From the NCBI GenBank assembly GCA_963705305.1, contig OY970067.1, positions 209,714-273,713 on the forward strand: a stretch of DNA of 64,000 nt, given 5' to 3'. Positions 1 through 64,000 of the stretch are shown piece after piece. The DNA comes from an uncultured Methylomirabilota bacterium (GTDB lineage Bacteria > Methylomirabilota > Methylomirabilia > Methylomirabilales > 2-02-FULL-66-22). The position numbers and the translations under genes are program-made. Numbering within the stretch: position 1 is the stretch's first letter; each line of letters starts with the position of its first letter. Under the pieces are notes generated by a model. The model had not been told where the DNA came from and made no database searches. It saw only the letters and a program-made list of their open reading frames with translations.

Positions 1-10
1 GCTCGGCCAT
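1..10 (-). CDS. 5' end of an unidentified gene running off the left edge
   Basis: ATG at 10-8 on the minus strand, with AGGAGG (22-17) 6 nt upstream. Only 10 nt are in the window, so the product is unknowable. Confidence 0.25.
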
Positions 11-653
11 GGCCTGCCTCCTTATAGTTTGTCGCCGCTCGCCTGACGCCTCTCACTCTCTCCGAACGCCTTGCAACGAACCGGAAGCGGAAAAGGCGAT
101 CTCACACATTCCGACGAGAATCGCCTCTCGAGTGTCCTGGGACCTTAGGATGATTACATGGCTCAATACGAGCACACTTGTTAGCATATTTATTCTGAAA
201 TACGTCCACTGTCTCCTATAGATCACGTCAAATATTTCTGGAGCGCACGCTTCGCTGGAACACGCAAAGGCACGCGCATTGTCTGAAGAATCGACCATTG
301 GGGAAGTCCCAGTAAGCAGCGGAAGAGAGATGCGGTCATGAACGAGAGAGGGCTCCGGCGGGATGCGCCTAGCAAGATCTGCCTCGCAAAGAGTGAAGAC
401 TAGGCAGGCCCGCAGCTCGCGATTGTTCTTGCCAAGTGAGCTTATCAAGCAGTAAACATGTGCCATAGAGCTCGCCGCACGCGTAATTCGATGAGCGCCC
501 CTCGTCCGGTGGGTTGCTTTTCTCACCATGCTGAATAGCGGGAGGGGCAGCAACCGGTCCTGAATGACGAGGAGATGCACTCGGATGAGTAGGGGTGTCT
601 CCTAAATCGTCGGCCGCCTCCTGGGATAGCCTGCATCGTCAAGGAAAAAGCCC

Positions 654-1622
654 ATGAATCACAAGCTGACCAAGCGTCGGACCGGCATGAAAACAAATGG
701 AGTCACAATGCCAGCCGCGACGACCATGGATCGCATGCCGGAGAGTCGTCCGCGACACATTGTACCGCATTCCTCCGGCATCGAGGCTCCCAAGCTCACG
801 GCACCTCCGAATGCGTGTGACTGCCATATCCACATCTACGACGAGCGCTTTCCCCCTGCCGGACCGACAGCACGGCATCAGACAAATGCCGGCGTGGAAA
901 GCTATCGGCTTCTGCAGAAACGAATCGGGACGACCCGGACTGTGGTCGTTACTCCCTCCTCGTATGGAACGGACAATCGGGCCACCATCGACGCAATTTC
1001 CCAACTTGGCCTGAACACCGCACGAGGTGTGGCTGTTGTCCACCCCACTGTCACAGACGCTGAGTTAAGGAGCCTGCACGAGGCCGGCATCCGCGGTGTG
1101 CGCTTTACCTTGTTTGACCCCAAGACGGCTGCCACCACAATCGACATGATCGAACCGCTTTCCAAGCGTGTGAACGAGTTTGGTTGGCACCTGCAGATCC
1201 ACATGCGGAGCGATCAAATTGTTGAGGCGGCTGACCTACTGTGGCGCCTCTCCTCGCCGCTAGTGTTCGACCACATGGGGCGCCTCCCGCAGCCGATTGG
1301 CATCGGCCACCCTGCCTTCGGGGTGCTCTGCCGGCTCATCGACAAGGGGCAGACTTGGGTCAAGTTGTCGAGTATTTATCAAGACAGCACGGTCGGCCCG
1401 CCGACCTACGCGGATGCGAGCAGGGTTGCCCGCTCTTACATCAACATCGCCCCGCAGAGGATGGTGTGGGGGAGCGATTGGCCGCACCCTACCGAGACGG
1501 AAAAGCCGGACGACGCCTTGCTTTTCGACCTGCTGGCGACGTGGGCGCCTGACGATGCAACCCGCCATCGCATTCTTGTCGAAAACCCGGAAGTTCTTTA
1601 TGGCTTTCCACCGCCGAGCTGA
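654..1622 (+). CDS. amidohydrolase-2 family protein (COG3618 / LigI-lactonase-like)
   Basis: ATG with AAGGAAAA upstream. Motifs CDCHIHIYD, WHLQIH, VFDHMGR and WGSDWPHP are typical of metal-dependent TIM-barrel amidohydrolase-2 enzymes. Confidence 0.8.
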   Translation: MNHKLTKRRTGMKTNGVTMPAATTMDRMPESRPRHIVPHSSGIEAPKLTAPPNACDCHIHIYDERFPPAGPTARHQTNAGVESYRLLQKRIGTTRTVVVTPSSYGTDNRATIDAISQLGLNTARGVAVVHPTVTDAELRSLHEAGIRGVRFTLFDPKTAATTIDMIEPLSKRVNEFGWHLQIHMRSDQIVEAADLLWRLSSPLVFDHMGRLPQPIGIGHPAFGVLCRLIDKGQTWVKLSSIYQDSTVGPPTYADASRVARSYINIAPQRMVWGSDWPHPTETEKPDDALLFDLLATWAPDDATRHRILVENPEVLYGFPPPS

Positions 1623-2182
1623 CATACTCGGCCCGAGCCGAGGACGGCGCCGTTTGGGTTCTAATCCGGTGCAGCCCTGGATCCACGTCCCATAGAACAC
1701 TGCAACAAATTCTGCGTTGAGACCCTGAACGATAGGACGTCGTTGACGGAGTGGAACAACCCTCGTAGCGTTTCCTCTGATCGGACGGAGAGACCCTCTG
1801 TGTGGGCGGTGTGCGCTGGTAGCCCAGGCCAGCCCCTGCATGGCCCACAGGGGGACGGGTCTGCTCCCCAGGCGGTGGCTCCGGGGCCCAGCACCCTCAC
1901 CGAAGGAAATGGCCATCCGATCCCCTGGGTCTTCCATAGGTGGGGGCCACACTCTGCTTTCCTGCTCCCTTCGCGCCCCGGGTTATGGGACCTCGCGACT
2001 GGGAGGGCTTTCAGCCGGGGCTCCAAGAGTCCCCGCCTACTCCACATGCCCACTCGGTCGTCGCCGGGGCGTAAATCCTCTTGCGCCAGAAGCACAGTGA
2101 GATCTTGCCACAGCCGGGAGGTCTTTGCCTAGCGCTGGCAGATCCTCCACCCGGCCTTCTTCCCCGACAGTTCTTGTCCAGT

Positions 2183-2971
2183 TCACCCGGCTAGCTCATA
2201 GCCATATTCCTTGATCCAGCCGAGGGAGCTCAGGGTGTCGGGGGCAGGTTCGTACTCCAATCCAACAAACTCCCTGTAGCCGAGCTTGTCCATCTCGCTG
2301 AAGAGGAACGGGTAGTTGATCTCGCCGGTCCCCGGCTGATGCCGCCCGGGGGTGTCCGCAACGTGAATGTGATCGATTTGTGCGATGTGCTCACGCAGGA
2401 TCTGGGCGAGATTCCCCTCTGTTCGTTGCGCGTGGTAGAGGTCATACTGAACGTAGAGATTTGGCCGTTTTGCTTCGGCGATCACATCGAGCACATCCTG
2501 CACGCGGTTGAGGAAGAAGCTCGGGATGGTGTAGCGATTCACATGCTCGATGACCACCTTGGCCCCGATTTCGCCCAGGGCATCCGCCGCGAACCGAAGG
2601 TTCTCAATCATAGTCGCACAATGCTGCTCCGGGCTAAATCCTGGCGTCATCTTGCCTGCCATGCAGTTTACGCGAGGAACGCCGAGGATCTTTGCGTAGG
2701 AAATCGCGATCTTGACGCCCGCACGGAACTCCCCCACCCGGTCCGGAATGGCAGCGATGCCACGGTCTTTTGGCCAGTTGCCGCTGGGCAGGATGAAAAG
2801 AACAGCCCGAAGACCGTTCGCCTCTAACAATCCCTTGAGCTCTTCCGCCGGATATTCATAGGGGAGGAGGAACTCAACCTGCTTGAAGCCGGCCTGCCTG
2901 GCGGCAGCGAACCGGTCCGTGAACGGGACCTCCGTAAACAGCCACCCGAGATTAGCCGCAAACTTTGGCAT
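2183..2971 (-). CDS. hydroxypyruvate isomerase family protein (xylose-isomerase-like TIM barrel; OtnI/Hyi-like)
   Basis: N-terminus MPKFAANLGWLFTEVPF..RF.AA..AGF..VEF is the Hyi signature. GGGAGGAAA RBS. Confidence 0.85.
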   Translation of the reverse strand: MPKFAANLGWLFTEVPFTDRFAAARQAGFKQVEFLLPYEYPAEELKGLLEANGLRAVLFILPSGNWPKDRGIAAIPDRVGEFRAGVKIAISYAKILGVPRVNCMAGKMTPGFSPEQHCATMIENLRFAADALGEIGAKVVIEHVNRYTIPSFFLNRVQDVLDVIAEAKRPNLYVQYDLYHAQRTEGNLAQILREHIAQIDHIHVADTPGRHQPGTGEINYPFLFSEMDKLGYREFVGLEYEPAPDTLSSLGWIKEYGYELAG

Positions 2972-3127
2972 GGAGCGCTTTCCTCCCTACCAGGGTGGGT
3001 GCCATGGCCTCAATTGATGGCCCCAGCCGCCTAGTGCGAGGCAGAAAGGAGCCATAGGGTCGGGAACCAGATCGCGTTCTCGTAGGTCACAGCGAGCACA
3101 GTTGTTGCTTTCTTCAGTGAAGGCACA

Positions 3128-4144
3128 TCACACATGCTGGCCTCGGCGATCAGCGAGAATGGTGCCCATCCGGCACGCCACCCTGAGCGCCTCGTAAAGG
3201 CCCTGTGAGCTCGCTTTCCCTTGTCCGACGATGTCGAAGGCGGTTCCGTGGGCCGGCGTGGTGATCGGAATTGGTAACCCTCCCTCGACTGTCACTCCTC
3301 GCTCGAAGCCCATCAGCTTCATTGCAATCTGGCTCTGGTCGTGATACATGGCCACAATGGCATCATAGGTCCCTGCCTTAGCCCGAAGAAAGATGGTGTC
3401 TGCCGGGAACGGGCCGGCCGCCTGGATTCCTTCCGAACATGCTTCCTGGATACCTGGGGCGATCGCCCGGATTTCTTCGTCGCCGAATAGCCCACCTTCC
3501 CCACCGTGTGGGTTAAAGGCTGCCACCGCCACTCGTGGCTTCGCGACGCCCGATAGGCGTAGCGCGTCGTGGATTAGCACGATGGCGTCATGCACTGCTA
3601 TCGGGGTGATGAGATCACTCACTTGCTTGAGGCCCACATGCGAGGTCACGCGGGAAGTCCAGAGGTTTTCCAGTACATTGATCTCCGAGATGTACCCTTT
3701 CCATTGCAGCCGATCAGCGATGTAATGCAACTCATCCGGGAAGGGGGAGCCGCCAAGGTGCATGGCCTGTTTATTCAGCGGGGCGAAGACGATGGCGTCC
3801 AGCTTCCCGCCCCGTGCCAAGTCGAGGGTGAATGCCAGCACATCTAGGACCGACTTACCCGCCTTAGGGCTGACCTGTCCAATCGTGAACTCGTCAGGAG
3901 ATGGGCCCGAAAAGTCCAGGAATTGAAGCGATCCGCTGTCGAAGCGTACGTCCTCCGAGCGACGCACGATTTGCACACTGAGGGAGATGCCAGCCGCCCT
4001 CTGGCCCATTGCAAAGCTACGACGATCCCCGATCACCACTAGGGCCGCATGCTCCTGAACGTCGGTGGTCGCAAGGAGCTTGGCTACGATTTCCGGACCG
4101 ATCCCAGTTGGATCCCCCAGCAATAACGCAATCCTTGGCTTCAT
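3128..4144 (-). CDS. PdxA-family 4-hydroxythreonine-4-phosphate dehydrogenase-like NAD-dependent dehydrogenase
   Basis: IALLLGDPTGIGPEI N-terminus, NPHGGEGG motif, TPAHGTAFDI. GAGGAGAAA RBS. Confidence 0.85.
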   Translation of the reverse strand: MKPRIALLLGDPTGIGPEIVAKLLATTDVQEHAALVVIGDRRSFAMGQRAAGISLSVQIVRRSEDVRFDSGSLQFLDFSGPSPDEFTIGQVSPKAGKSVLDVLAFTLDLARGGKLDAIVFAPLNKQAMHLGGSPFPDELHYIADRLQWKGYISEINVLENLWTSRVTSHVGLKQVSDLITPIAVHDAIVLIHDALRLSGVAKPRVAVAAFNPHGGEGGLFGDEEIRAIAPGIQEACSEGIQAAGPFPADTIFLRAKAGTYDAIVAMYHDQSQIAMKLMGFERGVTVEGGLPIPITTPAHGTAFDIVGQGKASSQGLYEALRVACRMGTILADRRGQHV

Positions 4145-4631
4145 TCTCCGTTTCTCCTCTGCGACAGGGTACCGCCAGCCCGTAGCGGTCCCCCTCGCCC
4201 TGACGTTTCACCTAGATTTCCTGGTTCCATGCCGTGAGGCCGTTCGGTGAGCAGGTGAGTGGCGCTTAGTATTCCGTCGCACTGGATGAGGATCACCGCA
4301 CTGCGACACGTTTCGGCATACCGGCGAACTTCCTATGTTTCTCGATTGGAGGACGTCCTCGTGATTTCCATGCACCCTTTCGGCGTTCGGTTCGTTTCGG
4401 CGCAGGATTCAGTTTGAGAAGCCCCTCGTAGGTTGTTCCGGAATCTTTAAGCCGACCTTCTGTGCCATTGCTCCCCAATACCCAAAACGCCCCGTGGGCT
4501 GACCGGGTGCAGCTGTGGCCGTCGGTCAGGAGCGTGAGAGGCCATCCTCCCCCCATGCCGTGGGATCGTCAGGATGAACCCGTCATCGCCCGTGACCCGC
4601 TCGACCTTCATCATTGATGTAAATGCTGGCA

Positions 4632-6017
4632 TCACTGCTTGCCGAAGGCCGCCTCCTGTTCGCGGCGGAGCTCCCACAGGTAGGAATCTTGGGGAATCTC
4701 CACCATCGCCTCGGTAAGGGGCGTTCCGGCCGCAACATCCTTCATCAGCCGTAACCCCGCGCACAATGTCAAGGGGACTAATTTTTCCCGGCGCGCCTCG
4801 GCCCAAGACTCGTAGCTCGAGGTTAGCTGGTCGGTCAGCTCGAGGTTCCGATCGATGGCTGTCCCCTGCTTGAGATCACGCTTCGCCACCGCGATGAGGT
4901 CCCATCGCGGGCGGCTCTCGCGTGCTCCTGTCGGAACCCCGAGCCTCGCCGCCGTGAGGATGGAAATGGGGGTTTCCACCCCGCAGAGATGATACGGCCG
5001 GTAAATCACGGCCGCGGTCCCGGCGCGGTTCGGAACCAAACCCTTCGTGTGCAGGATCGTACGCGAGTAGGTGTTCTCGCAGCGGACCACCACGAACACG
5101 CCTCCCCCCATGGTCGGGATCTCCGGTGTTATGAGCGAGCAGACCGTATCCAGCATTCCAGGGCGCTCCAGGGTTCCCCCGTCGGTTTTCAGACATAATG
5201 ACTCCGGAATCTCAAGGGTCCGGAGGATGGGCTCGGCATGCGGTCCGGTGATCGGGTCTAGCCCAGTGGCATTGGCCACGCAAATCATCTCCATCCGGTC
5301 ATAGTTAGCCCCCGTCTCTCCGAAACACTTGCGGCGGGCCGCGATTTTCGCCGCGGCATCATCCCGGATCGGCCGGGCTGCCTCGACCCAGGTCGGCTGG
5401 ATGGGTAGGCTCCTTCCCCCAATCCGAACCTCTCCGGCTCGCTCGTCCAGGACGATCTCCTTGTCATGACTCTTGCCCGCTGCGATGATCTCGAGCCCGA
5501 GTACCCTCGCCCAATCGCACAGGCCGATGATGGCCGCGGGCTGATCACCATCGGCTTGCGTGTACACCACGCCGGCCCTCTCCGCCTTCCGGTGGAGAAT
5601 CGGCCCAACGGCGGCATCCGTCTCCTTGTTGACCATGACTACATGGCAGCCCTGCGCGAATGCCGCGACGGCGTGGATAGCTCCCGCCTCCGCCTGGCCG
5701 GTCGCCTCGACCACCACCTCGACATCGCAGGCGGCCATCAGTTCCGGGCGAGCCGTGAGAACCACCTTGCCGCTGCGTCGGGCGTCGCGCACCTCTGATT
5801 CTTTCTCTGCGACAGCAAGACGTCCCTCGTCCCACCCAGCAAGGCGGCACGCCTTCTTTGCGGATTCGACGTTCGTATCGGCAATGCACGTGACAGCATA
5901 CTGCGGGATTACCGGGGACTGTGTGATGACGGCTGTTCCAAAATGGCCGGCTCCGATGATCCCAACTTTCACTGGTGGCTTCTGAGGACCCTTCGACAGC
6001 AGATTTCCGTAGATCAT
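4632..6017 (-). CDS. NAD(P)-binding oxidoreductase with C-terminal SAF domain (COG4091, homoserine-dehydrogenase-like)
   Basis: Rossmann motif VKVGIIGAGHFG near the N-terminus and a 461-aa uninterrupted ORF. GGAGGG RBS. Confidence 0.7.
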   Translation of the reverse strand: MIYGNLLSKGPQKPPVKVGIIGAGHFGTAVITQSPVIPQYAVTCIADTNVESAKKACRLAGWDEGRLAVAEKESEVRDARRSGKVVLTARPELMAACDVEVVVEATGQAEAGAIHAVAAFAQGCHVVMVNKETDAAVGPILHRKAERAGVVYTQADGDQPAAIIGLCDWARVLGLEIIAAGKSHDKEIVLDERAGEVRIGGRSLPIQPTWVEAARPIRDDAAAKIAARRKCFGETGANYDRMEMICVANATGLDPITGPHAEPILRTLEIPESLCLKTDGGTLERPGMLDTVCSLITPEIPTMGGGVFVVVRCENTYSRTILHTKGLVPNRAGTAAVIYRPYHLCGVETPISILTAARLGVPTGARESRPRWDLIAVAKRDLKQGTAIDRNLELTDQLTSSYESWAEARREKLVPLTLCAGLRLMKDVAAGTPLTEAMVEIPQDSYLWELRREQEAAFGKQ

Positions 6018-6082
6018 CGTAACCCTCCGCGCTAGCGTTCGACTTTACCTTCTACTAGCCACTCCATTCAATTTATCAGTTA

Positions 6083-7256
6083 CTAGTCTACCGTGTCACA
6101 CAGATGCCATCTTATGCAGCACTGCTCGAGCCCGCTCGACTTTCGCCAGGATGTCCTCCACCTTGGCCGTCCAGGTGAACGACCGGGGGTGGCGGTTGTG
6201 GTGTGCGATGAAGGCCTCAATGGCGGCGATGAGGTCGGCGACGCTCTTGAAGACGCCCCGGCGGAGCCGCTTGGTCGTGAGCTCCCGGAACCACCGCTCG
6301 ATGAGATTCAACCACGAGCTGCTGGTCGGAATGAAGTGCATGTGGAAGCGTGGGTGGCGGGCGAGCCAGCGCTGGACCGCAGGGTGTTTATGGGTGGCGT
6401 AGTTGTCCACGATCAGGTGGAGGTCCAGGTCGGGCGGGGTCTGCGCGTCGATCAGCCGGAGGAACCGGAGCCACTCCTGGTGCCGATGCTTGGGCAGGCA
6501 CGTGCCGATGAGCTGGCCCGTCACGAGCCCCAGGGCGGCGAAGAGCGTGGTCGTGCCGTTCCGCTTGTAGTCGTGGGTCAGGGTGCCGCACCGGCCCTTC
6601 TTCAGCGGGAGGCCGGGTTGGGTGCGGTCGAGCGCTTGGATCTGGCTCTTCTCGTCGGCGCACAGCACCAACGCGTGCTCAGGGGGATTCAGGTACAGCC
6701 CCACCACATCGGTCAGCTTCTCGAGGAACCGCCGGTCGCGGCTCACCTTGAACGGGCGGACCCGATGCGGCTTCAGGCCGTGGGCCTGCCAGACCCGGTG
6801 CACGGTCTTCGGGCTCACGCCGACCGCGGCCGCCAGGGTCCGCGTGCTCCAGTGGGTGGCGGCGGGCGGCGCGCTGGTTGTCGTCAGGGTGACGATGCGC
6901 TGCAGGACCGCCGGGGCGATGGCGGGCGTCCGGCCGGGGCGCGGGGCATCCCGCTCGATCCCGGCCAGCCGCTGCTGGGCGAAGCGAGTCCGCCACCGAC
7001 CCACACACTCGCGATCCGTGTCCAGGGCCCGGGCGACCTCGTCGTTCCGCTGCCCCGCCGCCGCGCGCAGGACGATCTGCGCCCGGCGCACGAGGCGCGC
7101 GGGGGTGCGCCGCCCCCGTGCCCAGCGTTCCAAGATGGTGCGTTCCTGCGGGCTCAGCACAATCGGCACCGCCACACGCATGGCTTGCTCCTCCTCACCG
7201 AGGAGCATACCAGAGTACGTACTATAAGTCACCGTATTTATGACACACTAGACTAG
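6083..7256 (-). mobile_element. IS630-family insertion sequence, copy A, inserted in a CTAG site
   Basis: Terminal inverted repeats GTCTACCGTGTCA (6086-) and TGACACACTAGAC (-7253). The element is flanked by C-TA (6083-6085) and TA-G (7254-7256), i.e. a TA duplication inside CTAG. It has a single transposase ORF. Confidence 0.85.
6096..7181 (-). CDS. IS630-family DDE transposase
   Basis: HTH N-terminus plus [17 protein letters not shown]...[14 protein letters not shown]...[13 protein letters not shown]. Start ATG 7181 with GAGGAGGAG upstream. The ORF-track start at 7232 is probably too long. Confidence 0.9.
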
Positions 7257-7853
7257 GAGGAGCCCCTGAACGTCAAACCTCCGTCATACGAACGGAAATT
7301 ACCCTGAGTCGCGTGTAAGTGTGAACCGCTCAGCAGGCCAAGGCCCTCATTCCGACTTCCTGCTCCCCTCTAGCTCCGCGTTGTGGGGCCTAGTGACCGG
7401 GAGGTCTTTCGGCCGGGGAAACAAGAGCCTTCGTCGACTCCGCACCGGGCGCGCACGCATCCCGAGCGGAGTCTAGTTTTTCTGTCTTGCATCGAACGGC
7501 TCGAGCCTGCTCGCCATTCGTTTTTTTCCGCCTCCAGCCGAATTGGCTCGCGCGCCCACCAAGGTGTGTCGCACGCGGTCGGAGTCCCACCGTATCCTCC
7601 CGGCGGAGGCTGCTAGACACCTCGTCATCTTTGGCCGCGTGCGGTATTTCAGCCTGTCGATGAACGGCTCGGTCGTCAGCCTCTCCCGGCGCACAGTCAG
7701 CCAGGTGCGGCGGGGGATCCTTCCGCGTCACAGCCAAGACTTCTGTCGCTCCTGGTGGCAGATGACGCGCCACATCCCCGGTGGACTTCCGTCCAGTCGC
7801 ATCTGCTCTCCCTACCCGCTGGTTCACCTCAAGGGTGTCCCCCGAGGCAAGAG

Positions 7854-8936
7854 CTAGTGTTGTGTAACTAACGCTGCTTTACAACGATCGACCTTCGTCA
7901 TGATCATGTCAGCGCTCTTGGTCCAGACGAAGCGTTTGGGAGCGCGGTTGTACTCATCGAGGTACTCCTGGATCGCGGCCAGGAGCTCCTTGACGCTGGC
8001 GAAGCTGCCGCGACGGATGCGCTTCTGGGTGATCTCGCGGAACCAGCGCTCGACCAGGTTGAGCCAGGAGCTGCCCGTGGGCGTGAAGTGGAGATGGAAG
8101 CGCGGGTGGCGGTGGAGCCAGCGCTGGACCGGGGGGCTCTTGTGGGTGCCGTAGTTGTCCACGATGAGATGCAGGTCCAGGGCCGCCGGCGTCTGCTGAT
8201 CGAGGGTACGGAGGAAGCGGAGGAACTCCTGGCTGCGGTGCCGGGGCAGACACTGGCCGATGACCTTGCCATCGAGCAGGCAGAGGGCCGCGTAGAGGGT
8301 GGTGGTCCCGTGGCGCTTGTAGTCGTGGGTCATCGTGCCGCAGCGGCCCCGCTTCATCGGCAGCCCCGGTTGGGTCCGGTCGAGGGCCTGGATTTGGCTC
8401 TTCTCGTCCACCGACAGGACCAGGGCCCGGTCCGGCGGATCGAGGTACAGCCCCACCACGTCGCGCAGCTTCTCGACAAAGTGGGGATCGCGGGAGAGCT
8501 TGAAAGTCTCCACCCGGTGCGGCTGCAGCCCATGCTGCTTCCAGATCCGCTGGACCGTCATGTGGGAGAGGCCCTGGGCCTTGGCCAGGGTGCGGGTGCT
8601 CCAGTGCGTCGCCCCCCGCGGGGTACTGTGCAAGGTCGCCTCGACCACCCGCTTCACGACCGCAGGCGAGAGAGCCTTCTTGCGGCCTGGCCGCGGCGCC
8701 TCCTTCAGCAGCCCGGGCGCCCCGCGGGCCTGAAACCGGCTCCGCCACAGCAGCACCGTCGGGCGACTGGTGCCCAGCCGCGCCGCGCTGGCGTTGTTGG
8801 GGACGCCCTCGCTGGCCAGCAGGACGATCCGGGCCCGCAGGGCCACCTTCTGCGGTGTCTTGCCCGAGTTCGCCAGGAACCGGAGTCGCTTCCGCTGATT
8901 CTCGTCGATCGTGAGCGCCCGCGCTGGAGTAAACAT
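7854..8936 (-). CDS. IS630-family DDE transposase
   Basis: 360 aa, collinear with the 6096..7181 product. Shared blocks include [36 protein letters not shown] and SSWLNL.ERWFRE. Confidence 0.9.
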   Translation of the reverse strand: MFTPARALTIDENQRKRLRFLANSGKTPQKVALRARIVLLASEGVPNNASAARLGTSRPTVLLWRSRFQARGAPGLLKEAPRPGRKKALSPAVVKRVVEATLHSTPRGATHWSTRTLAKAQGLSHMTVQRIWKQHGLQPHRVETFKLSRDPHFVEKLRDVVGLYLDPPDRALVLSVDEKSQIQALDRTQPGLPMKRGRCGTMTHDYKRHGTTTLYAALCLLDGKVIGQCLPRHRSQEFLRFLRTLDQQTPAALDLHLIVDNYGTHKSPPVQRWLHRHPRFHLHFTPTGSSWLNLVERWFREITQKRIRRGSFASVKELLAAIQEYLDEYNRAPKRFVWTKSADMIMTKVDRCKAALVTQH

Positions 8937-8994
8937 GAGCCCTTGTACACATACAGCACCTGATTGTAAAGCTATTTCTGTTACAGATCACTAG
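7854..8994 (-). mobile_element. IS630-family insertion sequence, copy B (diverged paralogue of copy A), inserted in a CTAG site
   Basis: Inverted repeats GTGTTGTGTAA (7857-) and TTACAGATCAC (-8991), flanked by C-TA and TA-G. The transposase stop codon TAG (7856-7854) is formed at the IS/target junction. Confidence 0.85.
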
Positions 8995-9231
8995 AAGTAG
9001 GAGAGAACCATGATTGGTCGTGCCTTTCTCCACAGATCCGGACATGTGGGGGCTCTATGGCGTTGTCGGTTCCCCATTCCCTAAAGCGCTAGCCCCACGA
9101 AGATCCCCCTGAGCATCTACGGTCTACGAGGGACAGCTCACGGACTACATCACCGAGACGAGCGTGCTCTCCACCGCCGATTCATCTTGGGCCATCCCTT
9201 CTTTCCCTCTGACGACGCAGAGCCCGCTCGT

Positions 9232-10407
9232 TCATCCATACCGGCCAAACTCTCGCGCCTCCTCTACCATGGCCACAATATTCTGCGGTGGGACATCGTC
9301 CTGGATGTTGTGCACCGCAGCGAGAACGTAGCCACCGTTCATCCCCAGGGCACCGATCTGGGCCTTAACCTCCTGCCGCACCTCCTCGACCGTGCCCTTG
9401 GGTGGAACAGTGTGAGTGTCAATGGCTCCCCAGAACGCCGGCCGATCCCCGAATTGCGATTTCAGGGATTTGCTATCCCTCCCCTTGGCCGAGATCTGAA
9501 CCGGGTTCAGCGCATCCACACCGATCTGGATAAAATCGCCAATGATCGGCAGGATCGCGCCGTCACAATGATAGACACCCCTCGCATGGCTATGGCTCTT
9601 GATGAAGTCCACGATCTGCCGGTGGCGCGGTTTGATGATTTTCCGATAGATCTCCGGAGAGCACATCAACTCCGCCTGGGTGGCCAAGTCGTCGTGAAAA
9701 AAGACGATGTCCACGTACTTTCCGATCAAATCCAGCAACTTGCGCCCGATCCGGAGGTCGACCTCCAGGATCCTATCCATGAGGGCCACGATCAGCTCGT
9801 GATTGATGCTCAGGTCCACGAACCAGTCCTCGTGCCCCCGAAGGAACTGACTCAGGGACACGATCGGTCGGGGAAACATGGCAACCACCGCATAGTCGGT
9901 GTTGGTCTTCAACTGCTCAGCCTGCTCCCGCAACCCGGCGTACCGCTCTGGGACGTCGGGATCAGGCCACGGGTATTTCTCCAGGTCCGCCAGGGTGATC
10001 TCACCCGCCAGCGGATGCTTTGCAATGAAGGCTGGCCCGGTCTCCGGCCCCGTCCAGAGGACGCCCCATTCGTCCCGGTAGGTCACGCCGTCGGGGAACG
10101 ACGAGAGCATCCAGTACTCGTTCCAATCAGGGTCATGGCGGGGCACCACCATCCGCGTGTCGATGTCAAGGCGCTGAAGGAGGGCTTCATCTGGGCGGCC
10201 CACGCTGGCCCATTTCCGCATGATGGCGGCTTCGCCTTTCATGTTCAAGTATCGAAGCAAGCGACCGGGCGCGGTCGAGGCAATGCTGGAGGCATAGGTG
10301 CCCCCAATGTCGACGGGGAATCGGTCCGGCTCTTGATGATCGAGAGCCCGCATGATGCGGTCGCGATGCGTAAGCGAGGCCGTCGGGTCTCCTTCTGAGG
10401 CCGGCAC
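9232..10407 (-). CDS. uroporphyrinogen decarboxylase (URO-D) family protein, MtaA/CmuA-like methyltransferase type
   Basis: Length and sequence (DRFPVDIGGT..., C-terminal NIQDDVPPQNIVAMVEEA) fit the URO-D family. The start is uncertain: GTG 10407 or ATG 10353. Confidence 0.7.
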   Translation of the reverse strand: MPASEGDPTASLTHRDRIMRALDHQEPDRFPVDIGGTYASSIASTAPGRLLRYLNMKGEAAIMRKWASVGRPDEALLQRLDIDTRMVVPRHDPDWNEYWMLSSFPDGVTYRDEWGVLWTGPETGPAFIAKHPLAGEITLADLEKYPWPDPDVPERYAGLREQAEQLKTNTDYAVVAMFPRPIVSLSQFLRGHEDWFVDLSINHELIVALMDRILEVDLRIGRKLLDLIGKYVDIVFFHDDLATQAELMCSPEIYRKIIKPRHRQIVDFIKSHSHARGVYHCDGAILPIIGDFIQIGVDALNPVQISAKGRDSKSLKSQFGDRPAFWGAIDTHTVPPKGTVEEVRQEVKAQIGALGMNGGYVLAAVHNIQDDVPPQNIVAMVEEAREFGRYG

Positions 10408-10590
10408 CTGATCCGCTCAGAAAGCAGGTGAGTCCGCATGCCTAAAGGCCGCCTGTGGCATTTTGCGCCCACCGCTGCTCAGTCGGCAATGGATCGTTCG
10501 TTCCCGAATGTGGTCTAGGCGCCCTCTCCGTCTTCGCGTCGACCAGACGACCTGCGGGCCCGCCATGCGAATGAATGGGTCGGATTCCTT

Positions 10591-12135
10591 TCACGCGTTC
10601 TGCTCCTGCGTGAGTGCGCGCCTGACCGCAGGCTTCAGGGCAACGAGCCCAAGCAGGCCCGCGATGATGTCGAAGATGCCAGCGATATAGAACGGAACCT
10701 GGAAGCTGCCCCCAAGGAATGCAACCAGCACTGCGGCCCCCCAGCCTCCGAGAATGGCCGAGAATCCCTTTGACGTGTACAAGATCCCATAGGTCGCCGT
10801 GACATACCTGGGGCCGAACACATCGCCGAGGCACGCGGGGATCAGCGCGGAGGTTTCTCCCCAGGACAGGAACACGATGGGTAGAAGCACGACGAAGAGT
10901 ATGGGCATGCCAGTAATCTGGGTGACCAGCAGAATGAGCAGTCCCTCGAGGGAGAAGGCGATGGCCATCGTGTTCTCCCGGCCAATCCTATCGGATACTG
11001 ACCCCCACATGATCCGGGAGAGCGAATTGGCGACCCCACCGATCGTCGCGGTGAAGGCTACGAGGGAGATCCCGAGCAGCTTCACGCTCTGGACGTTGAG
11101 CGATCGGGCGAGCTCGGACATGTGCCCAATTGTCATCAGGCCACCCGTGGTCATCACGAGGAACTGGAAGTACATGATGTAAAACTCCCGCCGGCCGAGC
11201 GACTGTTGCCAGGTGTAGTTCACCTTGGACTGGAGGACGCTGCCCGACGCCTTCGGTACCCACCCGGCCGGTGTCCACCCTTCGGGAGGATGCCGCAGAA
11301 TCATCGCCATGGCGAAGGCGACCACTCCCAAGATCACCCCCCAGATTGCCATCGCGTGCGCCCAGCCCATGGAGGTGATGCTTTCTAGCCGTTACACAAA
11401 GGTGTTGATAACGGTCGGCGTTTCGCTAGTAACGGCATGAATTGGTTGACCGAATCGGAACGCCTTGTCGGGGAAGAAATCTTCCTCGATGTCAGCTCAA
11501 TCCGAAAAGGACGGAATGCGCTGTAACCACAGAGGAATCGCGCCTATTGACAAGCGAATCTTCAACACCTTTGTGTAGCGGGTAGTGATGCTTTTGGAAA
11601 TGGGAATGATGGTCAGGGCGGCCCCCCCGCCAAATCCAGCGCTTGTGAGGCCGGTTGCCAGTCCCCGCCGATCCGGGAACCACTTGACGGCATTGCCGGC
11701 TGCTGCAATATATATGATCCCTGCCCCTGTGCCCGTGAGGAAACCGTAACAGAGGTAGAGGCCAAATACCGACTGGACCATCGCGCCGCCGAGGAGCCAC
11801 CCGACGAGGATCATGCACGACCCGATCGCCATGAGCGTCCGAATCCCGAATCGATCTACCAGGATCCCAGCGATGGGGACTGGCCAAGTCTGAAAGAGGA
11901 TGTACAGGGAGAAGATGACCGCAATTTCGGAGTACGGGACCCCCGCAAACTGCTGTTTTAGACCCGGTGTAAAGAGGGTGAACGCATACTGATAGTTGGA
12001 TATCACCATCATCGAAATGACCCCGGCACACAGTTGCACGACCCGGTTTCCCCTAAACGAACCGAAGAGTTCTTTTGCGAGGTCCTGGCCTGTCGCTGCA
12101 ACCGCCTCGATTCGGCCTGTGGTCCCGTTCACCAT
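10591..12135 (-). pseudogene. MFS transporter (oxalate/formate antiporter-like) interrupted by a 201-bp MITE
   Basis: The N-terminal ORF (11497..12135) and C-terminal ORF (10591..11370) are both MFS-like. Removing 11385-11585 plus one 9-bp duplication restores ...IPISKSIT-SMGWAHAMAIW... in frame. Confidence 0.8.
11385..11585 (+). mobile_element. MITE-1 copy a (201 bp, non-autonomous)
   Basis: About 24-bp TIRs: CTAGCCGTTACACAAAGGTGTTGA / TCAACACCTTTGTGTAGCGGGTAG. Perfect 9-bp direct repeat TGATGCTTT at 11376-11384 and 11586-11594. 194/201 identical to the reverse complement of 54373-54573. Confidence 0.9.
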
Positions 12136-12707
12136 GACCGGCCTCCTTTCAAGTCCTCAGGACTTGATCGAGAGCACCTCCGCCCCGAAACCCTTCGCAA
12201 ACCGAAGGAGAAACAATTGAAAGCGAAGCAAAACCTCCAAAAACGACGCGCATCCGTACCTGCACATGGAAGTCAACGACCAGCGTCGAAGTCGACCCTA
12301 AGAGGGTCGATCTCGAGCCCTACCGAAACATATGGTCTCGGATGCGAGGACAAATGAGTCGTGCACAGGTCCTCTGTAGTCCCAGGGGGCCTGGCATCTG
12401 ACATGGCGGGAACATTGGCCCGAAGGAGAATAGGAGCGATAGAAGATGGTAGCGACGTGCATTTCGGCAGCGAGCGATGCCACGCCCTGTTTTGCCGATC
12501 TATCTTGCAGCCGGCAACTCCTCGATAGCTTCATAGTTGCGTTCAGCCTGGGGATTGGCTAATCCTTGTAGTACCGGGATTTTCCTTGCGGCAGGTCGAG
12601 GGCGAGGGCGCCACCGAATTCAGGAACCCAAACCCCCCAGATCTTGCGATATGTCCGCCGCCCTATCCTTAATGCTCTTTCCGATCTCCCTGAGTTTCTC
12701 ATCAATG

Positions 12708-13092
12708 AAGGGCCCTGGCAATTCGCGCAAATTGCGGCAGCGCTAACCGCGCGACACCTGCCGTTTCCATCCTCCGATGACACCGGCCTTCAATAACACA
12801 ACAGCCCCTGGGGATCCGTGATCCACCGGGGGCCGTAGGGTTCGCACGCCAGGAGCTTTCCGGCCGGCATCGTTGCCTCCTTCAGGCCGCCTTGCTGGGC
12901 ACCGAATTCATTCGGGCCAGACGCTACCGCTCATCGGAGGGGGAAGTCAAGGTGCAAATGTGGAAAGACGGAGGTCAGAGGTCCCTGATCAGCCGTCAGT
13001 GGTCAGAGATCAGCCGTGAGCGGTTAGCCATCAGCCGAGGAATGACCACGGACCGCTGACTATCGTCAAGGTGCTGGGGGACGTCCCCTTTT
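12708..13092 (-). repeat. A-type miniature element, copy A1 (degenerate left terminus, conserved A core, low-complexity tail, ACGTCCCC right terminus)
   Basis: The core at 12795-12960 aligns with 17690-17870 and 23330-23480. The right end GGGGGACGTCCCCTTTTCA (13076-13094) matches the E-type right termini. Confidence 0.65.
12804..12833 (-). terminator. terminator-like hairpin inside A1 (minus strand)
   Basis: GC-rich hairpin GCCCC..GGATC-CGT-GATCC..GGGGC, followed on the minus strand by the U-rich GUUGUGUUAUUG. Confidence 0.35.
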
Positions 13093-13126
13093 CACGGCCG
13101 GGTGAGGCCTCATCCCCTGCCGTTCG

Positions 13127-13582
13127 TCAGCTCTCGACGCGCTCCCATGTGAGCGAGGACTCGAGGACACCCACGGGCAGTGGAGGCGCAAGCCGTAGCA
13201 CCAGCCGATTGCCGGTAAAGGTGAAGAGCCGCTTCCGGTCCGTCCCGACCGCGTTGGGGACCTTGTCGAGCTCCACATGGTGGACCACGGATCCCTCCCC
13301 GGCGTCTACGTCGTAGGTGCCACAATAGGCCACAAGACCGTTCATGGCTGACCTGATCTCCTGCTCGGCGGGATTGCTTGGGATCACCCACTTTGGTCGA
13401 GCCGGATTCATGAGGACGGCGCACATCCGCTTGGCATCGATGTACATCAAGTAGCCGACGCCGTTCGGGCCGAGATCGGGGCTCGGGCGCGTCGTCCCGT
13501 CGGCCATGAGCTGTTCGGTCGAAACCAGGCGCCACACCCCGATGAACTGCCTTGCCACAGCATCTTGGGATCGTGCCCGCAT
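13127..13582 (-). CDS. lipocalin-like domain protein
   Basis: FIGVWRLVS motif typical of the lipocalin-like domain. ATG 13582 has ACGGAGGGG upstream; the ORF-track start at 13636 is probably too long. Confidence 0.55.
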   Translation of the reverse strand: MRARSQDAVARQFIGVWRLVSTEQLMADGTTRPSPDLGPNGVGYLMYIDAKRMCAVLMNPARPKWVIPSNPAEQEIRSAMNGLVAYCGTYDVDAGEGSVVHHVELDKVPNAVGTDRKRLFTFTGNRLVLRLAPPLPVGVLESSLTWERVES

Positions 13583-13753
13583 CTGTGCCCCTCCGTTTGG
13601 GAGATGACGGCTAACGAAAGAAGTTAACCGGCCCACCCGGCGACCGGGCGATGGGTGGAGAAGAGAAAGGTGAAGGACGGAAACATGAAACCCGACACCA
13701 CCGGTCGGGCCCGAGTTGAACGATGGGTTCCGTGCGCCATGGACGCGCGCTCC

Positions 13754-14206
13754 CTAGAGCCAGCGCCGTACATCATTCTTGTAATGAACCCAGGCTGAGC
13801 CAAACGTACGAGCCAACCAAGGTTCTTCGGCGTGAATGACGCGGAAATGGAAGGCGAAGGCCACCAAGACCGTGTAGACGAGTAATCCGCGCGACCCAAA
13901 CGCGGACGACCAGCCGAGAAGGACGAAGATGACGGCAATGTACATGGGGTTCCGCGAATAGCGATAGAGGCCGCTCGTCACCAGGTGTTTGGGTGGCGCC
14001 CACGGGGCGAGTGTCCCTTTGCCCGAGACATAGAAATCGCGGACGCACCAGAGAAGCGCCAGAAAGCCGATGCCCAGCGGGATCAAGCCCAAAGGATGAA
14101 GGAGCGCAGTGTGTGAGCTACGCCAAAGCCAGGCGAGGGGAACAAGGATCCCGACCACGCCTGGTAGTGCGAGGAAGGCTAGAACTGCACGTGGGAACAT
14201 GTGCAC
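13754..14206 (-). CDS. isoprenylcysteine carboxyl / phospholipid methyltransferase family membrane protein
   Basis: TSGLYRYSRNPMYIAVIFVLLGW motif and multiple TM helices. Start is GTG 14206 or ATG 14200. Confidence 0.75.
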   Translation of the reverse strand: MHMFPRAVLAFLALPGVVGILVPLAWLWRSSHTALLHPLGLIPLGIGFLALLWCVRDFYVSGKGTLAPWAPPKHLVTSGLYRYSRNPMYIAVIFVLLGWSSAFGSRGLLVYTVLVAFAFHFRVIHAEEPWLARTFGSAWVHYKNDVRRWL

Positions 14207-14242
14207 CTACCGACCGCGCTCACTCGCCGTCGCTTATCACCT

Positions 14243-14300
14243 GGGACGTCGCCAATTTCACCAACTTGCTGGCGAAACGGCCGCAACCCGTCTTCCGTGC
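14243..14300 (+). repeat. solo A-type left terminus
   Basis: GGGACGTCGCCAATTTCACCAACTTGC aligns with 17612- (GGGGACGTTGCCAATTTCGTCAACTCGC) and 23244-. No recognisable A core follows it. Confidence 0.5.
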
Positions 14301-14554
14301 CTGCAGATGGGCACGCAGCATCGTCTATCAAATGACGGTACTACCTGCCCCGTCATGCCCCGTCAAGGCCGCTTGGACGGTCCGGGCGCCCTCCACCGGA
14401 CGATGCTACCGGGGCTAGAGCGGCGCGCCATCCTTCAGGATGGCACGGACCGCACGGATCTCGTAGTCCGCCTCGCGGTGCCGTCGCGTCCATCCCCTGC
14501 CGCCGGCGCGCCAGGAGTGTCCGGGTGCAACGCCCTCCATTTCCGGTCGAGTGA

Positions 14555-14586
14555 CCTGCCCCCTCGAAAATGGGGGGCGGTTTTCG
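14555..14586 (+). terminator. intrinsic-terminator-like hairpin (plus strand)
   Basis: CCUGCCCCC-UCGAAAAU-GGGGGGCGG followed by UUUUCG. No plus-strand gene lies upstream. Confidence 0.3.
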
Positions 14587-14602
14587 ACTCGCCCCTCCTC
14601 CT

Positions 14603-15796
14603 CTACTTATAGTGGATTGAGCCGACGGTGTGCTTGGCGATGTAATCCCAGTTATAGGAGACTCCCAGACCGGGCCCCTGGGGAATCGGAACGCAACCCG
14701 CTGCATCGATCCCGTCGAAATCCCCGTCCGCGTAGCCGTCCGTGTACAGGCCCTCGGTGTAAAAGGGATGCGAATGCCGGTCGATCTTCGGATGGACCAG
14801 CCCCCATTCGTAGTAGTTGGAATTGCGGATTGCCGCGAGGCAATGGCGGGTCGGGGGATCCCCCAGATGAATCTCCACATCGATGCCGAGGCTCTCGGCG
14901 GCGTGGGCGAGTTTCATCGTCCCGGTGATCCCGTCCAGCCTCACATCGCCCCGCACGAAATCCGTCGCCTCGGCGAGGAGGACGTTCATCCGTTGTTCTA
15001 CGCCGCGGACATGCTCTCCCTGGAGGAGGGGGGTCTTGATCATCTGGCGCAATCTCCGGTGCGCGAAGTTGGATTGCCCCATGTCCTGGAAGGGATCTTC
15101 CAGCCAGAAGAACCCCTCCTCGTCGCAGGCCCGCCCGACCTTCAGGGCCTCCCCGAAGGTCGCATAGGCATTGGCCGGATCGAGCATCAGGTCCATCCGG
15201 CCCCCCACGCGCTTCCCGACCGCGTGGATCAGCGCGACCTCGCGGGCAATCGGGCCCTGCCACCACGGATGAATCTTGAACCCGCGGTAGCCCTTCTCGA
15301 GGCAGACCTGGGCGAAATCGGCAAAGGCCTCTGGAGAATCCAGGCCGCCGCGCTCATCGCCGAAAGCCGTGCTCGCATACACGGGGAGCTTCTGTCGGAA
15401 CCCCCCCAGCAGCTCGTAGATCGGCGCGCCATAGTACTTTCCCGCGATGTCCCAGAGCGCGATATCCACCGGCGCACTGCCCATGCGTCCGAGATGCCTG
15501 AGGATCCGGTTGACCTCGTTGTAGATCTTCTCCCGCTCTAGCGCGTTCTGACCAATGACAATTGACGCAATCCCCGCCATGGCGGCTGGCTCGATGACGG
15601 TGAAGGTCGATACGTATTCTCCCGTGATGCCGGCGTCTGTATGGATCTTGATGGCGTGCGACTTCCGACGAGTCACGGTGCCGGGCTCGTACACTTCTCG
15701 GGTCTCCAGCGTGCCAAAGTCTCGTCTCTCGCGCTCAAACTCGCAGAGTTCGATCCCGGTGATCTTGAGGTTTCTCTGGGCTGTCGCGTCTGTCAT
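14603..15796 (-). CDS. enolase-superfamily enzyme (mandelate racemase / muconate lactonizing enzyme family)
   Basis: Typical MR/MLE architecture (KIHTDAGITGE..., FKIHPW, MLDPANAY, WLEDP, GEH). ATG 15796 with GGAAGGAG RBS. Confidence 0.85.
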   Translation of the reverse strand: MTDATAQRNLKITGIELCEFERERRDFGTLETREVYEPGTVTRRKSHAIKIHTDAGITGEYVSTFTVIEPAAMAGIASIVIGQNALEREKIYNEVNRILRHLGRMGSAPVDIALWDIAGKYYGAPIYELLGGFRQKLPVYASTAFGDERGGLDSPEAFADFAQVCLEKGYRGFKIHPWWQGPIAREVALIHAVGKRVGGRMDLMLDPANAYATFGEALKVGRACDEEGFFWLEDPFQDMGQSNFAHRRLRQMIKTPLLQGEHVRGVEQRMNVLLAEATDFVRGDVRLDGITGTMKLAHAAESLGIDVEIHLGDPPTRHCLAAIRNSNYYEWGLVHPKIDRHSHPFYTEGLYTDGYADGDFDGIDAAGCVPIPQGPGLGVSYNWDYIAKHTVGSIHYK

Positions 15797-16063
15797 CCAA
15801 GTGCTCCTTCCGCCATGAACCGCGGGGCTCGAAAGTGGTTCGTCGGGGGGCCCGACCGGTTGCCCGTCGGCACGCGGCGAGACCGGCTCCGCCATTCGGA
15901 GGGTGCCGCGCCCGCCCTGCCGGGTGACTCAAAGAGGGTGGCAGTTCCAGGAGAATTGGCAAGCCCTGTGGGGCCGTGCACCGCGCACAGCTCACGTCAT
16001 CCTACGAGGCGTTCCCTGGACGCGAGCGAGAGCATAGCCCGCACCCGGTGCGAGTGCAAGCAA

Positions 16064-16312
16064 TACGGCGCGTTGGATTAATTGTCATATCTTGCCGCCG
16101 CCCGCCTCGCCAGGCTTCGGTACGCGGAATGCGGCGGCCTGCGAGGCATCCGTACCGTGATTGTGCCAGGGCTGGAGTGCTGGATCATCTTCCGAGACGA
16201 TCGGGGCCGCGCGGAATTCGGTTTCTGGCGGCTTGGCAAGGCCTTGCTTCGCTGTTGCTGAGGACACTGTCGCTGAGGATACTTGACAAATAAAGAGAAC
16301 GTCTCTCATCAC
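16064..16312 (-). repeat. E-type miniature element, copy E5 (most diverged)
   Basis: Termini GTTGGATTAATTGTCATATCTTG / GAGAACGTCTCTCATC. The core aligns with E1-E4, e.g. GTGATTGTGCCAGGGCTGGAG and GGCCGCGCGGAATTCGG. Confidence 0.6.
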
Positions 16313-16707
16313 ATCCGCGGCAGGGGCTTCACATCGGCGTCGGCACCCGCCGACCGCTCAACCGGATACCCGCATCGCACCCATGCCTCCATGCCGCCTT
16401 CGAGGTTGTAGACCCGCTCGCCGCCGAGCAAGGCGAGAACCTCGGCGCCGAGGGCGCTGATTGCTCCAATGCGGCAGACCACCACGATGTCGCGCTCGAG
16501 GGCGAGCTCGGCGTGGTGCTTGAAGAGCTCGTCTACCGGAAGGTTCCGGGCCCCGGCGATATGCCCCTGGGCGTACTCCCCCGGCAGGCGCACATCCACC
16601 ACCTGGGCCCCGCCCGTCTCGATGAGGGGTCGGGCGTCCGAAACCTCGATCCGGCTGAAGGGCTCCTCGGGGTCAGCCTCCCCCCCTCCCAGGGGACCGG
16701 TCCTCAT
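16309..16707 (-). CDS. rhodanese-like domain protein (sulfurtransferase)
   Basis: VVDVRLPGEYAQGHIAGARNLP and active-site loop VVVCRIGAIS. The start was chosen at ATG 16707; upstream ORF extension is high-GC read-through. Confidence 0.8.
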   Translation of the reverse strand: MRTGPLGGGEADPEEPFSRIEVSDARPLIETGGAQVVDVRLPGEYAQGHIAGARNLPVDELFKHHAELALERDIVVVCRIGAISALGAEVLALLGGERVYNLEGGMEAWVRCGYPVERSAGADADVKPLPRM

Positions 16708-16807
16708 GACTCCCGCGTCCTTCTTTCTCCCCTTTCGCCCGGACTTCGTTTCCCGGCGGCTTGCCAGAAACTCGCTTTGGTGCCGCTGAAGATATGATTT
16801 TGCTAGA

Positions 16808-17467
16808 TCAGCCCTTCCGCGCTGAGGCATCCAGCATCGCCTGGAGCAGCGTTTCCGGCGGCTGCGCTCCGGACACCGCGGCGCGGCGATTGAAGATGAA
16901 GCAGGGCACCGCGTTGATGCCGGCCTGCCGGGCTTCGAGGTCGACTCGCAACACGTCCTCCCGGCCGTCCTCGGACGCCAGGTAGGAGGCCAAAGCGGCG
17001 CGATCCAGGCCGGCACGCTCGCCGACGCTCGCCAGCGCCGCCTGGTCGGTGAGGTCGGCGCCATCCAGGAAATAGGCGCGGAAGAGCCGCTCCGCGACCG
17101 CGTCTTCATGCCCCTGCGTCGCACCGTAGAGCATGAGCCGGTGCGCGTTCAGCGTGTTCGGCTGCACCGTGATGCGGTCGAAGGCGAAGTCGATACCGAC
17201 TTCCCGGCCCACGCCCGCCACGCGCGCGTAGCTGTGGGCGTGGCCGGGGCCGAACTTGCGCTCGAGGTAGTCCTGGCGCGGCATGCCCGCGTCCGGCAGG
17301 TCCGGGTTGAGCTGGAACGGCAGCCAGCGCACGGCCGGCTTTCCCCCATCGGGCACGCGCTCCTGGTATAGCCGCAGTGCGGCTTCCAGGCGCCGCTTGC
17401 CGATGAAGCACCAGGGTCAGACGATGTCCGAGACGATTTCGATGGTAAGCGTGGGTTGAGCTTGCAT
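16808..17467 (-). CDS. DsbA/FrnE-like thiol-disulfide oxidoreductase with in-frame TGA at the CxxC Cys position (candidate selenoprotein, or a pseudogene)
   Basis: ATG 17467 (GAAAGGA RBS) gives MQAQPTLTIEIVSDIV-TGA(17419-17417)-PWCFIGKRRLE.... Both halves are in the same frame. The family consensus at this position is SD.VCPWC.IGK. Confidence 0.6.
17362..17415 (-). promoter_or_regulatory. candidate bacterial SECIS element
   Basis: It starts 1 nt after the UGA. Closing helix CCUGGU/ACCAGG encloses hairpin GCGGC-GCCUGGAA-GCCGC (17396-17379), whose loop carries GG about 30 nt after the UGA. Confidence 0.4.
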
Positions 17468-17607
17468 GCGCCGGTCCTTTCTGCTGGGAGTGGCCCCGAT
17501 GTGTCCTGGCGCGGCGTGCGGGGTGCCGGACGGGGCCATTATACCGTCGGAAGGGGCCTTTGTGGATCTCTTCATGGCCGCGAGCGTTCTTGCTCGTAAT
17601 GGACGCA

Positions 17608-17940
17608 ATGGGGGACGTTGCCAATTTCGTCAACTCGCGACGGCAACGGTCACGCCCACTCACCGCGCCTCTATCTTTCAGGGACACCGGCCTCTACGAA
17701 CCCAACAGCCCCCTGGGATCCCGTGATCCGCCGGGGGCTGTTGGGTTCGCACGCCAGGAGCTTTCCGGTCGGCATCTTCGCCTCCCTCAGGCCACCTAGC
17801 TGAGAGCGAATTGATTGCGACATGACGCTACCGCCTGTCGGAGGGCGAAGTCAAGATGGAAATGCGGGGGCCAGAAATCGGCTTTCAGAAATACGGGACG
17901 CCGCATTCCCTCCCAGACTTTGCCAACGTCCGCCTCGCGA
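17608..17940 (-). repeat. A-type miniature element, copy A2 (TIR-bounded, about 330 bp)
   Basis: Left end AATGGGGGACGTTGCCAATTTCGTC versus the reverse complement of the right end GAGGCGGACGTTGGCAAAGTCTGG. The core is shared with A1 and A3. Confidence 0.7.
17699..17747 (-). terminator. long hairpin / terminator-like structure inside A2
   Basis: AACCCAACAGCCCCC..GGATC-CCGT-GATCC..GGGGGCTGTTGGGTT forms a stem of about 20 bp. The minus-strand 3' flank is only weakly U-rich. Confidence 0.35.
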
Positions 17941-18182
17941 GGTTCCCGCAAGCAGAACTCGATGGCCTGCGAGCCCTCCACAAAGTGATGGTGCCAGGCC
18001 TGGAGTTTCGGATCATTTTCTGGGAGGACACGGACCGTGCAGATTTCGTTCTCCGCCGGCAAGCCGGGACCCCGCGCTGGTACCGATGGAAAGATTCGAC
18101 GGAGAATGCTACGTCTCCTCTTTCGGCGATACGCGGGGAGGTCGTTAGCAATTAGGACAATTAGGCCACAACGTCCCTTTTA
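17941..18182 (-). repeat. E-type element core, copy E1 (left terminus replaced by A2)
   Basis: Nearly identical to 20430-20667 over about 230 nt. The right end is GGCCACAACGTCCCTTTT. Confidence 0.75.
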
Positions 18183-18190
18183 CGCGGTTC

Positions 18191-18357
18191 ACAATTCCGG
18201 CGTACGAGAACGCGTGAGGACCCGCCCCGGGCCGGGAGGCGCGGCTGACTCTGCATGGGGTGGCCCCGGACCCCACGCCCGCAGGCTCCTCTGCCGCCGG
18301 GGCGCCCGGAGTGCCGGGAGGCTGCCTCCCTCCGAGAAGTTGTTTCAGAACCTACGT
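18191..18357 (+). repeat. F repeat copy 1 (relic of an MFS gene 3' end plus downstream hairpin)
   Basis: ACAATTCCGGCGTACGAGAACGCGTGAGG...GGGAGGCTGCCTCCC...CAGAACCTACG matches 19673-19767, with a roughly 70-nt internal insertion. Confidence 0.7.
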
Positions 18358-18360
18358 CCC

Positions 18361-18415
18361 GTATTACGTTGGTCTCGTCGGGAGGATTTGACAGATAATG
18401 CAACGTCCCCCATTA
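18361..18415 (-). repeat. solo E-type terminus
   Basis: GACAGATAATGCAACGTCCCCCATT is the inverted counterpart of the E-type left termini (GGGG.CG.TGCATTATCTGTC). No core is attached. Confidence 0.6.
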
Positions 18416-18431
18416 CTGAGGCCGAGGGACG

Positions 18432-19709
18432 ATGCGCCGCCCGCCGATCCGACCTCGCCTGCGGCCGCCACCGGCGGGATCCCCGGGACCGGCCGGCATG
18501 CGTGAAGCGCCCGCCTTCCCGGGGCCGGCCCGATCCCGGGCGGTCGTGGTGACCGCCCTGGGGACGGCCCAGACCTTGGCCTGGGCGTCAAGCTACTACC
18601 TGCCGGCGATCCTCGCCCATCCGATTGCCGCGGGGCTGGGCGTCCCGCACGCGTGGGTCTTCGCGGCCTTCTCGGCCGCCCTGCTCATCGCCGCCCTTGC
18701 CGGCCCCGTCGTGGGGCGAGGGATCGATCGCCACGGGGGGCGGGGCGTGCTCGTCCTCTCGAACCTGGTGTTCGCCGGCGGACTGCTCGCGCTCGCCGCG
18801 GCCACGGGCCCCCTCAGTCTCTTCGGGGCCTGGGCGGTGCTCGGCGTCGGGATGGCGCTGGGGCTGTACGACGCCGCGTTTGCCACGCTGACAAACCTCT
18901 ACGGCCGCGCGGCCCGCGGCCCAATTACCGGCATCACCCTCTTCGCCGGTTTCGCGTCGACGGTGAGCTGGCCGGTGTCCTCGCTCCTGATTGATATGCT
19001 GGGGTGGCGCGAGACCTGCCTCGTCTGGGCCGCCCTCAACCTGGGAATCTGCCTTCCGCTCAATCGCTTCCTCGTGCCGCTCGCCACGGAGCAGGCGCCT
19101 CCGCGCCGCGTGCCGGGAGCCCGGGTGGGGTGGAAGCCGCGCAGGGAGATGTTCCTGCTCGCCTTCGTGTTCGGGGCCGCCTGGTTCGTCACCGGCTCGA
19201 TGGCGGCCCACCTGCCGCGCCTCCTCGAACGGGCGGGGGCGACGCCCCTCCGGGCGGTCGCCATTGCCGCGCTGGTCGGGCCGGCCCAGGTCGCCGCGCG
19301 GCTGGCCGAGTTCTTCCTTTTGAAACGGACACACCCGGTGGTCTCGGCGAGGATCGCGACGACGCTCCACCCCATCGGCGCGGTCGCCCTGGCCTGTTGT
19401 CCGGGCCCCCTGGGGACAGTGAGCTTTACTGTCCTGTACGGGGCCGGGAATGGCCTGCTAACGATCGCTCGGGGCACGGTCCCGCTCGCCATCTTCGGTC
19501 CTCACGGCTATGGCGAGCGCACCGGCCTCCTCGGCGCCCCCGCCCGCGCCGCCCAGGCGTGCGCCCCGCTGGTGTTCGGGCTCTTGTTTGACGCCATGGG
19601 GCTTGCAGTCATCCTGGTCTCGGCGGGATTGAGCCTGGCCGCGCTGGGCGCCCTGCTGTGTCTGCGCGCAACCCCGGATCGGACAATTCCGGCGTACGAG
19701 AATGCGTGA
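18432..19709 (+). CDS. MFS transporter
   Basis: 425-aa ORF with about 12 hydrophobic segments. GAGGGA RBS; an alternative start is M23 at 18498. Confidence 0.8.
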   Translation: MRRPPIRPRLRPPPAGSPGPAGMREAPAFPGPARSRAVVVTALGTAQTLAWASSYYLPAILAHPIAAGLGVPHAWVFAAFSAALLIAALAGPVVGRGIDRHGGRGVLVLSNLVFAGGLLALAAATGPLSLFGAWAVLGVGMALGLYDAAFATLTNLYGRAARGPITGITLFAGFASTVSWPVSSLLIDMLGWRETCLVWAALNLGICLPLNRFLVPLATEQAPPRRVPGARVGWKPRREMFLLAFVFGAAWFVTGSMAAHLPRLLERAGATPLRAVAIAALVGPAQVAARLAEFFLLKRTHPVVSARIATTLHPIGAVALACCPGPLGTVSFTVLYGAGNGLLTIARGTVPLAIFGPHGYGERTGLLGAPARAAQACAPLVFGLLFDAMGLAVILVSAGLSLAALGALLCLRATPDRTIPAYENA

Positions 19710-19767
19710 GGGCCCGCCCCGGGCCGGGAGGCTGCCTCCCCTCGAGAAGCTGCTTCAGAACCTACGG
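19673..19767 (+). repeat. F repeat copy 2 (overlaps the last codons and stop of the MFS gene)
   Basis: Direct repeat of 18191-18357. It encodes ...TIPAYENA-TGA and then the GGGAGG-CTG-CCTCCC hairpin. Confidence 0.7.
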
Positions 19768-19890
19768 CCTTATTCGATGGCTCAAGACTTCCCGCAACCG
19801 CAGAGCGACCGGAGTCGGCCTGGCGAATTCCCCGGCCGCATCTGCTATACTCCCGGCAAATCTGCGGCCCATTCCTACTGGAGGGCGCCC

Positions 19891-20385
19891 ATGGACGAAC
19901 CGGTATTCATCGAGTCACGGGACGAGATGGAGCAGATCCTGCGGGAGGAGGTGCTGGGTCACCTGGGCCTCGCGGGCGACGGGCAGCCGTACGTGGTGCC
20001 CGTCAATTACGCCTACCTGGCCGGGAGGATCCTGTTCCACTGCGCGCTCGCGGGCCAGAAGCTCGACGCCATCCGCCGCAATCCCCACGTCTGTTTTACC
20101 GTCAGCCGGCAGCGGGGGGAGATGCGGGACCACACCGGCGCCCCCTGCCACATCGACAGCGACAGCGTGATCTGCTACGGCCGGGCGAGGCTCCTCGAGG
20201 ACCTCACGGAGCGGGCCGCCGCGCTGAACGCCTTCAACCGCCGCTACCGGCCCGATGCGCCCGATCTCCCGGTGGATCGGGTGGCGCAGTGCATGGCAGT
20301 CGAGATCACGATTGCCGTGATGACCGGGCGGCGGGAGCGAGACCGCCACCGCACGTACTGGCGCGCCATCTTCCATCCGCAATAG
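19891..20385 (+). CDS. pyridoxamine 5'-phosphate oxidase family (FMN-binding split barrel) protein
   Basis: ATG 19891 with GGAGGG RBS. MDEPVFIESRDEMEQILREEVLGHLGL..DGQPYVVPVNYAY is typical of the family. Confidence 0.8.
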   Translation: MDEPVFIESRDEMEQILREEVLGHLGLAGDGQPYVVPVNYAYLAGRILFHCALAGQKLDAIRRNPHVCFTVSRQRGEMRDHTGAPCHIDSDSVICYGRARLLEDLTERAAALNAFNRRYRPDAPDLPVDRVAQCMAVEITIAVMTGRRERDRHRTYWRAIFHPQ

Positions 20386-20667
20386 GGGCCGCTGCATTAT
20401 CTGTCCTGCCGGCGCCCGTCCCGCCAGCCCGCGCCAGGCGCAACTCGACGGCCTGCGAGCTCTCCACAACGTGATGGTGCCAGGCCTGGAGTTTCGGACC
20501 ATTTTCTGGGAGGACACGGACCGTGCAGATTTCGTTCTCCGCCGGCAAGCCGGGACCCCGCGCTGGTGCCGATGGAAAGATTCGACGGAGAATGCTACGT
20601 CTCCCCTTTCGGCGACACGCGGGGAGGTCGTCAGTGATTAGGACAATTAGGCCACAACGTCCCCTTT
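20381..20667 (-). repeat. E-type miniature element, copy E2 (complete)
   Basis: Termini AATAGGGGCCGCTGCATTATCTGTC / GGCCACAACGTCCCCTTT. The core is almost identical to E1. Confidence 0.75.
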
Positions 20668-20951
20668 TCATGAGATTCGGTGACGGACAAGGGCAATTCG
20701 GCTAGCAGTCTGTCGAAGTCACCCAAATACCTCTCGAAGAGATCGATAAAGAATCCGACGTAGGCAGCTATATTATCCGGCCAATCGAGATGCGCACGAT
20801 GAGACTGCACCTCACCTTGGAGTCCCTTGAGGGTCTCGATGCACTTGGCAGTTTCAGCCCGCCAATCTCGGATGTGCGCAAGGATCGTGTCCATGGAGAC
20901 ACCGGTGTAATCAGTCATCCCAGCCATGAGAGAACGCTCTCTGACAGTCAT
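20631..20951 (-). CDS. hypothetical protein (106 aa); the C-terminal 13 codons and stop come from element E2
   Basis: ATG with GGAGGA RBS and lower G+C than the surroundings. No recognisable domain. Confidence 0.5.
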   Translation of the reverse strand: MTVRERSLMAGMTDYTGVSMDTILAHIRDWRAETAKCIETLKGLQGEVQSHRAHLDWPDNIAAYVGFFIDLFERYLGDFDRLLAELPLSVTESHEKGTLWPNCPNH

Positions 20952-21067
20952 TGGCCGTCAATCCTCCGCCCCAACTCCACGAAAAATAATCCTTTGCGTG
21001 GCAAGCTGCACGTAGAACAGCACCCCGACCGGTGCCGGGTGGAGTCGAGCATACCAATAAAGCAGTG

Positions 21068-21297
21068 CTGAGGGAGGCCGCACTATTTGTAATATGCCGC
21101 CGCCGCCCGCCTACCAGGCTCTTCTAGACAGGACTTGATGGCACGTAATGCCTCCACTCCGTGATGGCGTCAGGACTGGATCCGCGGATCGTTTGCCAAA
21201 GGGCACAGGCCGCGCGGATTTCGTTCCCTAGCGACCTGCCGGGATCCCACTTCGGTGCTGTTGGAAAGATTCCACAGATAATGCTATTTCCCCCATT
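21068..21297 (-). repeat. E-type miniature element, copy E4
   Basis: Termini GAGGGAGGCCGCACTATTTGT / AATGCTATTTCCCCCATT. The core aligns with E1-E3 with substitutions and 1-nt indels. Confidence 0.65.
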
Positions 21298-21318
21298 ACA
21301 GGAATCAACCCATTATCT

Positions 21319-22152
21319 TCAGGCAATTCGTGCTAAAGCCTTTGCTGCGATCGCCTTATAGGCGAGCGCCTCCATGAGACTGTCCTCGGTGCCAAAGAGG
21401 GTATATGCGTCAATGTTCATGAGCGAAAGTCTCTCAAGGAAGGGACCGCGCTGACTTCTTGGGAGCCGATATTTCACAAGAACATCCTGATGGGCATCGG
21501 CTTTTTGAAACACTTCCTCGTGACTAGCGTAACTGCACCAACTATTCCGGATGACCCTGCAAATCGTGTACTCGCTCTGCTGCCGGAAATGCAGGGGAGT
21601 AGTTACGATATTGGGCCCCAGCCCCATAATATGTGGCTCATTCTCATCCCATATCTTCGCTTCCCCCGTATATTCCTGAAAGTAATAGACGGCGACTTCC
21701 TCATCAGGATCTTCGTGGGTCCTCTTTGCACATGCTGCCGATCGGAAAGCAAAGAAAGCAGCGACATATGGAGACTCCGACCAGTCGAGAAGCGGAGACG
21801 GGAATCCGTGATGTCTTAGGTAGACCATGAATTCGTATCCAAAAGGTGCCTGGTAAGGTTCCGGCCCCTCCTCTGGGTATGCGCCGATGTCCCAGCGTTT
21901 CTCCGTCACAGACTCGACGGGTTTCTGGAGAAAGTTGCGGAGCACCCTCCAGCATTCCTTCGTCGTATACGGGTGGTCCGTATACCTCTCTAGCGTCGTT
22001 TTTAGCGGCCAGGAGGCCTTCTCTTGCCCCCGAAATAGAGGCGGGGGGATATAGAGACCCGGAGCCTTCTTGCATGTCTCCGAATACCGACGCAAAACCT
22101 CACCGACCGCGCGCCCAAAGTCCTCCCAACTCGAAAGCACTAATTCTTTCAT
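21319..22152 (-). CDS. FRG domain-containing protein
   Basis: PPLFRGQEKASWPLKTTLER matches the FRG-domain signature. AGGAAA RBS. G+C is visibly lower than the window average. Confidence 0.75.
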   Translation of the reverse strand: MKELVLSSWEDFGRAVGEVLRRYSETCKKAPGLYIPPPLFRGQEKASWPLKTTLERYTDHPYTTKECWRVLRNFLQKPVESVTEKRWDIGAYPEEGPEPYQAPFGYEFMVYLRHHGFPSPLLDWSESPYVAAFFAFRSAACAKRTHEDPDEEVAVYYFQEYTGEAKIWDENEPHIMGLGPNIVTTPLHFRQQSEYTICRVIRNSWCSYASHEEVFQKADAHQDVLVKYRLPRSQRGPFLERLSLMNIDAYTLFGTEDSLMEALAYKAIAAKALARIA

Positions 22153-22163
22153 TGAATTTTCCT

Positions 22164-22383
22164 ATGGTGAGAGACGTCGCATTACTTGTCATATTTTGTC
22201 GGATCCACCAAGCGGATGGATGGCCAGCTAGCCCTCTACGGCGTGATGGTGCCAGGACTGGAGTTTCGGATCATTTCCTGGGAGAACACGGGCCGCGCGG
22301 ACTTCATTTCCTGGCGGCTTGCCGGGACCACGCCCTGGTGTCGATGGAAAGATTCGACAAACAATGCAACTTCCCCTGTCATT
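22164..22383 (-). repeat. E-type miniature element, copy E3
   Basis: TIRs GAGAGACGTCGCATTACTTGTC / GACAAACAATGCAACTTCCCCTG (15 of 21 positions match). The conserved core includes GTGATGGTGCCAGGACTGGAGTTTCGGATCATTTCCTGGGAG. Confidence 0.7.
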
Positions 22384-22405
22384 CACCCGATCGGATCGTT
22401 CCTAG

Positions 22406-23104
22406 TCAATGAATCCAGGCCACCCGGAATGGTTTCTGCCAGTCGTACTGAACTACCGGAACCACCCGAGAGAGACCAGCAGCTTCAATAAGAAGTTTGT
22501 AGTCCTTCAAAAGGCGCTCCAAAAGATCGAGACACGCGTCAAGATCTCCGTAGGTCGGCAAGTGCCGCATTGGGTGCATACTGCGGTGCGCCACATGCCT
22601 GTTCACAAAGCGTCGCAGCTTTCTTTCTGCCGCAAGGAGTTCGCGCTCGTGTTTGCGAACTACAGCAGGATTGATTTGGTCCGTACCCCTTTTTGCATAG
22701 TGCTCAAAGGATCGATTCCCCAACGTCCGCATCCGTCCCGAGCGATAGAGGCCAACATAGCGGCGCCGGCTAATTACCTCGGGATGGTCTCTGACGTCCT
22801 GGATTAGCCTGAGTAGTGAAATTGAGCGGCTGTCTTTGTCCGTCTGTCGCCTGATGGCGACCGCCATGTCAGCCACGTACGCGCGGTTCATCCAACTGTA
22901 GAAGACGCTGGGCACCTGAAGTTCGGGATTGGAGGCAATCATTGCCTGGACTTCCCGGTACACGTGGCGGTCGAGCGCCATCTCGACAATCTCGTCATAG
23001 ATGCACCGAAGCCAGCGCTTCCAGCGCAGATATACGCTGCGCCGTCTGGATGCAGACGTGATCGCCTGAGGCTTCGGGGGGGCCTTTTTCCTCTTCCTGC
23101 TCAT
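22406..23104 (-). CDS. hypothetical protein, possibly HEPN/Abi-like
   Basis: 232 aa with a basic N-terminus and an Rx4H-type motif, RFVNRH(VAHR). Lower G+C, GAGG RBS. The domain call is weak. Confidence 0.45.
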   Translation of the reverse strand: MSRKRKKAPPKPQAITSASRRRSVYLRWKRWLRCIYDEIVEMALDRHVYREVQAMIASNPELQVPSVFYSWMNRAYVADMAVAIRRQTDKDSRSISLLRLIQDVRDHPEVISRRRYVGLYRSGRMRTLGNRSFEHYAKRGTDQINPAVVRKHERELLAAERKLRRFVNRHVAHRSMHPMRHLPTYGDLDACLDLLERLLKDYKLLIEAAGLSRVVPVVQYDWQKPFRVAWIH

Positions 23105-23235
23105 GCTGACCTCGTCTGGCTGCGGCGGACCCGAACGATTAGATCAGAACTCCTTTGGGCGACCGGTGGCCGTTCGATTTGACCGTCCGCTGGCGTATGG
23201 CACCCACTACCTAGCCCTTGTTTAAGGGGACGCGT

Positions 23236-23713
23236 ATTTGATGGGGGACGTTGCCACTTTCGTCACGTTGCCGCAAGCATCATGCATCGCTGGGCGCGTG
23301 CCATCCTCCCAGGTTCCCGTTCCTACAAAAACACAACAACCCCATAGGATCCCAAGATCCGCCGGGGACTGTCGGGTTCGCACGCCAGGAGCTTTCCGGT
23401 CGGCATCTTCGCCTCCTTCAGGCCGCCTAGCTGGTGTCTGAATTCATTCGGGCAAGACGCTACCTCTCACCGGAGGGGGAAGGCAAGGGAAAAATACAGA
23501 GGACGGGGGACCGGAGACGGGAGACAGAGGTCAGGAGTCAGAGGTCGGGGGTCGGGGGTCAGCCAAGGAATGACTACGGACCACGGACCTGGGACAGGGG
23601 ACCGAGGACCGGAGACGAGGGAGGGGAGACGGCCAGAGGATGACCACAGACTACTGACTACTGACCACGGGCCAGAGAGGGGAAAGGGCCTCCAGCCAGG
23701 AGAGGGACCAAAC
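23236..23713 (-). repeat. A-type element, copy A3, with a long purine-rich low-complexity tail
   Basis: Left terminus GATGGGGGACGTTGCCACTTTCGTC and core at 23330-23480. The tail (23480-23713) holds GGACCGGAGACG and GACCAC(A/G)GAC-type repeats. Another left-type terminus starts at 23714. Confidence 0.6.
23340..23367 (-). terminator. terminator-like hairpin inside A3 (minus strand)
   Basis: Hairpin CCCC..GGATC-CCAA-GATCC..GGGG, followed on the minus strand by GUUGUUGUGUUUUUGUAGG. Confidence 0.4.
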
Positions 23714-23849
23714 AGGGGGACGTACGCAATTTATTCAACTTACGTGGAGGCTACCATGAAAATCCATCATGGCATGTTCGATTTTCATGGTACGTTTCGA
23801 TCAATCCCCCGGTTGTTGACGACAGGCCGAATTGGGTGGATTCCAGCGC

Positions 23850-24086
23850 CTAGGCCGCATCCAGGGTGTAAACGGGCACCTCCGCGACACGGCTGGGGGT
23901 CGGCTCGGACGCCAGCAGGGCCTCAATGCGCTTCACCGTCTCTGCCGAGAACGTCTCCTCCCCGCACTGCCTGCACACTAGCGCCGGCACCTGCTCAATC
24001 GAGACGAGCTTTCCGTGAACGTCGGCGGTGAAGGTCACCCGCCTGGAATCCTCGGTTCCTCCGCATACCGGACACCTACTATCCAT
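23850..24086 (-). CDS. YgiT-type zinc-finger protein (MqsA-N-like; putative antitoxin)
   Basis: CPVCGG...CRQCGE zinc-ribbon pattern. ATG 24086 with GGAGGA RBS, overlapping the upstream gene by 8 nt. Confidence 0.75.
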   Translation of the reverse strand: MDSRCPVCGGTEDSRRVTFTADVHGKLVSIEQVPALVCRQCGEETFSAETVKRIEALLASEPTPSRVAEVPVYTLDAA

Positions 24087-24456
24087 TATCAATCCTCCGG
24101 CTCCGCCAGTTCGACCACTCATGCGGATCGGGCTCGTAGACTGTTACAATCCGCGTCCGGGCGAGCGCAATCTGGATGTGGAGCGGCCGGCCCGTTTCAG
24201 TAAAACCCAACAACAAGAGGCTTGGACCGTACTTATCTTGGAGGTACTCCTCGACAACTTCCGCATTGGCAATCGCCTGCTCGATTTCGTCCGTCCGGAT
24301 TCCCTGCCGAAGCATGCGACCTACCGCATGCCGAGAGATCTCGTAGCGGCCCGAGCGGAAAGCAGCGCGAATCGCCTCCAGCTGTTCCCGGCTTTCGTCA
24401 GGCACAATTGGAATCATACCAAAAACGGGCGAGGCGGTCCAATCCCCGGCGGACAC
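24079..24456 (-). CDS. DUF4258 domain protein (putative toxin partner of the YgiT protein)
   Basis: ISRHAVGRMLRQGIRTDEIEQAI...GFTETGRPLHIQI is the DUF4258 pattern. The start codon is uncertain (GTG 24456 or ATG 24417). Confidence 0.7.
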   Translation of the reverse strand: MSAGDWTASPVFGMIPIVPDESREQLEAIRAAFRSGRYEISRHAVGRMLRQGIRTDEIEQAIANAEVVEEYLQDKYGPSLLLLGFTETGRPLHIQIALARTRIVTVYEPDPHEWSNWRSRRIDNG

Positions 24457-24491
24457 AGAACGGAATGGAGGCAGGGAGAACGGAAGGAGAT

Positions 24492-26015
24492 CTACAGCCG
24501 GGAGAGGGCGTGGGATTCCAGGTCGACGCGGATGTACCTGGCCAGCAGGGGCTGGACGCGCTCCAGCTCACGGAAGACGTCCTGGGCGATCTGCCGGTAC
24601 GAGGGGTGGCCCTGCTTGCCCGAGCGCAGCTCGACGAAGTGGTAGATCTCGCGCAGGTTCCAGGTGAACAGGACCCGCTTCCGGAAGGCCAGGGGCAGGA
24701 CGTACTGGGCCTCGCGCGGGAAGCCGGACGCGATCGTCCGGTAGGCCGACTCGGCGCGCGCCATGCACTCGTCGTAGGGGGCCGTGAGGCCGTAGCGGGC
24801 GATCTCGGGCGGCGTGCTGTAGCCGTGCAGGTCGGTGGACTCCTGCGGGATCTGGGTGGCCATGCGGTGCCGCTGGATGTCCCGGAAGGCTCCGAAGTCC
24901 ACCAGGATGTCGAAGGTGTAGGTGAGGTGCTCCAGCGCCCGCAGGGGCGCGTCGTGCGGCCCCCGCCGCGCCAGGTACTCCTCGACGACCTTCTCCCGCG
25001 CCTCCCCGCCCATCGCCGCCGCCCGCGCCTGCACCTGGCGGAAGGGAAGATGGCCGTAGCCGTACAGGATCGCGGCCGCGAGCTGCACCTCGGCGTCCTC
25101 GGGATACCGGACCAGCGACACGGCCGGCGCCTCCGCGGGGGCGGTCCCCGCGAGCTCCGCGGCGGCCAAGCGTTCCATCGCCTCCGCCGTCTCGGCCAGG
25201 TAGGAACTCTTGTCGGCGTACTTGATCAGGGTGGGAATGACCTGCTGCGCCTCGGTCTTCAGCCGGGCGCCTACCTCCTGCGCCTCGGCCAGGGGGTGGG
25301 AGAGGAGCTTCACGATCAGGTGCTCGAGGAGGCGCCCGTTGATCGTCATCCCGATGTTGGTCAGGGTGGCCGCGGGCAGGACGTAGCGCAGGATGTCGCA
25401 GCTCTTGGCCCGGCAGGCCGCCTCGTGGGCCCGCTCGCTCTGCCCCGCCTCGCGCGGCACCTCCGCCTTGACGGCGGCCGTCACCTGCTCGATGAGCCGC
25501 GTGTAGGTCTCCAGCAGGAAGGCGCAGGTCTCCCGGAAGAGGGCGCCGTGCCTGGACGCGGTCAGGCGCGGCTCGCGGTAGAACTTGCCCCGATCGAAGA
25601 CGACGTAGCGGGTGGATTTTTCGGTGTACGAGGCGAGGCGCGTGTCCTCGATGATCTTGCTGGCTACGATGGAGACGTCCTCGACGGCCAGGTGGGCCAC
25701 GGCGTGTTCCGCCACCGAGGCGTGGCCGTAGCCGACGACCCACTTCTCGTGGAACTCCTTGGCCTTCTGCCGGGCCCGGGCCAGCTCGTCCTGCCCTGTG
25801 GCGGCCCAGGTCAGCCGCTCCGCCAGGTCGAGGTCCCGGTCCTGGATCAGCTTCAGGAGATTCCGCCGCAGGCTCTCCCGGCTGCGGCTGTAATAGGCGA
25901 ACAGGACGGCCACCACCTCTTCCGGGAGATTCTTCAGGGCGAAGATGGGCCGCTCTACATTTGTCACGTAGGGACGGAGGATCGCCGTCTCTTCCGGCGT
26001 GAAGACCTCGCTCAT
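24492..26015 (-). CDS. thyX: FAD-dependent thymidylate synthase, long tandem-domain form
   Basis: ThyX RHR motif (FRDIQRHRM) and ELRSGKQGHPSYRQIA. At 507 aa it is about twice a single ThyX domain. Confidence 0.85.
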   Translation of the reverse strand: MSEVFTPEETAILRPYVTNVERPIFALKNLPEEVVAVLFAYYSRSRESLRRNLLKLIQDRDLDLAERLTWAATGQDELARARQKAKEFHEKWVVGYGHASVAEHAVAHLAVEDVSIVASKIIEDTRLASYTEKSTRYVVFDRGKFYREPRLTASRHGALFRETCAFLLETYTRLIEQVTAAVKAEVPREAGQSERAHEAACRAKSCDILRYVLPAATLTNIGMTINGRLLEHLIVKLLSHPLAEAQEVGARLKTEAQQVIPTLIKYADKSSYLAETAEAMERLAAAELAGTAPAEAPAVSLVRYPEDAEVQLAAAILYGYGHLPFRQVQARAAAMGGEAREKVVEEYLARRGPHDAPLRALEHLTYTFDILVDFGAFRDIQRHRMATQIPQESTDLHGYSTPPEIARYGLTAPYDECMARAESAYRTIASGFPREAQYVLPLAFRKRVLFTWNLREIYHFVELRSGKQGHPSYRQIAQDVFRELERVQPLLARYIRVDLESHALSRL

Positions 26016-26069
26016 ACCCCGGCCGCCCTGCGGAGCCCCCCGTCGGCCCCCTCCCGAATCACGGCCGCC

Positions 26070-26501
26070 TCACTCCTCGTCCTCCTCGCTCTCGACCTCC
26101 TCCATCAGATTGAGAAAATCCTGGTACCAGTCGGTCCGGTATTGCAGGAGGAAGGCGATGCCGTCCTTGATCCAGCCCATGCGGATCTCCCCGACGGCCC
26201 CCACGTAGCGCTCGAACTCCCGCAGCTTGGCGCGGTCGCCGTTGGCCGACCCCGGCCCGCTGTGCTCCTCCACCCAGTCCGCCAGATCGTGGAGGTCGTC
26301 GGGCTCCAGGCCGGCCCGGCCCACGAAGAGCGTCCGGACGCCCTCCGTCTTGGCGATGCCCAGGAAATCCGGCCAGTTGTCGGGATCCCCCTGCCACCAG
26401 ACCTCCGGCATCTCCTCCCCGATGTAGCCGGGAAAGACCAGAAATCCCTGCCGGTCGGCGGCCGCCGCGATCTCGTCGAAAAGTGCCGTAAGATCCGTCA
26501 T
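26070..26501 (-). CDS. hypothetical acidic protein
   Basis: An ORF between the exonuclease gene and thyX in the same orientation, with C-terminal tail EEVESEEDEE. The start is uncertain (ATG 26501 or GTG 26540). Confidence 0.5.
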   Translation of the reverse strand: MTDLTALFDEIAAAADRQGFLVFPGYIGEEMPEVWWQGDPDNWPDFLGIAKTEGVRTLFVGRAGLEPDDLHDLADWVEEHSGPGSANGDRAKLREFERYVGAVGEIRMGWIKDGIAFLLQYRTDWYQDFLNLMEEVESEEDEE

Positions 26502-26559
26502 CTGTCCCACCTGTCGGTTCCCTCCCCTGGTGACCAGCACAGCCCCTCGGGCCGTCGCC

Positions 26560-27102
26560 TCACGCGTCCCACGCCACGTACACCGTCATCTCGCGGCCCT
26601 GCGAGGGCACCTTGACAAAGCCCTCGCGCCGGCCATAGACCACGATCTTCCGCAGGATCTCCACATCCATCCGGCAGTAGTCCACCACTCGCTGCCGCAG
26701 GGCGGGGTCGCCGGATCTCCACCACTTCACCGCATCCAGCCCCGAGCCCGTCTTCCCCTGCCCCAGAGTCGCCTGGGCCAGGGCCTGGAGGCTCACGCGA
26801 AAGCCCAGGCGTCGCTTCAGATCCTGCAGCAGGTCCAGGCTTTTGGTCTTGAGCTCGCGGACATCGCCGTAGGCCGAGAGCACCTCCAGGTCGAAGCGCA
26901 GCCCGTTGAAGGTCACGATGCGGTCAAAGGTCCGCAGCTCGCCGATCAGCCGGCCGGCGTCGGCCTCGTACCAGTCGCGGAAATCGCTCGCCTCGTCCCA
27001 GGTCACGGCCACGGTCAGGCCGAACGCTCGGATGTTGTCCCAGCCGCCGGACACCTCTTCGGCCAGTCGCTGCGTCTCCACGTCGAGAAAGATCTCGGCC
27101 AC
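26560..27102 (-). CDS. RNase H-like / DEDD 3'-5' exonuclease domain protein (MrfB/YprB-like)
   Basis: FLDVETQR...TFNGLRFDLEVL...YCRMDVE. It aligns with the C-terminal domain of the helicase at about 35930-36560. GTG start. Confidence 0.7.
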   Translation of the reverse strand: MAEIFLDVETQRLAEEVSGGWDNIRAFGLTVAVTWDEASDFRDWYEADAGRLIGELRTFDRIVTFNGLRFDLEVLSAYGDVRELKTKSLDLLQDLKRRLGFRVSLQALAQATLGQGKTGSGLDAVKWWRSGDPALRQRVVDYCRMDVEILRKIVVYGRREGFVKVPSQGREMTVYVAWDA

Positions 27103-27150
27103 GGCTCACCTGCCGGTGGAGCGTTATCTACACATCCTATTACGCTCTCG

Positions 27151-27460
27151 GCGGGAAGGGCAAGGGGAATTGAGAGGCGGGGCGAGGGGGCGCTGGGGAG
27201 CTCCGGAATTCGAAATTGGAGAACACGTATCTCACGCAAAGCACGCAAAGGTCGCAAAGAAAAGCCGAATAGGAAGGTGGATTACAGGACCACTGACCAG
27301 TGACTACTGACCCCCGCCTACTGCATACTGGAAATGGCGATCTTTGCGTGAGATCAGGCTCGGATTTTTCCTCACGCCAAGACGCAAAGGGCGCAAAGTA
27401 GAAAAGGGGCAAATGGAGGGAAACGGGGAAACGAGTCAATTCGAAGTTCGAAATTGAAAG
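27151..27460 (+). repeat. R-family mosaic intergenic repeat, copy R1
   Basis: G-run module, TTCGAAATT module and TCTCACGCAAAG (27230-27241) / CTTTGCGTGAGA (27342-27353) inverted pair. About 190 nt are near-identical to R3 (41620-41790). Confidence 0.8.
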
Positions 27461-27464
27461 GAAG

Positions 27465-29264
27465 CTACTCCAGCAATTCCTCCCCGGCGATGATGTCTTC
27501 GGCGGCCAGGGTGCTGAGGAGGTAGTGGCGCACCCGGTAGGTCAGGTGATCGTCCTTCTCCAGGCTGCCCGGTTTCAGCACCAGACCGTAGCAGTTCTTG
27601 GCCTGGTCCCGGCCGATGAGGCCGCGGGCCAGATCCTCTTCCAGGCGCATGAGCGAGCGCTGGAAGCCCATGCTCCAGCCGCCGCCCCCGCCGCTCGCCA
27701 GGGTCAGGCGGTGCCCGGCCCGCAGGCCGCACGAGATGCGCGCAGGCCCGACCTCTTCCCGCGTCCCCTCCTCCGGCGACCACAGCGCGAGGCGGGCCTC
27801 GGCCCCCCGCATCCCGCCGCGCAGCCCCATGGCCCGCCCGGGCAGCAGTACGTCCGCCTCCGCCCGTCCTTCCAAGAGCGTCAGCTCCAGCAGCGCGCCC
27901 AGGCCGCCCCGGTACTGGCCCGGGCCAGCCGAATCCGGCCGCAGCTCGAGGCGCGAGATCCGCACCGGCACGGCCCGCTCGATCTCCTCCACGGGACGGA
28001 CGCGCAGCGGGGAGAACGACGGAGCCGCGTGGCTCAACCCGTCGCCGAAGACCGAGGCCCCCAACCCCCCGCCCAGCCCCAGCCGGATGCGGTAGCGGCT
28101 GCCGTCGGCCCGCTCGCCGCGGAGGTCCAGCAGGCAGCAGCCTGCGTCCGGCGCCTGCGAGAGCTGGGCCAGCGTGTCGGCGAAGGCGGCCCGGACAGCC
28201 TCGGCCACGGCCTGCGCCGCCCCCTGGCGTGTCCGCTCGGGCGCGCCCTCTCCGGCCTCGTCTCCCCAGCCGATCTCGATGGAGAGCGCCTCGGCCACGC
28301 CCCCCAGCACGCTCTGGGCCGGCGACTCCGCCGCCAGGATCCGCCGGAAGGCCGCGCGGACCGCTGCCCGCGCCGCGGCCGGCGTGAGATCCGGCCCCCG
28401 GCCCTCCGCGATGTGCTCGACGGCCACGCGGGCCTGGTCGGCCTCGCGCCAGATCCGGACGGCGAAGGGGGCCACGCGGCCCTGGATGCTCTCCACCTCC
28501 AGCCGGTCCAGCAACTTCTGCAGGCCCCGCCGGCAGCCATCCTCCAGCGCCGACCGGATGGCCGCCACAACCCCCGGCCCGAAGCGAACCAGCATCTCTT
28601 CCATCACCGCCCGCCCCTGATGCAGGGCGTGGAGCTGCGCCGACAGATCCTCCAGCAGCTCTTCGGGCCGCTCCGCATTGGCGGCCAGGACCTCCAGAAT
28701 CTCGGGCCGGACGGCGCCGTTGCGGCCGACGCACGTCCAGGGAAGGACCAGCCCCTCGCGCCGCAGGCTCGGAGCGGGCCCCAGGCTGGATCGCCCCAGG
28801 GCCGGATGGCTCGCCGACAGCACCGCGAAACAGACCGCCGAGCCCTCCCGGACGATCGGGACCGCCAGCAGCAGGTCCTCCAGCCCGGCGACCGCCGCGC
28901 GCGGGTCGTTCGTCCAGTAGATGGCGCCGGCGGCCAGGGCCCGGCCCTCCGCCGCCTCCCGGCGGATCAGATGTCCCAGGGCCTCTCCCGCGGCCTCCAA
29001 GAGCAGGGGGTGGCTCTCTCGGCCCCCGATGAGCACCGATCCCGTCGGCCCGTAGAAGCCGGCCGCCGTCCCGCCGGATCGCGCGATCCCCGTAGAGACC
29101 GCCGCCCTCCGCAGCGTGGCGTCCATCGCCGCCGCGGCCTCCTCCAGCTGCTGGCGCACGGCCAGCAGGATGCCCGGCGTCAGCCCTCCCATGGGGGCCT
29201 CGGAGAGCGGGACCGGCTCTGCCGGATGCTCGGCGGGGATCTCCCCCTCGCCGCGGATGTCCAT
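27465..29264 (-). CDS. hyuB: hydantoinase B / oxoprolinase family protein
   Basis: HyuB-like sequence downstream of hyuA with a 5-nt gap. Start is ATG 29264 (or GTG 29273); the longer ORF-track frame to 30275 is read-through. Confidence 0.8.
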   Translation of the reverse strand: MDIRGEGEIPAEHPAEPVPLSEAPMGGLTPGILLAVRQQLEEAAAAMDATLRRAAVSTGIARSGGTAAGFYGPTGSVLIGGRESHPLLLEAAGEALGHLIRREAAEGRALAAGAIYWTNDPRAAVAGLEDLLLAVPIVREGSAVCFAVLSASHPALGRSSLGPAPSLRREGLVLPWTCVGRNGAVRPEILEVLAANAERPEELLEDLSAQLHALHQGRAVMEEMLVRFGPGVVAAIRSALEDGCRRGLQKLLDRLEVESIQGRVAPFAVRIWREADQARVAVEHIAEGRGPDLTPAAARAAVRAAFRRILAAESPAQSVLGGVAEALSIEIGWGDEAGEGAPERTRQGAAQAVAEAVRAAFADTLAQLSQAPDAGCCLLDLRGERADGSRYRIRLGLGGGLGASVFGDGLSHAAPSFSPLRVRPVEEIERAVPVRISRLELRPDSAGPGQYRGGLGALLELTLLEGRAEADVLLPGRAMGLRGGMRGAEARLALWSPEEGTREEVGPARISCGLRAGHRLTLASGGGGGWSMGFQRSLMRLEEDLARGLIGRDQAKNCYGLVLKPGSLEKDDHLTYRVRHYLLSTLAAEDIIAGEELLE

Positions 29265-29269
29265 GAGCG

Positions 29270-31273
29270 TCACGATCCGATCTCCAGGGTGAGGTTCCCC
29301 CACCGGTCCACGCGATAGGCCACGGCCGGCGGCACGAAGGCCGTCGCCCCCGGCAGGACGACCAGGGCCGGGCCGGTCGCGCTCGCCCCGACCTCCAGGG
29401 ATTCCACCGGGATCTGCGGGGTGCCGTTGCCGGCGGCCGATTCGACCGCCCGGGGGCCGGAGCGCCGGCGATCGAAGGTGGCCCGCAGCGCCGGCTCCAG
29501 CGCGATGGCCGAGCCGCCCTCCTCCAGGACCCCCAGCAGGCGGATCACCCGCACCGACTCGGGGGACGGCTGGATGCCGTAGGCCTTCCGGGTGAAGGCG
29601 TGGTAGCGGGCGACGCGCGCCCCGGCGGACTCCAGGGGATCCCGCACGGCCAGAAGATCCGCCTGGGGATTGTCCCCGCGGACCAGCATGAGGTGCAGCC
29701 GCAGCCGACCCTGCGCCGGGCCGGGGAAGGCCCGCTCGACCAGCTCGCGCAGCCGCCCGGGGCCCAGGGCGGCCAGCGTCTCCTCGACGGCGATCATGGC
29801 GGTCCGCGCCGGGGGCGACAGCAGGCACCCCAGGGCCGAGAAGCCGGAGGCCAGGTACGGGATCACCACCCGGGGGACGCCCAGTTTCTGGGCCACCGCC
29901 GCCGCCTGGATCGGTCCCGCGCCGCCGAAGGCGATCAGCGAGGCCTCGCCGGGCGCCACCCCGCAGGCCGCGAGCTGGGTCCGCAGGAAAGAGGCCATGC
30001 GCGCCTCGGCCACGTCCAGCACCACGCGGGCCGCCGCCAGCGGGTCCAGCCCCAGCCCCGGGCAGACCTCGTCCAGCATGGCCCGCCCCGCGGCCGCCGC
30101 ATCCAAGGGCGGCAGGCCCAGGTCCGTCCGCTCGCCCAGGAGGCGCCCGAGCAAGAGGTTCGCGTCCGTGACGGTCGGCCGCCGCCCGCCGCGGCCGAAG
30201 CAGGCCGGTCCCGGATGGGCGCCGGCGCTTTCCGGCCCCACCTGAAGCCCGCCCGCGACGGACTCGTCCACCCACACCAGGCTCCCCCCGCCGATCGCCG
30301 CGGTGTGGATGTCCACCGACGGGACCGCGACGGTCAGGCCGAACTCCAGCGTCCGGTCCCCCCGGAGCCCCGGCTGCCCGTCGCGGATGACCGCAACGTC
30401 AAAGCTCGTTCCTCCCATGTCCGCGGTGAGGGCGCTGGGAAGGCCCAGTAGCTCGGCCAGGCTGGCGCCGGCCCGGGCGCCGCCCGCCGGCCCCGAGAGG
30501 ATGGTCTGGAGCGGCTGCTCGCGCACCTCTTCCGGACGGCAGGAGCCGCCGGCCGACTCGATGAAGCGGAAGTGGGCGGCCGTTCCCACCTCGCGGAGGA
30601 CCCGCCCGAGGCCTTCCACGTACCCCGCCATGAGCGGCGTGAGGTAGGCCGCCAGCGCCGCCGTGGCGGCGCGCAGCCGCTCGTCGGGAAAGGGGCAGAC
30701 CTCGCCGCCCAGGACCACGGGACCGCCGGGACAGACGCCGTTCAGGATCTCCCGGGTGCCCCGCTCGTGGATCCCGTTCTGATCGGCATGCAGGAAGGAG
30801 ACGGCCAGGGCCTGGATGCCCTCCCGCCGGAGGATCTCGACGGCCGCCCTGACCTGTTCTTCGTCCAGGGGAGTGAGGACCTTCCCGCCGGCGTCCAGCC
30901 GCTCCGCGATCTCCCAGCGCCACTGCCGGGGGATCAGCGGCTCGAAGGAGGGCTCTTGCGCCCACAGGCCGCGCCGCCCCGCGTCCCGCAGCTCCAGCAG
31001 GTCCCGGAACCCGGTCGTGGTGAAGAGGCCGGTCCGCGCCCCCTTGCGCTCCAGGACCGCGTTGGTGGCCACGGTGGTCCCGTGGGCGATCTCTTCCATT
31101 TCCGCCGCGGGCGCGCCGCAGGCCCGGAGGCCCGCCAGGAGTCCCAGCCCGATGTCGTGGGGGGTGGTGGGAACCTTGTGGAGGGAGAGGCTGCCGTCGA
31201 TTCCGTCGCAGACCACGATGTCCGTGAAGGTGCCGCCCACATCGATGCCGATCCGGAATTTTCCCTGACCCAT
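29270..31273 (-). CDS. hyuA: hydantoinase A / oxoprolinase family protein
   Basis: N-terminus MGQGKFRIGIDVGGTFTDIV is the HyuA signature. ATG 31273. Confidence 0.85.
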   Translation of the reverse strand: MGQGKFRIGIDVGGTFTDIVVCDGIDGSLSLHKVPTTPHDIGLGLLAGLRACGAPAAEMEEIAHGTTVATNAVLERKGARTGLFTTTGFRDLLELRDAGRRGLWAQEPSFEPLIPRQWRWEIAERLDAGGKVLTPLDEEQVRAAVEILRREGIQALAVSFLHADQNGIHERGTREILNGVCPGGPVVLGGEVCPFPDERLRAATAALAAYLTPLMAGYVEGLGRVLREVGTAAHFRFIESAGGSCRPEEVREQPLQTILSGPAGGARAGASLAELLGLPSALTADMGGTSFDVAVIRDGQPGLRGDRTLEFGLTVAVPSVDIHTAAIGGGSLVWVDESVAGGLQVGPESAGAHPGPACFGRGGRRPTVTDANLLLGRLLGERTDLGLPPLDAAAAGRAMLDEVCPGLGLDPLAAARVVLDVAEARMASFLRTQLAACGVAPGEASLIAFGGAGPIQAAAVAQKLGVPRVVIPYLASGFSALGCLLSPPARTAMIAVEETLAALGPGRLRELVERAFPGPAQGRLRLHLMLVRGDNPQADLLAVRDPLESAGARVARYHAFTRKAYGIQPSPESVRVIRLLGVLEEGGSAIALEPALRATFDRRRSGPRAVESAAGNGTPQIPVESLEVGASATGPALVVLPGATAFVPPAVAYRVDRWGNLTLEIGS

Positions 31274-31334
31274 CGGACTCCTCTCAGGCGGGCGGCATAA
31301 TACGCAATTTCGGCAGAGGCCGCAAGGCCCATCG

Positions 31335-31567
31335 ACATTTCCAGTATGCAGTAGGCAGGGGTCAGTGGTCAGTGGTCCTGTATTCCACCTTCCTATTCGG
31401 CTTTCCTTTGCGACCTTTGCGCCTTGGCGTGAGGAGGAATCCGAGCCTGATCTCACGCAAAGATCGCCAAGACAAGCACTTCAATTTCGAAATTCGAACT
31501 TCGAAATTCGAATTGTTCCATCTCCCCTGCTCCCCCTCGCCCGCTCTCCCCCTCTCTCCCTCTCTGT
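31335..31567 (-). repeat. R-family mosaic repeat, copy R2 (inverted relative to R1)
   Basis: It contains reverse complements of R1 modules (CCAGTATGCAGTAGGCAGGGGTCAGTGGTC..., CCGAGCCTGATCTCACGCAAAGATCGCC), TTCGAAATTCGAA repeats and a C-run tract at 31524-31560. Confidence 0.8.
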
Positions 31568-31588
31568 AGCCTGAAGCCATCGGACGGC

Positions 31589-32556
31589 TCACCGCGCCTC
31601 CTCGGGCCGCGCCTGGACCGGCGGAAGCGGCCGCTCGTTGACGACGAGCTGGAACACGTCGGGCCGGGCGTAGTGGCCGACGACGTCGAAATCGAACTTG
31701 GCCCGGGCCACGTCCGCCAGATCCAGCTCGGCCGCCAGGATCTCCTCCCTATCGTAGACGGGGCCGGCCAGGACCTCTCCCAGCGGCGAGACGATCGCGC
31801 TTCCTCCGCGGCACAGGATTTCTGGCTGCCCCGCCAGATCCGCCACCCCCTCCAGGTCGGGCGGGTACATGGCCTTGGTGACGAACTGGTTGCACCCCAG
31901 GACGAAGCAGCGGCCCTCGCACGCGATGTGGCGGATGGTCGCCTGCCAGGAGTCGCGGGCGTCGGCAGTCGGCGCCAGATAGATCTCCACGCCCTTGGCG
32001 TACATGGCCATCCGCGCCAGCGGCATGTAGTTCTCCCAGCAAATCAGGCCCCCGACCTTGGCGAACTCCGTCTCCACCGCCGTCAGCGTGCTGCCATCCC
32101 CCTCGCCCCAGATGAGGCGCTCGGCCGCGGTCGGCTTGAGCTTGCGGTGCTTGCCCAAGAGCCGCCCGTCAGGCCCGAAGTAGAGCAGGGTGCAGTAGAG
32201 GGTCCCGCCGCCGAAGTCCCGGTCCCGCTCGATCACCCCGACGACCAGGTACGCGCCCGCCCGGCGGGCCGCCTCCCCCAGGGCCCGGGTGGCGGGGCCG
32301 GGCACCTCCACCGCCCCTTTCCAATAGGCCTCCCACGTCAGCCGCCCCGCCGGTGTGCGGCCGCCCACCACCGTGCCGAAGCTCAGGCCCCGCGGGTAGG
32401 CGGGGACGAAGGCTTCCGGGAACAGCACCAGCCTGGCCCCCGCTCTGCCGCCCGGGCCGTCAGGTCGCAGGCCTTGGCGATCGAGGCCTCGCGGTCGAAC
32501 AGAACCGGCGCGGCCTGCACCACCGCCACCGTCACTCGGGGCAACGCATCGCGCAT
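31589..32556 (-). pseudogene. nitrilase / carbon-nitrogen hydrolase with an apparent 1-nt frameshift
   Basis: ATG 32556 (AGGAGG RBS) gives MRDALPRVTVAVVQAAPVLFDREASIAKACDLTARAAE.... The frame then shifts at the C5 run 32437-32441 into ARLVLFPEAFVPAYPRG... (ORF 31589..32575). Confidence 0.75.
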
Positions 32557-32750
32557 CGTCGGCCTCCTGCCTCAAAGGTTGGCCCGCACCGGGTACCCGC
32601 CCGAAGGGTGGGTGCAGGCGCCAGGCGTCGAAAGGGCGCCACGGCCCGACTCCGGTCTGGCCGTCACTTTCCTCTTGCAGGATTCAGTAAAGCCAAGACC
32701 CCGGCAGGCGGCCGGGGTCCGGTTCATCACGGGGCAGCATGGTCATACGG

Positions 32751-32948
32751 CTAGGCGCGGTCGGGAGATTCACGCTTCTTGGAAAGGACCAGCACGGTAC
32801 GCTCGGGGTCCCTGGGGTTGGGGCTCTCCATCACGTCGTATCCTTCCTCGCAGCGCTGGCACCAGATCTCCTCCAGGCCCGGCCGCAGCACCAGGATCTC
32901 CAGGCAGTTGGGGCAGCTCACCTCGGCTTTTTCCCACGGCGTGTCCAT
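32751..32948 (-). CDS. small zinc-ribbon protein (hypothetical)
   Basis: 65 aa with CPNC...CQRC. Weak RBS. Confidence 0.4.
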   Translation of the reverse strand: MDTPWEKAEVSCPNCLEILVLRPGLEEIWCQRCEEGYDVMESPNPRDPERTVLVLSKKRESPDRA

Positions 32949-33157
32949 GTGGCCCCCCGCTTCGCAACGGCGTCAGCGGTACTGCATCTTCTAGAATAGT
33001 ATAGCGAGCGATAGGACCCGGCGTCGAGCGCTTTCTGGTCCCGTAATGTCCTGCGCCCCGGCGGCGGCCGGGTCTCTTCCCGGGCCGAGGCCCGGCTTGA
33101 CCCCTTCGGGTGAATGCGCTAGATTCGGCCCGGCACACTTCACAGGAGGGCTCGCGC

Positions 33158-33538
33158 ATGGCGACGGAGCGCAAGATTCGGATCACGGCCGGCCAGGTGA
33201 GCGCGGAGGCGGTCCTGAACGACTCGCCGACCGCCGGAAAGATCTGGGAGGCCCTGCCCATCGACGGCCGCGCCAACACCTGGGGGGACGAGATCTACTT
33301 CTCCATTCCGGTGCAGGCCAAGCAGGAGAAGGACGCCCGCGACATCGTCGCCGTGGGCGAGCTGGGCTACTGGCCGCCCGGCAGCGCCTTCTGCATCTTC
33401 TTCGGCCGGACCCCGGCCAGCACCGACGAGCGGCCCCGCGCCGCCAGCGCGGTCAACATCCTCGGCAAGGTCCAGGGGGATCCCGCGGCGTTCAAGGCCG
33501 TCCGCTCCGGGACGCAGGTGAGACTGGAACGGGCGTGA
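33158..33538 (+). CDS. cyclophilin-like DUF3830 family protein
   Basis: ATG 33158 with AGGAGG RBS. KIRITAG...AEAVLNDSPTAGKIWEALPI.GRANTWGDEIYFSIPV is typical of DUF3830. Confidence 0.75.
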   Translation: MATERKIRITAGQVSAEAVLNDSPTAGKIWEALPIDGRANTWGDEIYFSIPVQAKQEKDARDIVAVGELGYWPPGSAFCIFFGRTPASTDERPRAASAVNILGKVQGDPAAFKAVRSGTQVRLERA

Positions 33539-36500
33539 AGCGCCCGCTCGTCCCCGCCGCCCTTCCGCAGGCCGGCGCCCTTCAAGAGCTCGACGGCTTT
33601 CTGCAGACCCTGCTCCATCGGGAGATGAGCCGGGGGCACGTCGTGCACGTCGAGCGCATTCCCACCCGTGTGCCCCATCACGCCGATCCCGATCCCCCGC
33701 TGCCCGAGCCGCTGCAGCAGTCCCTGCGGGCCGCCGGGATCGACCGGCTCTACACGCACCAGGTGGAGGCGCTGGAGCACGCCCGGGCCGGACGCGACGT
33801 CTCTGGTGGTCACGGGCACGGCCTCGGGGAAGAGCCTGGCCTACCAGCTCCCCGTCCTGGAGACGCTCCTCCGCGAGCCGGAGTCCCGCGCCCTCTTCCT
33901 CTTCCCCACCAAAGCGCTGGAGCAGGACCAGCTGAAATCCCTGCGCGAGCTCATCCCTGAGGGCGCGGGCATCCGGGCCGAGATCCTGGACGGCGACACC
34001 CCGGCCCACCGCCGCGCGCAGCTCCGGGAGACGCTCCCCCACATCCTGGTCAGCAATCCCGACATCCTGCACCTCTCCCTGCTGCCCCACCACGCCGCCT
34101 GGAAGGGCTTCTGGGAGCGGCTCCGCTTCATAGTCCTGGACGAGCTGCACACCTACAAGGGCATCTTCGGATCGCACATCTCCCACGTCCTGCGCCGGCT
34201 GCACCGGGTGGCGGCCTTCTACGGCAGCCGGCCCCGGTTCATCACCTGCTCCGCCACCATCAGCAACCCCGCCGAGTTCGCCGAGACCCTGGTCGGCCGG
34301 CCCTTCGTCCCGGTGTCCGACGACGGATCGCCGGCCCGCGGCAAGCGCTTCGTCTTCGTCAACCCGACCGGCAGCCCGTACGGCGAGGCCACGGAGCTTC
34401 TGCTCCACTGCATCCAGGCCGGCTACAAGACCATCGCCTTCGCCAAGGCGCGCAAGATCGCCGAGCTGATCACCATGTGGGCGCACCAGGCGGCGCCCCA
34501 GCTGGCGTCCAAGATCCGCGCCTACCGGGCGGGCTATCGCCCCGAGGAGCGGCGCGCCATCGAGCAGGGCCTGTTTCAGGAGCGGCTCTCGGGGGTGGTC
34601 TCCACCTCAGCCCTCGAGCTGGGGATCGACGTGGGCGGCCTGGACGCCTGCCTGCTGGTGGGCTACCCGGGCAGCATCGCCAGCACCTGGCAGCGCGGGG
34701 GCCGCGTCGGACGGGGCGGGCAGGAGGCCCTGATCATCCTGGTGGCCCTCCCCGACGCCCTGGACCAGTACTTCATGCGGCACCCCGGGGACTTCTTCGC
34801 CCGCTCCCCAGAGGCCGCGGTGGTGGATCCCGGCAACCGGCGCATCCTCCAGGACCACCTGGTGGCGGCCGCGGCGGAGCTGCCCCTTCGCCCCACCGAC
34901 ACGATCCACTACGGCCCGGACCTCGGCCGGCATATCGCCGATCTGGCCGACGAGCGGCGCCTGGTCCAGAGCGCCGACGGCAGCGAGTGGTACGCCCGCC
35001 GCCGTAATCCGGCCCGCGAGATCAGCATCCGCTCGGTCGGCGAGCCCTTCGCCATCCTGGACCCGGCCGGAAAGAGCGTCGGCAGCGTGGACGGATTCCG
35101 CGCCGTGCGCGAGTGCCACCCCGGCGCAGTCTATCTGCACCAGGGGCGGCAGTTCGAGGTTACCGACCTGGACCTGGCCCAGCGGAAGGTGCGGGCCCGT
35201 CCGGTGGAGGTGGACTACTACACCCAGACCACCGGCGAGAAGGAGACCGAGATCCTCCACTGCCAGGAATTCCGGCAGGTCCGGGGGACCGTGGCGCGCC
35301 TGGGGCGCCTGAAGGTGACGGAGCGGATCACCGGCTTCGAGAAGCGGCGCATCTTCGGCCAGGACCGGATCGGCAGCTACCCGCTGGACCTGCCCCCGCA
35401 CACCTTCGAGACGCAGGGCTTCTGGTTCGAGATTCCGGAGGTGCTGCGCGACTACGTGAAGTACGGTCCCCGGCCCGGCCTGCACTTCATGGGGGGGATC
35501 CACGCCATCGAGCACGCCACGATCGGGCTGTTCCCCCTCTTCGCCCTCTGCGACCGGGGGGACGTGGGAGGGATCTCCCAGACCTTTCACCCCCAGGTCG
35601 GGCGCCCGGCCATCTTCATCTATGACGGCTACCCCGAGGGCATCGGCCTGGCCGAGCGGTGCTATCGGGTCCTGGAGGAACTCCTGGCCCACACCCTGCG
35701 CCTGCTCCTGGACTGCCCCTGCGAATCGGGGTGCCCGTCCTGCATCCACTCGCCCAAGTGCGGCTCGGGAAACAAGCCACTGGACAAGGCCGCGGCCGTC
35801 TTCATCCTGCAGGGCCTGCTGGGCTTTATCGAGATCCCCGAGGCCGTCGAGGCGCCGCCGCCGGACCGTCTGCTTGCCCCGGCTTCCGCCGAGCGCCCGC
35901 TCCCGGCCGGAGTCGCCGCCTCGCTGCCGGCCGCGCCCCGCATCCTGGTCCTGGACCTAGAAACCCAGCGGAGCGCGGAGGAGGTCGGAGGCTGGGAGCA
36001 TGCCGACCGCATGGGGCTGGCCGTGGCCGTCACGGCGGATCTGGCCACCGGCGAGATGCGGGTGTACACGGAGGCGCAGGTTGACGCCCTGCTGGAAGCG
36101 CTGTCCGCCGCCGCCTGCATCATCGGGTTCAACATCCGGCGCTTCGACTTCACCGTCCTCCGCGGGTACCGGCAGATGGACTACGCGGCCCTGCCGGCCC
36201 TGGACATCCTGGAGGAGGTCCACGCCGGCCTCGGATTCCGGCTCAGCTTGAACCACCTGGCCCAGGAGACGCTGGGGGCTCCCAAGCTGGCGGACGGCCT
36301 GCAAAGCCTGGCCTGGTGGAAGGCCGGCGAGACGGAAAAGGTCCTGGAATACTGCAAGGCGGACGTGGAGCTGACCCGGCGGCTGTTCGAGTTCGGCCAC
36401 ACTCACGGCTATCTGCTCTACCGGGACTACCAGGGTCGGCCGGCCAGACTTCCGGTCCGGTTTCGGGAAAAAATATTGTCGCAGGGAGAGGGATTCGGAT

Positions 36501-36595
36501 ATAATCCGTCCCCTGCGGACGGACGGCCGTTAGGCGAAGTAATCTTCTTGGCGGATCGCACCAATCTCGGTTCAGCACCCCAGGGAGGCGGTTGA
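33535..36595 (+). CDS. MrfA/YprA-like DEAD/DEAH helicase with DUF1998 Cys cluster, fused to a C-terminal RNase H-like exonuclease domain; apparent frameshift near 33800
   Basis: GTG 33535 overlaps the upstream stop (GTGA). Frame 1 encodes ...LYTHQVEALEHARAGRDV; frame 2 continues LVVTGTASGKSLAYQLP, DELH, DUF1998 CPCESGCPSCIHSPKCG, then LDLETQR...FNIRRFDFTVL...YCKADVE. Confidence 0.8.
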
Positions 36596-36601
36596 CGCGA
36601 G

Positions 36602-37222
36602 ATGATGGATTACAAGACGATTCAGCGTGCTTACGCCATGCTTTCGCCGGTCTACGATTTTCTGTTCGATAAGGTCTTTTATCCCGGGCGGGTGGAGGCC
36701 GTCAAGCTGTTGGAGATCAAGCCGGGCGATCGGGTCCTGGAGGTGGGCGTGGGCACCGGCCTGAACCTGCCCCTGTACCCAAAGAACTGCGAAATCGTCG
36801 GCATCGATATCTCGGAGGGGATGCTCAAGAAGGCCTGGGAGCGGGTGAGGGACCTGGACCTCACCAACGCCACGCTCACCGTGATGGACGCATCCAAGCT
36901 CGAGTTCCCCGACAACAGCTTCGACCGCGTCATCGCCACCTATGTCATCAGCGCCGTGCCGGATCCGGTGAAGACCCTGCTGGAGATGCAGCGGGTGTGC
37001 AAGCCGAACGGCCATCTGGTGATCTTGAACCATTTCAAGAGCGAGAATCCGATCATCGGAGCCTTCGAGAAGATGCTGGCCCCGGTGTGCACCCGGATCG
37101 GCTTCCAGACCGATTTGAAGCTGAAGCCGCTCCTGGAACGGGTGTCCCTGCGCCCCGAGCGGCTGTATCGGGTCAATTTGCTGAACGGCTGGCGTCTGGT
37201 CCGCTGCATCAATCCGCAATAG
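36602..37222 (+). CDS. class I SAM-dependent methyltransferase
   Basis: SAM-binding motif VLEVGVGTGLNLPLY; 206 aa. Confidence 0.8.
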   Translation: MMDYKTIQRAYAMLSPVYDFLFDKVFYPGRVEAVKLLEIKPGDRVLEVGVGTGLNLPLYPKNCEIVGIDISEGMLKKAWERVRDLDLTNATLTVMDASKLEFPDNSFDRVIATYVISAVPDPVKTLLEMQRVCKPNGHLVILNHFKSENPIIGAFEKMLAPVCTRIGFQTDLKLKPLLERVSLRPERLYRVNLLNGWRLVRCINPQ

Positions 37223-37359
37223 GCGGATAGACCACCCGCCTTGGCGAAGGCGCAGCTCCACGACCGACGCCCCGGAGAGTCCCCGGCCGCTGGTGGGGAG
37301 CGCTGGCTCTGCCCCAGGTGCTACTGCCCGGGGCATTTGTTTCTGCGGAGAGAGACCCC

Positions 37360-38586
37360 ATGGCGATGAAATTGATGAAGGCCTTCATCTCTCTGGACGA
37401 GGGGATGCGCATCCTGCTGGAGTGCGTGACGCCCGTCTCCCGGACAGAGCGCATCCCGCTGGGCCAGGCCGCCGGCCGGGTGCTGGCGGAGCCCGTCGTG
37501 GCTGGGATGGACGTGCCGCCGTTCCCGCGGGCGGCCATGGACGGCTATGCGGTCATCGCCCAGGACACGTTCGGGGCTGGGAATTTCAACCCAGCCCGCC
37601 TACGGCGGATCGAGGTGATTCACGCGGCCGAGATCGCAGAGCGCGAGGTCGCGCCGGGAACCTGCATCCAGGTGGCCACCGGCTCTCCCATCCCGGCGGG
37701 GGCCGACGCCGTGGTCCAGGTCGAGGACACCGAGCTGGAGGGAGACTCCCCGGCGGAGGAGACGATTAAGGTTTACAAGCCGGTCTATCCGCGCCAAAAC
37801 GTCTCGCCCCAGGGCCAGGACATCCAGGCCGGGTGCGAGGTCCTGCCGGTCGGCATTCAACTGCACCCCAGCAAGATCGGCGTGCTGGCCGCCCTGGGCA
37901 TCGTCGAGGTCGCGGTCTTCGCCAGGCCGGCGGTGGCCGTGATCCCCTCGGGCAACGAGATCGTGCCGCCGGGCGATCCCCTGGTGCCCGGGAAGATCTA
38001 CGATATCAACTCCTACACCCTCTCCGCCCTGATCCAAGAGCAGGGGGGGACGCCCAGGCTCTTCCCCGTCATGAAGGACACGCTGGAGGACGTGCGCCGC
38101 ACCCTGCGCGAGGCCTTGGCCTGCGACCTGATCGTCCTGTCCGGCGGAAGCTCCGTCGGCGAGCGGGACGTGATGGTCGAGGCGGTCGAGGGCATGGGCG
38201 AGGTGAAGTTCCACGGGATTGCGGTCAAGCCCGGAAAGCCCACCCTCTGCGCCCTCGTGGAGGGAAAGCTGGTCCTGGGGATGCCGGGGTATCCCACCTC
38301 GTGCCTCACCAACGGCTACGGCTTGCTGGCTCCCGCCCTGTGGAAGCTGGCCCGTCTTTCTGCGCCCCGGACGGGCGGCGTGGAACTGCCCATGTCGCGC
38401 CGGTACACCTCCACCATCGGCCGCCACCAGTTCCTGCCGGTGCGGGTGGAGAGCGGCGAGGTCGTCCCGGTCTTCAAGGAGTCCGGGGCCATCACCTCCA
38501 TGGCCAATGCCGAGGGCTACATCGAGATTCCAGCCAACGTCGACCTGGTGGAGAAGGGCGAGAAGGTCCGGATAACGTTCTTCTGA
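37360..38586 (+). CDS. moeA: molybdopterin molybdotransferase
   Basis: MoeA-type sequence (PPFPRAAMDGYAV, LSGGSSVGERD, GIAVKPGKP). ATG 37360. Confidence 0.85.
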   Translation: MAMKLMKAFISLDEGMRILLECVTPVSRTERIPLGQAAGRVLAEPVVAGMDVPPFPRAAMDGYAVIAQDTFGAGNFNPARLRRIEVIHAAEIAEREVAPGTCIQVATGSPIPAGADAVVQVEDTELEGDSPAEETIKVYKPVYPRQNVSPQGQDIQAGCEVLPVGIQLHPSKIGVLAALGIVEVAVFARPAVAVIPSGNEIVPPGDPLVPGKIYDINSYTLSALIQEQGGTPRLFPVMKDTLEDVRRTLREALACDLIVLSGGSSVGERDVMVEAVEGMGEVKFHGIAVKPGKPTLCALVEGKLVLGMPGYPTSCLTNGYGLLAPALWKLARLSAPRTGGVELPMSRRYTSTIGRHQFLPVRVESGEVVPVFKESGAITSMANAEGYIEIPANVDLVEKGEKVRITFF

Positions 38587-38596
38587 GGAGGTGGCC

Positions 38597-39130
38597 ATGC
38601 ATCGCAACTGGTGGCTGCCGGTCTCCGCCATCGGGGCCGCGCTTTTGACGCTGCCCGTGCTGCCCGCGGCGGGCGCACCCGCCCAGGCCGGTCCCCCGAC
38701 CTACCAGATGGAGGTGTTGGGGGTCGCGCCCGATCCGCAGTCCGGCGCGCCCGTGCTCTTCCTCCGGGCAAAAGAGGACAAGCGGCAGCTGTCCATGTTT
38801 ATCGGCCCCTTCGAGGCCCAGGGAATCGTGCTGGCCCTGGAAGGGAGCCGGACAGAGCGGCCGTACACCCACGAATTGATGCTGGAGGCGATCCACCGCC
38901 TCCAGGCCAAGGTGAAGCGCGTGGTGATCACCGGAGTCAAGGAGGATGCCTTCCTGGCCGATCTGGTCCTGTTGAACGCGGAGGGACGGGAAGTCGTCTT
39001 GGACGCCCGCCCCAGCGATGCCATCGCCCTGGCCCTCCGGGAGGGGGCCCCCATCCTGGCGGCCGAGCCGGTCTTCGCCCACTCCCAGAGCCCGCGCGAG
39101 TCGCAGCCGAGGCGGGGGAGCAGGCTGTGA
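38597..39130 (+). CDS. bifunctional nuclease (BFN/DUF151) family protein with N-terminal signal-like segment
   Basis: FIGPFEAQGIVLALEG...RPYTHELM...DARPSDAIALAL. ATG 38597 with GAGGAGG RBS. Confidence 0.75.
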   Translation: MHRNWWLPVSAIGAALLTLPVLPAAGAPAQAGPPTYQMEVLGVAPDPQSGAPVLFLRAKEDKRQLSMFIGPFEAQGIVLALEGSRTERPYTHELMLEAIHRLQAKVKRVVITGVKEDAFLADLVLLNAEGREVVLDARPSDAIALALREGAPILAAEPVFAHSQSPRESQPRRGSRL

Positions 39131-40053
39131 GGCGCTGGGCTATCGGGCTGCTCCTGGTCGTGCTGTCCGCCACGACGGGAGTGGCGGCAGAGCCCCCGGC
39201 CGAGTCTCCGCCGCCGCCCGCCAAGATCGACCCGCAGATGCAAGAGGCCATTCAGCGCTACAATGCGGGGGTGGCGGCCCTGCAGCGGCGCGACCTGGAC
39301 TATGCGCTCTATCAGTTCCGGCAGGCCGTCCGCCTGAATCCCGCCATGGTGGAGGGCTACCACAACCTGGGCATCACCCTGCTGGAGCTCCGCCAGTTCC
39401 CCCAGGCCATCGAGGCCTTCACCCACACCCTGGAGCTCGATCCCAACCACATCGAGGCCCGCCTGGGCCTGGGCATGGCCTATCGCGGCAACGGCAATTT
39501 CCACCGCGCCATCGCGGAGCTGACCCGCGTGCTGCCCTCGAAGGCGGATGATCCGCAGGTCCACCTGGCCCTGGGCGACCTCTACCGGAAGATCAAAGAG
39601 CCCCAGCTGGCGATCGACCAATTCCGCGAGGCCGCACGCCTGAACCCCGACGACGCCTCGGCGCAGTTCCAACTGGGACTCGCCTGCGCGGATGCCGGCG
39701 AGATCGACCCCGCCATCCGGGCCTTCCAGGCCGCCGCCCGCCTTCGTCCAGAGGACGCCGACTCCTACTTCAACCTCGGCGTCGTGATGGGAAAGAAGAT
39801 CCGCAACCTGGTGGACGAAAAGGTCGAGGCCTACCGCCAGGCCGTGGCCCTCCGCCCGACCCAGGCGGACGCCCATTACTACCTGGGGGTGGCCTACATC
39901 GAGAAAGCGCAGCTCAGCCCGGTGGAGGAGAAGCGCGCCCTGCTCCAGCTCGCCCTGGAGCAGTTCCGGCTGTTCCAGCAGTACGCGCCCGAGGATCCCA
40001 AGGCCGCGGCGGCGGCCCACAACATTCGGGTGCTGGAGCCGCAGACGAAATGA
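39127..40053 (+). CDS. tetratricopeptide-repeat protein with signal peptide
   Basis: GTG 39127 overlaps the upstream TGA. It has repeated TPR units (A..Y.LG..Y....P..AI..F..A..L.P). Confidence 0.7.
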   Translation: MRRWAIGLLLVVLSATTGVAAEPPAESPPPPAKIDPQMQEAIQRYNAGVAALQRRDLDYALYQFRQAVRLNPAMVEGYHNLGITLLELRQFPQAIEAFTHTLELDPNHIEARLGLGMAYRGNGNFHRAIAELTRVLPSKADDPQVHLALGDLYRKIKEPQLAIDQFREAARLNPDDASAQFQLGLACADAGEIDPAIRAFQAAARLRPEDADSYFNLGVVMGKKIRNLVDEKVEAYRQAVALRPTQADAHYYLGVAYIEKAQLSPVEEKRALLQLALEQFRLFQQYAPEDPKAAAAAHNIRVLEPQTK

Positions 40054-40113
40054 GCCGGGCGGGCGGGACGCCCGCCTGAGCCGATCGGGGCAAGGCGCAC
40101 ATTGGAGGCGGCC

Positions 40114-40641
40114 ATGGGCTCCGCCCTCCTGATCACGGGCCCACCGGGGGTTGGGAAGACGACCCTGGTCCGCAGCCTGGTCGCCGAGCTGCCCGTGCGG
40201 GCGGGAGGGTTCTTCACCGAGGAGATCCGCGAGAACGACCGGCGCGTCGGGTTCCGCGTCACCAGCCTGGACGGCCGCACGGGGATGATGGCCCACGTGA
40301 AGGGCGGTGCGGGACCCCGGGTCGGACCCTACTACGTGGACGTGGCGACCTTCGAGGCCGTGGGGGTGGCGGCCCTGGAGGCCGCCGCGCGCGACGCCGA
40401 CCTAGTCGTGGTGGATGAGATCGGGAAGATGGAGTTGTGCTCCTCCCGCTTCATCGCCACCCTGGAGGCCGCGCTGGCCTCCCCCACGCCGATCCTGGGG
40501 ACGATCCTCCAGGCCCCCCACCCATGGACGGACGCGCTGAAGCGACGCCCCGGCGTGGATCTGTACCGGCTCACCTCCCGCAACCGCCAACACCTGCAGG
40601 ACGCCCTGCTGGCCCGGCTGACGACGGAGGCCGCTTCGTGA
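40114..40641 (+). CDS. NTPase (THEP1-like nucleoside-triphosphatase)
   Basis: Walker A ITGPPGVGKTT and GFFTEEIRENDRRVGF. ATG 40114 with GGAGG RBS; the ORF-track start at 40102 is TTG. Confidence 0.75.
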   Translation: MGSALLITGPPGVGKTTLVRSLVAELPVRAGGFFTEEIRENDRRVGFRVTSLDGRTGMMAHVKGGAGPRVGPYYVDVATFEAVGVAALEAAARDADLVVVDEIGKMELCSSRFIATLEAALASPTPILGTILQAPHPWTDALKRRPGVDLYRLTSRNRQHLQDALLARLTTEAAS

Positions 40642-41561
40642 GCTTGCCCTTCGGCGGCCTGGTCACGTTCGTCCAGGTCCCCCGCTACGATCCGGGCGAA
40701 GCCCCCGCCCCCCAGGCGGCGGTCCTGGGGATTCCCACCGACGAGGCCACCACGCAGCACCCGGGCGCGCGCTACGGCCCTCGGGCCATCCGGGACGCCT
40801 CCACCCAGTTTCCCTACTTCAAGCGGGGAGGCGGATACTTCGATCCCGAGCGGAGCCGTCCCATGCTCGCCGACCTCACGCTGCGCGATGCCGGGGACGT
40901 GGAGATCGTTCCCACCCTCCCCCGCGAGAACGGCGCGCGGATCGCCGAAGCGGCCGCCGCGCTGCTGGGCCGCGAGATCTTCCCCATCTGTCTGGGCGGC
41001 GATCACAGCGTCACCCCGCACATCCTGACCGCCTTCGCGCTCATCCCCGTGCACCTGATCCAGATCGACGCCCACATGGACTTCGTGGACCGGCTGGGCG
41101 GGGCTTCGGCCACGCACGCCAGCCCCATGCGCCGCGCCCGCGAGCTGCCCCAGGTGCGCAGCCTGACCCAGATCGGCATCCGCAGCATCGTGTCCGGGGC
41201 CGAGGATTACGACGCCGCCCGGGCGGCCGGGAATCGCATCATCACCTCGGCCCGGGTCCTGGAGGGACGGGAGGGGGACTGGTGCGCCGACCTGGAGGGG
41301 GACGCCTACCTCACCATCGATATCGACGCCTTCGATCCCGCCGCCGCCCCGGGGACCGGTTTTGCCGAGCCGGGGGGCTTGCAGTTTCGCGACGTCGTCC
41401 GTCTGGTGCGGACGCTCGCGTCCCGGCTCCGTCTCCGGGGCATGGATCTGGTCGAGGTCAACCCCTACCTGGATCCCAGCCGGCGCACCGCCGTTCTGGC
41501 TGCCCGCACGATTCTCGAAGTGCTGAGCGGGGTCTTCGATCCGCCGATCCCCCCTGCCTGA
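40638..41561 (+). CDS. agmatinase / ureohydrolase (arginase family) protein
   Basis: Mn-binding motifs GGDHSV, DAHMD and DIDAFDP. GTG 40638 overlaps the upstream TGA. Confidence 0.85.
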   Translation: MSLPFGGLVTFVQVPRYDPGEAPAPQAAVLGIPTDEATTQHPGARYGPRAIRDASTQFPYFKRGGGYFDPERSRPMLADLTLRDAGDVEIVPTLPRENGARIAEAAAALLGREIFPICLGGDHSVTPHILTAFALIPVHLIQIDAHMDFVDRLGGASATHASPMRRARELPQVRSLTQIGIRSIVSGAEDYDAARAAGNRIITSARVLEGREGDWCADLEGDAYLTIDIDAFDPAAAPGTGFAEPGGLQFRDVVRLVRTLASRLRLRGMDLVEVNPYLDPSRRTAVLAARTILEVLSGVFDPPIPPA

Positions 41562-41562
41562 C

Positions 41563-41792
41563 GCGAGGGCGCTGGGGAGCGGGGGCGAGGGGGCGCACCG
41601 CTTCGCTCGGGCGCAGAGGCGCTGGGGAGCTCCGGAATTCAAAATTGGAGAACACGTATCTCACGCAAAGCACGCAAAGGTCGCAAAGAGAAGCTGAACA
41701 GGAAGGTGGATTACAGAACCACTGACTACTGACCCCTGCCTACTGGAAATGGCGATCTTTGCGTGAGATCAGGCTCGGTTTCTTCCTCACGG
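41563..41792 (+). repeat. R-family mosaic repeat, copy R3
   Basis: Same orientation and modules as R1. G4 motif GGGCGCTGGGGAGCGGGGGCGAGGGGG at 41567-41593. Confidence 0.8.
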
Positions 41793-41874
41793 TCGCAGCT
41801 CTTGCTCCGGTTCACCGGTTCCCCGGCTCACCGATTCGCCGCACGGGAGCCACCGCAGGAGAGCGCACTCTGGA

Positions 41875-42828
41875 TCAGGGCGCGCCGCCCCCGGTGAATT
41901 CCCGATCGGCCAGTTCGGCCGCGTAGCGGGGGAAGACGCGGCGCACGGCCGCCAGGTCCTCGGCCCAGAGGAAGCGGGGGAGCATGACCTTGGTGAAAGC
42001 CCGGCTGCCGACGAATTGCACGCCCGCAGACGCCACGGGGTGCCCGTCCGGCGTCACGACCATTGCCTGCGTCTGCCACACCCGCTCCTTGGGATCGTCC
42101 GTTCGCACCGCGGACCGCACCCCCAGTGCCAGCAGGGGCGCCTCGTGCGGCACCGGCGGCCCCAGCAGGAGCGACACTCGGTTCGACAGCCCGCACTCCC
42201 CCTGACGGAGCGCCCCCAGCCACCATCCCAGCTCGTCGCACACGATGGCAAAATACCCGGGAAAGAGGCTGCCGTCGCGGCAGCGAAAGTGGCCCTGGGG
42301 CGCCAGCCGCTTCCACATGAACTCGTCATTGTACGCGAAGCGGATCTGGGCCCCCCGCGGGTTGCGCTGGCCGCACCCCAGGCAGAATTCGTAGGCCGGC
42401 ACCTCGAACGCGTCGTGGCGGGATGCCTCCCAGCCGCGGGGCGCCTCCGGCGCGGGGGCCGGGAGCGAAGCGGCTCCCGGAGAGATCTCCGCCTCCGCGA
42501 TCGGACTGCCGTCGCGCAGGATGCGACTGACCCATCCCGCCGGTGTGGCTGCCGCCTCGACCTCCAGAGCCGTCTCCAGCGGAAGCGCCCGGTGCAGCGT
42601 GACATCGACGCGAAGCGGTCGGGGCAGAACGACCTCCCCGCCCCGCTCGCCCGCCAGGAGGCGCACCAGCTCCACGAGCATGGCGGCCACTCCGCCCCCG
42701 TGCCCCGTCTCGGGCGGGCCCTGGAGGTCGGACGGAAACTGCACCCGGGCATGCAGCTGATCCGACCCCATCGCCGTGGCGGCGAGGCAGTTGCGCAGGT
42801 ACTCTTCCATCGGCTCACCGCTGGCCAT
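41875..42828 (-). CDS. hotdog-fold (PaaI-thioesterase-like) protein
   Basis: GPPETGHGGGVAAMLVEL resembles the PaaI HGG region. GGGAGAAGGA RBS. The function call is tentative. Confidence 0.45.
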   Translation of the reverse strand: MASGEPMEEYLRNCLAATAMGSDQLHARVQFPSDLQGPPETGHGGGVAAMLVELVRLLAGERGGEVVLPRPLRVDVTLHRALPLETALEVEAAATPAGWVSRILRDGSPIAEAEISPGAASLPAPAPEAPRGWEASRHDAFEVPAYEFCLGCGQRNPRGAQIRFAYNDEFMWKRLAPQGHFRCRDGSLFPGYFAIVCDELGWWLGALRQGECGLSNRVSLLLGPPVPHEAPLLALGVRSAVRTDDPKERVWQTQAMVVTPDGHPVASAGVQFVGSRAFTKVMLPRFLWAEDLAAVRRVFPRYAAELADREFTGGGAP

Positions 42829-42840
42829 TCCTTCTCCCGT

Positions 42841-43266
42841 TCAGCCCCCGCTCGGCGAAGCGGAGGACGCCGGCTGCGCCAGGGACCGGATGTATGCCAC
42901 GATGGCCCCGATCTCCGCGTCGGAAAGCTTCATCCCCCAGGCCGGCATGGCGTTGGATCGGCCGAACTGGGACCCGCCCTTCTTGATGATTGCCGCCAGG
43001 AACGCGTCGTCCACCTTGCGCATGGCGGCGGCATCGCTGAAGTCCGGCAGGCGCTGCCCGATCACCGCGGCGGCTGGACCATCCCCTTTCCCCGACCGGC
43101 CGTGGCACTCGGCGCAATGCTCGGCGTACAGCGCCCGCCCGCCGGGAGACGGGCCGGGGGCGGATCCGTGCCGGCCGCTCAAGAGCGCGGTGCCCCCCAT
43201 GATCGCGCCCGCCAGGCCGGCGGCCGCCAGCAATCCGATCAGGGTGCTTCGTCCGGGACGCTGCAT
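42841..43266 (-). CDS. c-type cytochrome (class I, monohaem) with signal peptide
   Basis: Haem-binding site CAECH plus a distal Met region (SNAMPAWG). Confidence 0.8.
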   Translation of the reverse strand: MQRPGRSTLIGLLAAAGLAGAIMGGTALLSGRHGSAPGPSPGGRALYAEHCAECHGRSGKGDGPAAAVIGQRLPDFSDAAAMRKVDDAFLAAIIKKGGSQFGRSNAMPAWGMKLSDAEIGAIVAYIRSLAQPASSASPSGG

Positions 43267-43329
43267 GCGCGCTCGAGGCCTCCCGACGCGAGAGCAGCGG
43301 CCGGCGCCCGCGGCGGGGGACGCAGGCCG

Positions 43330-43524
43330 CTAGCCCTGCTTGACCGCCATCTCTGCGCGCACGTATCCGAGGGTCCGGAGGTATTTCTCCCCCTCGGCCG
43401 ACTTCAGGAAGGTCACCAGGTAGTCGCCGAGGTTTCGCAGCATGTGCGGCGGAATCACCGTCGGGGTGCCAAAGGCGTTCCACACCGTGATCATGTGATG
43501 CAGGGTCTTGACGTCGTCGGTCAT
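43330..43524 (-). CDS. hypothetical small protein
   Basis: ATG 43524 with CAGGAGCGG RBS; 64 aa, no recognisable domain. Confidence 0.35.
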   Translation of the reverse strand: MTDDVKTLHHMITVWNAFGTPTVIPPHMLRNLGDYLVTFLKSAEGEKYLRTLGYVRAEMAVKQG

Positions 43525-43665
43525 CGTCTCGCCGCTCCTGTCTTGAGTTGCGTCGCCGTTCGTCCGTGTCCGGACACCGTGGAATCTCGCCTCCATCCGC
43601 CTGGAGGGCTGCCTCGGCGAGGCTACGCAAACCCGCTGCGGATGTCAAGGATCGCCTTCCGGGCC

Positions 43666-43816
43666 CAGCAGGCTGCTGAAAAAGGCCCATCTGCGGCGTT
43701 GACGCGCTCCCGCGACGCTGCGACGTACGCGTAAGTACGCCTCGCGTCTGCACCCATCCTCACGGATAGGTACCCGGCGCGTCGCCTTGCATCTGGACCT
43801 TTTTGAGCAGCCTGGG
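43666..43816 (+). repeat. K-family palindromic repeat, copy K1
   Basis: Ends CAGCAGGCTGCTGAAAAAGGCCCATCTGC / GCATCTGGACCTTTTTGAGCAGCCTGGG are inverted repeats. The interior matches the reverse complement of 47451-47623. Confidence 0.7.
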
Positions 43817-43842
43817 GGGAAAGCGGGTTTCTCGGCATCCTA

Positions 43843-44853
43843 CTAACCCGGAATCCCCACTACCTTGCACAGCAGGTAGGCCGCCGCGCCGATGGCCGCA
43901 GCCCCGGGAACCGTCAAGACCCAGGCCCAGACGATGCGTCCGGCGACCCCCCAACGCACGGCCGAGAACTTGCGCACGGACCCCGTGCCCACGATTGCCC
44001 CCGTGATCGTGTGGGTGGTGGAGACCGGAATCCCCAGGGTCGTCGCCAGGAACAGCGAGGCGGCGCCGCTCGTCTCCGCACAGAAGCCTCCGATGGGCGC
44101 CAGCTTGGTGATGCGCATACCCATCGTCCGCACGATGCGCCAGCCGCCGCTCATGGTTCCGAGCCCCATGGCCGCGTGACACGACAGGACGACCCAGAGC
44201 GGGATAGGCGCGTGCCCCCCGCCCGGCGCGTACTGGTAGAGTCCCTGGGAGGCCAGCGCCGCCACGATGATCCCCATCGTCTTCTGGGCGTCGTTGGCCC
44301 CGTGGCCGAGCGAATAGAGCGCCGCGGAGACGAGCTGCAGCTTGCGGAACGTGCGATCCAGCGGCCCCGGCGCATGCCCGCCCAGGAAGAACACCAGGGC
44401 CCGCATCACCAGGACGGCCAGCCCCAGGCCGAGCATGGGGGAGACGACGATGAACGCCACGGTCTTGAGGAAAAAAGGGGCGTCCAAAGAGCCCACGCCC
44501 GCCTTCACGATAGCGGCCCCGGCCAGCCCGCCCAACAGGGCGTGGGAGGAGGAAGTCGGCAGCCCCCACAACCATGTCAGCAGGTCCCAGACGATGGCTC
44601 CCGTGAGTCCCGCGGCCACCAGGGTGAGGGTCACCACGCTGGGTTCGACCCCTTTGGCGATGTTGGACGCCACCCGGGTCTCGAAGACCAGAAAGGCCAC
44701 GAGATTGAAGAAGGCCGCCCAGACGACCGCGATCCGGGGAGTGAGGACCCGTGTGGAGACCACGGTGGCGATGGAGTTGGCGGCGTCGTGAAACCCGTTG
44801 ATGAAATCGAACACCAGGGCCAGCGCGATGATGGCGATCAGCGTCAGCGTCAT
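43843..44853 (-). CDS. inorganic phosphate transporter, PiT family
   Basis: FDFINGFHDAANSIATVVSTR signature. The ATG overlaps the upstream stop (ATGA). Confidence 0.85.
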   Translation of the reverse strand: MTLTLIAIIALALVFDFINGFHDAANSIATVVSTRVLTPRIAVVWAAFFNLVAFLVFETRVASNIAKGVEPSVVTLTLVAAGLTGAIVWDLLTWLWGLPTSSSHALLGGLAGAAIVKAGVGSLDAPFFLKTVAFIVVSPMLGLGLAVLVMRALVFFLGGHAPGPLDRTFRKLQLVSAALYSLGHGANDAQKTMGIIVAALASQGLYQYAPGGGHAPIPLWVVLSCHAAMGLGTMSGGWRIVRTMGMRITKLAPIGGFCAETSGAASLFLATTLGIPVSTTHTITGAIVGTGSVRKFSAVRWGVAGRIVWAWVLTVPGAAAIGAAAYLLCKVVGIPG

Positions 44854-45470
44854 GAGTACTCCAGAACCAGTCCCCCGATCTGGTCTGCGACGTCCTCGCA
44901 CCGATCCAAGGCCGTCTCCAGATGATCGTAGACCTCCCGCCACTTCATGACCTCGAGCGGGTCGTTCTCCCTCCGGTACAGCCTGCCCAGGACCTGCCGG
45001 TACAGCTCGTCGCCCTCGTTCTCGATCTCGTTGAGGGTCTCGCACAGCTTGAGGATCTCCTCGGATCGCTTCATGTCATTCAGGAGGCTCACGGCCTGAT
45101 GCATTGCCTGGGACGCCACCAGGATGAACCGGGCCATGGCCACAGCCTCCGGCGGGGTCGTCTGAAATTCGAAGAGCAGCACCCGCTTGGCCGTAGCATG
45201 GATCAGGTCCAGCACGTCGTCCAGCCGCGAAATCAGATCCTGGATGTCTTGCCGATCGAAGGGGGTGATCCAGGTTGCTCGCAGCGTGCGGACCATATCG
45301 TGCAGGATCTTGTCCCCCTGGTGCTCGTCCGCCTCGATCTGCACGGGCAGATCGGCGCGGGTGGGATGCTCGAACAGCTCCAGGAGCATCGCCGCCGCCC
45401 GGGCCGTCAGCGCCGCGTGCTGGCAGAAGGCATCGAAGAATCGCTGGTCGACTCTCTTGGGTCCCCACAT
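44850..45470 (-). CDS. DUF47 (PhoU-like, TIGR00153) protein, usual partner of PiT
   Basis: FFDAF..HA......A..L..L and a C-terminal helical pattern; translationally coupled to the PiT gene. Confidence 0.8.
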   Translation of the reverse strand: MWGPKRVDQRFFDAFCQHAALTARAAAMLLELFEHPTRADLPVQIEADEHQGDKILHDMVRTLRATWITPFDRQDIQDLISRLDDVLDLIHATAKRVLLFEFQTTPPEAVAMARFILVASQAMHQAVSLLNDMKRSEEILKLCETLNEIENEGDELYRQVLGRLYRRENDPLEVMKWREVYDHLETALDRCEDVADQIGGLVLEYS

Positions 45471-45692
45471 TGGCTTGTCCTCATGTCTGATGTTTCTTCG
45501 CCCTTCCACGGATCGCCCGGAGGCACCCAGCACAGCTGGGTCGAGCGCGCCCCGCCTGCCGACCTCGGCGCCCGGATCGGAAGCCCCGACCGCGCGACAA
45601 CGCTTGACAGATGCGAGACCGGAAGCCTAATCTGCAGGCCGTCAGCCGGACATGCGCCGGCCTACTCTTTCCCTCTGGATGGAGCGTCCGAC

Positions 45693-46076
45693 ATGAGCAA
45701 AGCCCCCGAACGGCGGCAAGGTCGCCGCATCACCATCGCGGGCCGCCCCGGCGGTCGCGTCCGCGTCACCCTGGAGGCCCGCCTCCTCGATCTCAGCACC
45801 AGCGGGGCCCGGATCGAGCACTTCAACGTCCTCCGGCCCGGATTCACCTGCACCCTCGAGTTCCCCGCCGCCCTGGGCCCCCTCGTCCTCCCCGTGCGGG
45901 TCGCCCGCAGCACGGTGGTGGGCACGGATTCCGGCAGCGCAGGCGAGCGGCTCCTCCGCTACGAGAGCGGGGTGATGTTCGTCGGACTCACGCCGGAGCA
46001 GCAGCGCGGCCTCGACGAGATCCTGTCGCACCTGCTCCCCCGGGAGGATCTTGGGGAAGGGCGGCTCATCCTCTGA
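45693..46076 (+). CDS. PilZ domain protein
   Basis: RRQGRRI...LLDLSTSGARIE, i.e. the RxxxR...D.S.GG PilZ motifs. GGATGGAG RBS. Confidence 0.75.
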   Translation: MSKAPERRQGRRITIAGRPGGRVRVTLEARLLDLSTSGARIEHFNVLRPGFTCTLEFPAALGPLVLPVRVARSTVVGTDSGSAGERLLRYESGVMFVGLTPEQQRGLDEILSHLLPREDLGEGRLIL

Positions 46077-46291
46077 CGATGCCGAAGTCACCTCCCTGTC
46101 CCGCGCCATGCGCCTCCCGCGCGCTCACAGATCGACGGCATGTCCGGTGTGGGTGACAACCCCGGCCGACGCCTAAAGCGCCACGGACAACCCCGGCCAC
46201 CCTGTGATAAGAATATCCGCGTCGTCACGGGCGTCTTGCCGGGGACGGGAATGCGGGCGGGGCGACACCCTGCGCGCAGGAGTCGCGACCG

Positions 46292-47353
46292 ATGGGTACA
46301 GCCAAGGCAATCCAGCTGGAATCGCTGCGGGGGCAGCTGACGGCGGCCCAGCGGGACGTCATCAACGCCGTGTGGGCCCACCACCTTGATCAAAACCGGT
46401 GGATGCCCCGCAGCCTCCTGCACGAGCGCCTCCAGCCTGCCGCCGTCGGCGCGGCCATCCAGCCCCTGCTGGGTGCCATCCTCCTCCCCTGCGAGGAGGA
46501 CGGCGAAGAGCTCTACCGTCTGACCTTCCTCGGCGTGCTCCTGACCGATCAGGGCCCGGAGTCCGAAGAGCTCCTGGCCCGCTACCTGGAGTACATCCGG
46601 GATCGTGTCAGGCGCGACCCGCGCGTCGAGTGGGTGACAAGCCACGAGGTGGAAGCAGCCCTGGGGCTGAGCCCCGAGCGTTCGCGCTTCCTGCAGCGGC
46701 TGATCCGCCTGAGCCACTGGTGGGGCGGCGGCGGCGGATTCGCCGAGCGGGAATGGACGGTGGGCGTGCCCGTCGACGTGGACGACCTCATGCCCCGGAC
46801 CGATCTGCGCGCCTATATTCAGGACCACGTCACCAGCCATTTCCTGCCGGAGGCCTCGCGTGGCATCGCCAAGCCGCTCGCGGCCCCGCCTGCCCCGCGC
46901 AGTGTCTTCTGGTTCATCGAGGATGCCGCACTGAGCCGGCAGCTGGCCATGGATTGGCATGAGGCGCAGGAGGTCTACCAGGTGCGGTGCTGGAAGAGCT
47001 GCGTCCTCCTCGCCGGCGGAATCCTGGAGGGAATGCTCCTGAACGCCCTGGCCCGCGGCAAGCCGGCGGCAAGCCGGCCCGCAGACCGAAAGACCCGCCC
47101 CGCCCCGCGCCCTTCCGATCGCTGGCCGCTGGCCAAGCTGCTGGAGGCCGCCGTGCGGCGCCGCATTCTCGCCGTGGGAACCCTGGTTCTCGGCCCGGCG
47201 CTTCAAGAATACGGGACCCTGGCCCACCCGAAGCGCCAGATCGGCCAGGGCCTCGCCATGACCCGTGACGATGCCGACCACGCCCTGAAAACCGTCCGGA
47301 AGTGCGTGCGGCTCCTGGCCGCACGGAAGAGGGGCAAAGCGGCGCGCGCCTGA
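46292..47353 (+). CDS. hypothetical protein (353 aa)
   Basis: Clean ORF with CAGGAG RBS. The C-terminal helical region has EYGTLAHP, resembling a degenerate HEPN-type EYRN..HP motif. No firm domain call. Confidence 0.55.
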   Translation: MGTAKAIQLESLRGQLTAAQRDVINAVWAHHLDQNRWMPRSLLHERLQPAAVGAAIQPLLGAILLPCEEDGEELYRLTFLGVLLTDQGPESEELLARYLEYIRDRVRRDPRVEWVTSHEVEAALGLSPERSRFLQRLIRLSHWWGGGGGFAEREWTVGVPVDVDDLMPRTDLRAYIQDHVTSHFLPEASRGIAKPLAAPPAPRSVFWFIEDAALSRQLAMDWHEAQEVYQVRCWKSCVLLAGGILEGMLLNALARGKPAASRPADRKTRPAPRPSDRWPLAKLLEAAVRRRILAVGTLVLGPALQEYGTLAHPKRQIGQGLAMTRDDADHALKTVRKCVRLLAARKRGKAARA

Positions 47354-47450
47354 GCCCGGGCGGCGCCCAGCAGGCTGTCCGCCCCCCCGGTCTTGCCGTG
47401 ATCTCTCGGGTTCCCGCCCGTCTAGCAAGATGTTGAAATACCCGTCTTCG

Positions 47451-47623
47451 CCCAGGCTGCTCAAAAAGGCCCAGATGCAAGGCGGCGTCACCCATCCCTC
47501 GGGATGGGTACCCGGCGTGGTGCGAGGCGTACTTAGCTCGTACGCCGCAACGCCACGCGAGCGCGGGGGTACCCGTCTGAAGGATGGGTCTCGGCAGATG
47601 GGCCTTCATCAGTAGCCTGCTAG
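47451..47623 (-). repeat. K-family palindromic repeat, copy K2
   Basis: Reverse complement of K1 with an extra symmetric arm. Its terminal CTAG supplies the etfA stop codon (47622-47620). Confidence 0.7.
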
Positions 47624-48678
47624 CGCTGCCCGCCCCCGTGCGGCCCTGCCTCGGCCAACAGTGCGTTCACCTTTCCCATGACCTGGAAAGCGTCCGCCAC
47701 GTACAGAACGTCGGCCTTTCCCCGAGCCCAGCCGCAGTTCGGATCGAGGTTCACCGCCCGCCGCTCGCTGATGAACCGCCAGCCCACGGTATGAGGCTCT
47801 TCCCCATGACAGCAGGTGGACAGCCCGCGGGGATGGCGCGGGGTCGCGCCCGTCTGGCCGATCTGGTTGAGATGGGTCATGAAGGAGAGCACAGCCTGGC
47901 CTTCCCCCTGGAGATCCACCAGGGATTTGCTGCCCCCCAGCGAGGCCTGCGCACGCCGCAGGAACTCGCGGATGAGCCCGGCCGCCTCCGCCACGTGCGC
48001 GGCGCCGTCGGCCTGCACCTTCGTCCAGCCCGCGCCAGCCACGAACAGCAAGGCGGCGTCGGGGCGGATCGTCTGCTCGTCGGCCGGTGGCGCCTGGATG
48101 CCGGTCATGCTCGTGCGCAGCGAGGTCTCCGGGAGACTCGCGCCGACGGCCTCGATCGCGGCTGTTCCCCGATCGCCCCGCCAGGGCTCGAGACAGCCCG
48201 GATCCAAAAGGATCAGCCAGGGCCGCTGCTCCCGCCGGACGGTTGCCTCCATGCGCTGGCGATAGTACCAGCGGCTCACGGCGGGGGACCCGCTCTCGAT
48301 CGGGAGGCCGGTGACATGCGTATCCGCCCGGCCGCCCAGCCGGAGCGCCACGCCCGGGAGCGCCCGGCTCCAGCGCGAGGTCCCCGGCGCCAGCACGAGG
48401 CCGGCCGAGGCCGCCCGGCAGACGGCCTCGGCGGCCGCCGCGTCGCTGGCATAGCGCGGCTTTGCAAACGCCGGTCCCGCGACGCCGAGGAACCGGTGGG
48501 CGCCGCAGCCCGCCAGAGTGTTGCCCGCCTCCTGCACGTCGGCCCCCACCAGGCCCACCGCCAGCTCTGCGCCGCCTAGAGCCTGCGCCAGGATCCTGGC
48601 GCACCCCACGGCCTCCAGGGCCGCGCGGGACAGTGTCCCGTCCGACTCGGTGTGAACCAGCACGAGGATGCTTTCCAT
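47620..48678 (-). CDS. etfA: electron transfer flavoprotein alpha subunit
   Basis: ETF-alpha architecture downstream of etfB. ATG 48678 with GGGGAG RBS; the ORF-track start at 48684 is GTG. Confidence 0.8.
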   Translation of the reverse strand: MESILVLVHTESDGTLSRAALEAVGCARILAQALGGAELAVGLVGADVQEAGNTLAGCGAHRFLGVAGPAFAKPRYASDAAAAEAVCRAASAGLVLAPGTSRWSRALPGVALRLGGRADTHVTGLPIESGSPAVSRWYYRQRMEATVRREQRPWLILLDPGCLEPWRGDRGTAAIEAVGASLPETSLRTSMTGIQAPPADEQTIRPDAALLFVAGAGWTKVQADGAAHVAEAAGLIREFLRRAQASLGGSKSLVDLQGEGQAVLSFMTHLNQIGQTGATPRHPRGLSTCCHGEEPHTVGWRFISERRAVNLDPNCGWARGKADVLYVADAFQVMGKVNALLAEAGPHGGGQR

Positions 48679-48741
48679 GCTCACTCCCCTGCCCGACGGC
48701 GTCCCTTGTCGGCCGCCGCTTTCGTCCTCAAACCCCCGTGA

Positions 48742-49009
48742 TTAGTGTCCTGAGTTAAAATCGATGAATAGATCCAAGACTCATCGGGGCACCCCGAGCG
48801 CGCCGGACCCGCGGGCCCGCCGGTTTCAGGACGCCGTGGCTATCTAGGTCTCGCCGTGAGCCACCCACACCCGCCCACGGCGCGACGCGTCCCGTCCGGG
48901 ACGGCGGCGCCGGAGCAAGGTGGGCCGGTTCTCGACGAGGTCCGGCGCTCGGAGGGGTGGCCCGGTGGGTCGCGGAGTTCGTTACCGGATTTCTAACTCG
49001 GGACACTAA
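48742..49009. mobile_element. MITE-like inverted-repeat element between etfB and etfA (268 bp)
   Basis: TTAGTGTCCTGAGTTAAAATCGAT (48742-) versus the reverse complement of 48986-49009, TTAGTGTCCCGAGTTAGAAATCCG (22/24). No ORF and no clear target duplication. Confidence 0.65.
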
Positions 49010-49818
49010 TCCGTCGTGATCCAGGCTACGATCTCTCTGGCGATCTCGTCGGGCGTCATGTCCTTCACCACCCGCGTCTCGCGGAGCTGCTTCGGCAGGG
49101 TGACGCCCAGGAAGCTGACGCCGCCGGCCCCCACCTTGGCCGCCTTGGCCCGCTGGAGCGCCGGCATGATGGTCTGCATGTTCGCCATGCCGATCTGTGG
49201 GTTGTTGGGCGGCTCAGGGAGATTCCCCGTGGCCCACCCCAGGACGGCCGGAGGGCCGGCGCAGGTGGACACCTGGTGCTTGCCCCCTTCGATCCGCTCG
49301 AGGATGCGGAACGTCCCGTCCCCGGAGACCGTGAGCTCATCCACACCCTGGAACTGGTCCAGGATGCCCAGCCGCTCCCCCACCTCCTGCAGCGTGACGC
49401 CGGCCCCGCGCGAGGCGGACTCCCAGCCGCCGAAGACGAGCAGGCGCGACCGATCCAGCCCAGGAATGGCCTGGATGGCCTCGGCCAGCGCGGCGGCCAC
49501 TTCGTGCGGCTCAGTGAACCCGCCTCCCGGAGCGTCCAAAGGGACCAGCTCGAAGGGGACCTTCTGTGCCACCGTCATCATCAACTGCTGGAGCTTTGCC
49601 TTGGGGCCGAGGCTCACCAGCCAGACCTTGCTCCCCGGCACGTTCTTGGCCAGATGAGCCGCCTCGTAGAGGGCGTGCGCGGCCCACGGATCCAGGACCA
49701 CCGGCAGCATCATCTCGTTCTTGAGGGCCGGGCCGGCCGGTCCCGCGATCGGCTCGAGGGTTTGCAGGGGATCCGGCACGATGCCGGCGCAGACGACGAT
49801 CTGATATCCTGTGCTCAT
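49006..49818 (-). CDS. etfB: electron transfer flavoprotein beta subunit
   Basis: N-terminus YQIVVCAGIVPDP is typical of ETF-beta. ATG 49818. The stop TAG lies inside the inverted repeat of the adjacent element. Confidence 0.8.
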   Translation of the reverse strand: MSTGYQIVVCAGIVPDPLQTLEPIAGPAGPALKNEMMLPVVLDPWAAHALYEAAHLAKNVPGSKVWLVSLGPKAKLQQLMMTVAQKVPFELVPLDAPGGGFTEPHEVAAALAEAIQAIPGLDRSRLLVFGGWESASRGAGVTLQEVGERLGILDQFQGVDELTVSGDGTFRILERIEGGKHQVSTCAGPPAVLGWATGNLPEPPNNPQIGMANMQTIMPALQRAKAAKVGAGGVSFLGVTLPKQLRETRVVKDMTPDEIAREIVAWITTD

Positions 49819-49850
49819 GGCTGACACTCCACGCCTCCCGCTCGCCTGTG

Positions 49851-50020
49851 TTTCTCTTGGTGCCCTTTGCGTCCTCGTGTGAGGAATGGCCCGAGCCTAA
49901 TCTCACGCAAAGATCGCCAAGACAGGCCTTCTCCAATTTCGAAATTCGAATTGTTCCTCCGCCCCTGCGCCCGAGCGAAGCGGTGCGCCCCTACTCTCCC
50001 GCTCCCCCGCTCCCCTGCTT
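49851..50020 (-). repeat. R-family mosaic repeat, copy R4 (orientation as R2)
   Basis: CCGAGCCTAATCTCACGCAAAGATCGCCAAGACAGGC, CAATTTCGAAATTCGAATTGTTCC and a C-run tract at 49988-50015. Confidence 0.75.
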
Positions 50021-50047
50021 CTCTGTGCGCCCCCGGCGTTTCCGCAC

Positions 50048-51925
50048 CTAGTTCTCCGCCGAGTGCAGGCCGCCGGTGCCCGCCCGGAACTCAATGTTGG
50101 TGCGCTCCGGATCCTCCGGGTGCGGCTGGACGCAGTTCCAGGTGCAGGCCCCGCAGTGCACGCACTTCTCCCGGTCGAAGGCCGGCACACCGCGCTCGCC
50201 CGGCGTGATGGCCTGGCCCGAGCAGACCTCGATGCACAGCTTGGTCCCGCACTGCTCGCAGAGATGCGGATACAGGAACACCACGTGATCGGCGTATCCC
50301 GCCGGCGCCTGGACCTTGCCGCCCAGAAGCAGCGCATCCTGGTGGGAGACCAGGAGGCTCCCGTCGTAGGGAATGGCCGGCCAGCCACATCGCTCCATCA
50401 GGGCGTCGTGCACCCTGACGCCCCGGGCGGCGCATTCCTCCCGGATCCGCCGGATCTCGGCCGCCGGGATCTTGCCGCGATAATACTCCTCGGCGGTCGG
50501 AATCCGGGCGTACGGCGGCACCGACCGTCCGGGAACGGCCAGCCGGCCCCCCGTCAGGCCCGCCAGCCCCATGCCGAGGAGCCCGCTCACGACGCCCCGC
50601 TGGAAGCCGTCGCGGGCCCGCTCCGCCACCCGGCCCTCGGCCTCGACCCAGCCGGCGCGGCGGCGGCGCACATAGGCTCGCTCCAGATTCTCGCGGGTGA
50701 AGGCCGCCCCCTCCTTCAGGAGGTCCAGGATCCCCTCGGCCAGGTGGGTGCCCGTCGTCCAGGCCTCGTCCACGCCCGAGCCCGTGAGCACGTTGGTGCT
50801 GCCCGACCCCTCACCGATGCGGGCGTATCCCTCGCCCGCCAGGAACGGCTCGCCCCGGCGTCCGGCCTCCAGCAGCGTCTTCGCCCCCCAGGACCGCAGC
50901 TTTCCCCCTTGCAGGTACCTCCACAGGTAGGGATGCAGCATCCAGTGCTGGAGGTAGCGATAGGAGGTCCGCACGGGGCTGTCGAACCAGGAGGGAACGA
51001 AGATCCCCAGCGAGGCCACGCGTCCGGGATGGACGTACAGGAAGCCGAAGATCTCCGGCTCGGGAAAGCCGAAGGTGTGCAGGACCGTGCCGGGGGCCAG
51101 GGTGACATCCTCCCGAAGGTCCACGACCATCTTGGCGCCCACCGCCCATTCGCGGCGATGGTGGCCCACCGGCAGGCCGAAGCGCTCGTCCAACTGCCGC
51201 CCGATGGGCCCCACCGGCCCATCCCCCACCACCGTGAGGGCCGCCCGGATGTCCATGCCCGGCATGAAGCCCGCGTCGGGATTCCCACGGAGGTCGGTTC
51301 CCTGGTCCAGGAGGCGCACCCCCACCACGCGCCCGTCCTCGACCAGCGGGGAAGCCACCGGCGTGCCGGGCCATATCTGCACCGTCCCGCTGCCCATCAC
51401 CTGGCCGCCGACCCACTGGATGAACTGGCCGATGGACAGGACCAGCCCTCCCTCTTTCCGGAGGAAGGGGGGGAGGTAGGGCAGCGACAGGGCGTGGTAC
51501 TCGTAGGGAAGCACGGCGCGGAGCCCGCGGATGCAGGCGTCGGCGAGGCGCAGCGCCTTCGACCGGCGGCTGGCCCCGATGGGGTCCAGGAGGTAGAGGA
51601 CCTTCTCGTGGACCACGGGGGCCGCCATGGGGATCTGCGCGGGATCCAGGTCCGGGAAGGTCGCGCGGATGCCCCGGGCCCGGCTGACGACCCCGGACAC
51701 GCCGAAGCCGATGTCGTCCGCCCGCTCGTAGCAGATCACCTGGGGCGGCAGCCCGGGGCAGGTCCGGCTCTCGATGAGAGGCGTGCCGTCCTCGCGGAGC
51801 AGGCTCCGCGACAGGGTCGTCAGAAACCCCCCCATGGCCGGCCCGAAGCCGACGCAGACGATGTCGGCCTCCATGCCCTGCCGCTCGGCAACCGGCATGG
51901 AGGCATCCGGTGTGGAAGGTGTCAT
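50048..51925 (-). CDS. electron-transfer flavoprotein:quinone oxidoreductase (FixC-like flavoprotein fused to a FixX-like 4Fe-4S ferredoxin)
   Basis: FAD-binding motif DIVCVGFGPAMGG and a C-terminal Cys cluster CVHCGACTWNC. Confidence 0.8.
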   Translation of the reverse strand: MTPSTPDASMPVAERQGMEADIVCVGFGPAMGGFLTTLSRSLLREDGTPLIESRTCPGLPPQVICYERADDIGFGVSGVVSRARGIRATFPDLDPAQIPMAAPVVHEKVLYLLDPIGASRRSKALRLADACIRGLRAVLPYEYHALSLPYLPPFLRKEGGLVLSIGQFIQWVGGQVMGSGTVQIWPGTPVASPLVEDGRVVGVRLLDQGTDLRGNPDAGFMPGMDIRAALTVVGDGPVGPIGRQLDERFGLPVGHHRREWAVGAKMVVDLREDVTLAPGTVLHTFGFPEPEIFGFLYVHPGRVASLGIFVPSWFDSPVRTSYRYLQHWMLHPYLWRYLQGGKLRSWGAKTLLEAGRRGEPFLAGEGYARIGEGSGSTNVLTGSGVDEAWTTGTHLAEGILDLLKEGAAFTRENLERAYVRRRRAGWVEAEGRVAERARDGFQRGVVSGLLGMGLAGLTGGRLAVPGRSVPPYARIPTAEEYYRGKIPAAEIRRIREECAARGVRVHDALMERCGWPAIPYDGSLLVSHQDALLLGGKVQAPAGYADHVVFLYPHLCEQCGTKLCIEVCSGQAITPGERGVPAFDREKCVHCGACTWNCVQPHPEDPERTNIEFRAGTGGLHSAEN

Positions 51926-51935
51926 GCCGCTCTTC

Positions 51936-54170
51936 TCAGACGGGGTAGTCCAGCGCCTCGGGGATCATGACCTTGGTCAGGGCGGCCGCCGCCCGGTCCT
52001 TGGCTAAGCGTGCGCCGGTGAGGCATCCATCCAGCTTCAACCGCAGCCGGACGAAAGGCTCCAGGCCGTCGAAGCAGACGCAGGGGCCGGCCTTGATCGT
52101 CCCGACACCGGCCGCCTCCCCGGCGTGCGGCTGACCCGGCACCCCCACCAGGGGAATCACGGCCGCCAGCGGGTCGGTCGCCTCGGCGGCCCGGCAGGCC
52201 GCCCCGTCGCCATCCCAGGCCGGATGGCGGTTGTAGCCGAAGACCAGCTCGGCGCAGACGCGCCCGACTTCTCCGGCGGCCCGGGCCGCCTGGACGTGAC
52301 AGAGATCCGTGAGGAACGCCAGCAGGCCGGGGAGCCCTTCCGCCACCACCGGATTGTCGGGGCCTTTGGCCTCCACCTCCAGGACATCCAGGATCAGGCA
52401 GCGGGCCGCCAGCAGCCAGCAGAGCGCATCCGCCAGGGGGAACGTCACTCCCTGCCGCGCCCCCTGATACAGCTTCCCGCCGTCCGCGTCGGCGGCGCCC
52501 TGCAGGTGGATCAGGCTCCACAGCCACATCTGCATGGCCGTCGCCAGCGTGCAGGCCCCGGTGCCCGGCCGCCGGGCGGCGATGCGCCGCATCTCCGCGA
52601 TCCATTGCTTGAACTGGGCCAGGAACAGCTCGCTGGTCATGGTGACGGACAGCTGCCGGCGCTGGACCGCCTCGGGCCCCTCGTAGGTGGCCTCCAGCTG
52701 GGCGTCCATCCACTTCTGGCCCAGGAAACCCGGACAGTCCTCCGTGATGCCGTAGCCCCCCATGAGGCTCACGGCCTCCCGCATCATGGTGGCGCCGTGC
52801 CCCGTGTTCCAGAGCTTGCAGGCGGGGCAGAGAACGTTGGCCAGGGCGTCCAGCACCAGGAACTGGACCAGGGTGTCGCCCCCGAGTGCGGAATACCGCG
52901 CCTCATCGCGCTCCCCCTCCGGCTTGCCCGCGAGGTCGATGGACTCCAGCGCGTCCTTCTGGAGACGCCGGAAGATCCGCAGCTGGGCCGTTCCGCCCCC
53001 GACCCCCTGCGCGGCGAAGATCTCGTCCTTCTTGCGCTCCAGCGGATCCAGCTCGTCGAACAGGCGCGCGGCCGCGAATCCCAGCGATGCCGCCGCCTCC
53101 CCGGCCGCCCAGACATCCACCAGGCGGTGGAGGGTGTCCTCCTTCTGCTGCAGCCCCAGCTCGTAGCGCGGCGATCCCGGCGCGATGCTCTCGCCGCCGC
53201 GGAACCGCCCCCGCTGGTAGCGGATCACCGGCTCCACCGCCGAGAGCAGCTTGGCGGCGGTCATCAGCCCCACCGTCACCCGCGTGCGCCGGAAGACGGC
53301 CTCGATGATCTCTCCGTGGCTGTAGCGGGGAACGATCACCCCGTCCTTGACCGTGTAGCCGCCGATGATCCGCCCGGCGGGGACGCGCAGGCTGAACACC
53401 GGATCGCAGGTGGAGGAGAGCTGGTGCACCAGCTTCTTGGTGGGGGTTCCGCGGTCGTAGATGCCGGGGTCGGTCTGCTCCAGGATGATCATGCAGCTGC
53501 CCTTGATCCGCTCGTCCCCGGAATCCACCGCGGCAGTGACGAAGTTGGCGAAGCCCATGTTGGTGATGAAGCGTCCGCGCTTGTCCACCTGCAGGATCGG
53601 CTCCTCCCCGTCCCGCCACTCCGCGACCCGGACCTTCCCGCTCAGCAGGCCGGTCTCCACCCCGACGTAGGGCAGGGGCTCGGTCAGGCTGAAGGCACCC
53701 CGCCAGATCTGCCGATCCTCGCCGGGCTGCGGCGGCAGGGCGCGCCGCATGTAGGTGTCCCGCTGCTCGGGGGTGCCCCGCTCGTGGATCGGCGACAGCG
53801 CCAGGTTGCCGGCCAGGCTGCAGGTGGTGGCCCCCGCATCCACCCAGGACAGCTCGAAGGCTACCAGGGCCAAGGCCAGGTTCTTGGGACCCCCGATGAA
53901 CCCCCCCTGCTCGGGGTCCATGAAGAGGGCGGTGAGGCCCGACTCGTCAAAGGCCTTCAGCAGAACGGCCTTCTGGTCGTTCCACTCATGGGAGTTCCGC
54001 GCTCCCTCGGCGACCAGCCGGGCGACGATGCCGCGGGCCACCGAGCGGGCGGCTTGCACCAGCATCTGGAGATCGTACCGATCGGTGAAGCGCCACATGA
54101 TCTGCCGGACGTCGTCACCCGGAAGCGTGCGCAATGCCTCTGGACTGCTCCGCTCCACACCGGTTTCCAT
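51936..54170 (-). CDS. large acyl-CoA dehydrogenase family protein (744 aa)
   Basis: ACAD-like N- and middle domains (GGF.GGPKN, FSLTEP..G). GAGAGGAA RBS. First gene of the ACAD/ETF-QO/etfBA cluster. Confidence 0.75.
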   Translation of the reverse strand: METGVERSSPEALRTLPGDDVRQIMWRFTDRYDLQMLVQAARSVARGIVARLVAEGARNSHEWNDQKAVLLKAFDESGLTALFMDPEQGGFIGGPKNLALALVAFELSWVDAGATTCSLAGNLALSPIHERGTPEQRDTYMRRALPPQPGEDRQIWRGAFSLTEPLPYVGVETGLLSGKVRVAEWRDGEEPILQVDKRGRFITNMGFANFVTAAVDSGDERIKGSCMIILEQTDPGIYDRGTPTKKLVHQLSSTCDPVFSLRVPAGRIIGGYTVKDGVIVPRYSHGEIIEAVFRRTRVTVGLMTAAKLLSAVEPVIRYQRGRFRGGESIAPGSPRYELGLQQKEDTLHRLVDVWAAGEAAASLGFAAARLFDELDPLERKKDEIFAAQGVGGGTAQLRIFRRLQKDALESIDLAGKPEGERDEARYSALGGDTLVQFLVLDALANVLCPACKLWNTGHGATMMREAVSLMGGYGITEDCPGFLGQKWMDAQLEATYEGPEAVQRRQLSVTMTSELFLAQFKQWIAEMRRIAARRPGTGACTLATAMQMWLWSLIHLQGAADADGGKLYQGARQGVTFPLADALCWLLAARCLILDVLEVEAKGPDNPVVAEGLPGLLAFLTDLCHVQAARAAGEVGRVCAELVFGYNRHPAWDGDGAACRAAEATDPLAAVIPLVGVPGQPHAGEAAGVGTIKAGPCVCFDGLEPFVRLRLKLDGCLTGARLAKDRAAAALTKVMIPEALDYPV

Positions 54171-54372
54171 GAGTGCGTTCCTCTCTGTGGAGTTGGGGGG
54201 AAAGTCGTTCCGATCCGGCGAGATCGGAAGGCGTGCGGACGTGCGGATCCCGCCGGGGTGCCCTGCGGGTTCCGGCTGCGCCCCCAGGACGGCAGCCCCT
54301 GCCCCGACGCTCTCTTATCGCCGGGATGGGACGGCGCCGTCAAGGTCTTTCAGCCCAGGATCGGAATTTGTC

Positions 54373-54573
54373 CTACCCGCTACACAAAGGTGTTGAAGAT
54401 TCGTTTGTCAATAGGCGCGATTCCCCCGTGGTTACAGCGCATTCCGTCCTTTTCGGATTGGGCTGGCATCGAGGAAGATTTCCTCCCCGACAAGGCGTTC
54501 CGATTCGGTCAACCAATTCATGCTGTTACTAGCGAAACGCCGACCGTTATCAACACCTTTGTGTAACGGCTAG
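54373..54573 (-). mobile_element. MITE-1 copy b (inverted relative to copy a)
   Basis: 194/201 identical to the reverse complement of 11385-11585, with no indels. Perfect 9-bp duplication GAATTTGTC at 54364-54372 and 54574-54582. Confidence 0.9.
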
Positions 54574-54698
54574 GAATTTGTCACAAACTGGGGAGCAAGT
54601 CCGGCCGGGCCCCGGCCGGCCCGGCGCGATCGCTAGATGGGTGCGCCGGGCGGCGCCTCCCGGCGGAGGCGCCGCCCCGTTCTGCACTGGTTCGTGCG

Positions 54699-55460
54699 TC
54701 AGCCCAGCAGGCGGCCGCCGTCCACGACCATGACGTCGCCGGTCATGAAGTCGCCGCGGATGGCCAGAAACACGGCGGCATCGGCGATGTCCTCGGCCGC
54801 CCCGACGCGCTTGAGGGGGGCCGTCTGGGCCGCCTTTTGAGCGATTGCCTCCAGATCCGGCCGCCCGACGTTCCATCGGGTCTCCGCGATGAAGCCGGGG
54901 GCGATGACGTTCACCTGGATCTCCGGGCCGAGGGTCCGGGCCAGGCACTTGCTGAGCTGGATCACCGCCGCCTTGGAGCAGCAGTAGGCGATGGAGCTGC
55001 CTTGCGGCGCGAGGCCGGACACGGAGGCCAGGTTGATGATCCGGCCGGCCCCCTGTTTCTTCATGGCCGGCGCCGCGGCCCGGCAGCAGAAGAAGGTCCC
55101 CTTTACGTTCACCGCGTACAGGCGGTCCCACACCTCGTCCGTGAGCCCGTCGAGGTTGGCGAAATCCACGAACCGGGTGATGCCGGCGTTGTTCACCAAA
55201 ATATCGACGGCGCCGAATTTCTCCAGGACCGCCGCCACCATGGCCTTGACGGCCGGGTCGGACGCCACGTCGGCCCGGACGAGGAACGGCTTGCCGCCGG
55301 CCTGCGCCACCAGCGCGGCGGTCTCCTCGGCCTCCTGCTTTGACCGGGAGTAGTTCACGGCCACCTTGGCCCCCTCCCGGCCGTAGGCCACGGCGATGGC
55401 GCGGCCGATGCCCACGGCCGCCCCGGTAACGAGCGCAACCTTCCCATCCAGTTTTCCCAT
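54699..55460 (-). CDS. SDR-family oxidoreductase (FabG-like)
   Basis: GKVALVTGAAVGIGRAIA cofactor motif and YCCSKAA catalytic motif. ATG 55460 with GGAGAT RBS. Confidence 0.85.
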   Translation of the reverse strand: MGKLDGKVALVTGAAVGIGRAIAVAYGREGAKVAVNYSRSKQEAEETAALVAQAGGKPFLVRADVASDPAVKAMVAAVLEKFGAVDILVNNAGITRFVDFANLDGLTDEVWDRLYAVNVKGTFFCCRAAAPAMKKQGAGRIINLASVSGLAPQGSSIAYCCSKAAVIQLSKCLARTLGPEIQVNVIAPGFIAETRWNVGRPDLEAIAQKAAQTAPLKRVGAAEDIADAAVFLAIRGDFMTGDVMVVDGGRLLG

Positions 55461-55728
55461 CGGCCATCTCCTGAGTGAGGTAAGCGAGAGTTGAACACGC
55501 GCGACGGGGAGTCGCAATTGAAACGTATCACCATCCCGTGGGCTGTCAAGACGAAACGCGCGCGGAACAATCGAAGTGCGCCGGCCGGGTGCGTTGATAC
55601 GCAGAGTGAAGGGTGCTATGATCCGCCGAAAGCGGGCCCCGGCTCGCCACACTCCAACGGGATGCCGATGCTTTCCGTGGACGGTGGGCGCGGCGGGATC
55701 CCGCCCCGAGGCGCTAGGAGGGTGAACC

Positions 55729-57006
55729 ATGCGGTTCGACATGACCGAGAAGCTGGCAGTCCATGGCGGCCCCCAGGCGAAGCGGACCCCCTTCCCCGCC
55801 GGAAAGCGGCACGGCGATGTGGAGAAGCGGTACCTCACCGAGGTCATCGACGCCGACATGCTCTTCTACTTCTTCGGCTCCAAGGTCCGCGACTTCGAGC
55901 GGCGCTTCGCCGAGATGTACGGGGTCAGGCACTGCATCGCGTGCTCCAGCGGGACGGCGGCTGTTCACATGGCCGTGGCTGCCCTGGAACTACCCGTGGG
56001 CAGCGAGGTGATCACGCCGGCCATCACCGACATGGGCTCACTCACCGGCATCCTCTACCAGGGGCTGGTGCCCGTGTTTGCCGACGTGGAGCCCGATACG
56101 CTCAATATGAGTCCGGCCTCGGTTCGCGAGCGCATCACCGAGCGCAGCCGGGCCATCCTGGTCGTGCATCACAGCGGGCTGGCCGCGGACATGGACGCCC
56201 TCCTCACGATCGGCCGCGAGACGGGACTCCCCCTTATCGAGGACTGCGCCCAGGCCTACTGCTGCACGTACCGGGGCAAGCTGGCGGGGACCATGGGCGC
56301 CATCAACGCCTTTTCCTTGAACCACTTCAAACACATCACCTGCGGGTCGGGAGGCATGGTGCTCACGGATGACGACCGGCTGCGCTACCGAGCCTCCCTG
56401 TTCTTGGACAAGTGCTTCCAGCGCGAGGAGGGCATCCGGAACCCCTTCTTCCTGGCCCCGAACTATCAGATGACCGAGCTCCAGGGTGCCGTGGCCTTGG
56501 CCCAGCTGGAAAAGGTGCAGGGGATCGTCGACGCCAGGAACCGCCTGGGGAGCCTGCTGAATCGGCACCTGGCGGAGATCCCGGGCGTGGTTCCGCAGGC
56601 GACGCCCGAGGGCCGGAAGCATGCCTTCTTCCTCTACCTGTTCCGGCTGGACCTGAGCGTGCTGGGCTGCACGGCCGACGAGTTCTCCAAGACGCTCGCT
56701 GCCGAGGGCATCCCGAACAAGCCGCATCTGATCACCGGCGGCCGCCCCGTCTATCTGTACGACATTTTCCGGAACCGCTCCGCCTTTCCCGGAAGTACCT
56801 TCCCCTTCACGCGCCCTGACGGTACGGGCCGCACGTACCGGCGGGGAGACTGCCCGGTGGCCGAAGCCGCCTTCGACACCTGGATCACCATGAACATCTA
56901 CGAGCATTTCACCGAGGACGATATCGCAGAGATAGCCCACGGCGTCGGCAAAGTGGCCCACCATTACACCTCGCGGGTCCCGTCAGGACGCATGCCGCGC
57001 GGCTAA
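55729..57006 (+). CDS. DegT/DnrJ/EryC1/StrS-family PLP-dependent aminotransferase
   Basis: Family-typical sequence, including CSSGTAAVHMAVAAL and the Lys region NHFKHITCGSGGMV. AGGAGG RBS. Confidence 0.8.
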   Translation: MRFDMTEKLAVHGGPQAKRTPFPAGKRHGDVEKRYLTEVIDADMLFYFFGSKVRDFERRFAEMYGVRHCIACSSGTAAVHMAVAALELPVGSEVITPAITDMGSLTGILYQGLVPVFADVEPDTLNMSPASVRERITERSRAILVVHHSGLAADMDALLTIGRETGLPLIEDCAQAYCCTYRGKLAGTMGAINAFSLNHFKHITCGSGGMVLTDDDRLRYRASLFLDKCFQREEGIRNPFFLAPNYQMTELQGAVALAQLEKVQGIVDARNRLGSLLNRHLAEIPGVVPQATPEGRKHAFFLYLFRLDLSVLGCTADEFSKTLAAEGIPNKPHLITGGRPVYLYDIFRNRSAFPGSTFPFTRPDGTGRTYRRGDCPVAEAAFDTWITMNIYEHFTEDDIAEIAHGVGKVAHHYTSRVPSGRMPRG

Positions 57007-57388
57007 ATCCGCCCGGCCGTTGAAGGGCACGCCGGGACGTAAGCCAAGTGAATCCTGTCGGCGTCCCGCCTCACGAGGCCACGCGCCGCGGCCCAGTCCC
57101 GGGCGTGAACAGTCGCCCGGTCGAACGGGCGCACCCAAGGGGGAGCCTCGCCCAGCAGCAGACCGATCTCCATCGCCCTGCCGATTTTTTCCTCCATGAT
57201 ACCCCTCCGGTAGTAGGCCAGCGTGACTGCACCTTCATGCAACGATCAAAGCACGGGGTGTGCCGCCGCTGATAGCGTGTTAAACTAAGCGGCAGACTCG
57301 GTGAATCTCGATGCCCCGTGGGCCTGTGCAGGAGGCGGAGGGTATCCCCGAGAAAAACGGCTGACGAAAAAGAGCGGGCAACCCCACC

Positions 57389-57895
57389 ATGCAGTGGACA
57401 AAAGTACTCCAGGCATCGATGTTGATACTCGTCGGAGTATTCCTCTCGGCCTGCACGGCGGAGAGGCCGATGTGGCATCCGGTAGGTGAGGCGGCGGCTC
57501 CTCCCCCGAGAGCCTATCGGCACGAACGAACCACCGAGGACCTGAAGCTGTACTGGAATTGCGAGCCGACTCCCGGGAGATTGCGGGTGGACGGCTTTGT
57601 GGAGAATGTGGGCAAAGGCGAGGTCCGCACCCTGCTGCTGCAGGTCAACGGACTGGATTCGGTCCAGCACCGGATCCTGCAGGCCGGAGCGGGCATTCCG
57701 GACATCGTGCTCTATCCGGGGGACCGCGTCCCATTCCACCTCGACGTACAGCCGACCGGGGCCGAAGAGCGGTTCGATTTCGTCTACCAATACCGGGTCC
57801 AGGTGGTTTCCCGGGCCCTTCCGCCCGTGCCTCCCGTGCTTAAGGAGTTCACGATCGCGAATGTCTGCGCCCCCGGCGTGGACCGACCCCGCTGA
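57389..57895 (+). CDS. hypothetical lipoprotein
   Basis: Signal peptide with a lipobox-like LSAC. No domain recognised. Confidence 0.5.
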   Translation: MQWTKVLQASMLILVGVFLSACTAERPMWHPVGEAAAPPPRAYRHERTTEDLKLYWNCEPTPGRLRVDGFVENVGKGEVRTLLLQVNGLDSVQHRILQAGAGIPDIVLYPGDRVPFHLDVQPTGAEERFDFVYQYRVQVVSRALPPVPPVLKEFTIANVCAPGVDRPR

Positions 57896-58013
57896 GGAGC
57901 GACGCTGTCTTCCGGAGCCATCGCCGCATGTCGACGGCGGCCGGTGACGATCCTTCTCTCAGGCGGCGGGAGGCTGCGCCGATTTCCCCGCAGCGAACCC
58001 TGGAGGCATCTCG

Positions 58014-60149
58014 ATGAAGCCTCGCGACCTGCGTGACCCGGCCTCGCTCAGCCGGATGTCCTTCTCGGGAACCGGCCCCGACGCACCGGATGCCTCGGGG
58101 GCGAGGGCGCCCGATCGGCCGGTGTCCGCCGCCCGTCTACCCGACCTGATTCCCCGGGCCATTCTTTTTGGCAACCCCGACCGGGCAGCCGTTCGCATCA
58201 GCCCGGACGGCCTGCACCTTTCTTACCTGGCCCCCGTCAACGGAGTCCTGAACGTCTGGGTGGCGCCGGCGGGTCGGGTCGAGGCGGCGAAGCCGATCAC
58301 CCGGGACACCGGACGCGGCATCCGCATCTACTTCTGGGCGTACACCAACCGCCACATCCTGTACCTCCAGGACCAGGGGGGCGACGAAAACTGGAAGGTG
58401 TACGCCGTGGACATCTCGACGGCACAATCCAGAGACCTCACCCCCTTCGAGACCATCCCCGGCCCCGATGGCAAGCCGATCACGCTTCCCGGCGGACAGC
58501 CCATGCGGCCCGCGGCCCGCATCGAGAACGTCAGCCACCGGTTTCCGGACACCATCCTGGTCGGCCTGAATAACCGCGACACCCGTTACCATGACGTCTA
58601 CCGGGTGAACATCATCACCGGCGAGATGGCCCTGGTGCAGGCAAACCCCGACTTTGCAGGATTCGTCACCGACAACGACTACCGCGTCCGGTTCGCCAGC
58701 CGGATGACCGCCGACGGCGGCACGGAACTCCTGCAACCCGCCTCCGGGGATCAGGCCGGGATCCAGAGCTGGGAGCCGTTCCTTCGTGTCGGCCTGGAAG
58801 ACTCCCTGACGACTCACCCGGTGGGATTCGACAAGTCGGGGCAGGCCCTGTACCTGGTGGATTCCCGCGGACGGGACACGGCGGTCCTGAGCAGGCTCGA
58901 CCTCGGCACGGGGGCCCTCCGCGTTCTGGCCGCAGACCCCCGCTCGGATGTCGCCGGCCTGCTGGTGCACCCGACCGAGGAGACGGTCCAGGCCGTCGCT
59001 TTCAACTACACGCGGCCCGAGTGGACGGTCCTGGACGCGGCCATCCGTCCCGACCTGGAGTACCTCGGGACGCTGGCGGACGGGGAGGTCACCGTCACCA
59101 GCCGCACGCTGGATGACACGAAGTGGACGGTCGCCTTCCTCCCGGACGACGGGCCGGTGCATTTCTACCTGTACGACCGACAGGCCCGCCAAGCGATCTT
59201 CCTGTTCACCAATCGCCGGGACCTGGAGGGCCTGCCCCTGGCCAAGATGCAGCCGGTCGTGATCAGGAGCCGTGACGGATTGGATCTCGTGTCATACCTC
59301 ACGCTGCCGGCGGACGCGGCCCGGGGCGCCGGCGGGCGCCCCGCCGCTCCCCTGCCGCTGGTTCTGAATGTGCATGGAGGGCCCTGGGCCCGCGACACGT
59401 GGGGATTCGACCCCCAGCACCAGTGGCTCGCCAACCGCGGCTACGCGGTCCTCAGCGTCAACTACCGGGGATCCACGGGGTTGGGCAAGGGAACCGTCAA
59501 CGCCGCCACTCGCGAGTGGGCCGGCAAGATGCACGACGACCTGATCGACGCCGTCCGCTGGGCGATAGGCGAGGGGATCGCGGATCCCGCCCGGATCGCG
59601 ATCGTGGGCGGCTCTTACGGCGGGTACGCCGCCCTGGTGGGCCTCACGTTCACGCCGGACGTCTTCGCCTGCGGGGTAAGCATCGTCGGGCCGTCCAACC
59701 TGGTCACGCTGCTCAACACCATCCCCCCCTACTGGGAGCCGGGGATCGCCATGTTCACGACCCGGGTGGGCGACCATCGCACCGAGGAGGGTCGGGCCTT
59801 CCTCACCAGTCGCTCGCCGCTGACGTTCGTCGACCGGATCCGACGGCCGCTGTTGATCGGCCAGGGGGCCAACGATCCTCGAGTCAAACAGAGCGAGTCG
59901 GACCAGATCGTGGCCGAGATGCAGCGGAGGCGGATCCCGGTCACGTACGTCCTTTACCCCGATGAGGGCCACGGCTTCGTCCGGCCGGAGAACCGGATGT
60001 CGTTCAGCGCGGTGGTCGAGGCTTTTCTCAGCCGGCACCTGGGCGGGCGCTTCGAGCCCGTCGGGAGGGACTTCGAGGGGTCCACGATCACCGTCCCGAC
60101 GGGCGCCGGGAATGTCCCCGGTTTGGAGGCTGCCCTCGCGAATCGGTGA
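58014..60149 (+). CDS. S9-family serine peptidase (prolyl oligopeptidase / dipeptidyl aminopeptidase type)
   Basis: Beta-propeller N-terminal part plus catalytic GGSYGGYA, and D and H regions (GANDPRV, PDEGHGF). GGAGG RBS. Confidence 0.85.
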
Positions 60150-60371
60150 GCGCGAGCCCGCCCCCGCCTCTCCTGCCGCTTCCGACCGGCCAGCACTTCT
60201 GGATTGACAATCGCCCGCGTCGAGAAAAGAATCGCCGCGAGACAACACGGGAACGACCCTGCTCGCGGACGGGGGGCATCGCGACGGCCATCACGCCGCG
60301 GCCCACAGAGGAGCCGCTCCCCGCCCCCGGATCCGGCAGGCGGCACACACCTACCCAGGAGGAGACGACTC

Positions 60372-60854
60372 ATGGTACGCGACGAAGCACGCTGGGCAAG
60401 CGGACACTTCGGGCGAATGCTGCCGGTGCGCCTCCGGACCGGCACGGATCTCACCAATGGACTCAAGAAGGTCTGCGATGAGGCCGGCCTCCGGTACGGG
60501 GCGGTGCTCATCGGCATCGGCAGCCTTCGGCGGCTCAGCTACCAGGTCCTGACCCCCAAGCCGGACACGAAGCTCGGCGCCGGCTATACGGACCCGACCC
60601 TGGTCCCCGGGCCGGTGGAAATCCTCAGTCTCCAGGGGGTGATCTTCCAGTCGGAGGAGGGCGAGACGCTGCTCCACCTCCACGGAACCTTCTCAGACAA
60701 GACCGGGAAGGTGTACGCCGGACACGTGGTGGCGGGCGAGAATCCCGTCCTGGCCACGTTGGATGGGGTGATCGCGGAGGCGGCCGGCGTCCGGATGGTT
60801 CGCAGGATGGACGAGGAGGTGGGGCTGGGCCTGTGCACCCCGGAGGCCGCCTAG
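60372..60854 (+). CDS. PPC (DUF296) domain protein
   Basis: LSLQG...LHLHG.F......V.GGH pattern. ATG 60372 with AGGAGGAG RBS. Confidence 0.7.
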   Translation: MVRDEARWASGHFGRMLPVRLRTGTDLTNGLKKVCDEAGLRYGAVLIGIGSLRRLSYQVLTPKPDTKLGAGYTDPTLVPGPVEILSLQGVIFQSEEGETLLHLHGTFSDKTGKVYAGHVVAGENPVLATLDGVIAEAAGVRMVRRMDEEVGLGLCTPEAA

Positions 60855-60912
60855 CAGCTGGGCCCTTTTGAGCAGCCTGCCGCAACGTGAGTTTTTCAGG
60901 AGCCTGCTAGGG
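60851..60912. repeat. K-family short derivative, K3
   Basis: CTAGCAGCTGGGCCCTTTTGAGCAGCCTGC...TTTTTCAGGAGCCTGCTAG shares the K-family end motifs. It begins at the DUF296 stop codon. Confidence 0.5.
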
Positions 60913-60973
60913 CTTGACGGGCGGGCGTCGCGGGCCCTGTGACCCGGTGCCGGGGAATGGCGGGGAGGAAGAC

Positions 60974-61942
60974 ATGCCGGCCCACAGAGCACTGTGTCTC
61001 GCTATGTACGAGCAGATGCTGACCATCCGCAGGTTCGAGGAGAAGGCCATCGAGCTGTTCGAGCACGGGCTCATCCGCGGAAACGTTCATCCCTGCATCG
61101 GCCAGGAGGCCGTCTCCGTGGGAGTCTGCGCCGCCCTGCGCCCACGGGACTACATGACGAGCACCCACCGCGGCCATGGCAATTGCCTCGCCAAGGGGGC
61201 CGATGTGAAGCGGATGATGGCCGAGCTTTTGGGAAAGGCCACCGGGTACTGCAAGGGGAAGGGCGGCTCGATGCACATCGCCGACTTCGAGGGCGGCAAT
61301 CTGGGCGCCAACGGGATCGTGGGGGGCGGCTTTCCCATCGCCGTGGGGGCGGCCATCAGCATCCAGAACTGCGGCACCGACCAGGTCGCCATTTGCTTCT
61401 TCGGGGACGGGGCCGCCAGCCAGGGCACGTTCCACGAGAGCCTGAACCTGGCCGCCCTCTGGAAGCTCCCCGTGATCTTCGTCTGCGAGAACAATCAGTA
61501 CGCCCTCTCCACGCCGGTTCGCGAGTCCATCGCCCACCCGCAGCTTGCCGACCGGGGCAAGGCCTACGGCATCCCCGGCCACGCCGTGGACGGCAACGAC
61601 GTCCTAAAGGTCCATGCCCGGACCAGGGAGGCGGTCGCCCGCGCCCAGGCCGGCGGGGGGCCGACCCTTCTGGACTGCCTCACCTACCGCTTTTACGGCC
61701 ATTTCACCGGCGATCCGGGCCGCGGTGCCGCGTACCGGACCAGGGACGAGATCGAGGAGTGGCAGGCTCGTTGCCCCCTGCGCCGGTTCGGCGACTGGCT
61801 GCGGAGCCAGGGATGGATGGCCCCCCAGGTGGAGCGGGCTATCGAGGCCAGGGTGAGCGCCGCCATCGAGGCGGCGGTCCAATTCGCGCAGGACAGCCCG
61901 TGGCCGTCCCCGGACGAGGCTCTGCAGGATCTCTTCTGTTGA
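60974..61942 (+). CDS. thiamine-diphosphate-dependent 2-oxoacid dehydrogenase E1 alpha subunit (PdhA/AcoA-like)
   Basis: IRRFEEK, GQEAV.VG, HRGHG and the GDGA..QG ThDP motif. Confidence 0.85.
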   Translation: MPAHRALCLAMYEQMLTIRRFEEKAIELFEHGLIRGNVHPCIGQEAVSVGVCAALRPRDYMTSTHRGHGNCLAKGADVKRMMAELLGKATGYCKGKGGSMHIADFEGGNLGANGIVGGGFPIAVGAAISIQNCGTDQVAICFFGDGAASQGTFHESLNLAALWKLPVIFVCENNQYALSTPVRESIAHPQLADRGKAYGIPGHAVDGNDVLKVHARTREAVARAQAGGGPTLLDCLTYRFYGHFTGDPGRGAAYRTRDEIEEWQARCPLRRFGDWLRSQGWMAPQVERAIEARVSAAIEAAVQFAQDSPWPSPDEALQDLFC

Positions 61943-61964
61943 GGCGGTGGGAGGGAACAGCGCC

Positions 61965-62948
61965 ATGCCGGATGTCACGTTTGTCGAAGCGCTCCGGATG
62001 ACCCTGCGAGAGGAGATGGTGCGCGATCCCTCTCTCATGCTCATCGGGGAGGACATCGGCCGCTTCGGCGGGATCTTCGGGGTGACCAAGGGGCTTCTGG
62101 AGCAGTTTGGCCCGAAGCGGGTGCGCAGCACCCCCATCTCCGAATCCGCCATCATCGGCTCGGCCCTGGGGGCGGCCATGACCGGCACCCGCACGGTAGC
62201 CGAGCTGATGTACGTGGACTTCGCCGGCTGCGCCATGGACCAGATCCTGAACCAGGTCGCCAAGATGCGCTACATGTCGGGGGGGAAGCTCCGAATCCCC
62301 CTGGTCATCCGCACGCACGAGGGCGGCGGGAGGGGCAACGCCGCACAGCACTCGCAGAGCCTGGAGTCCCTCTTTCTCCACATCCCGGGCCTGAAGATCG
62401 TCCTTCCGTCCACGCCCCGCGACGCGCGGGGCCTGCTGAAGAGCGCTATCCGCGACGACAATCCGGTCATCTTCATCGAGCACAAGCTCCTCTATGCGAC
62501 GAAGGGCCCGATCCCGGACGGCGAATACCTCATCCCGCTGGGCCAGGCCGAGGTCAAGCGGCCGGGGAAGGATGCCACTCTCTTGACCATCTCTCACATG
62601 GTCCTGAAGGCGTTGAAGGCTGCAGACCGGCTGGCGGACGAGGGGATCGACGTCGAAGTCATCGACCTCCGGACGCTCGTCCCCTTGGATCTGGAGGCCG
62701 TCCTCCGGTCGGTCCGGAAGACCAACCGTGTGGTCGTCGCCCACGAGGCCTGCCGCCGGGGAGGCTTCGGCGCCGAGCTGGCGGCGCAGATCGAGGAGGA
62801 GGCCTTCGACTTCCTGGACGCGCCCGTGGAGCGGGTCGGGGCGCCGGATGTCCCCATCCCCTACAGCAAACCCCTGGAGGATGCCGTGATTCCCAACGAG
62901 GACGGCATCGTCGCCGCCGTGAGAAAGGTGTTCGGCCGAACGTCGTGA
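61965..62948 (+). CDS. 2-oxoacid dehydrogenase E1 beta subunit (PdhB/AcoB-like)
   Basis: VTFVEALRMTLREEM..DP.....GEDIG..GG.F..T. No E2 gene follows. Confidence 0.85.
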   Translation: MPDVTFVEALRMTLREEMVRDPSLMLIGEDIGRFGGIFGVTKGLLEQFGPKRVRSTPISESAIIGSALGAAMTGTRTVAELMYVDFAGCAMDQILNQVAKMRYMSGGKLRIPLVIRTHEGGGRGNAAQHSQSLESLFLHIPGLKIVLPSTPRDARGLLKSAIRDDNPVIFIEHKLLYATKGPIPDGEYLIPLGQAEVKRPGKDATLLTISHMVLKALKAADRLADEGIDVEVIDLRTLVPLDLEAVLRSVRKTNRVVVAHEACRRGGFGAELAAQIEEEAFDFLDAPVERVGAPDVPIPYSKPLEDAVIPNEDGIVAAVRKVFGRTS

Positions 62949-63143
62949 CGGGCCGGCCTGGAGTGGCCCCGCCCGCGGGCAGGCGACGCGCCGCCGCGAG
63001 CCCGAATGGTGCAGTGCAGCCGCAGGGCATGTAAAGACCGCTGCCTCCCTCCCGGGCGCTTGACACCCGGACCCAGGCACCCCAGGATAGAATCTGCCGG
63101 GTCCGCCGGCCGATCACCTCCGGCGCATTATCCGGACCATTCC

Positions 63144-64000
63144 ATGAACCGAACCGAACGGGCATTCGAAGGAGACCCGGGCACCCAGACGCGACACCCC
63201 CGCGATGCGCGAAGGCGGAGGCTCCCCTGGCCCGTCGCTCTCTCGGAGCTGGCCGGAACGGCGCTCCTCGTGGCCGTGGGTCTGTCGGTGGTCATCCTCG
63301 ACTTCGCTCCCGGCAGCCCCGTGGCGACCCTACTGCCCGGCCCGGGCGCCCGCCGCCTCCTGACGGGGTTCCTCTTCGGAACGATCGGGGTGCTCGTCGC
63401 CGTCTCGCCTGTCGGTCGGATCAGCGGCGCGCACATCAACCCCGCCGTGACACTGGCGTTCTGGCTGCGAGGAAGGATGCGGGGGAGCCACGCCGTCGGC
63501 TACGTCCTGGCCCAGCTCGCCGGCGCCGTCCTCGGATCCCTCCCTCTGCTCCTGTGGGGCCGGATGGGCAAGGCCGTGCAATTCGGAGCGACAGTGCCCG
63601 GCGCCGCTTATGGACCGTCCGTCGCCATGGCGGGCGAGACCGTCGCCACCGCAGCCCTCATCGTGGGGCTGTTCTTCTTCCTGAGCCGGCGCGAAATCCG
63701 CCACTTCACCCCGCTCCTCTTCCCATTTCTGTACGCCGTCATGGTGTATCTCGAGGCCCCCATCTCCGGCACCAGCACCAATCCGGCGCGAAGCCTGGGA
63801 CCGGCACTGATCTCGGGAGACTGGCAGGGGTGGTGGGTGTACTGGCTGGGACCCGCCCTGGGAACCATGCTGGCGGTCGGGACCCACGGCATGGGATGGC
63901 TCGGCCGATTCGAGGTCGAAGTCGCCAAGCTTTTCCACTTCGAGCACGATCCCTACGGCGTGTTCCACCCCCGCCGCGACCAGGCGGCGCCCCCGGAAGG
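63144..64000 (+). CDS. MIP/aquaporin-family channel, 3' end beyond the window
   Basis: Own translation from ATG 63144, open to the window end. Two NPA boxes (SGAHINPAVT, GTSTNPARS). Absent from the ORF track because no stop lies in the window. Confidence 0.8.
   Translation, partial: MNRTERAFEGDPGTQTRHPRDARRRRLPWPVALSELAGTALLVAVGLSVVILDFAPGSPVATLLPGPGARRLLTGFLFGTIGVLVAVSPVGRISGAHINPAVTLAFWLRGRMRGSHAVGYVLAQLAGAVLGSLPLLLWGRMGKAVQFGATVPGAAYGPSVAMAGETVATAALIVGLFFFLSRREIRHFTPLLFPFLYAVMVYLEAPISGTSTNPARSLGPALISGDWQGWWVYWLGPALGTMLAVGTHGMGWLGRFEVEVAKLFHFEHDPYGVFHPRRDQAAPPE

Follow-up and report, generated by a model that had tools for sequence, protein, structure and literature searches.

The island occupies positions 12.7 to 23.7 kb of the 64-kb stretch of DNA that was analyzed (the window), beside thyX. 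The genes located between its non-coding elements, from 13127 to 23104, are mutually unrelated in Pfam. Specifically, the minus strand carries genes for lipocalin_5 (13127 to 13636), PEMT (13754 to 14206), an enolase-family protein (14603 to 15895), a rhodanese (16309 to ~16706) and DsbA (16808 to ~17467). An MFS gene (18432 to 19709) and a PNPOx-family gene (~19892 to 20385) follow on the plus strand, and the minus strand then encodes a 106-aa protein for which no family was named (20631 to 20951), FRG (21319 to 22152) and HEPN_AbiU2 (22406 to 23104). Hence, the two plus-strand genes contradict a preliminary description of this DNA in which all intervening genes lay on the minus strand. That description also called the cargo low in G+C, which applies to the cassettes at 20.6 to 23.1 kb (52 to 56%) but not to the rhodanese, DsbA and MFS genes (69 to 73%). 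The MFS cassette has a partial duplicate, found by repeat search. The enolase-family gene has left the metabolic operon setting in which it is usually found, indicating that the cargo is an assembled set and not an old cluster.

Two families of inverted-repeat-bounded elements

Two related families of elements had been proposed for the 11-kb island, and repeat searches and MAFFT alignments revealed that both are real. The E family comprises six full copies and two fragments, and the A family three copies and two solo ends. Together they fill nearly all intergenic gaps, each gap containing one non-coding, inverted-repeat-bounded element with unrelated genes between, as had been described. When nhmmer profiles made from the window copies were run over the whole 64-kb window, the matches were confined to 12.7 to 23.7 kb and to the plus strand, with all 11 copies pointing one way, as initially reported. 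The elements, of 220 to 510 bp, matched no Rfam family.

Five E copies were matched with E values of ~1e-61 to 1e-71. E5 (16064 to 16312; match to 16309, E=8e-61, and alignment) abuts the rhodanese stop codon. E1 with a 57-nt extension spans 17892 to 18182 (match to 18123, E=1e-71), E2 with its extension 20383 to 20667 (match to 20609, E=5e-67), E4, between the FRG and 106-aa genes, 21069 to 21300 (match to 21298, E=3e-63), and E3, between the AbiU2 and FRG genes, 22166 to 22383 (match 22168 to 22380, E=2e-62). A solo E right end, GACAGATAATGCAACGTCCCCCATTAC, lies at 18366 to 18415 (nhmmer E=1e-6). Two members were additional to those first listed: E6, a degenerate full copy with an A-like left end, TGGGACGTCGCCAATTTCACC (14239 to 14540, E=1e-8), and an internal fragment (model positions 147 to 205) in the rhodanese/DsbA gap (16737 to 16795, E=2e-10). 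In the repeat search, E1 and E2 are 96% identical and E1 and E3 81% identical over 159 nt; A1 and A3 are 83% identical and A1 and A2 65% identical over 155 nt.

The A copies matched with E values of 1e-91 to 1e-118. A1 (12708 to 13092; match 12705 to 13091, E=5e-118, alignment, and motif matches at 13077/13088) has a degenerate left end and, at its right, the palindromic GGGGGACGTCCCC followed by TTTTCACGG. A2 (17608 to 17895, E=8e-91) begins with GGGGGACGTTGCCAATTTCGTCAAC and contains a perfect 17-bp hairpin (17697 to 17749) detected by inverted repeat search; its boundary with E1 falls at ~17892 to 17895 rather than at 17940, as first placed. In A3 (23228 to 23713; match 23241 to 23611, E=9e-117), the tip is duplicated (GGGGACGCG...GGGGGACGTTGCC) and the tail is long, heptad-like and of low complexity. 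A3 is followed on the plus strand by a solo A-like left end, GGGGGACGTACGCAATTTATTCAAC, found by repeat search (23714 to 23750), and by a 35-nt palindrome, CATGAAAATCC-N-TCGATTTTCATG (23755 to 23789, inverted repeat search). This palindrome, at which the variable region ends on the thyX side, is conserved in relatives (L008/9/11/16, L014, L015, L017 and L018).

The terminal motifs of 21 to 23 nt gave no match across 100 shuffles. Their reported absence from the rest of the window is true of the longer motif but not of the bare 8-mer GGGGACGT, which has seven occurrences in the island and two beyond it (35558 and 40893; chance expectation, 4.2). Several observations point to movement or recombination: E1 and E2, extensions included, have 261 nt in common at 90% identity between unrelated flanks, tandem duplication of element tips is seen in L005, L011 and L016 and at A3, and in L003 an A copy adjoins a truncated ISLre2-like transposase gene.

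An intact element encoding a Y1 transposase

The nearest homolog of the island enolase-family gene has an intact element in front of it. This element, the sole intact one, lies on a single 8.5-kb metagenome contig (L020) of uncertain relatedness and spans positions 2312 to 3390, with 24-nt inverted ends (GGGGACGTTGGTGCTGAAAACAAC / GTTGCTTTCAGCACCAACGTGCCC) around a 330-aa ORF. The encoded protein matched Pfam Y1_Tnp with 29.9 bits (cut-off 23), NCBIfam REP_Tyr_transpos with 60.9 bits, below the curated cut-off of 80, and, weakly, a Bac_DnaA_C-like helix-turn-helix (HTH) with 19.6 bits, below the 31.5 cut-off. Its translation shows an HUH motif, NHFHLL, and a tyrosine motif, RYIHLNP. No target duplication was seen flanking the element.

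By sequence comparison, the E elements are homologous to the 5′ end of this Y1 element. Downstream of a like end, the E copies keep the decayed first ~40 codons of the Y1 protein on the plus strand, the end-to-coding distance being 58 nt in L020 and 113 nt in E6. The best-preserved remnant, that of E6 (MPRQGRLDGPGALH..., 14355 to 14477; tblastn and DNA alignment), matched residues 1 to 41 in tblastn with 39% identity (E=0.018). The N-terminal remnant of E2 (20429 to 20542) gave 37% in tblastn and the same identity, over 38 aa, in pairwise BLASTP (E=7e-5). When the translations of five E copies were combined in a profile, hhalign aligned it with the Y1 protein, columns 1 to 39 corresponding to residues 1 to 39 (E=7e-5, probability 63%). 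At the DNA level, E and L020 are ~75% identical around the ATG, as judged by eye, and the nhmmer E profile matched L020 weakly at 2364 to 2477. The right end of the E1 extension, CACAACGTCCCTTTTACGCGG, resembles that of L020, CACCAACGTGCCCTTTTTCGCGG. The A left end is like the L020 left end as far as CAACTT, and nothing in the L020 element resembles the A core. An intact Y1 gene was found neither in the 64-kb window nor in ~100 kb of thyX-linked loci of relatives, and no pair of empty and filled sites was found.

Thus, E has the look of a MITE/REPIN-like derivative with an internal deletion, and A that of a chimeric relative. The elements had been thought to belong to no described kind, a view at odds with the L020 element, which has the same type of ends and encodes a Y1/HUH (IS200/RAYT-like) transposase. 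Its like ends and the transposase remnant in E make non-autonomous transposon derivatives (MITE/REPIN/PATE-like) the best reading. We regard it as probable that E and A are non-autonomous relatives of a Y1/HUH, RAYT/IS200-like transposon, gathered by Y1 mobilization in trans.

Ordinary MITEs moved by a TA-duplicating DDE transposase of the IS630/Tc1-mariner type appear very improbable. Two IS630-family copies do lie near the island, 4 to 6 kb off (~6083 to 7256 and ~7855 to 8994), TA or TG directly precedes many element ends (GTA before ATGGGGG or AAAGGGG), and TA flanks some elements on each side, extended E1 and L011a among them. However, the ends of both IS630 copies (CTAGTCTACCG... and CTAGTGTTGTG...) are unrelated to GGGGACGT and the island element ends, and GTAAAA lies inside the L008/L010 breakpoint, making it part of the element rather than a duplication. 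Moreover, L020 lacks a TA duplication, and DDE cut-and-paste does not predict a single orientation.

The A core and its conservation at thyX

The strongly conserved A core, of ~165 nt, is present in at least six related genomes, each time just downstream of thyX, and the A copies of relatives all have the same orientation relative to thyX, like the 11 window copies. Comparison of 20 distinct copies (window, L003 and 15 metagenome loci) shows a near-invariant core between free flanks. Invariant positions match TTGAC...TA..GT with a spacer of 18. In A1, the minus-strand core (12788 to 12951) contains a putative −35 element, TTGACT (12946 to 12951), a putative −10 element, TAGCGT (12921 to 12926), an SD and ATG near 12866 to 12880, and a hairpin with a U-rich tail. 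The A2 core (17690 to 17855, minus strand; −35, 17850 to 17855; −10, 17825 to 17830; z=-5.7) and the A3 core (23323 to 23487, minus strand), which is directed at the AbiU2 gene, are likewise candidate RNA units.

A structure of 27 pairs was 94% paired across the A cores versus 42 to 54% in slid controls. By our count ~20% of pair cells are G-U, and the structure therefore fits the minus strand only. With such strong conservation across the family, covariation is modest. The hairpin persists through sequence change, and the tail is still U-rich in divergent copies. The A core thus looks like a small minus-strand transcription unit, and its promoter-like hexamers suggest that it may be transcribed.

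These features are also what might be expected if A, and perhaps E, were host regulatory modules (promoter, leader or small RNA) for accessory and defense genes, and if duplication and gene conversion had spread them locally. In line with such a role are the uneven conservation of A and its strand-specific structure, the fixed place of the first A copy beside thyX or thyX′, and the direction of the core toward a co-directional downstream gene in ~13 of 15 cases in our tally of ORF maps. The minus (mRNA) strand of E is the more stable in four of five copies, and in six of seven folded E entries when E1 and E2 with their extensions are included. Against it, the inverted ends are common to the transposase-bearing L020 element, E contains a transposase remnant, and one L003 gene is cut short by an A end. 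Further, the A promoter is a consensus-like match that a simple promoter scan did not call, and the small ORF is under no protein-level constraint (entropy of 14.5/9.3/12.0 by codon position). We consider this origin quite unlikely.

Comparison with known systems and a proposed origin

The layout of the island invites comparison with integron arrays and with CALINs, which are attC clusters without an integrase. Here too, genes, among them TA- and defense-type genes and most without an evident promoter, alternate with uniform inverted-repeat-bounded elements in one orientation. In an integron-like platform the elements would be recombination sites at which a dedicated site-specific recombinase encoded elsewhere inserts and excises circular gene-plus-element units; the GGGGACGT tips would be core sites and A a promoter-bearing entry module. 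Consistent with this are the single element per gap, the compact spacing (E copies start 0 to 23 nt past a stop codon, and the E3 left end is 16 nt from the FRG start codon), the mixed cargo (52 to 73% G+C) drawn from unrelated contexts, and the partly duplicated MFS cassette. The thyX locus carries different cargo between direct A copies in at least six genomes, and the variable region is bordered by a conserved palindrome. In L011, L014, L019 and L012, duplicates of the thyX 3′ end (41 to 129 nt) bear the signature of site-specific integration at this locus.

However, a tyrosine or serine recombinase was found neither in the window nor at any related locus, IntI is absent, and the earlier statement that the island itself lacks a transposase or integrase proved correct. 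The ends do not match RYYYAAC/GTTRRRY and differ from R″/R′ boxes; the elements are two to four times the length of attC, and E DNA folds as a single strand no better than shuffled sequence (z ~0 to -2.2). With no R/L boxes, exceptional hairpin or integrase, the termini are indeed not attC-like. Breakpoints between shared cassettes are not consistently at the motif, and recombination sites would have no reason to contain the transposase-gene remnant of E. Of the cassette analogy, then, the arrangement, the orientation and the lack of an island recombinase stand, and new cassette recombination sites are not the best reading; such a platform is possible, if unlikely.

The Y1 reading has parallels of its own. 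RAYTs are REP-associated tyrosine transposases, and REPs are short palindromes with a GTAG head; REPtrons reportedly contain a RAYT gene between inverted REPs, and REPINs are said to be REP doublets. Similarly, a G+C-rich sequence flanks the L020 Y1/HUH gene on both sides as inverted copies, the same inverted sequences bound extragenic non-coding derivatives, and the GTAA before many island element ends recalls the GTAG head. In contrast to REPs, the ends here are not short self-complementary palindromes, the derivatives are long, with part of the transposase gene kept in E, the copies seen cluster at one locus in one direction, and the L020 protein has an extra HTH and scores below the RAYT cut-off. 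The Y1 HUH transposase, the gene-less deletion derivatives and the intact copy without visible target duplication also recall IS200/IS605 elements and PATEs. Orientation bias, as observed here, is expected from the single-strand transposition of IS200/IS605. Classical IS200/IS605 ends, however, are asymmetric subterminal hairpins without inverted repeats, unlike the ~24-nt inverted repeats of L020, and we found no TnpB, omega-RNA or demonstrable conserved tetranucleotide target. The family therefore fits neither IS200/IS605 nor REPs exactly. Neisseria Correia elements and ERIC/BIME-type repeats are likewise small inverted-repeat elements in operon intergenic spacers that may supply promoters or fold in mRNA once co-transcribed, but those are dispersed genome-wide in both orientations, whereas the A core is a conserved module bound to one chromosomal locus across genomes.

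Besides this imperfect fit, the lack of an intact Y1 gene in the loci covered and the lack of an empty/filled site pair, other points count against the Y1 reading. The homology between E and the transposase covers about 40 residues, and the copies lie at one locus, in every gap and in no gene, while random transposition predicts otherwise.

In the origin that we favor, the autonomous form would be a ~1.1-kb unit with ~24-nt inverted ends starting GGGGACGTTG. Its single gene would encode an IS200/RAYT-type Y1 (HUH, single-tyrosine) transposase that carries a DnaA_C-like helix-turn-helix at the C terminus. E would represent internal-deletion derivatives that keep the left end, the 5′ leader, the first ~40 to 55 decayed codons and the right end. 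A would combine a like left end and various right ends with a different conserved core that, on the minus strand, may specify TTGACT-N18-TAnnGT and a structured ~125-nt RNA with an SD-ATG and the U-tailed hairpin. A Y1 enzyme whose gene lies elsewhere in the genome would have moved these units in trans as single strands, leading to strand- and orientation-specific insertion without target duplication; such insertion, followed by exchange between copies through recombination or gene conversion, could explain the uniform orientation. The island is a variable, defense-gene-rich region beside thyX that is also found in related Methylomirabilota-like (NC10) bacteria. The elements would have built up downstream of thyX in a permissive region of horizontally acquired genes, where the A core may provide promoters or leader RNAs to the gene that follows it.

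Repeat families of the island and their ends

Repeat searches over 11.0–25.5 kb recovered two families, E (E1–E6 plus fragments) and A (A1–A3 plus solo ends), from the intergenic gaps of the island beside thyX, and multiple alignments confirmed both. nhmmer profiles built from the copies and run on the whole window matched E at 16064–16309, 17892–18123, 20383–20609, 21069–21298 and 22168–22380 (E = 1e-61 to 1e-71), a degenerate copy, E6, at 14310–14470 (E = 1e-8), a fragment at 16737–16795 and a right-end fragment at 18366–18415; A was matched at 12705–13091, 17608–17895 and 23241–23611. All copies in the window fall on the + strand, and no significant match to either family was obtained in the window outside 12.7–23.7 kb. 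The preliminary description, which placed co-oriented repeat families in the island and nowhere else in the 64-kb window, was thus borne out with small corrections, every copy being confined to one 11-kb stretch of the 64 kb covered out of the 5.65-Mb source contig.

The elements are 218–510 bp in size, non-coding, and bounded by terminal inverted repeats of 12–25 nt, which read (T)A(A/T)(A/G)GGGGACGTTGC from outside to inside. The long terminal motifs had zero occurrences in shuffled sequence, and the proposal that the end motif is restricted to the island stood for them; it failed for the less specific bare 8-mer GGGGACGT, which occurs seven times in the island and twice outside, against 4.2 expected. 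TA or TG often borders the ends, and neither a clean target-site duplication nor an empty site was found in the window or the related loci. Alignment A7, which comprises 20 distinct A copies, shows a nearly invariant conserved interior (the A core) with modular flanks. Two types of left end occur, alpha (GGGGGACGTTGCCAATTTC...) and beta (AAAGGGGACGTTGCATTAC...), of which beta is the E-type end of the window; the right ends fall into several types, each an inverted GGGGAC....

A six-frame E query against 5.8e9 proteins revealed no protein-level relatives, and a coding or pseudogene family of another kind was accordingly rejected for E. The E core pattern had no matches in genome, metagenome and viral collections, a strict A 21-mer had none in genomes or viral contigs, and blastn against plasmids returned nothing for either family. 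In line with the first inspection of the sequence, no Rfam family matched at gathering score in the whole window; at E up to 5, the sole match in 12.0–24.5 kb was a spurious lncRNA. A literature search for publications on repeats or MITEs in Methylomirabilis/Rokubacteria, or on thyX-linked islands, found nothing relevant.

The genes between the elements are mutually unrelated, encoding lipocalin-like, PEMT, enolase-superfamily, rhodanese, DsbA, MFS, PNPOx-like, FRG and HEPN_AbiU2 proteins (Pfam) and a 106-aa unknown. They had been thought to lie all on the minus strand and to be lower in G+C; instead, the + strand carries two of them and their G+C spans 52–73%. Homologues of the enolase-family gene are located in sugar-acid operons, never beside DsbA or rhodanese, and hence the island is a set put together from single genes.

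Genes and sites alternate in the island with all sites in one orientation, and the cassette-like layout seen earlier is real. These are also features of an integron array. Integrons have an IntI tyrosine recombinase, with attI adjoining the array, and attC sites have ends R'' RYYYAAC and R' GTTRRRY and fold as a stable single-stranded hairpin from both ends. In agreement with the first inspection of the sequence, Pfam searches on all sizeable ORFs of the island, its flanks and the related loci detected no integrase, and the E and A ends are not attC-like, containing no RYYYAAC. Attempts to fold E as single-stranded DNA with DNA parameters gave MFE z-scores of about 0 to −2.2, with the ends pairing in some copies only, and attC-like folding was rejected on these values.

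Other repeats were noted in and around the island. The repeat search placed a duplicate of part of the MFS 3' end at 18191–18359, just upstream of the intact MFS gene and followed by a solo E right end; compared with 19683–19769, it is a partial copy of the MFS 3' end plus downstream spacer, with 96% and 82% identity. The arrangement points to an MFS–PNPOx–E unit that was duplicated in tandem long ago and later underwent deletion. A separate 201-bp MITE at 11385–11585, unrelated to E and A, divides an MFS gene into 10591–11370 and 11497–12135; its inverted ends are 24 nt long, CTAGCCGTTACACAAAGGTGTTGA, and it is flanked by a clean 9-bp target duplication, TGATGCTTT (11376–11384 and 11586–11594).

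An intact Y1 element probably related to E and A

The closest homologue of the enolase-family protein (81% identity) is encoded on L020, an 8.5-kb metagenome contig, where an intact element directly precedes it. This element has the left end GGGGACGTTGGTGCTGAAAACAAC, then a promoter-like stretch and a 330-aa ORF, and the right end GTTGCTTTCAGCACCAACGTGCCC, then TTTTTCGCGG; by our count its 24-nt inverted ends are identical at 22 of 24 positions. The 330-aa protein passes Pfam Y1_Tnp with 29.9 bits and scores 60.9 bits, under the cut-off of 80, against NCBIfam REP_Tyr_transpos (REP-associated tyrosine transposase). It harbors an HUH motif, NHFHLL, and a YxHxNP tyrosine motif, together with a weak DnaA_C-like HTH match. 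No such Y1 gene is present in the window, and the contexts of other close enolase-gene homologues contained no further Y1 elements.

On the + strand, downstream of an L020-type left end, E contains a decayed copy of the N-terminus of the Y1 protein. The distance from the left end to this coding copy is 58 nt in L020 and 113 nt in E6, in which the remnant reads MPRQGRLDGPGALH compared to MPRQARLDAPGTLH in L020. With the L020 protein as query, tblastn matched residues 1–41 to E6 and E2; pairwise BLASTP of the E remnant against the protein gave E = 7e-5, and a profile of five E translations aligned its columns 1–39 to residues 1–39, likewise with E = 7e-5. Pfam returned nothing for the E translations. 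The DNA of E and L020 is alignable around the start codon, a 57-nt extension behind E1 and E2 has a terminus like the L020 right end, and the alpha end of A is similar to the L020 left end.

The shared ends and the Y1 N-terminal remnant thus argue that E is an internally deleted derivative of an L020-type element, a comparison drawn with one intact copy from a different organism over ~40 codons, and that A, whose interior is different, is a chimeric relative. Rather than being of no described kind, as first supposed, E and A appear most plausibly to be non-autonomous derivatives from a Y1 (RAYT/IS200-like) family of transposons that have inverted ends, located in a thyX-linked accessory/defence hotspot. 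The autonomous parent would be a Y1 gene between GGGGACGTTG ends.

Like MITEs, the elements are small and non-coding with terminal inverted repeats, and they are related in sequence to an autonomous element with the same ends, albeit over the same few codons of a single intact copy. A gene between inverted copies, as in L020, is the RAYT/REP arrangement. REPs are 20–40-nt imperfect palindromes with a 5' GTAG/GTGG head. Many E and A ends are headed GTAA(T/AA), and the self-complementary stems of the ends are only 4 bp. IS200/IS605 elements have asymmetric ends with subterminal hairpins and lack inverted repeats; the E, A and L020 ends differ in being clear inverted repeats.

Two other transposase families were considered. 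The window contains two different IS630-family insertion sequences (DDE_3 plus HTH) at ~6083–7256 and ~7855–8994, both on the minus strand, with ends beginning CTAGTCTACC... and CTAGTGTTGTG...; IS630 was rejected as the parent because the ends of both copies are unrelated to E and A. In L003 (GCA_040961615.1), a related locus, a frameshifted ISLre2/UPF0236-like transposase gene lies at 12054–13786 on the minus strand, its 3' end cut off by the A left end GGGGACGTTGCCAC at 12317. It was rejected as the mobiliser since it lacks GGGGACGT ends, an A copy has truncated it, and none of the other loci contains a homologue.

The thyX locus and the A core

The relatives of ThyX carry the label Candidatus Methylomirabilales or candidate division NC10, with the nearest being 88% identical to the window protein and the next about 77%. 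L003 carries two A copies just downstream of thyX. A relaxed A-core pattern retrieved 15 metagenome loci, and nhmmer found A copies in all 15, often as two direct copies per contig, separated by 1.3–1.8 kb and a single gene. Upstream of thyX, the window, L003 and L008 keep synteny; everything downstream is different. The downstream cargo of the related loci is largely defence-like, including DUF3800 and ORF6N, an AAA_15/AAA_21 ATPase with HNH, an SMC-like ATPase, DNA methylases and a PLD-SNF2 helicase. The orientation of A relative to thyX is identical wherever thyX is visible (the window, L003, L008/9/11, L014, L017 and L018).

Downstream of thyX, or of a 3' fragment of it that has been displaced, a conserved 35-nt A+T-rich palindrome, CATGAAAATCGA-N11-TCGATTTTCATG, follows after ~110 nt (window 23755–23789; L008 1281, L011 9166, L014 979, L015 28, L016 1794, L017 6311 and L018 1995). 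The palindrome sits exactly at the switch from conserved sequence to variable cargo and could serve as operator or as recombination site. Diverged duplicates of the thyX 3' end (last 41–129 nt, 75–90% identity) lie 1.3–1.6 kb downstream of intact thyX at L011 9259–9387, L014 2350–2405, L019 638–706 and L012 1994–2077. Ahead of them are small inserts, either a TA module with a 240-bp inverted-repeat element or a DUF4143 ATPase gene, in which no integrase was found. The duplicates are the mark of past integration into the thyX 3' end; unlike these relatives, the window has no second thyX 3' fragment.

Between thyX and the palindrome, the window also encodes a DUF4258/MqsA-like zinc-ribbon gene pair (23850–24456), likely a toxin–antitoxin module. 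CCGGGGATTG flanks it on either side (about 24445 and 23815), possibly as a short insertion duplication. In L008, another ~240-bp element at 2789–3029 (L011 10674–10914) immediately follows thyX, with inverted GGGGAC-type ends GGGGACGTGCCGGTTCTTG... and GGGGACATTGTACTG..., which shows that the superfamily has further sub-families.

On the window's minus strand the A core contains TTGACT, an 18-nt spacer and TA(G/C)(C/T)GT, with invariant promoter-like positions T,T,G,.,C and T,A,.,.,G,T; a simple promoter scan called no promoter in it. The core also includes a structured segment with GGAGG-N5-ATG, and a long hairpin followed by a U-rich run that remains U-rich where the sequence differs. A 27-pair consensus structure is 94% paired, compared to 42–54% in slid controls. 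About one fifth of its cells are G-U by our count, so the structure works on the minus strand only; covariation is modest. In about 13 of 15 cases (our tally of ORF maps) the gene at which the core points runs in the same direction, and we therefore read the core as a candidate unit of a promoter with a leader or small RNA.

The small ORF that begins at the ATG of the core (MPxGKLLACEP...) was rejected as a real peptide, its variation showing no third-position excess and hence no constraint on the protein. On the + strand, the A core is succeeded by heptad-like tracts of low complexity at 12960–13060 and 23495–23700, which thus lie upstream of its putative promoter; they are also present downstream of the core in L006, L019 and L017. 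Examples of their units are GTCAGAG/GTCGGGG/GGACCGG and, in relatives, CAGCAGG repeats, and length and sequence vary among copies.

Formation of the array

Y1/HUH transposases act on single strands, and insertion in the IS200/IS605 family has an orientation tied to replication and occurs without target duplication. Single-strand Y1/HUH transposition would fit the uniform orientation, the lack of duplications (L020) and the GC skew, which is constantly negative across the window. Recombination between copies probably contributed as well. E1 and E2 match at 90–96% over their right 261 nt and differ over the first ~50 nt, part of the MFS 3' end has been duplicated (18191–18359), and element tips are tandemly duplicated in several loci. 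The three window A copies have common features missing from the metagenome copies, which argues for spread or homogenisation of A within the lineage rather than its import with each gene.

Transposition does not account for an element in every gap, only here, nor for A being fixed beside thyX. Both the integron-like cassette mechanism and a purely regulatory role of the elements are therefore live alternatives. In its strongest form, which we regard as unlikely, the array would be a working integron-analogous gene-capture platform run by a Y1/HUH (RAYT-like) enzyme, with single-stranded REP-like ends serving as cassette boundaries, so that foreign genes, largely of defence type, become stacked in a set orientation downstream of thyX, and with the A core as a dedicated small RNA or leader driving or gating each captured gene. 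If so, integron-like capture of genes would have a second route that works by a different mechanism.

Located ahead of unrelated defence genes (AbiU2, DUF3800, methylases and a PLD-helicase), the conserved A core is a candidate for a small RNA or leader of ~125 nt. If E and A are indeed Y1-transposon derivatives, they would constitute an undescribed, lineage-specific family in the poorly studied Methylomirabilota/NC10, unusual in its inverted ends, strict co-orientation and tie to one chromosomal hotspot, with some units possibly carrying passenger genes (DUF3800). They would also provide a handle on how the thyX-adjacent defence/accessory island of this clade is built and reshuffled.

Follow-up and report, generated by a model that had tools for sequence, protein, structure and literature searches.

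A DsbA/FrnE-like oxidoreductase gene of Methylomirabilota with a predicted selenocysteine codon and a SECIS-like RNA domain that departs from the bacterial consensus

Introduction

A family of DsbA-like selenoproteins with a UxxC motif (COG2761/FrnE) was predicted in 2005 from nine sequences of the Sargasso Sea metagenome (Zhang, Fomenko & Gladyshev; PMC1088965). Further members came later from several deltaproteobacterial and clostridial genomes (PMC1794560), and a review of 2026 carries the entry "DsbA-like protein form 1, PF01323, UxxC" (PMC13188914). Selenoprotein families of this kind are bioinformatic predictions (PMC13188914).

The consensus bacterial SECIS element (bSECIS) has a loop of 3-9 nt on an upper stem of 4-16 bp, with a minimum free energy (MFE) of -7.5 kcal/mol or lower (PMC13188914). 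The distance from the UGA to the apical loop is 16-37 nt in "most" bacterial SECIS elements, and a subset of the predicted elements fails the consensus model (PMC13188914).

Here we describe a gene with an in-frame TGA from an uncultured Methylomirabilota bacterium. It lies on the minus strand of a 64-kb stretch of contig OY970067.1 (assembly GCA_963705305.1), which is called the window below. The gene shares with DsbA-like form 1 the PF01323 domain and the UxxC motif, in which selenocysteine (Sec) is predicted in place of the N-terminal Cys. Widespread Cys homologues and a stable stem-loop right after the UGA are also common to both. The hosts are different. The known family is marine, deltaproteobacterial and clostridial, whereas the present clade comes from soil and groundwater metagenome-assembled genomes (MAGs), both of Methylomirabilota/NC10 and of Burkholderiales type. 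The RNA also differs, since the Sargasso examples have a small G-containing apical loop and the present clade has a basal helix around an interior that varies. Judged by its domain, the position of the UGA, the Sec/Cys pairs and the stem-loop, the window gene is a member of the known DsbA-like selenoprotein family. By COG/Pfam assignment and motif it probably belongs to the same subfamily as the published AACY01178397 and NIP15863.1. What is new is mild and concerns the size and host range of the clade, together with a view of a non-consensus SECIS that is backed by controls.

A single reading frame through the TGA

One minus-strand frame starts at ATG 17467-17465, encodes MQAQPTLTIEIVSDIV, reaches the TGA at 17419-17417, continues with PWCFIGKRRLEAALRLYQ... 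and ends at its own stop, 16810-16808. It has 220 codons with the stop counted. The ORF list cuts this frame in two (17417..17608 and 16808..17356), and the initial annotation was right to join the two parts. About 70 nt 5' of ATG 17467 there is a weak match to a promoter consensus. The features of the locus are collected in Table 1.

Table 1. Features of the DsbA/FrnE-like locus in the window (coordinates are those of the window)
Feature	Position	Strand	Remarks
DsbA/FrnE-like full-length gene	16808..17467	-	219 residues, with predicted U17; own TGA stop 16810-16808; PF01323 and FrnE 5cp1 matches
Shine-Dalgarno-like AGGA	17475..17478	-	7 nt 5' of ATG 17467-17465; read from sequence
Sigma-70-like promoter match TCCACA-17-TATAAT	17538..17566	-	10/12 consensus; weak consensus match only
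UGA codon 17, predicted Sec codon	17417..17419	-	aligned with the N-terminal Cys of CPWC
Predicted UxxC redox motif U-P-W-C	17408..17419	-	frame and alignment of related loci
Truncated 182-aa ORF with GTG 17356 start	16808..17356	-	as in public annotation (P0001); start codon inside the SECIS-like domain
Rhodanese gene, Cys type	16309..16707	-	100 nt past the DsbA/FrnE-like stop; neighbour in this genome only
SECIS-like RNA domain	17344..17408 (mRNA 12-76)	-	one long irregular hairpin here, MFE -39.8 kcal/mol
Basal helix, 5' arm CAUCGG	17400..17405 (positions 15-20)	-	begins 11 nt past the UGA
Basal helix, 3' arm CCGAUG	17347..17352 (positions 68-73)	-	contains constrained Pro CCC and Asp GAU codons
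Middle helix CCUGG 17390-17386 with CCAGG 17366-17362	17362..17390	-	pair probabilities 0.97-1.0
Apical hairpin AGCCGC-ACU-GCGGCU	17384-17370, loop 17378-17376	-	inside the middle helix; pair probabilities 0.97-1.0
Initially annotated hairpin GCGGC-GCCUGGAA-GCCGC	17379..17396	-	5 bp, -9.3 kcal/mol, 25 nt spacing, G first in loop

Protein matches were computed with Cys substituted for the in-frame TGA. The Pfam DSBA model (PF01323) matches residues 8-211 of this protein (E = 5.7e-36, 124.5 bits against a cut-off of 25.6). Residues 7-213 align with residues 12-217 of Deinococcus radiodurans FrnE (E = 5e-34), and the TGA stands opposite the first Cys of the FrnE CPWC. The placement of the TGA at the nucleophilic Cys codon of a DsbA/FrnE-like CxxC motif, which the initial annotation had proposed, is thus confirmed by the alignment with FrnE and with the CPWC of the Cys-type genes.

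D. radiodurans FrnE (PDB 5cp1, 5cnw) is cytoplasmic. The window protein resembles it over the full length, has the same SDI.CPWC.IGKRR context and likewise has no signal peptide, which is absent because the active site is already at residue 17. The two differ at the first Cys, which is predicted to be Sec in the window protein. The window protein stops at residue 219, six residues beyond the FrnE-aligned domain, and is without the C-terminal tail of about 40 residues that ends the 260-residue FrnE chain. The tail presumably carries a second Cys pair. A second C-terminal pair of this type was not found in the window protein, in which C20 and C189 are the only Cys residues. Taken together with the Sec reading of the TGA, the alignments indicate that the product is very probably a cytoplasmic FrnE/DsbA-like thiol-disulfide oxidoreductase.

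Codon 17 in related loci

A genome scan with one genome per species returned 80 loci, of which 77 cover the motif region. Codon 17 is TGA in 50 of the 77 and TGC or TGT in the other 27. The TGA loci are 53-89% identical to the window protein, and the more distant TGC/TGT loci 48-62%. The closest relatives of the gene (84-89% identity) are found in NC10/Methylomirabilota MAGs. The segment V-[TGA]-PWC aligns with the V-C-PWC of all 27 Cys loci, of three full-length database proteins and of FrnE, and wherever the codon is not TGA in the homologues, it encodes Cys. On this alignment, TGA recurs at codon 17 far beyond what chance would give.

The residues at -5, -4, -3 and -1 relative to the TGA are invariant (V, S, D and V), and each is encoded by two to four synonymous codons. 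This combination argues that the N-terminal segment is translated in frame and is under purifying selection. The region past the TGA, PWCFIGKRRLE..., is strongly conserved as protein and is in frame with the upstream part. In a neighbour-joining tree, the Sec-type sequences all fall into one clade, apart from the Cys-type sequences. The TGA-bearing loci differ from each other at many positions and are not copies of one contaminant sequence.

A conserved RNA domain downstream of the UGA

The mRNA is numbered here with the U of the UGA as position 1, and the window coordinate is 17420 minus the position. RNA alignments of 81 nt per sequence were made for 51 TGA-bearing genes (the Sec set) and 27 Cys-bearing genes. 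The RNAalifold consensus of the Sec set consists of exactly one helix, C15-A-U-C-G-G20 with C68-C-G-A-U-G73. Its positions are paired in 48-51 of the 51 sequences, with U-G wobbles in three. The complete six-pair helix can form in 48/51 Sec genes versus 7/27 Cys genes, and its mean pair probability is 0.84-0.97 in the former versus 0.09-0.20 in the latter. In the Sec set, the UGA itself and a few nucleotides after it remain unpaired. One sequence (L058) has a double compensatory change in the helix, C18-G70 to U-A. The helix is extended by three pairs (12-14/74-76) in about half of the Sec sequences, and seven of them have U-A in place of C12-G76.

The arms of the basal helix encode the conserved residues F-I-G and P-D, and constraint is seen at their synonymous sites. 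All Sec genes have U as the third base of codon 70-72. The Asp in the 3' arm is GAT in 46/46 cases, versus 36% of the 607 Asp codons elsewhere in these genes, and the Pro is CCC in 43/46 versus a background of 37%; p-values from these counts overstate independence, as the Sec sequences are mutually related. Similar residues are found in the Cys-type genes, where they are written with GAC, GAG, GGC and other codons. For positions 12-76, the mean folding-energy z-score is -3.36 in the Sec genes versus -0.62 in the Cys genes (Mann-Whitney p = 7e-12).

The part enclosed by the basal helix is built differently from clade to clade. The main loop is at position 42 or 43 in 27/51 sequences. About half of the set folds into one long irregular hairpin with the apical loop at position 42, and the window and its NC10 relatives belong to this half. 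The apical stem is kept in relatives by two-sided changes such as G37-C49 to U-A, which is coupled to Ala-to-Ser and Leu-to-Met replacements; these compensatory changes are limited to clades. A Burkholderiales-type subgroup of 14 sequences folds into a Y-shaped domain with two hairpins. The second of these, with 7 bp (48-54/58-64), is paired in 14/14 sequences, and four of its pairs show compensatory changes despite differing peptides (KLLAEQH versus KQFAELY). The interior is thus remodelled under a constant closing helix, and this is good evidence for selection on the RNA fold. The structured domain at 17408-17344 is probably a bacterial SECIS.

The initial annotation had also expected a SECIS-like structure 3' of the TGA. 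Such a structure is supported, but as a domain closed by CAUCGG/CCGAUG rather than by the helices then described. The outer helix of that proposal pairs CCUGGU (17415-17410) with ACCAGG (17367-17362). The complementarity is present, but the helix has an ensemble probability of about zero and is not the functional fold. Such a helix would begin one nucleotide past the UGA, within the footprint of a ribosome that has the UGA in the A site. The inner hairpin (17396-17379) also exists, but it is out-competed and not conserved. As a functional fold, the combination of helix 5-10/53-58 and hairpin 24-28/37-41 was rejected, with a probability of about zero and no excess covariation. The probabilities are this low because CCAGG pairs with a nearer CCUGG and GCCGC pairs with a downstream GCGGC. 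Several of the pairs proposed initially form in only 8-29 of the 51 sequences.

Comparison with the bacterial SECIS consensus

Like the SECIS of E. coli fdhF and the bSECIS in general, the present domain is part of the coding sequence, directly 3' of the UGA, and leaves the UGA and about 11 further nucleotides unpaired. Its stability is far beyond the -7.5 kcal/mol of the consensus, with -39.8 kcal/mol as the MFE of window mRNA positions 1-78. The size of the apical hairpin in the window also agrees with the consensus, with a 6-bp stem (AGCCGC/GCGGCU) and the triloop ACU. The loop of this favoured fold has no G, and it is 38 nt from the UGA, one nucleotide beyond the range of 16-37 nt that is given for "most" elements. 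Most members of the family differ from the bSECIS in the same way, with the loop at position 42 and G often absent, and the 14-member subgroup differs by its Y shape. The loops found at position 42 include GCU, ACU, CCU, CUU and others, and their first two positions are often without G.

The hairpin with the loop GCCUGGAA, at a spacing of 25 nt, is the only simple hairpin in the gene that agrees with the consensus in all four respects (loop and stem size, G in the loop, spacing and energy), so that this part of the initial proposal holds for the hairpin taken alone. A hairpin that agrees in all four is found in 5/51 Sec genes and 3/27 Cys genes, and the MFE structures contain a consensus-type loop in 3/51. 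No Rfam family matched the whole window at gathering thresholds, and a permissive scan of 17300-17480 gave chance-level matches only. The RNA element of this family fits the bSECIS consensus poorly.

A tentative reading of this misfit, which we consider rather doubtful, is that the family has a distinct class of bacterial SECIS. Its determinant would be the basal helix of 6-9 bp that begins 11 nt past the UGA, instead of a small apical loop with G as in the consensus bSECIS. This helix closes an interior of about 47 nt that has been remodelled between clades.

Genomic context and selenium-related genes

The window has a G+C content of 66%. ARAGORN found no tRNA, and hence no tRNA-Sec, in the 64 kb. 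A tblastn search with E. coli SelA, SelB and SelD gave no matches in the window or in any of the fetched loci, and Pfam scans of 30 likely window genes found no selenium-related genes. Scans of GC3/GC2 periodicity for further genes with in-frame TGA in the window were either too noisy or too insensitive; they missed the DsbA/FrnE-like gene itself because only 16 codons precede its TGA.

Sec-type hydrogenases have been reported in Methylomirabilota (PMC13582414), and one MAG of this phylum is reported to have 63 predicted selenoprotein genes (PMC13188914). By analogy with such a selenoprotein-rich phylum, Sec decoding by the source genome is plausible, although this is no proof for the genome itself. 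The source genome would be expected to carry selA, selB, selC and selD.

The initial annotation had placed a rhodanese gene downstream in the same operon. The adjoining gene is real (16309-16707; PF00581, E = 1.3e-19) and encodes a Cys active site. As a conserved operon partner it was rejected, for it was found at no other locus, and it has no functional weight here. Clustering of ORFs found no neighbour common to all Sec loci.

Decoding of the UGA and alternative explanations

The recurrence of TGA in 50/77 loci, the constraint on its flanks, the single clade of the Sec-type sequences and the RNA structure specific to them support the Sec reading of the initial annotation. The UGA at 17419-17417 is, with high probability, a Sec codon of a DsbA/FrnE-like oxidoreductase, recoded by means of the downstream RNA domain. 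The ribosome would reach UGA-17 with the first 11 downstream nucleotides single-stranded within the mRNA channel. The domain, which starts at position 12-15, would then stand at the channel entrance and could offer a hairpin to SelB-GTP-Sec-tRNASec for insertion of Sec. In the resulting U-P-W-C motif, the selenolate would be the attacking nucleophile, and the Sec form is expected to be faster or of lower potential in thiol-disulfide exchange than its Cys homologues. For SelB binding, selenium incorporation and catalysis, this model draws on established bacterial Sec decoding and on thioredoxin-fold selenoproteins, and these steps are probable by that analogy.

The UGA could also be decoded without selenium, either in a reassigned code (Trp or Gly) or by near-cognate read-through that inserts Trp or Cys independently of a SECIS. 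This is improbable. In its favour are the poor fit of the downstream structure to the consensus bSECIS and a 64-kb window in which none of the Sec machinery was found. However, 21 of the 36 likely window genes end in TGA, the commonest stop there and also the stop of the DsbA/FrnE-like gene, so the genetic code is standard and reassignment is excluded. Cys as the sole alternative residue in homologues is the signature of Sec/Cys exchange, and the conserved structure lies 11 nt downstream, as recoding by SelB requires. This requirement on the downstream spacing is the rule known from E. coli fdhF.

Another alternative takes the 182-aa product from GTG 17356 as the real protein, with the first 16 codons as a leader or uORF and the RNA structure as a regulator of the start. 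GTG 17356 is indeed inside the structured domain, and gene callers pick it or similar starts. A search of 5.8 billion proteins gave thousands of homologues, of which the best 120 were inspected (73-99% identity). Of these 120, 117 are calls of 169-205 aa with a truncated N-terminus that start just past the motif. Among them is P0001, the public call for the present gene, on a 5,645,311-bp contig. The truncated calls open at varying Met or Val residues (MYQER..., MRWLPF..., VRWLPF...), and no internal start is conserved among the homologues. The three full-length homologues among the best 120 (64-67% identity) all have Cys, in the context VSD[IV]VCPWCFIGKR. The protein-level conservation of PWCFIGKRRLE... 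in the frame of the upstream codons also speaks against a short product, and according to the FrnE alignment a DSBA fold that lacks the first strand and the CxxC helix would have no redox function. We regard this alternative as very improbable. The truncated calls are better understood as systematic mis-annotation, explained by the lack of an NCBIfam model for this clade; the best NCBIfam match is to another thioredoxin-like selenoprotein family and scores 26.6 bits, where the cut-off is 190.

A plain TGC-to-TGA nonsense mutation in a pseudogene or recently inactivated gene, which the initial annotation had kept as its alternative, needs only a single-base change and agrees with the public annotation of the TGA as a stop, but its probability is negligible when the TGA is shared by 50 loci of different species down to 53% identity, with conserved flanks, no further disruptions of the frame, only synonymous variation upstream and a Sec-specific RNA structure 3' of the codon.

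Significance for the DsbA-like selenoprotein family

With the UGA read as a Sec codon, the practical consequence of the finding is one of annotation, and no concept of Sec biology is altered. The public calls of this gene and of more than 100 close homologues begin 3' of the TGA, and the redox active site is missing from them. If the SECIS did form a distinct class, Methylomirabilota and certain Burkholderiales would use another mode of recognition by SelB, and the gene may have moved horizontally together with its SECIS between these two groups. The present clade adds a well-supported and widely distributed soil and groundwater lineage to the DsbA-like selenoprotein family. The alignment of 51 SECIS sequences with Cys-type controls could help to refine models of the bacterial SECIS.

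Public gene calls and the long frame of Cys-type loci

Because the selenocysteine TGA is taken as a stop, the public calls of this DsbA-like gene and of most of its best homologues are truncated at the N-terminus. This applies to the call of the window gene itself (16808-17356, minus strand) and to 116 of the 119 others among its best 120 protein-database homologues (P0001-P0120). The start codon of the window gene's call is GTG 17356, which lies within the SECIS-like domain.

In 15 loci carrying cysteine at the motif (L042, L048, L051, and 12 more), the stop-to-stop frame containing the DsbA-like domain continues for about 3.6 kb, at approximately positions 2946-6590 of the loci. The domain may be fused to a large downstream protein, or high GC content may simply have left the frame open over this length.

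Genomic neighborhood

The selenoprotein gene is followed by a rhodanese gene. This arrangement is seen only in this organism (the window and the Logan contig L081); all 77 other loci lack the rhodanese beside the DsbA-like gene. A dispersed non-coding family of repeats, with copies 70-95% identical, occupies intergenic positions surrounding the DsbA-like gene and the adjacent MFS transporter gene, and may represent a MITE- or REP-like element. Two paralogous DDE_3 transposase genes, about 600 bp apart, suggest insertion-sequence activity in the region.

Other features of the window
Feature	Position	Strand	Remarks
DDE_3 transposase gene	6096-7232	minus	HTH domains
DDE_3 transposase gene	7854-8936	minus	HTH domains
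Rhodanese gene	16309-16707	minus	100 nt downstream of selenoprotein gene; Cys active site (CRIGAIS)
Repeats, ~160-260 nt	17941-18181, 20407-20667, 22201-22377, 21129-21286		
Repeat of the same family	12876-12963		partial
Shorter repeats, 50-60 nt	18191-18240/19683-19732; 18300-18359/19710-19769		

Distribution among hosts

The selenocysteine-type loci (L001-L072) form a single clade, in which the MAG labels include NC10/Methylomirabilota, Burkholderiales/Betaproteobacteria, and Hyphomicrobiales; some further labels (Streptomycetaceae, Bordetella, and Enterobacteriaceae) look like unreliable names from automated binning. The mixture of the former three host groups within one clade suggests that the selenoprotein gene and its SECIS moved jointly by horizontal transfer.

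Follow-up and report, generated by a model that had tools for sequence, protein, structure and literature searches.

The sequence at 17608-17940, on the minus strand ahead of a DsbA-like gene, raises the question of what kind of element it is and whether it acts on the gene that it precedes. An earlier note, made without database searches, had recognized it as one of three related copies (A1, A2, and A3) in the window, by which we mean the whole stretch of 64,000 nucleotides analyzed here, and had read these copies as a riboregulator-like or sRNA-like module. Our analysis places the A core in a new, genus-restricted RNA or leader family of a familiar kind, the lineage-specific sRNA or leader repeat.

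Extent and distribution of the A family

The presence of three copies in the window is confirmed by a three-way alignment, in which a block of approximately 170-190 nt is held in common on the minus strand and terminates in a GC hairpin followed by a U-rich stretch. A repeat search of the window returned a 155-nt family, D3, at 12805-12959, 17710-17864, and 23341-23495 (65-83% ungapped identity), and BLAST aligned A1, A2, and A3 with one another over 165-186 nt at 82-85%. The A1 core occupies 12790-12951 on the minus strand, where the covariance model and the promoter motif place its promoter at 12951-12921 and its RNA and hairpin at 12919-12790. The A3 core occupies 23325-23487 on the same strand, with a promoter at approximately 23487-23457, the -35 of which is degenerate (TTGCCT), and RNA and hairpin at 23455-23325. 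Matches to the covariance model, which was built on the RNA part of the core and is called R1 here, fall within the window at 12790-12919, 17694-17823, and 23325-23455, all on the minus strand.

The source genome, G000, is a single contig of 5.65 Mb that is 98.9% complete, and a BLAST search of this whole genome found seven copies of the core in total, three of them within the window. Copies A1 to A6 form a subfamily specific to G000, with 78-93% mutual identity and unrelated flanks; the seventh copy, A7, is more diverged and lies on the plus strand of the contig at 1,862,018-1,862,178. The possibility that the core travels as part of a larger mobile unit was rejected, as the flanks of the seven genomic copies are unrelated past approximately 200-290 bp.

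Outside G000, R1 matches occur at one to 11 copies per genome in 16 of the 21 species of the genus to which G000 belongs, the sole one in its family. At E<=1e-4, the matches cover 14 of these 21 species and none of the 67 other genera of the phylum. Named genomes scanned with a sequence pattern gave 14 matches, 11 of which are in MAGs labelled candidate division NC10, Methylomirabilota, or Methylomirabilales, with one further match labelled only as "uncultured bacterium"; the remaining two lie outside the phylum, in a Terriglobia MAG and a Streptomyces genome, with approximately one match expected by chance. A scan of metagenomes located the A core on at least 120 contigs, from which 70 further full-length matches were recovered.

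The Rfam search proposed in the earlier note has now been run and, across the whole window, gave nothing that reached the gathering threshold, and Rfam 15 at E<=10 gave only chance-level matches over 12500-24000. Full-text searches of the literature gave no earlier account of the family. The reading of the A core as a strand-specific conserved unit resembling a short transcription unit is supported by these comparisons. What stands of the module proposed earlier is this predicted resemblance, with a promoter, a length of approximately 125 nt, a covarying hairpin, and a U-rich tail; no known RNA family accounts for it. With at least 117 distinct copies, metagenome contigs included, at a mean pairwise identity of 64%, the A core provides the first defined non-coding RNA or leader family for the uncultured NC10/Methylomirabilota lineage. 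For the annotation of MAGs, the analysis yields a covariance model, a promoter consensus (CTTGAC-N18-TAGCGT), and a REP/RAYT repeat; A-type elements are also likely to attract spurious ORFs from gene callers.

A second repeat family, here called E type, is also present in the window at 17921-18181, 20407-20667, and 22219-22377, with at least three copies at 81-96% identity, one of which adjoins the left end of A2.

Promoter, leader, and the genes ahead

The A promoter, a sigma-70-type promoter predicted at the sequence level, consists of CTTGACT, an 18-nt spacer, and TAGCGT. Conservation is at least 90% throughout its -35 hexamer and, in its -10, at T, A, G, and T, and TTGAC-N-TAnnGT is found in 100 of 116 copies. 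The related pattern CTTGAC-N19/20-TA[GC][CG]GT occurs at 34 sites genome-wide against 2.8 expected, an enrichment of approximately 12-fold, and 27 of the 34 sites belong to no A copy and mostly precede ORFs by 40-290 nt; examples on the G000 contig (C1) are 158241(-), 1108764(+), 1771962(-), and 4665640(+). The RNase P RNA gene, rnpB, is preceded by a promoter of the same type, CTTGAAT-N17-TATGCT, ending approximately 10 nt before the RNA. From these sites, CTTGAC(A/T)-N18-(G)TAGCGT appears to be the general, housekeeping-type promoter consensus of this lineage. Two candidate features of the spacer were rejected: the palindrome CCTC-N6-GAGG is paired in 74.0% of cells as compared to 74.2% in shuffles and is conserved merely as sequence and not as a hairpin, and a hammerhead-like string, CUGAUGAG, has no Rfam support. 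Tandem heptamers of the form GCTGA(C/T)(C/G), in three to eight units, lie directly upstream of the -35 in most A copies and are also found upstream of tmRNA. These heptamers, which are akin to the STRR repeats of cyanobacteria, are seen in the window at 12960-13060 and 23490-23640 (minus strand), at L213:1420-1500, and at many other loci upstream of the A promoter.

At the other end of the unit, the hairpins lie where the earlier note had located them. Its statement that pairing is kept while the stem sequence changes was based on three copies and is upheld by the further copies collected since, which show covariation on two alignments. The first alignment has 91.8% of its cells paired and 23 double-change cells, where shuffles give 7.9; an alignment of 113 sequences has 90.8% paired and 30 double-change cells, where shuffles give 12.7. 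In neither case did any of 500 shuffles reach the observed value. G·U pairs make up 180 of 1347 hairpin cells and are the commonest state of one pair. On the opposite strand these cells would become A·C mismatches, so that the helix is markedly better on the sense strand, and the strand favored by the hairpin agrees with the direction of the promoter. An extension of the hairpin by GAAC/GUUG was weak, with 36 of 500 shuffles reaching the observed value, and was rejected. The tails reported for A1 (GUUGUGUUAUUG) and A3 (GUUGUUGUGUUUUUG) were both found again. The tail consensus across copies is GUUGUGUUUCUG, also written GUUGUGUUU, which is U-rich yet interrupted, with a mean of 6.1 T per 15-nt window. 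Bulges in the stems and breaks in the T-runs kept a simple terminator scan from calling these hairpins.

The best conserved block of the 5' part is GGAGG-N6-8-GATGCC, with GATGCC as its core, which corresponds to a Shine-Dalgarno (SD) sequence and a start codon. A start codon is present in 110 of 117 copies (ATG in 104 and GTG in six) and an SD in 104 of 117, and the SD+AUG sits 39-42 nt before the hairpin. In 102 of the 110 copies the ORF has a length of 17 codons or more and thus extends into the 5' arm of the hairpin. One mark of leader-peptide attenuators is a short ORF, led by an SD, that abuts or overlaps a terminator; as to their other marks, regulatory codons and an antiterminator, no codon is enriched in the ORF, and neither an antiterminator nor any other conserved alternative pairing was found among the collected copies. 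Among the closest known systems are the pyrBI leader of E. coli and, more loosely, the trp, his, and leu leaders, in which, as predicted for A, a promoter is followed by an SD-led ORF overlapping an intrinsic terminator ahead of the gene. In the pyrBI type the sequence of the peptide is unimportant, and the A ORF likewise shows no selection on its peptide. In contrast to these leaders, A has no regulatory codons, pause site, or antiterminator hairpin that we could find, and the predicted A leader fronts dozens of unrelated genes.

The reading that we favor, tentatively and with somewhat less than even confidence, is that the A core is a portable cassette made up of a promoter and a leaky, possibly translation-sensitive attenuator, acting mainly in cis. 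On this view it is a short transcription unit, autonomous and copied into many intergenic locations, where it would serve as promoter and leader for the gene ahead. Polymerase starting at the A promoter would mostly stop at the hairpin, giving an RNA of approximately 125 nt, and the imperfect U-tract would allow a fraction to read through into the downstream gene. Ribosomes loaded at the SD+AUG and translating into the stem would block the hairpin, and the fraction reading through would increase with translation coupling, in the manner of pyrBI. The combination of a near-invariant SD+AUG with an unconstrained ORF that runs into the putative terminator suggests that ribosome loading may suppress termination in this way. 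Copies may have spread through REP-linked duplication or mobilization, and some would have become fixed ahead of certain genes and been retained in more than one species.

Evidence bearing on action in cis comes from the neighboring genes. The earlier note had expected a consistent relation between copies and downstream genes, and such a relation was found in orientation but not in function. With genes called by a crude GC3-based ORF filter, the nearest called downstream gene is co-oriented with the element in 69 cases and convergent in 10, with none called in 21, and the median gap is 208 nt. The genes themselves are diverse and include those for MFS proteins, DsbA together with rhodanese, HEPN-AbiU2 together with FRG, ABC and TRAP binding proteins, catalase, TPP enzymes, an aldehyde ferredoxin oxidoreductase-like protein, Zn-ADH, and a collagen-like basic protein; for part of this set, most names, that of the aldehyde ferredoxin oxidoreductase-like protein among them, were read by eye from N-terminal sequences. 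The distance from hairpin to start codon given earlier was reproduced, at approximately 230 nt in A2 and 221 nt in A3, and in the A7 type the start codon follows the tail after only approximately 60 nt. Several pairings of element and gene have been retained in more than one species, for example those with the collagen-like basic protein (A7, L059, L054, and L032), a peptide substrate-binding protein (L049/L037), a sugar-binding protein (L038/L040), and a lipoprotein common to L026 and L046. A role in cis is favored because of this orientation bias, the persistence of copies before the same genes across species, and the small gaps to some start codons. Three observations weigh against a role purely in cis: approximately 10 of 79 scorable copies face a convergent gene and therefore have no cis target, the gene behind A2 has its own conserved promoter (see below), so that this copy is at least not required for it, and an antiterminator is absent.

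The main alternative, which we consider unlikely but well worth weighing, is that the copies are sibling genes for trans-acting sRNAs. Each copy would be an independent sRNA gene producing an RNA of approximately 125 nt, the conserved single-stranded blocks of which (GAUGCCGG, GUGCGA, and UUCCCC) would pair with mRNAs or bind a protein, leaving the SD+AUG as an incidental feature or a decoy. Such a role fits a unit that is complete with predicted promoter and terminator and has a conserved core within flanks lacking homology, as well as the occurrence of up to 11 copies per genome in 14-16 species, the copies that face convergent genes, and the position of A2 upstream of a gene that does without it. 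The multi-copy layout is also akin to that of the Qrr1-5 RNAs of Vibrio, the LhrC1-5 RNAs of Listeria, and the csRNAs of Streptococcus. Like A, these are genus-restricted families with several paralogous RNA genes of approximately 100-130 nt per genome, in which each copy has a conserved promoter, conserved sequence blocks, and a terminator, which in A is putative. Unlike them, A is co-oriented with the next gene, and free-standing sRNA genes would not usually show a ratio of 69:10. The best conserved block of A is a canonical SD-spacer-AUG, where the known families carry an anti-SD seed. The genome also appears to lack the usual protein partners, as Hfq (PF17209) and CsrA (PF02599) had no matches in G000, whereas control genomes did match.

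Two genes show features of their own. The protein behind the A7-type copy, encoded at 1862245-1862598 (+) of C1 in G000 and approximately 60 nt downstream of that copy, is small and basic with a tail of collagen-like GXY repeats (PF01391), and it stands behind an A7-type copy in at least four species (orthologous at L054, L059, and L032). An MFS transporter gene in the window (10591-12135, minus strand) is split into ORFs of 212 aa and 259 aa by a gap at approximately 11370-11497, and both halves match MFS_1.

REP sequences and the DsbA locus

The earlier description of A2 as a core ending in a hairpin holds as far as it went, but it did not include the promoter, the short ORF with its SD+AUG, or the termini, which resemble the REP sequences of a RAYT system. 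The whole element, REP-like inverted repeats and core together, spans 17608-17940 on the minus strand. Its left repeat, GGCGGACGTTGGCAAAGTC, lies at 17916-17934 and agrees with the right repeat, taken as its reverse complement, at approximately 16 of 21 positions. The predicted promoter (17825-17855) consists of a -35 TTGACT at 17854-17849, an 18-nt spacer, and a -10 TAGCGT at 17830-17825, and is followed by the predicted RNA of approximately 125 nt at 17694-17823, a covariance-model match of 126.9 bits. An SD of GGGAGG (17786-17781) and an ATG (17775-17773) introduce a 34-codon ORF, MPTGKLLACEPNSPRRITGSQGAVGFVEAGVPER, that continues through the hairpin, the SD and ORF together covering 17671-17786. 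The GC-rich hairpin, a putative terminator or attenuator, occupies 17697-17749; in A2 the U-tail is degenerate and prolongs the stem instead. The right REP is found at 17610-17633 (minus strand) and reads GGGGACGTTGCCAATTTCGTCAA on the plus strand from 17611, the same motif that flanks Y1_Tnp/RAYT genes.

Throughout the genome, the REP motif GGGGACGTTGC[N] occurs approximately 169 times, where roughly 25 occurrences would be expected; in the window it is seen at 14242, 17611, 18388-18399, 23244, and 23716. Inverted REP pairs approximately 0.9-1.07 kb apart enclose Y1_Tnp (PF01797) genes, that is, RAYT genes, and such loci are present outside the window at G000 C1:480988-482086, 490215-491158, and 738437-739510. 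The hairpin GGGGACGTTGCC is the REP hairpin and a putative substrate of RAYT. The REP core, CGTCCCC, is located 25-120 nt past the A hairpin in 61 of 116 copies. The sequence TTGACGAAATTGGCAACGTCCCC downstream of the hairpin had also been considered as a sigma-54 or ECF promoter, but the spacings do not fit and it is the REP sequence flanking RAYT genes. The link between a REP/RAYT system and a cargo that carries a promoter, for which the evidence is circumstantial, would be an unusual aspect of the family. Correia elements of Neisseria and the REP/REPIN-RAYT systems of Pseudomonas and the enterobacteria are likewise short and intergenic, with inverted repeats at their ends as in A2, and place promoters or terminators beside host genes. 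Classical REPINs, however, are hairpins of approximately 100 bp without cargo, whereas A conserves a transcription unit of approximately 200 bp, and most A copies in other species have the REP core on one side only, the 3' side.

A comparison of the DsbA locus among relatives gives no support to A2 as a regulator of this gene. The gene has a promoter of its own, TCCACA-17-TATAAT at 17538-17566 (minus strand), which lies outside A2 and is conserved in the related genomes G005, G010, G013, and G014. The DsbA orthologues of these four genomes and of G004 keep the gene and its own promoter without an A core, and the sequence farther upstream is unrelated to A2. Homology between the loci of the relatives and that of G000 resumes just downstream of approximately 17590, immediately beyond the right REP of A2. 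Genome-wide, the A core was not found in G004, G005, or G013, and there is one match each in G010 and G014. The five orthologous loci without A2 indicate that A2 is a recent, REP-associated arrival rather than the ancestral control region of the DsbA gene. In G013 (L203, G013:C7), a different element of approximately 330 bp is found upstream of the DsbA orthologue at the site taken by A2 in G000, with perfect inverted REPs (GGGGACGTTGTTGACTCAATGGA) at its ends and its own TTGACT-N17-TAGCGT. The presence of these two elements at one DsbA-upstream site hints at a cassette-like exchange at REP sites.

The DsbA/FrnE-like gene itself (16808-17467, minus strand) contains an in-frame TGA in place of the first Cys codon of the CxxC motif. 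If this TGA is read as U, the product gives a full-length PF01323 match (E 5.8e-36) and is likely, by this reading of the sequence, to be a selenoprotein; a rhodanese-domain gene follows.

These findings bear most directly on a further explanation, that A is a selfish or neutral repeat. An ancestral 5' region captured beside a REP would have been multiplied by RAYT or by recombination, and any effects on neighboring genes would be incidental. The REP within 130 nt downstream in 61 of 116 copies, the inverted REP-like repeats around A2, the young six-copy subfamily in G000, the different REP-bounded element at the DsbA-upstream site of G013, and the many mosaic intergenic repeats of G000 would all be in keeping with such an origin. 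We nonetheless regard it as improbable, as compensatory changes preserve the hairpin, the promoter hexamers and the AUG are near-invariant despite a mean identity of only 64% between copies, and orthologous copies are retained in different species. The 69:10 bias in orientation likewise implies selection on what the A unit does.

If the favored reading of A as a portable promoter and attenuator is true, with a strong promoter, a translation-sensitive attenuator, and REP-linked spread, the family would offer a clear case in nature of portable regulatory modules that shape gene expression. A more far-reaching proposal, to which we assign a distinctly low probability, is that the RAYT/REP system disperses a cargo of promoter, uORF, and attenuator that rewires neighboring genes across the genus, and/or that the RNA of approximately 125 nt represents a new class of trans-regulator in a lineage lacking Hfq and CsrA.

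Coding and folding of the leader

The peptide encoded by the short ORF has the consensus MPAGKLLACEPDGP, and it is conceivable that the unit is simply a gene for a small protein of approximately 26-35 aa (MPAGK/R-I/L-L/M-A/V-C-E-P-D-G-P-L-G...). A good SD at the right spacing, the near-invariant ATG, and the length of at least 17 codons in 102 of 110 copies are what such a gene would show. A coding signature was absent, however: pN/pS was 0.75 in the ORF frame, compared with 0.84 and 1.00 in the two others and 0.90±0.16 in column shuffles; a coding test on 36 sequences had the same outcome, and third codon positions show no entropy peak in the short ORF. Indels between the ATG and the hairpin, that is, within the first 14 codons, are present in 37 of 113 copies, and seven of 117 copies have no start codon. 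The frame past the hairpin loop varies among copies because the length of the loop varies by one nucleotide. Moreover, the putative terminator lies inside the ORF, so that terminated RNAs would carry no stop codon. We therefore consider a small-protein gene very unlikely.

A type I toxin-antitoxin arrangement with an ORF on the opposite strand was also rejected, as the reverse complement of the consensus contains no conserved start and the sense peptide is not hydrophobic. The Sib/Ibs ("QUAD") and Ldr/Rdl ("LDR") repeats of E. coli are, like A, multi-copy intergenic repeats with a small RNA and a short ORF; A differs from them in having no conserved start or ORF on the opposite strand and in encoding a sense peptide that is neither hydrophobic nor under coding constraint.

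The first approximately 85 nt of the predicted RNA have no supported fold. MFE folds of the leader vary from copy to copy without a shared structure, RNAalifold retained the 3' hairpin alone and no 5' structure, and an all-against-all scan for excess pairing detected nothing besides this hairpin. Four candidate 5' helices, P1, P1b, P2, and P3 (SD/anti-SD), were rejected, as none exceeded shuffle controls among 113 sequences. The structured, riboswitch-like sensor domain that could be read into the earlier note is not borne out by these results. Although the layout of promoter, conserved region of approximately 85 nt, terminator, and gene would suit a riboswitch or another ligand- or protein-sensing leader controlling the terminator, possibly of a new class as no known class matches, the lack of any covarying 5' helix, the variable folds, the absence of a common pathway among the downstream genes, and the missing antiterminator make this the least probable of the explanations considered.

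A different leader was encountered behind other TAGCGT promoters of G000, at six loci (L206-L211) located at C1:931313+, 1852341-, 1917897+, 2184036-, 3790967+, and 182389-. These sites share a similar leader sequence (CCCTGCCGT...GGTTCTCCC..TCGG), which has no Rfam match at E<=0.01 and may represent a second unannotated RNA or leader family, unrelated to A.
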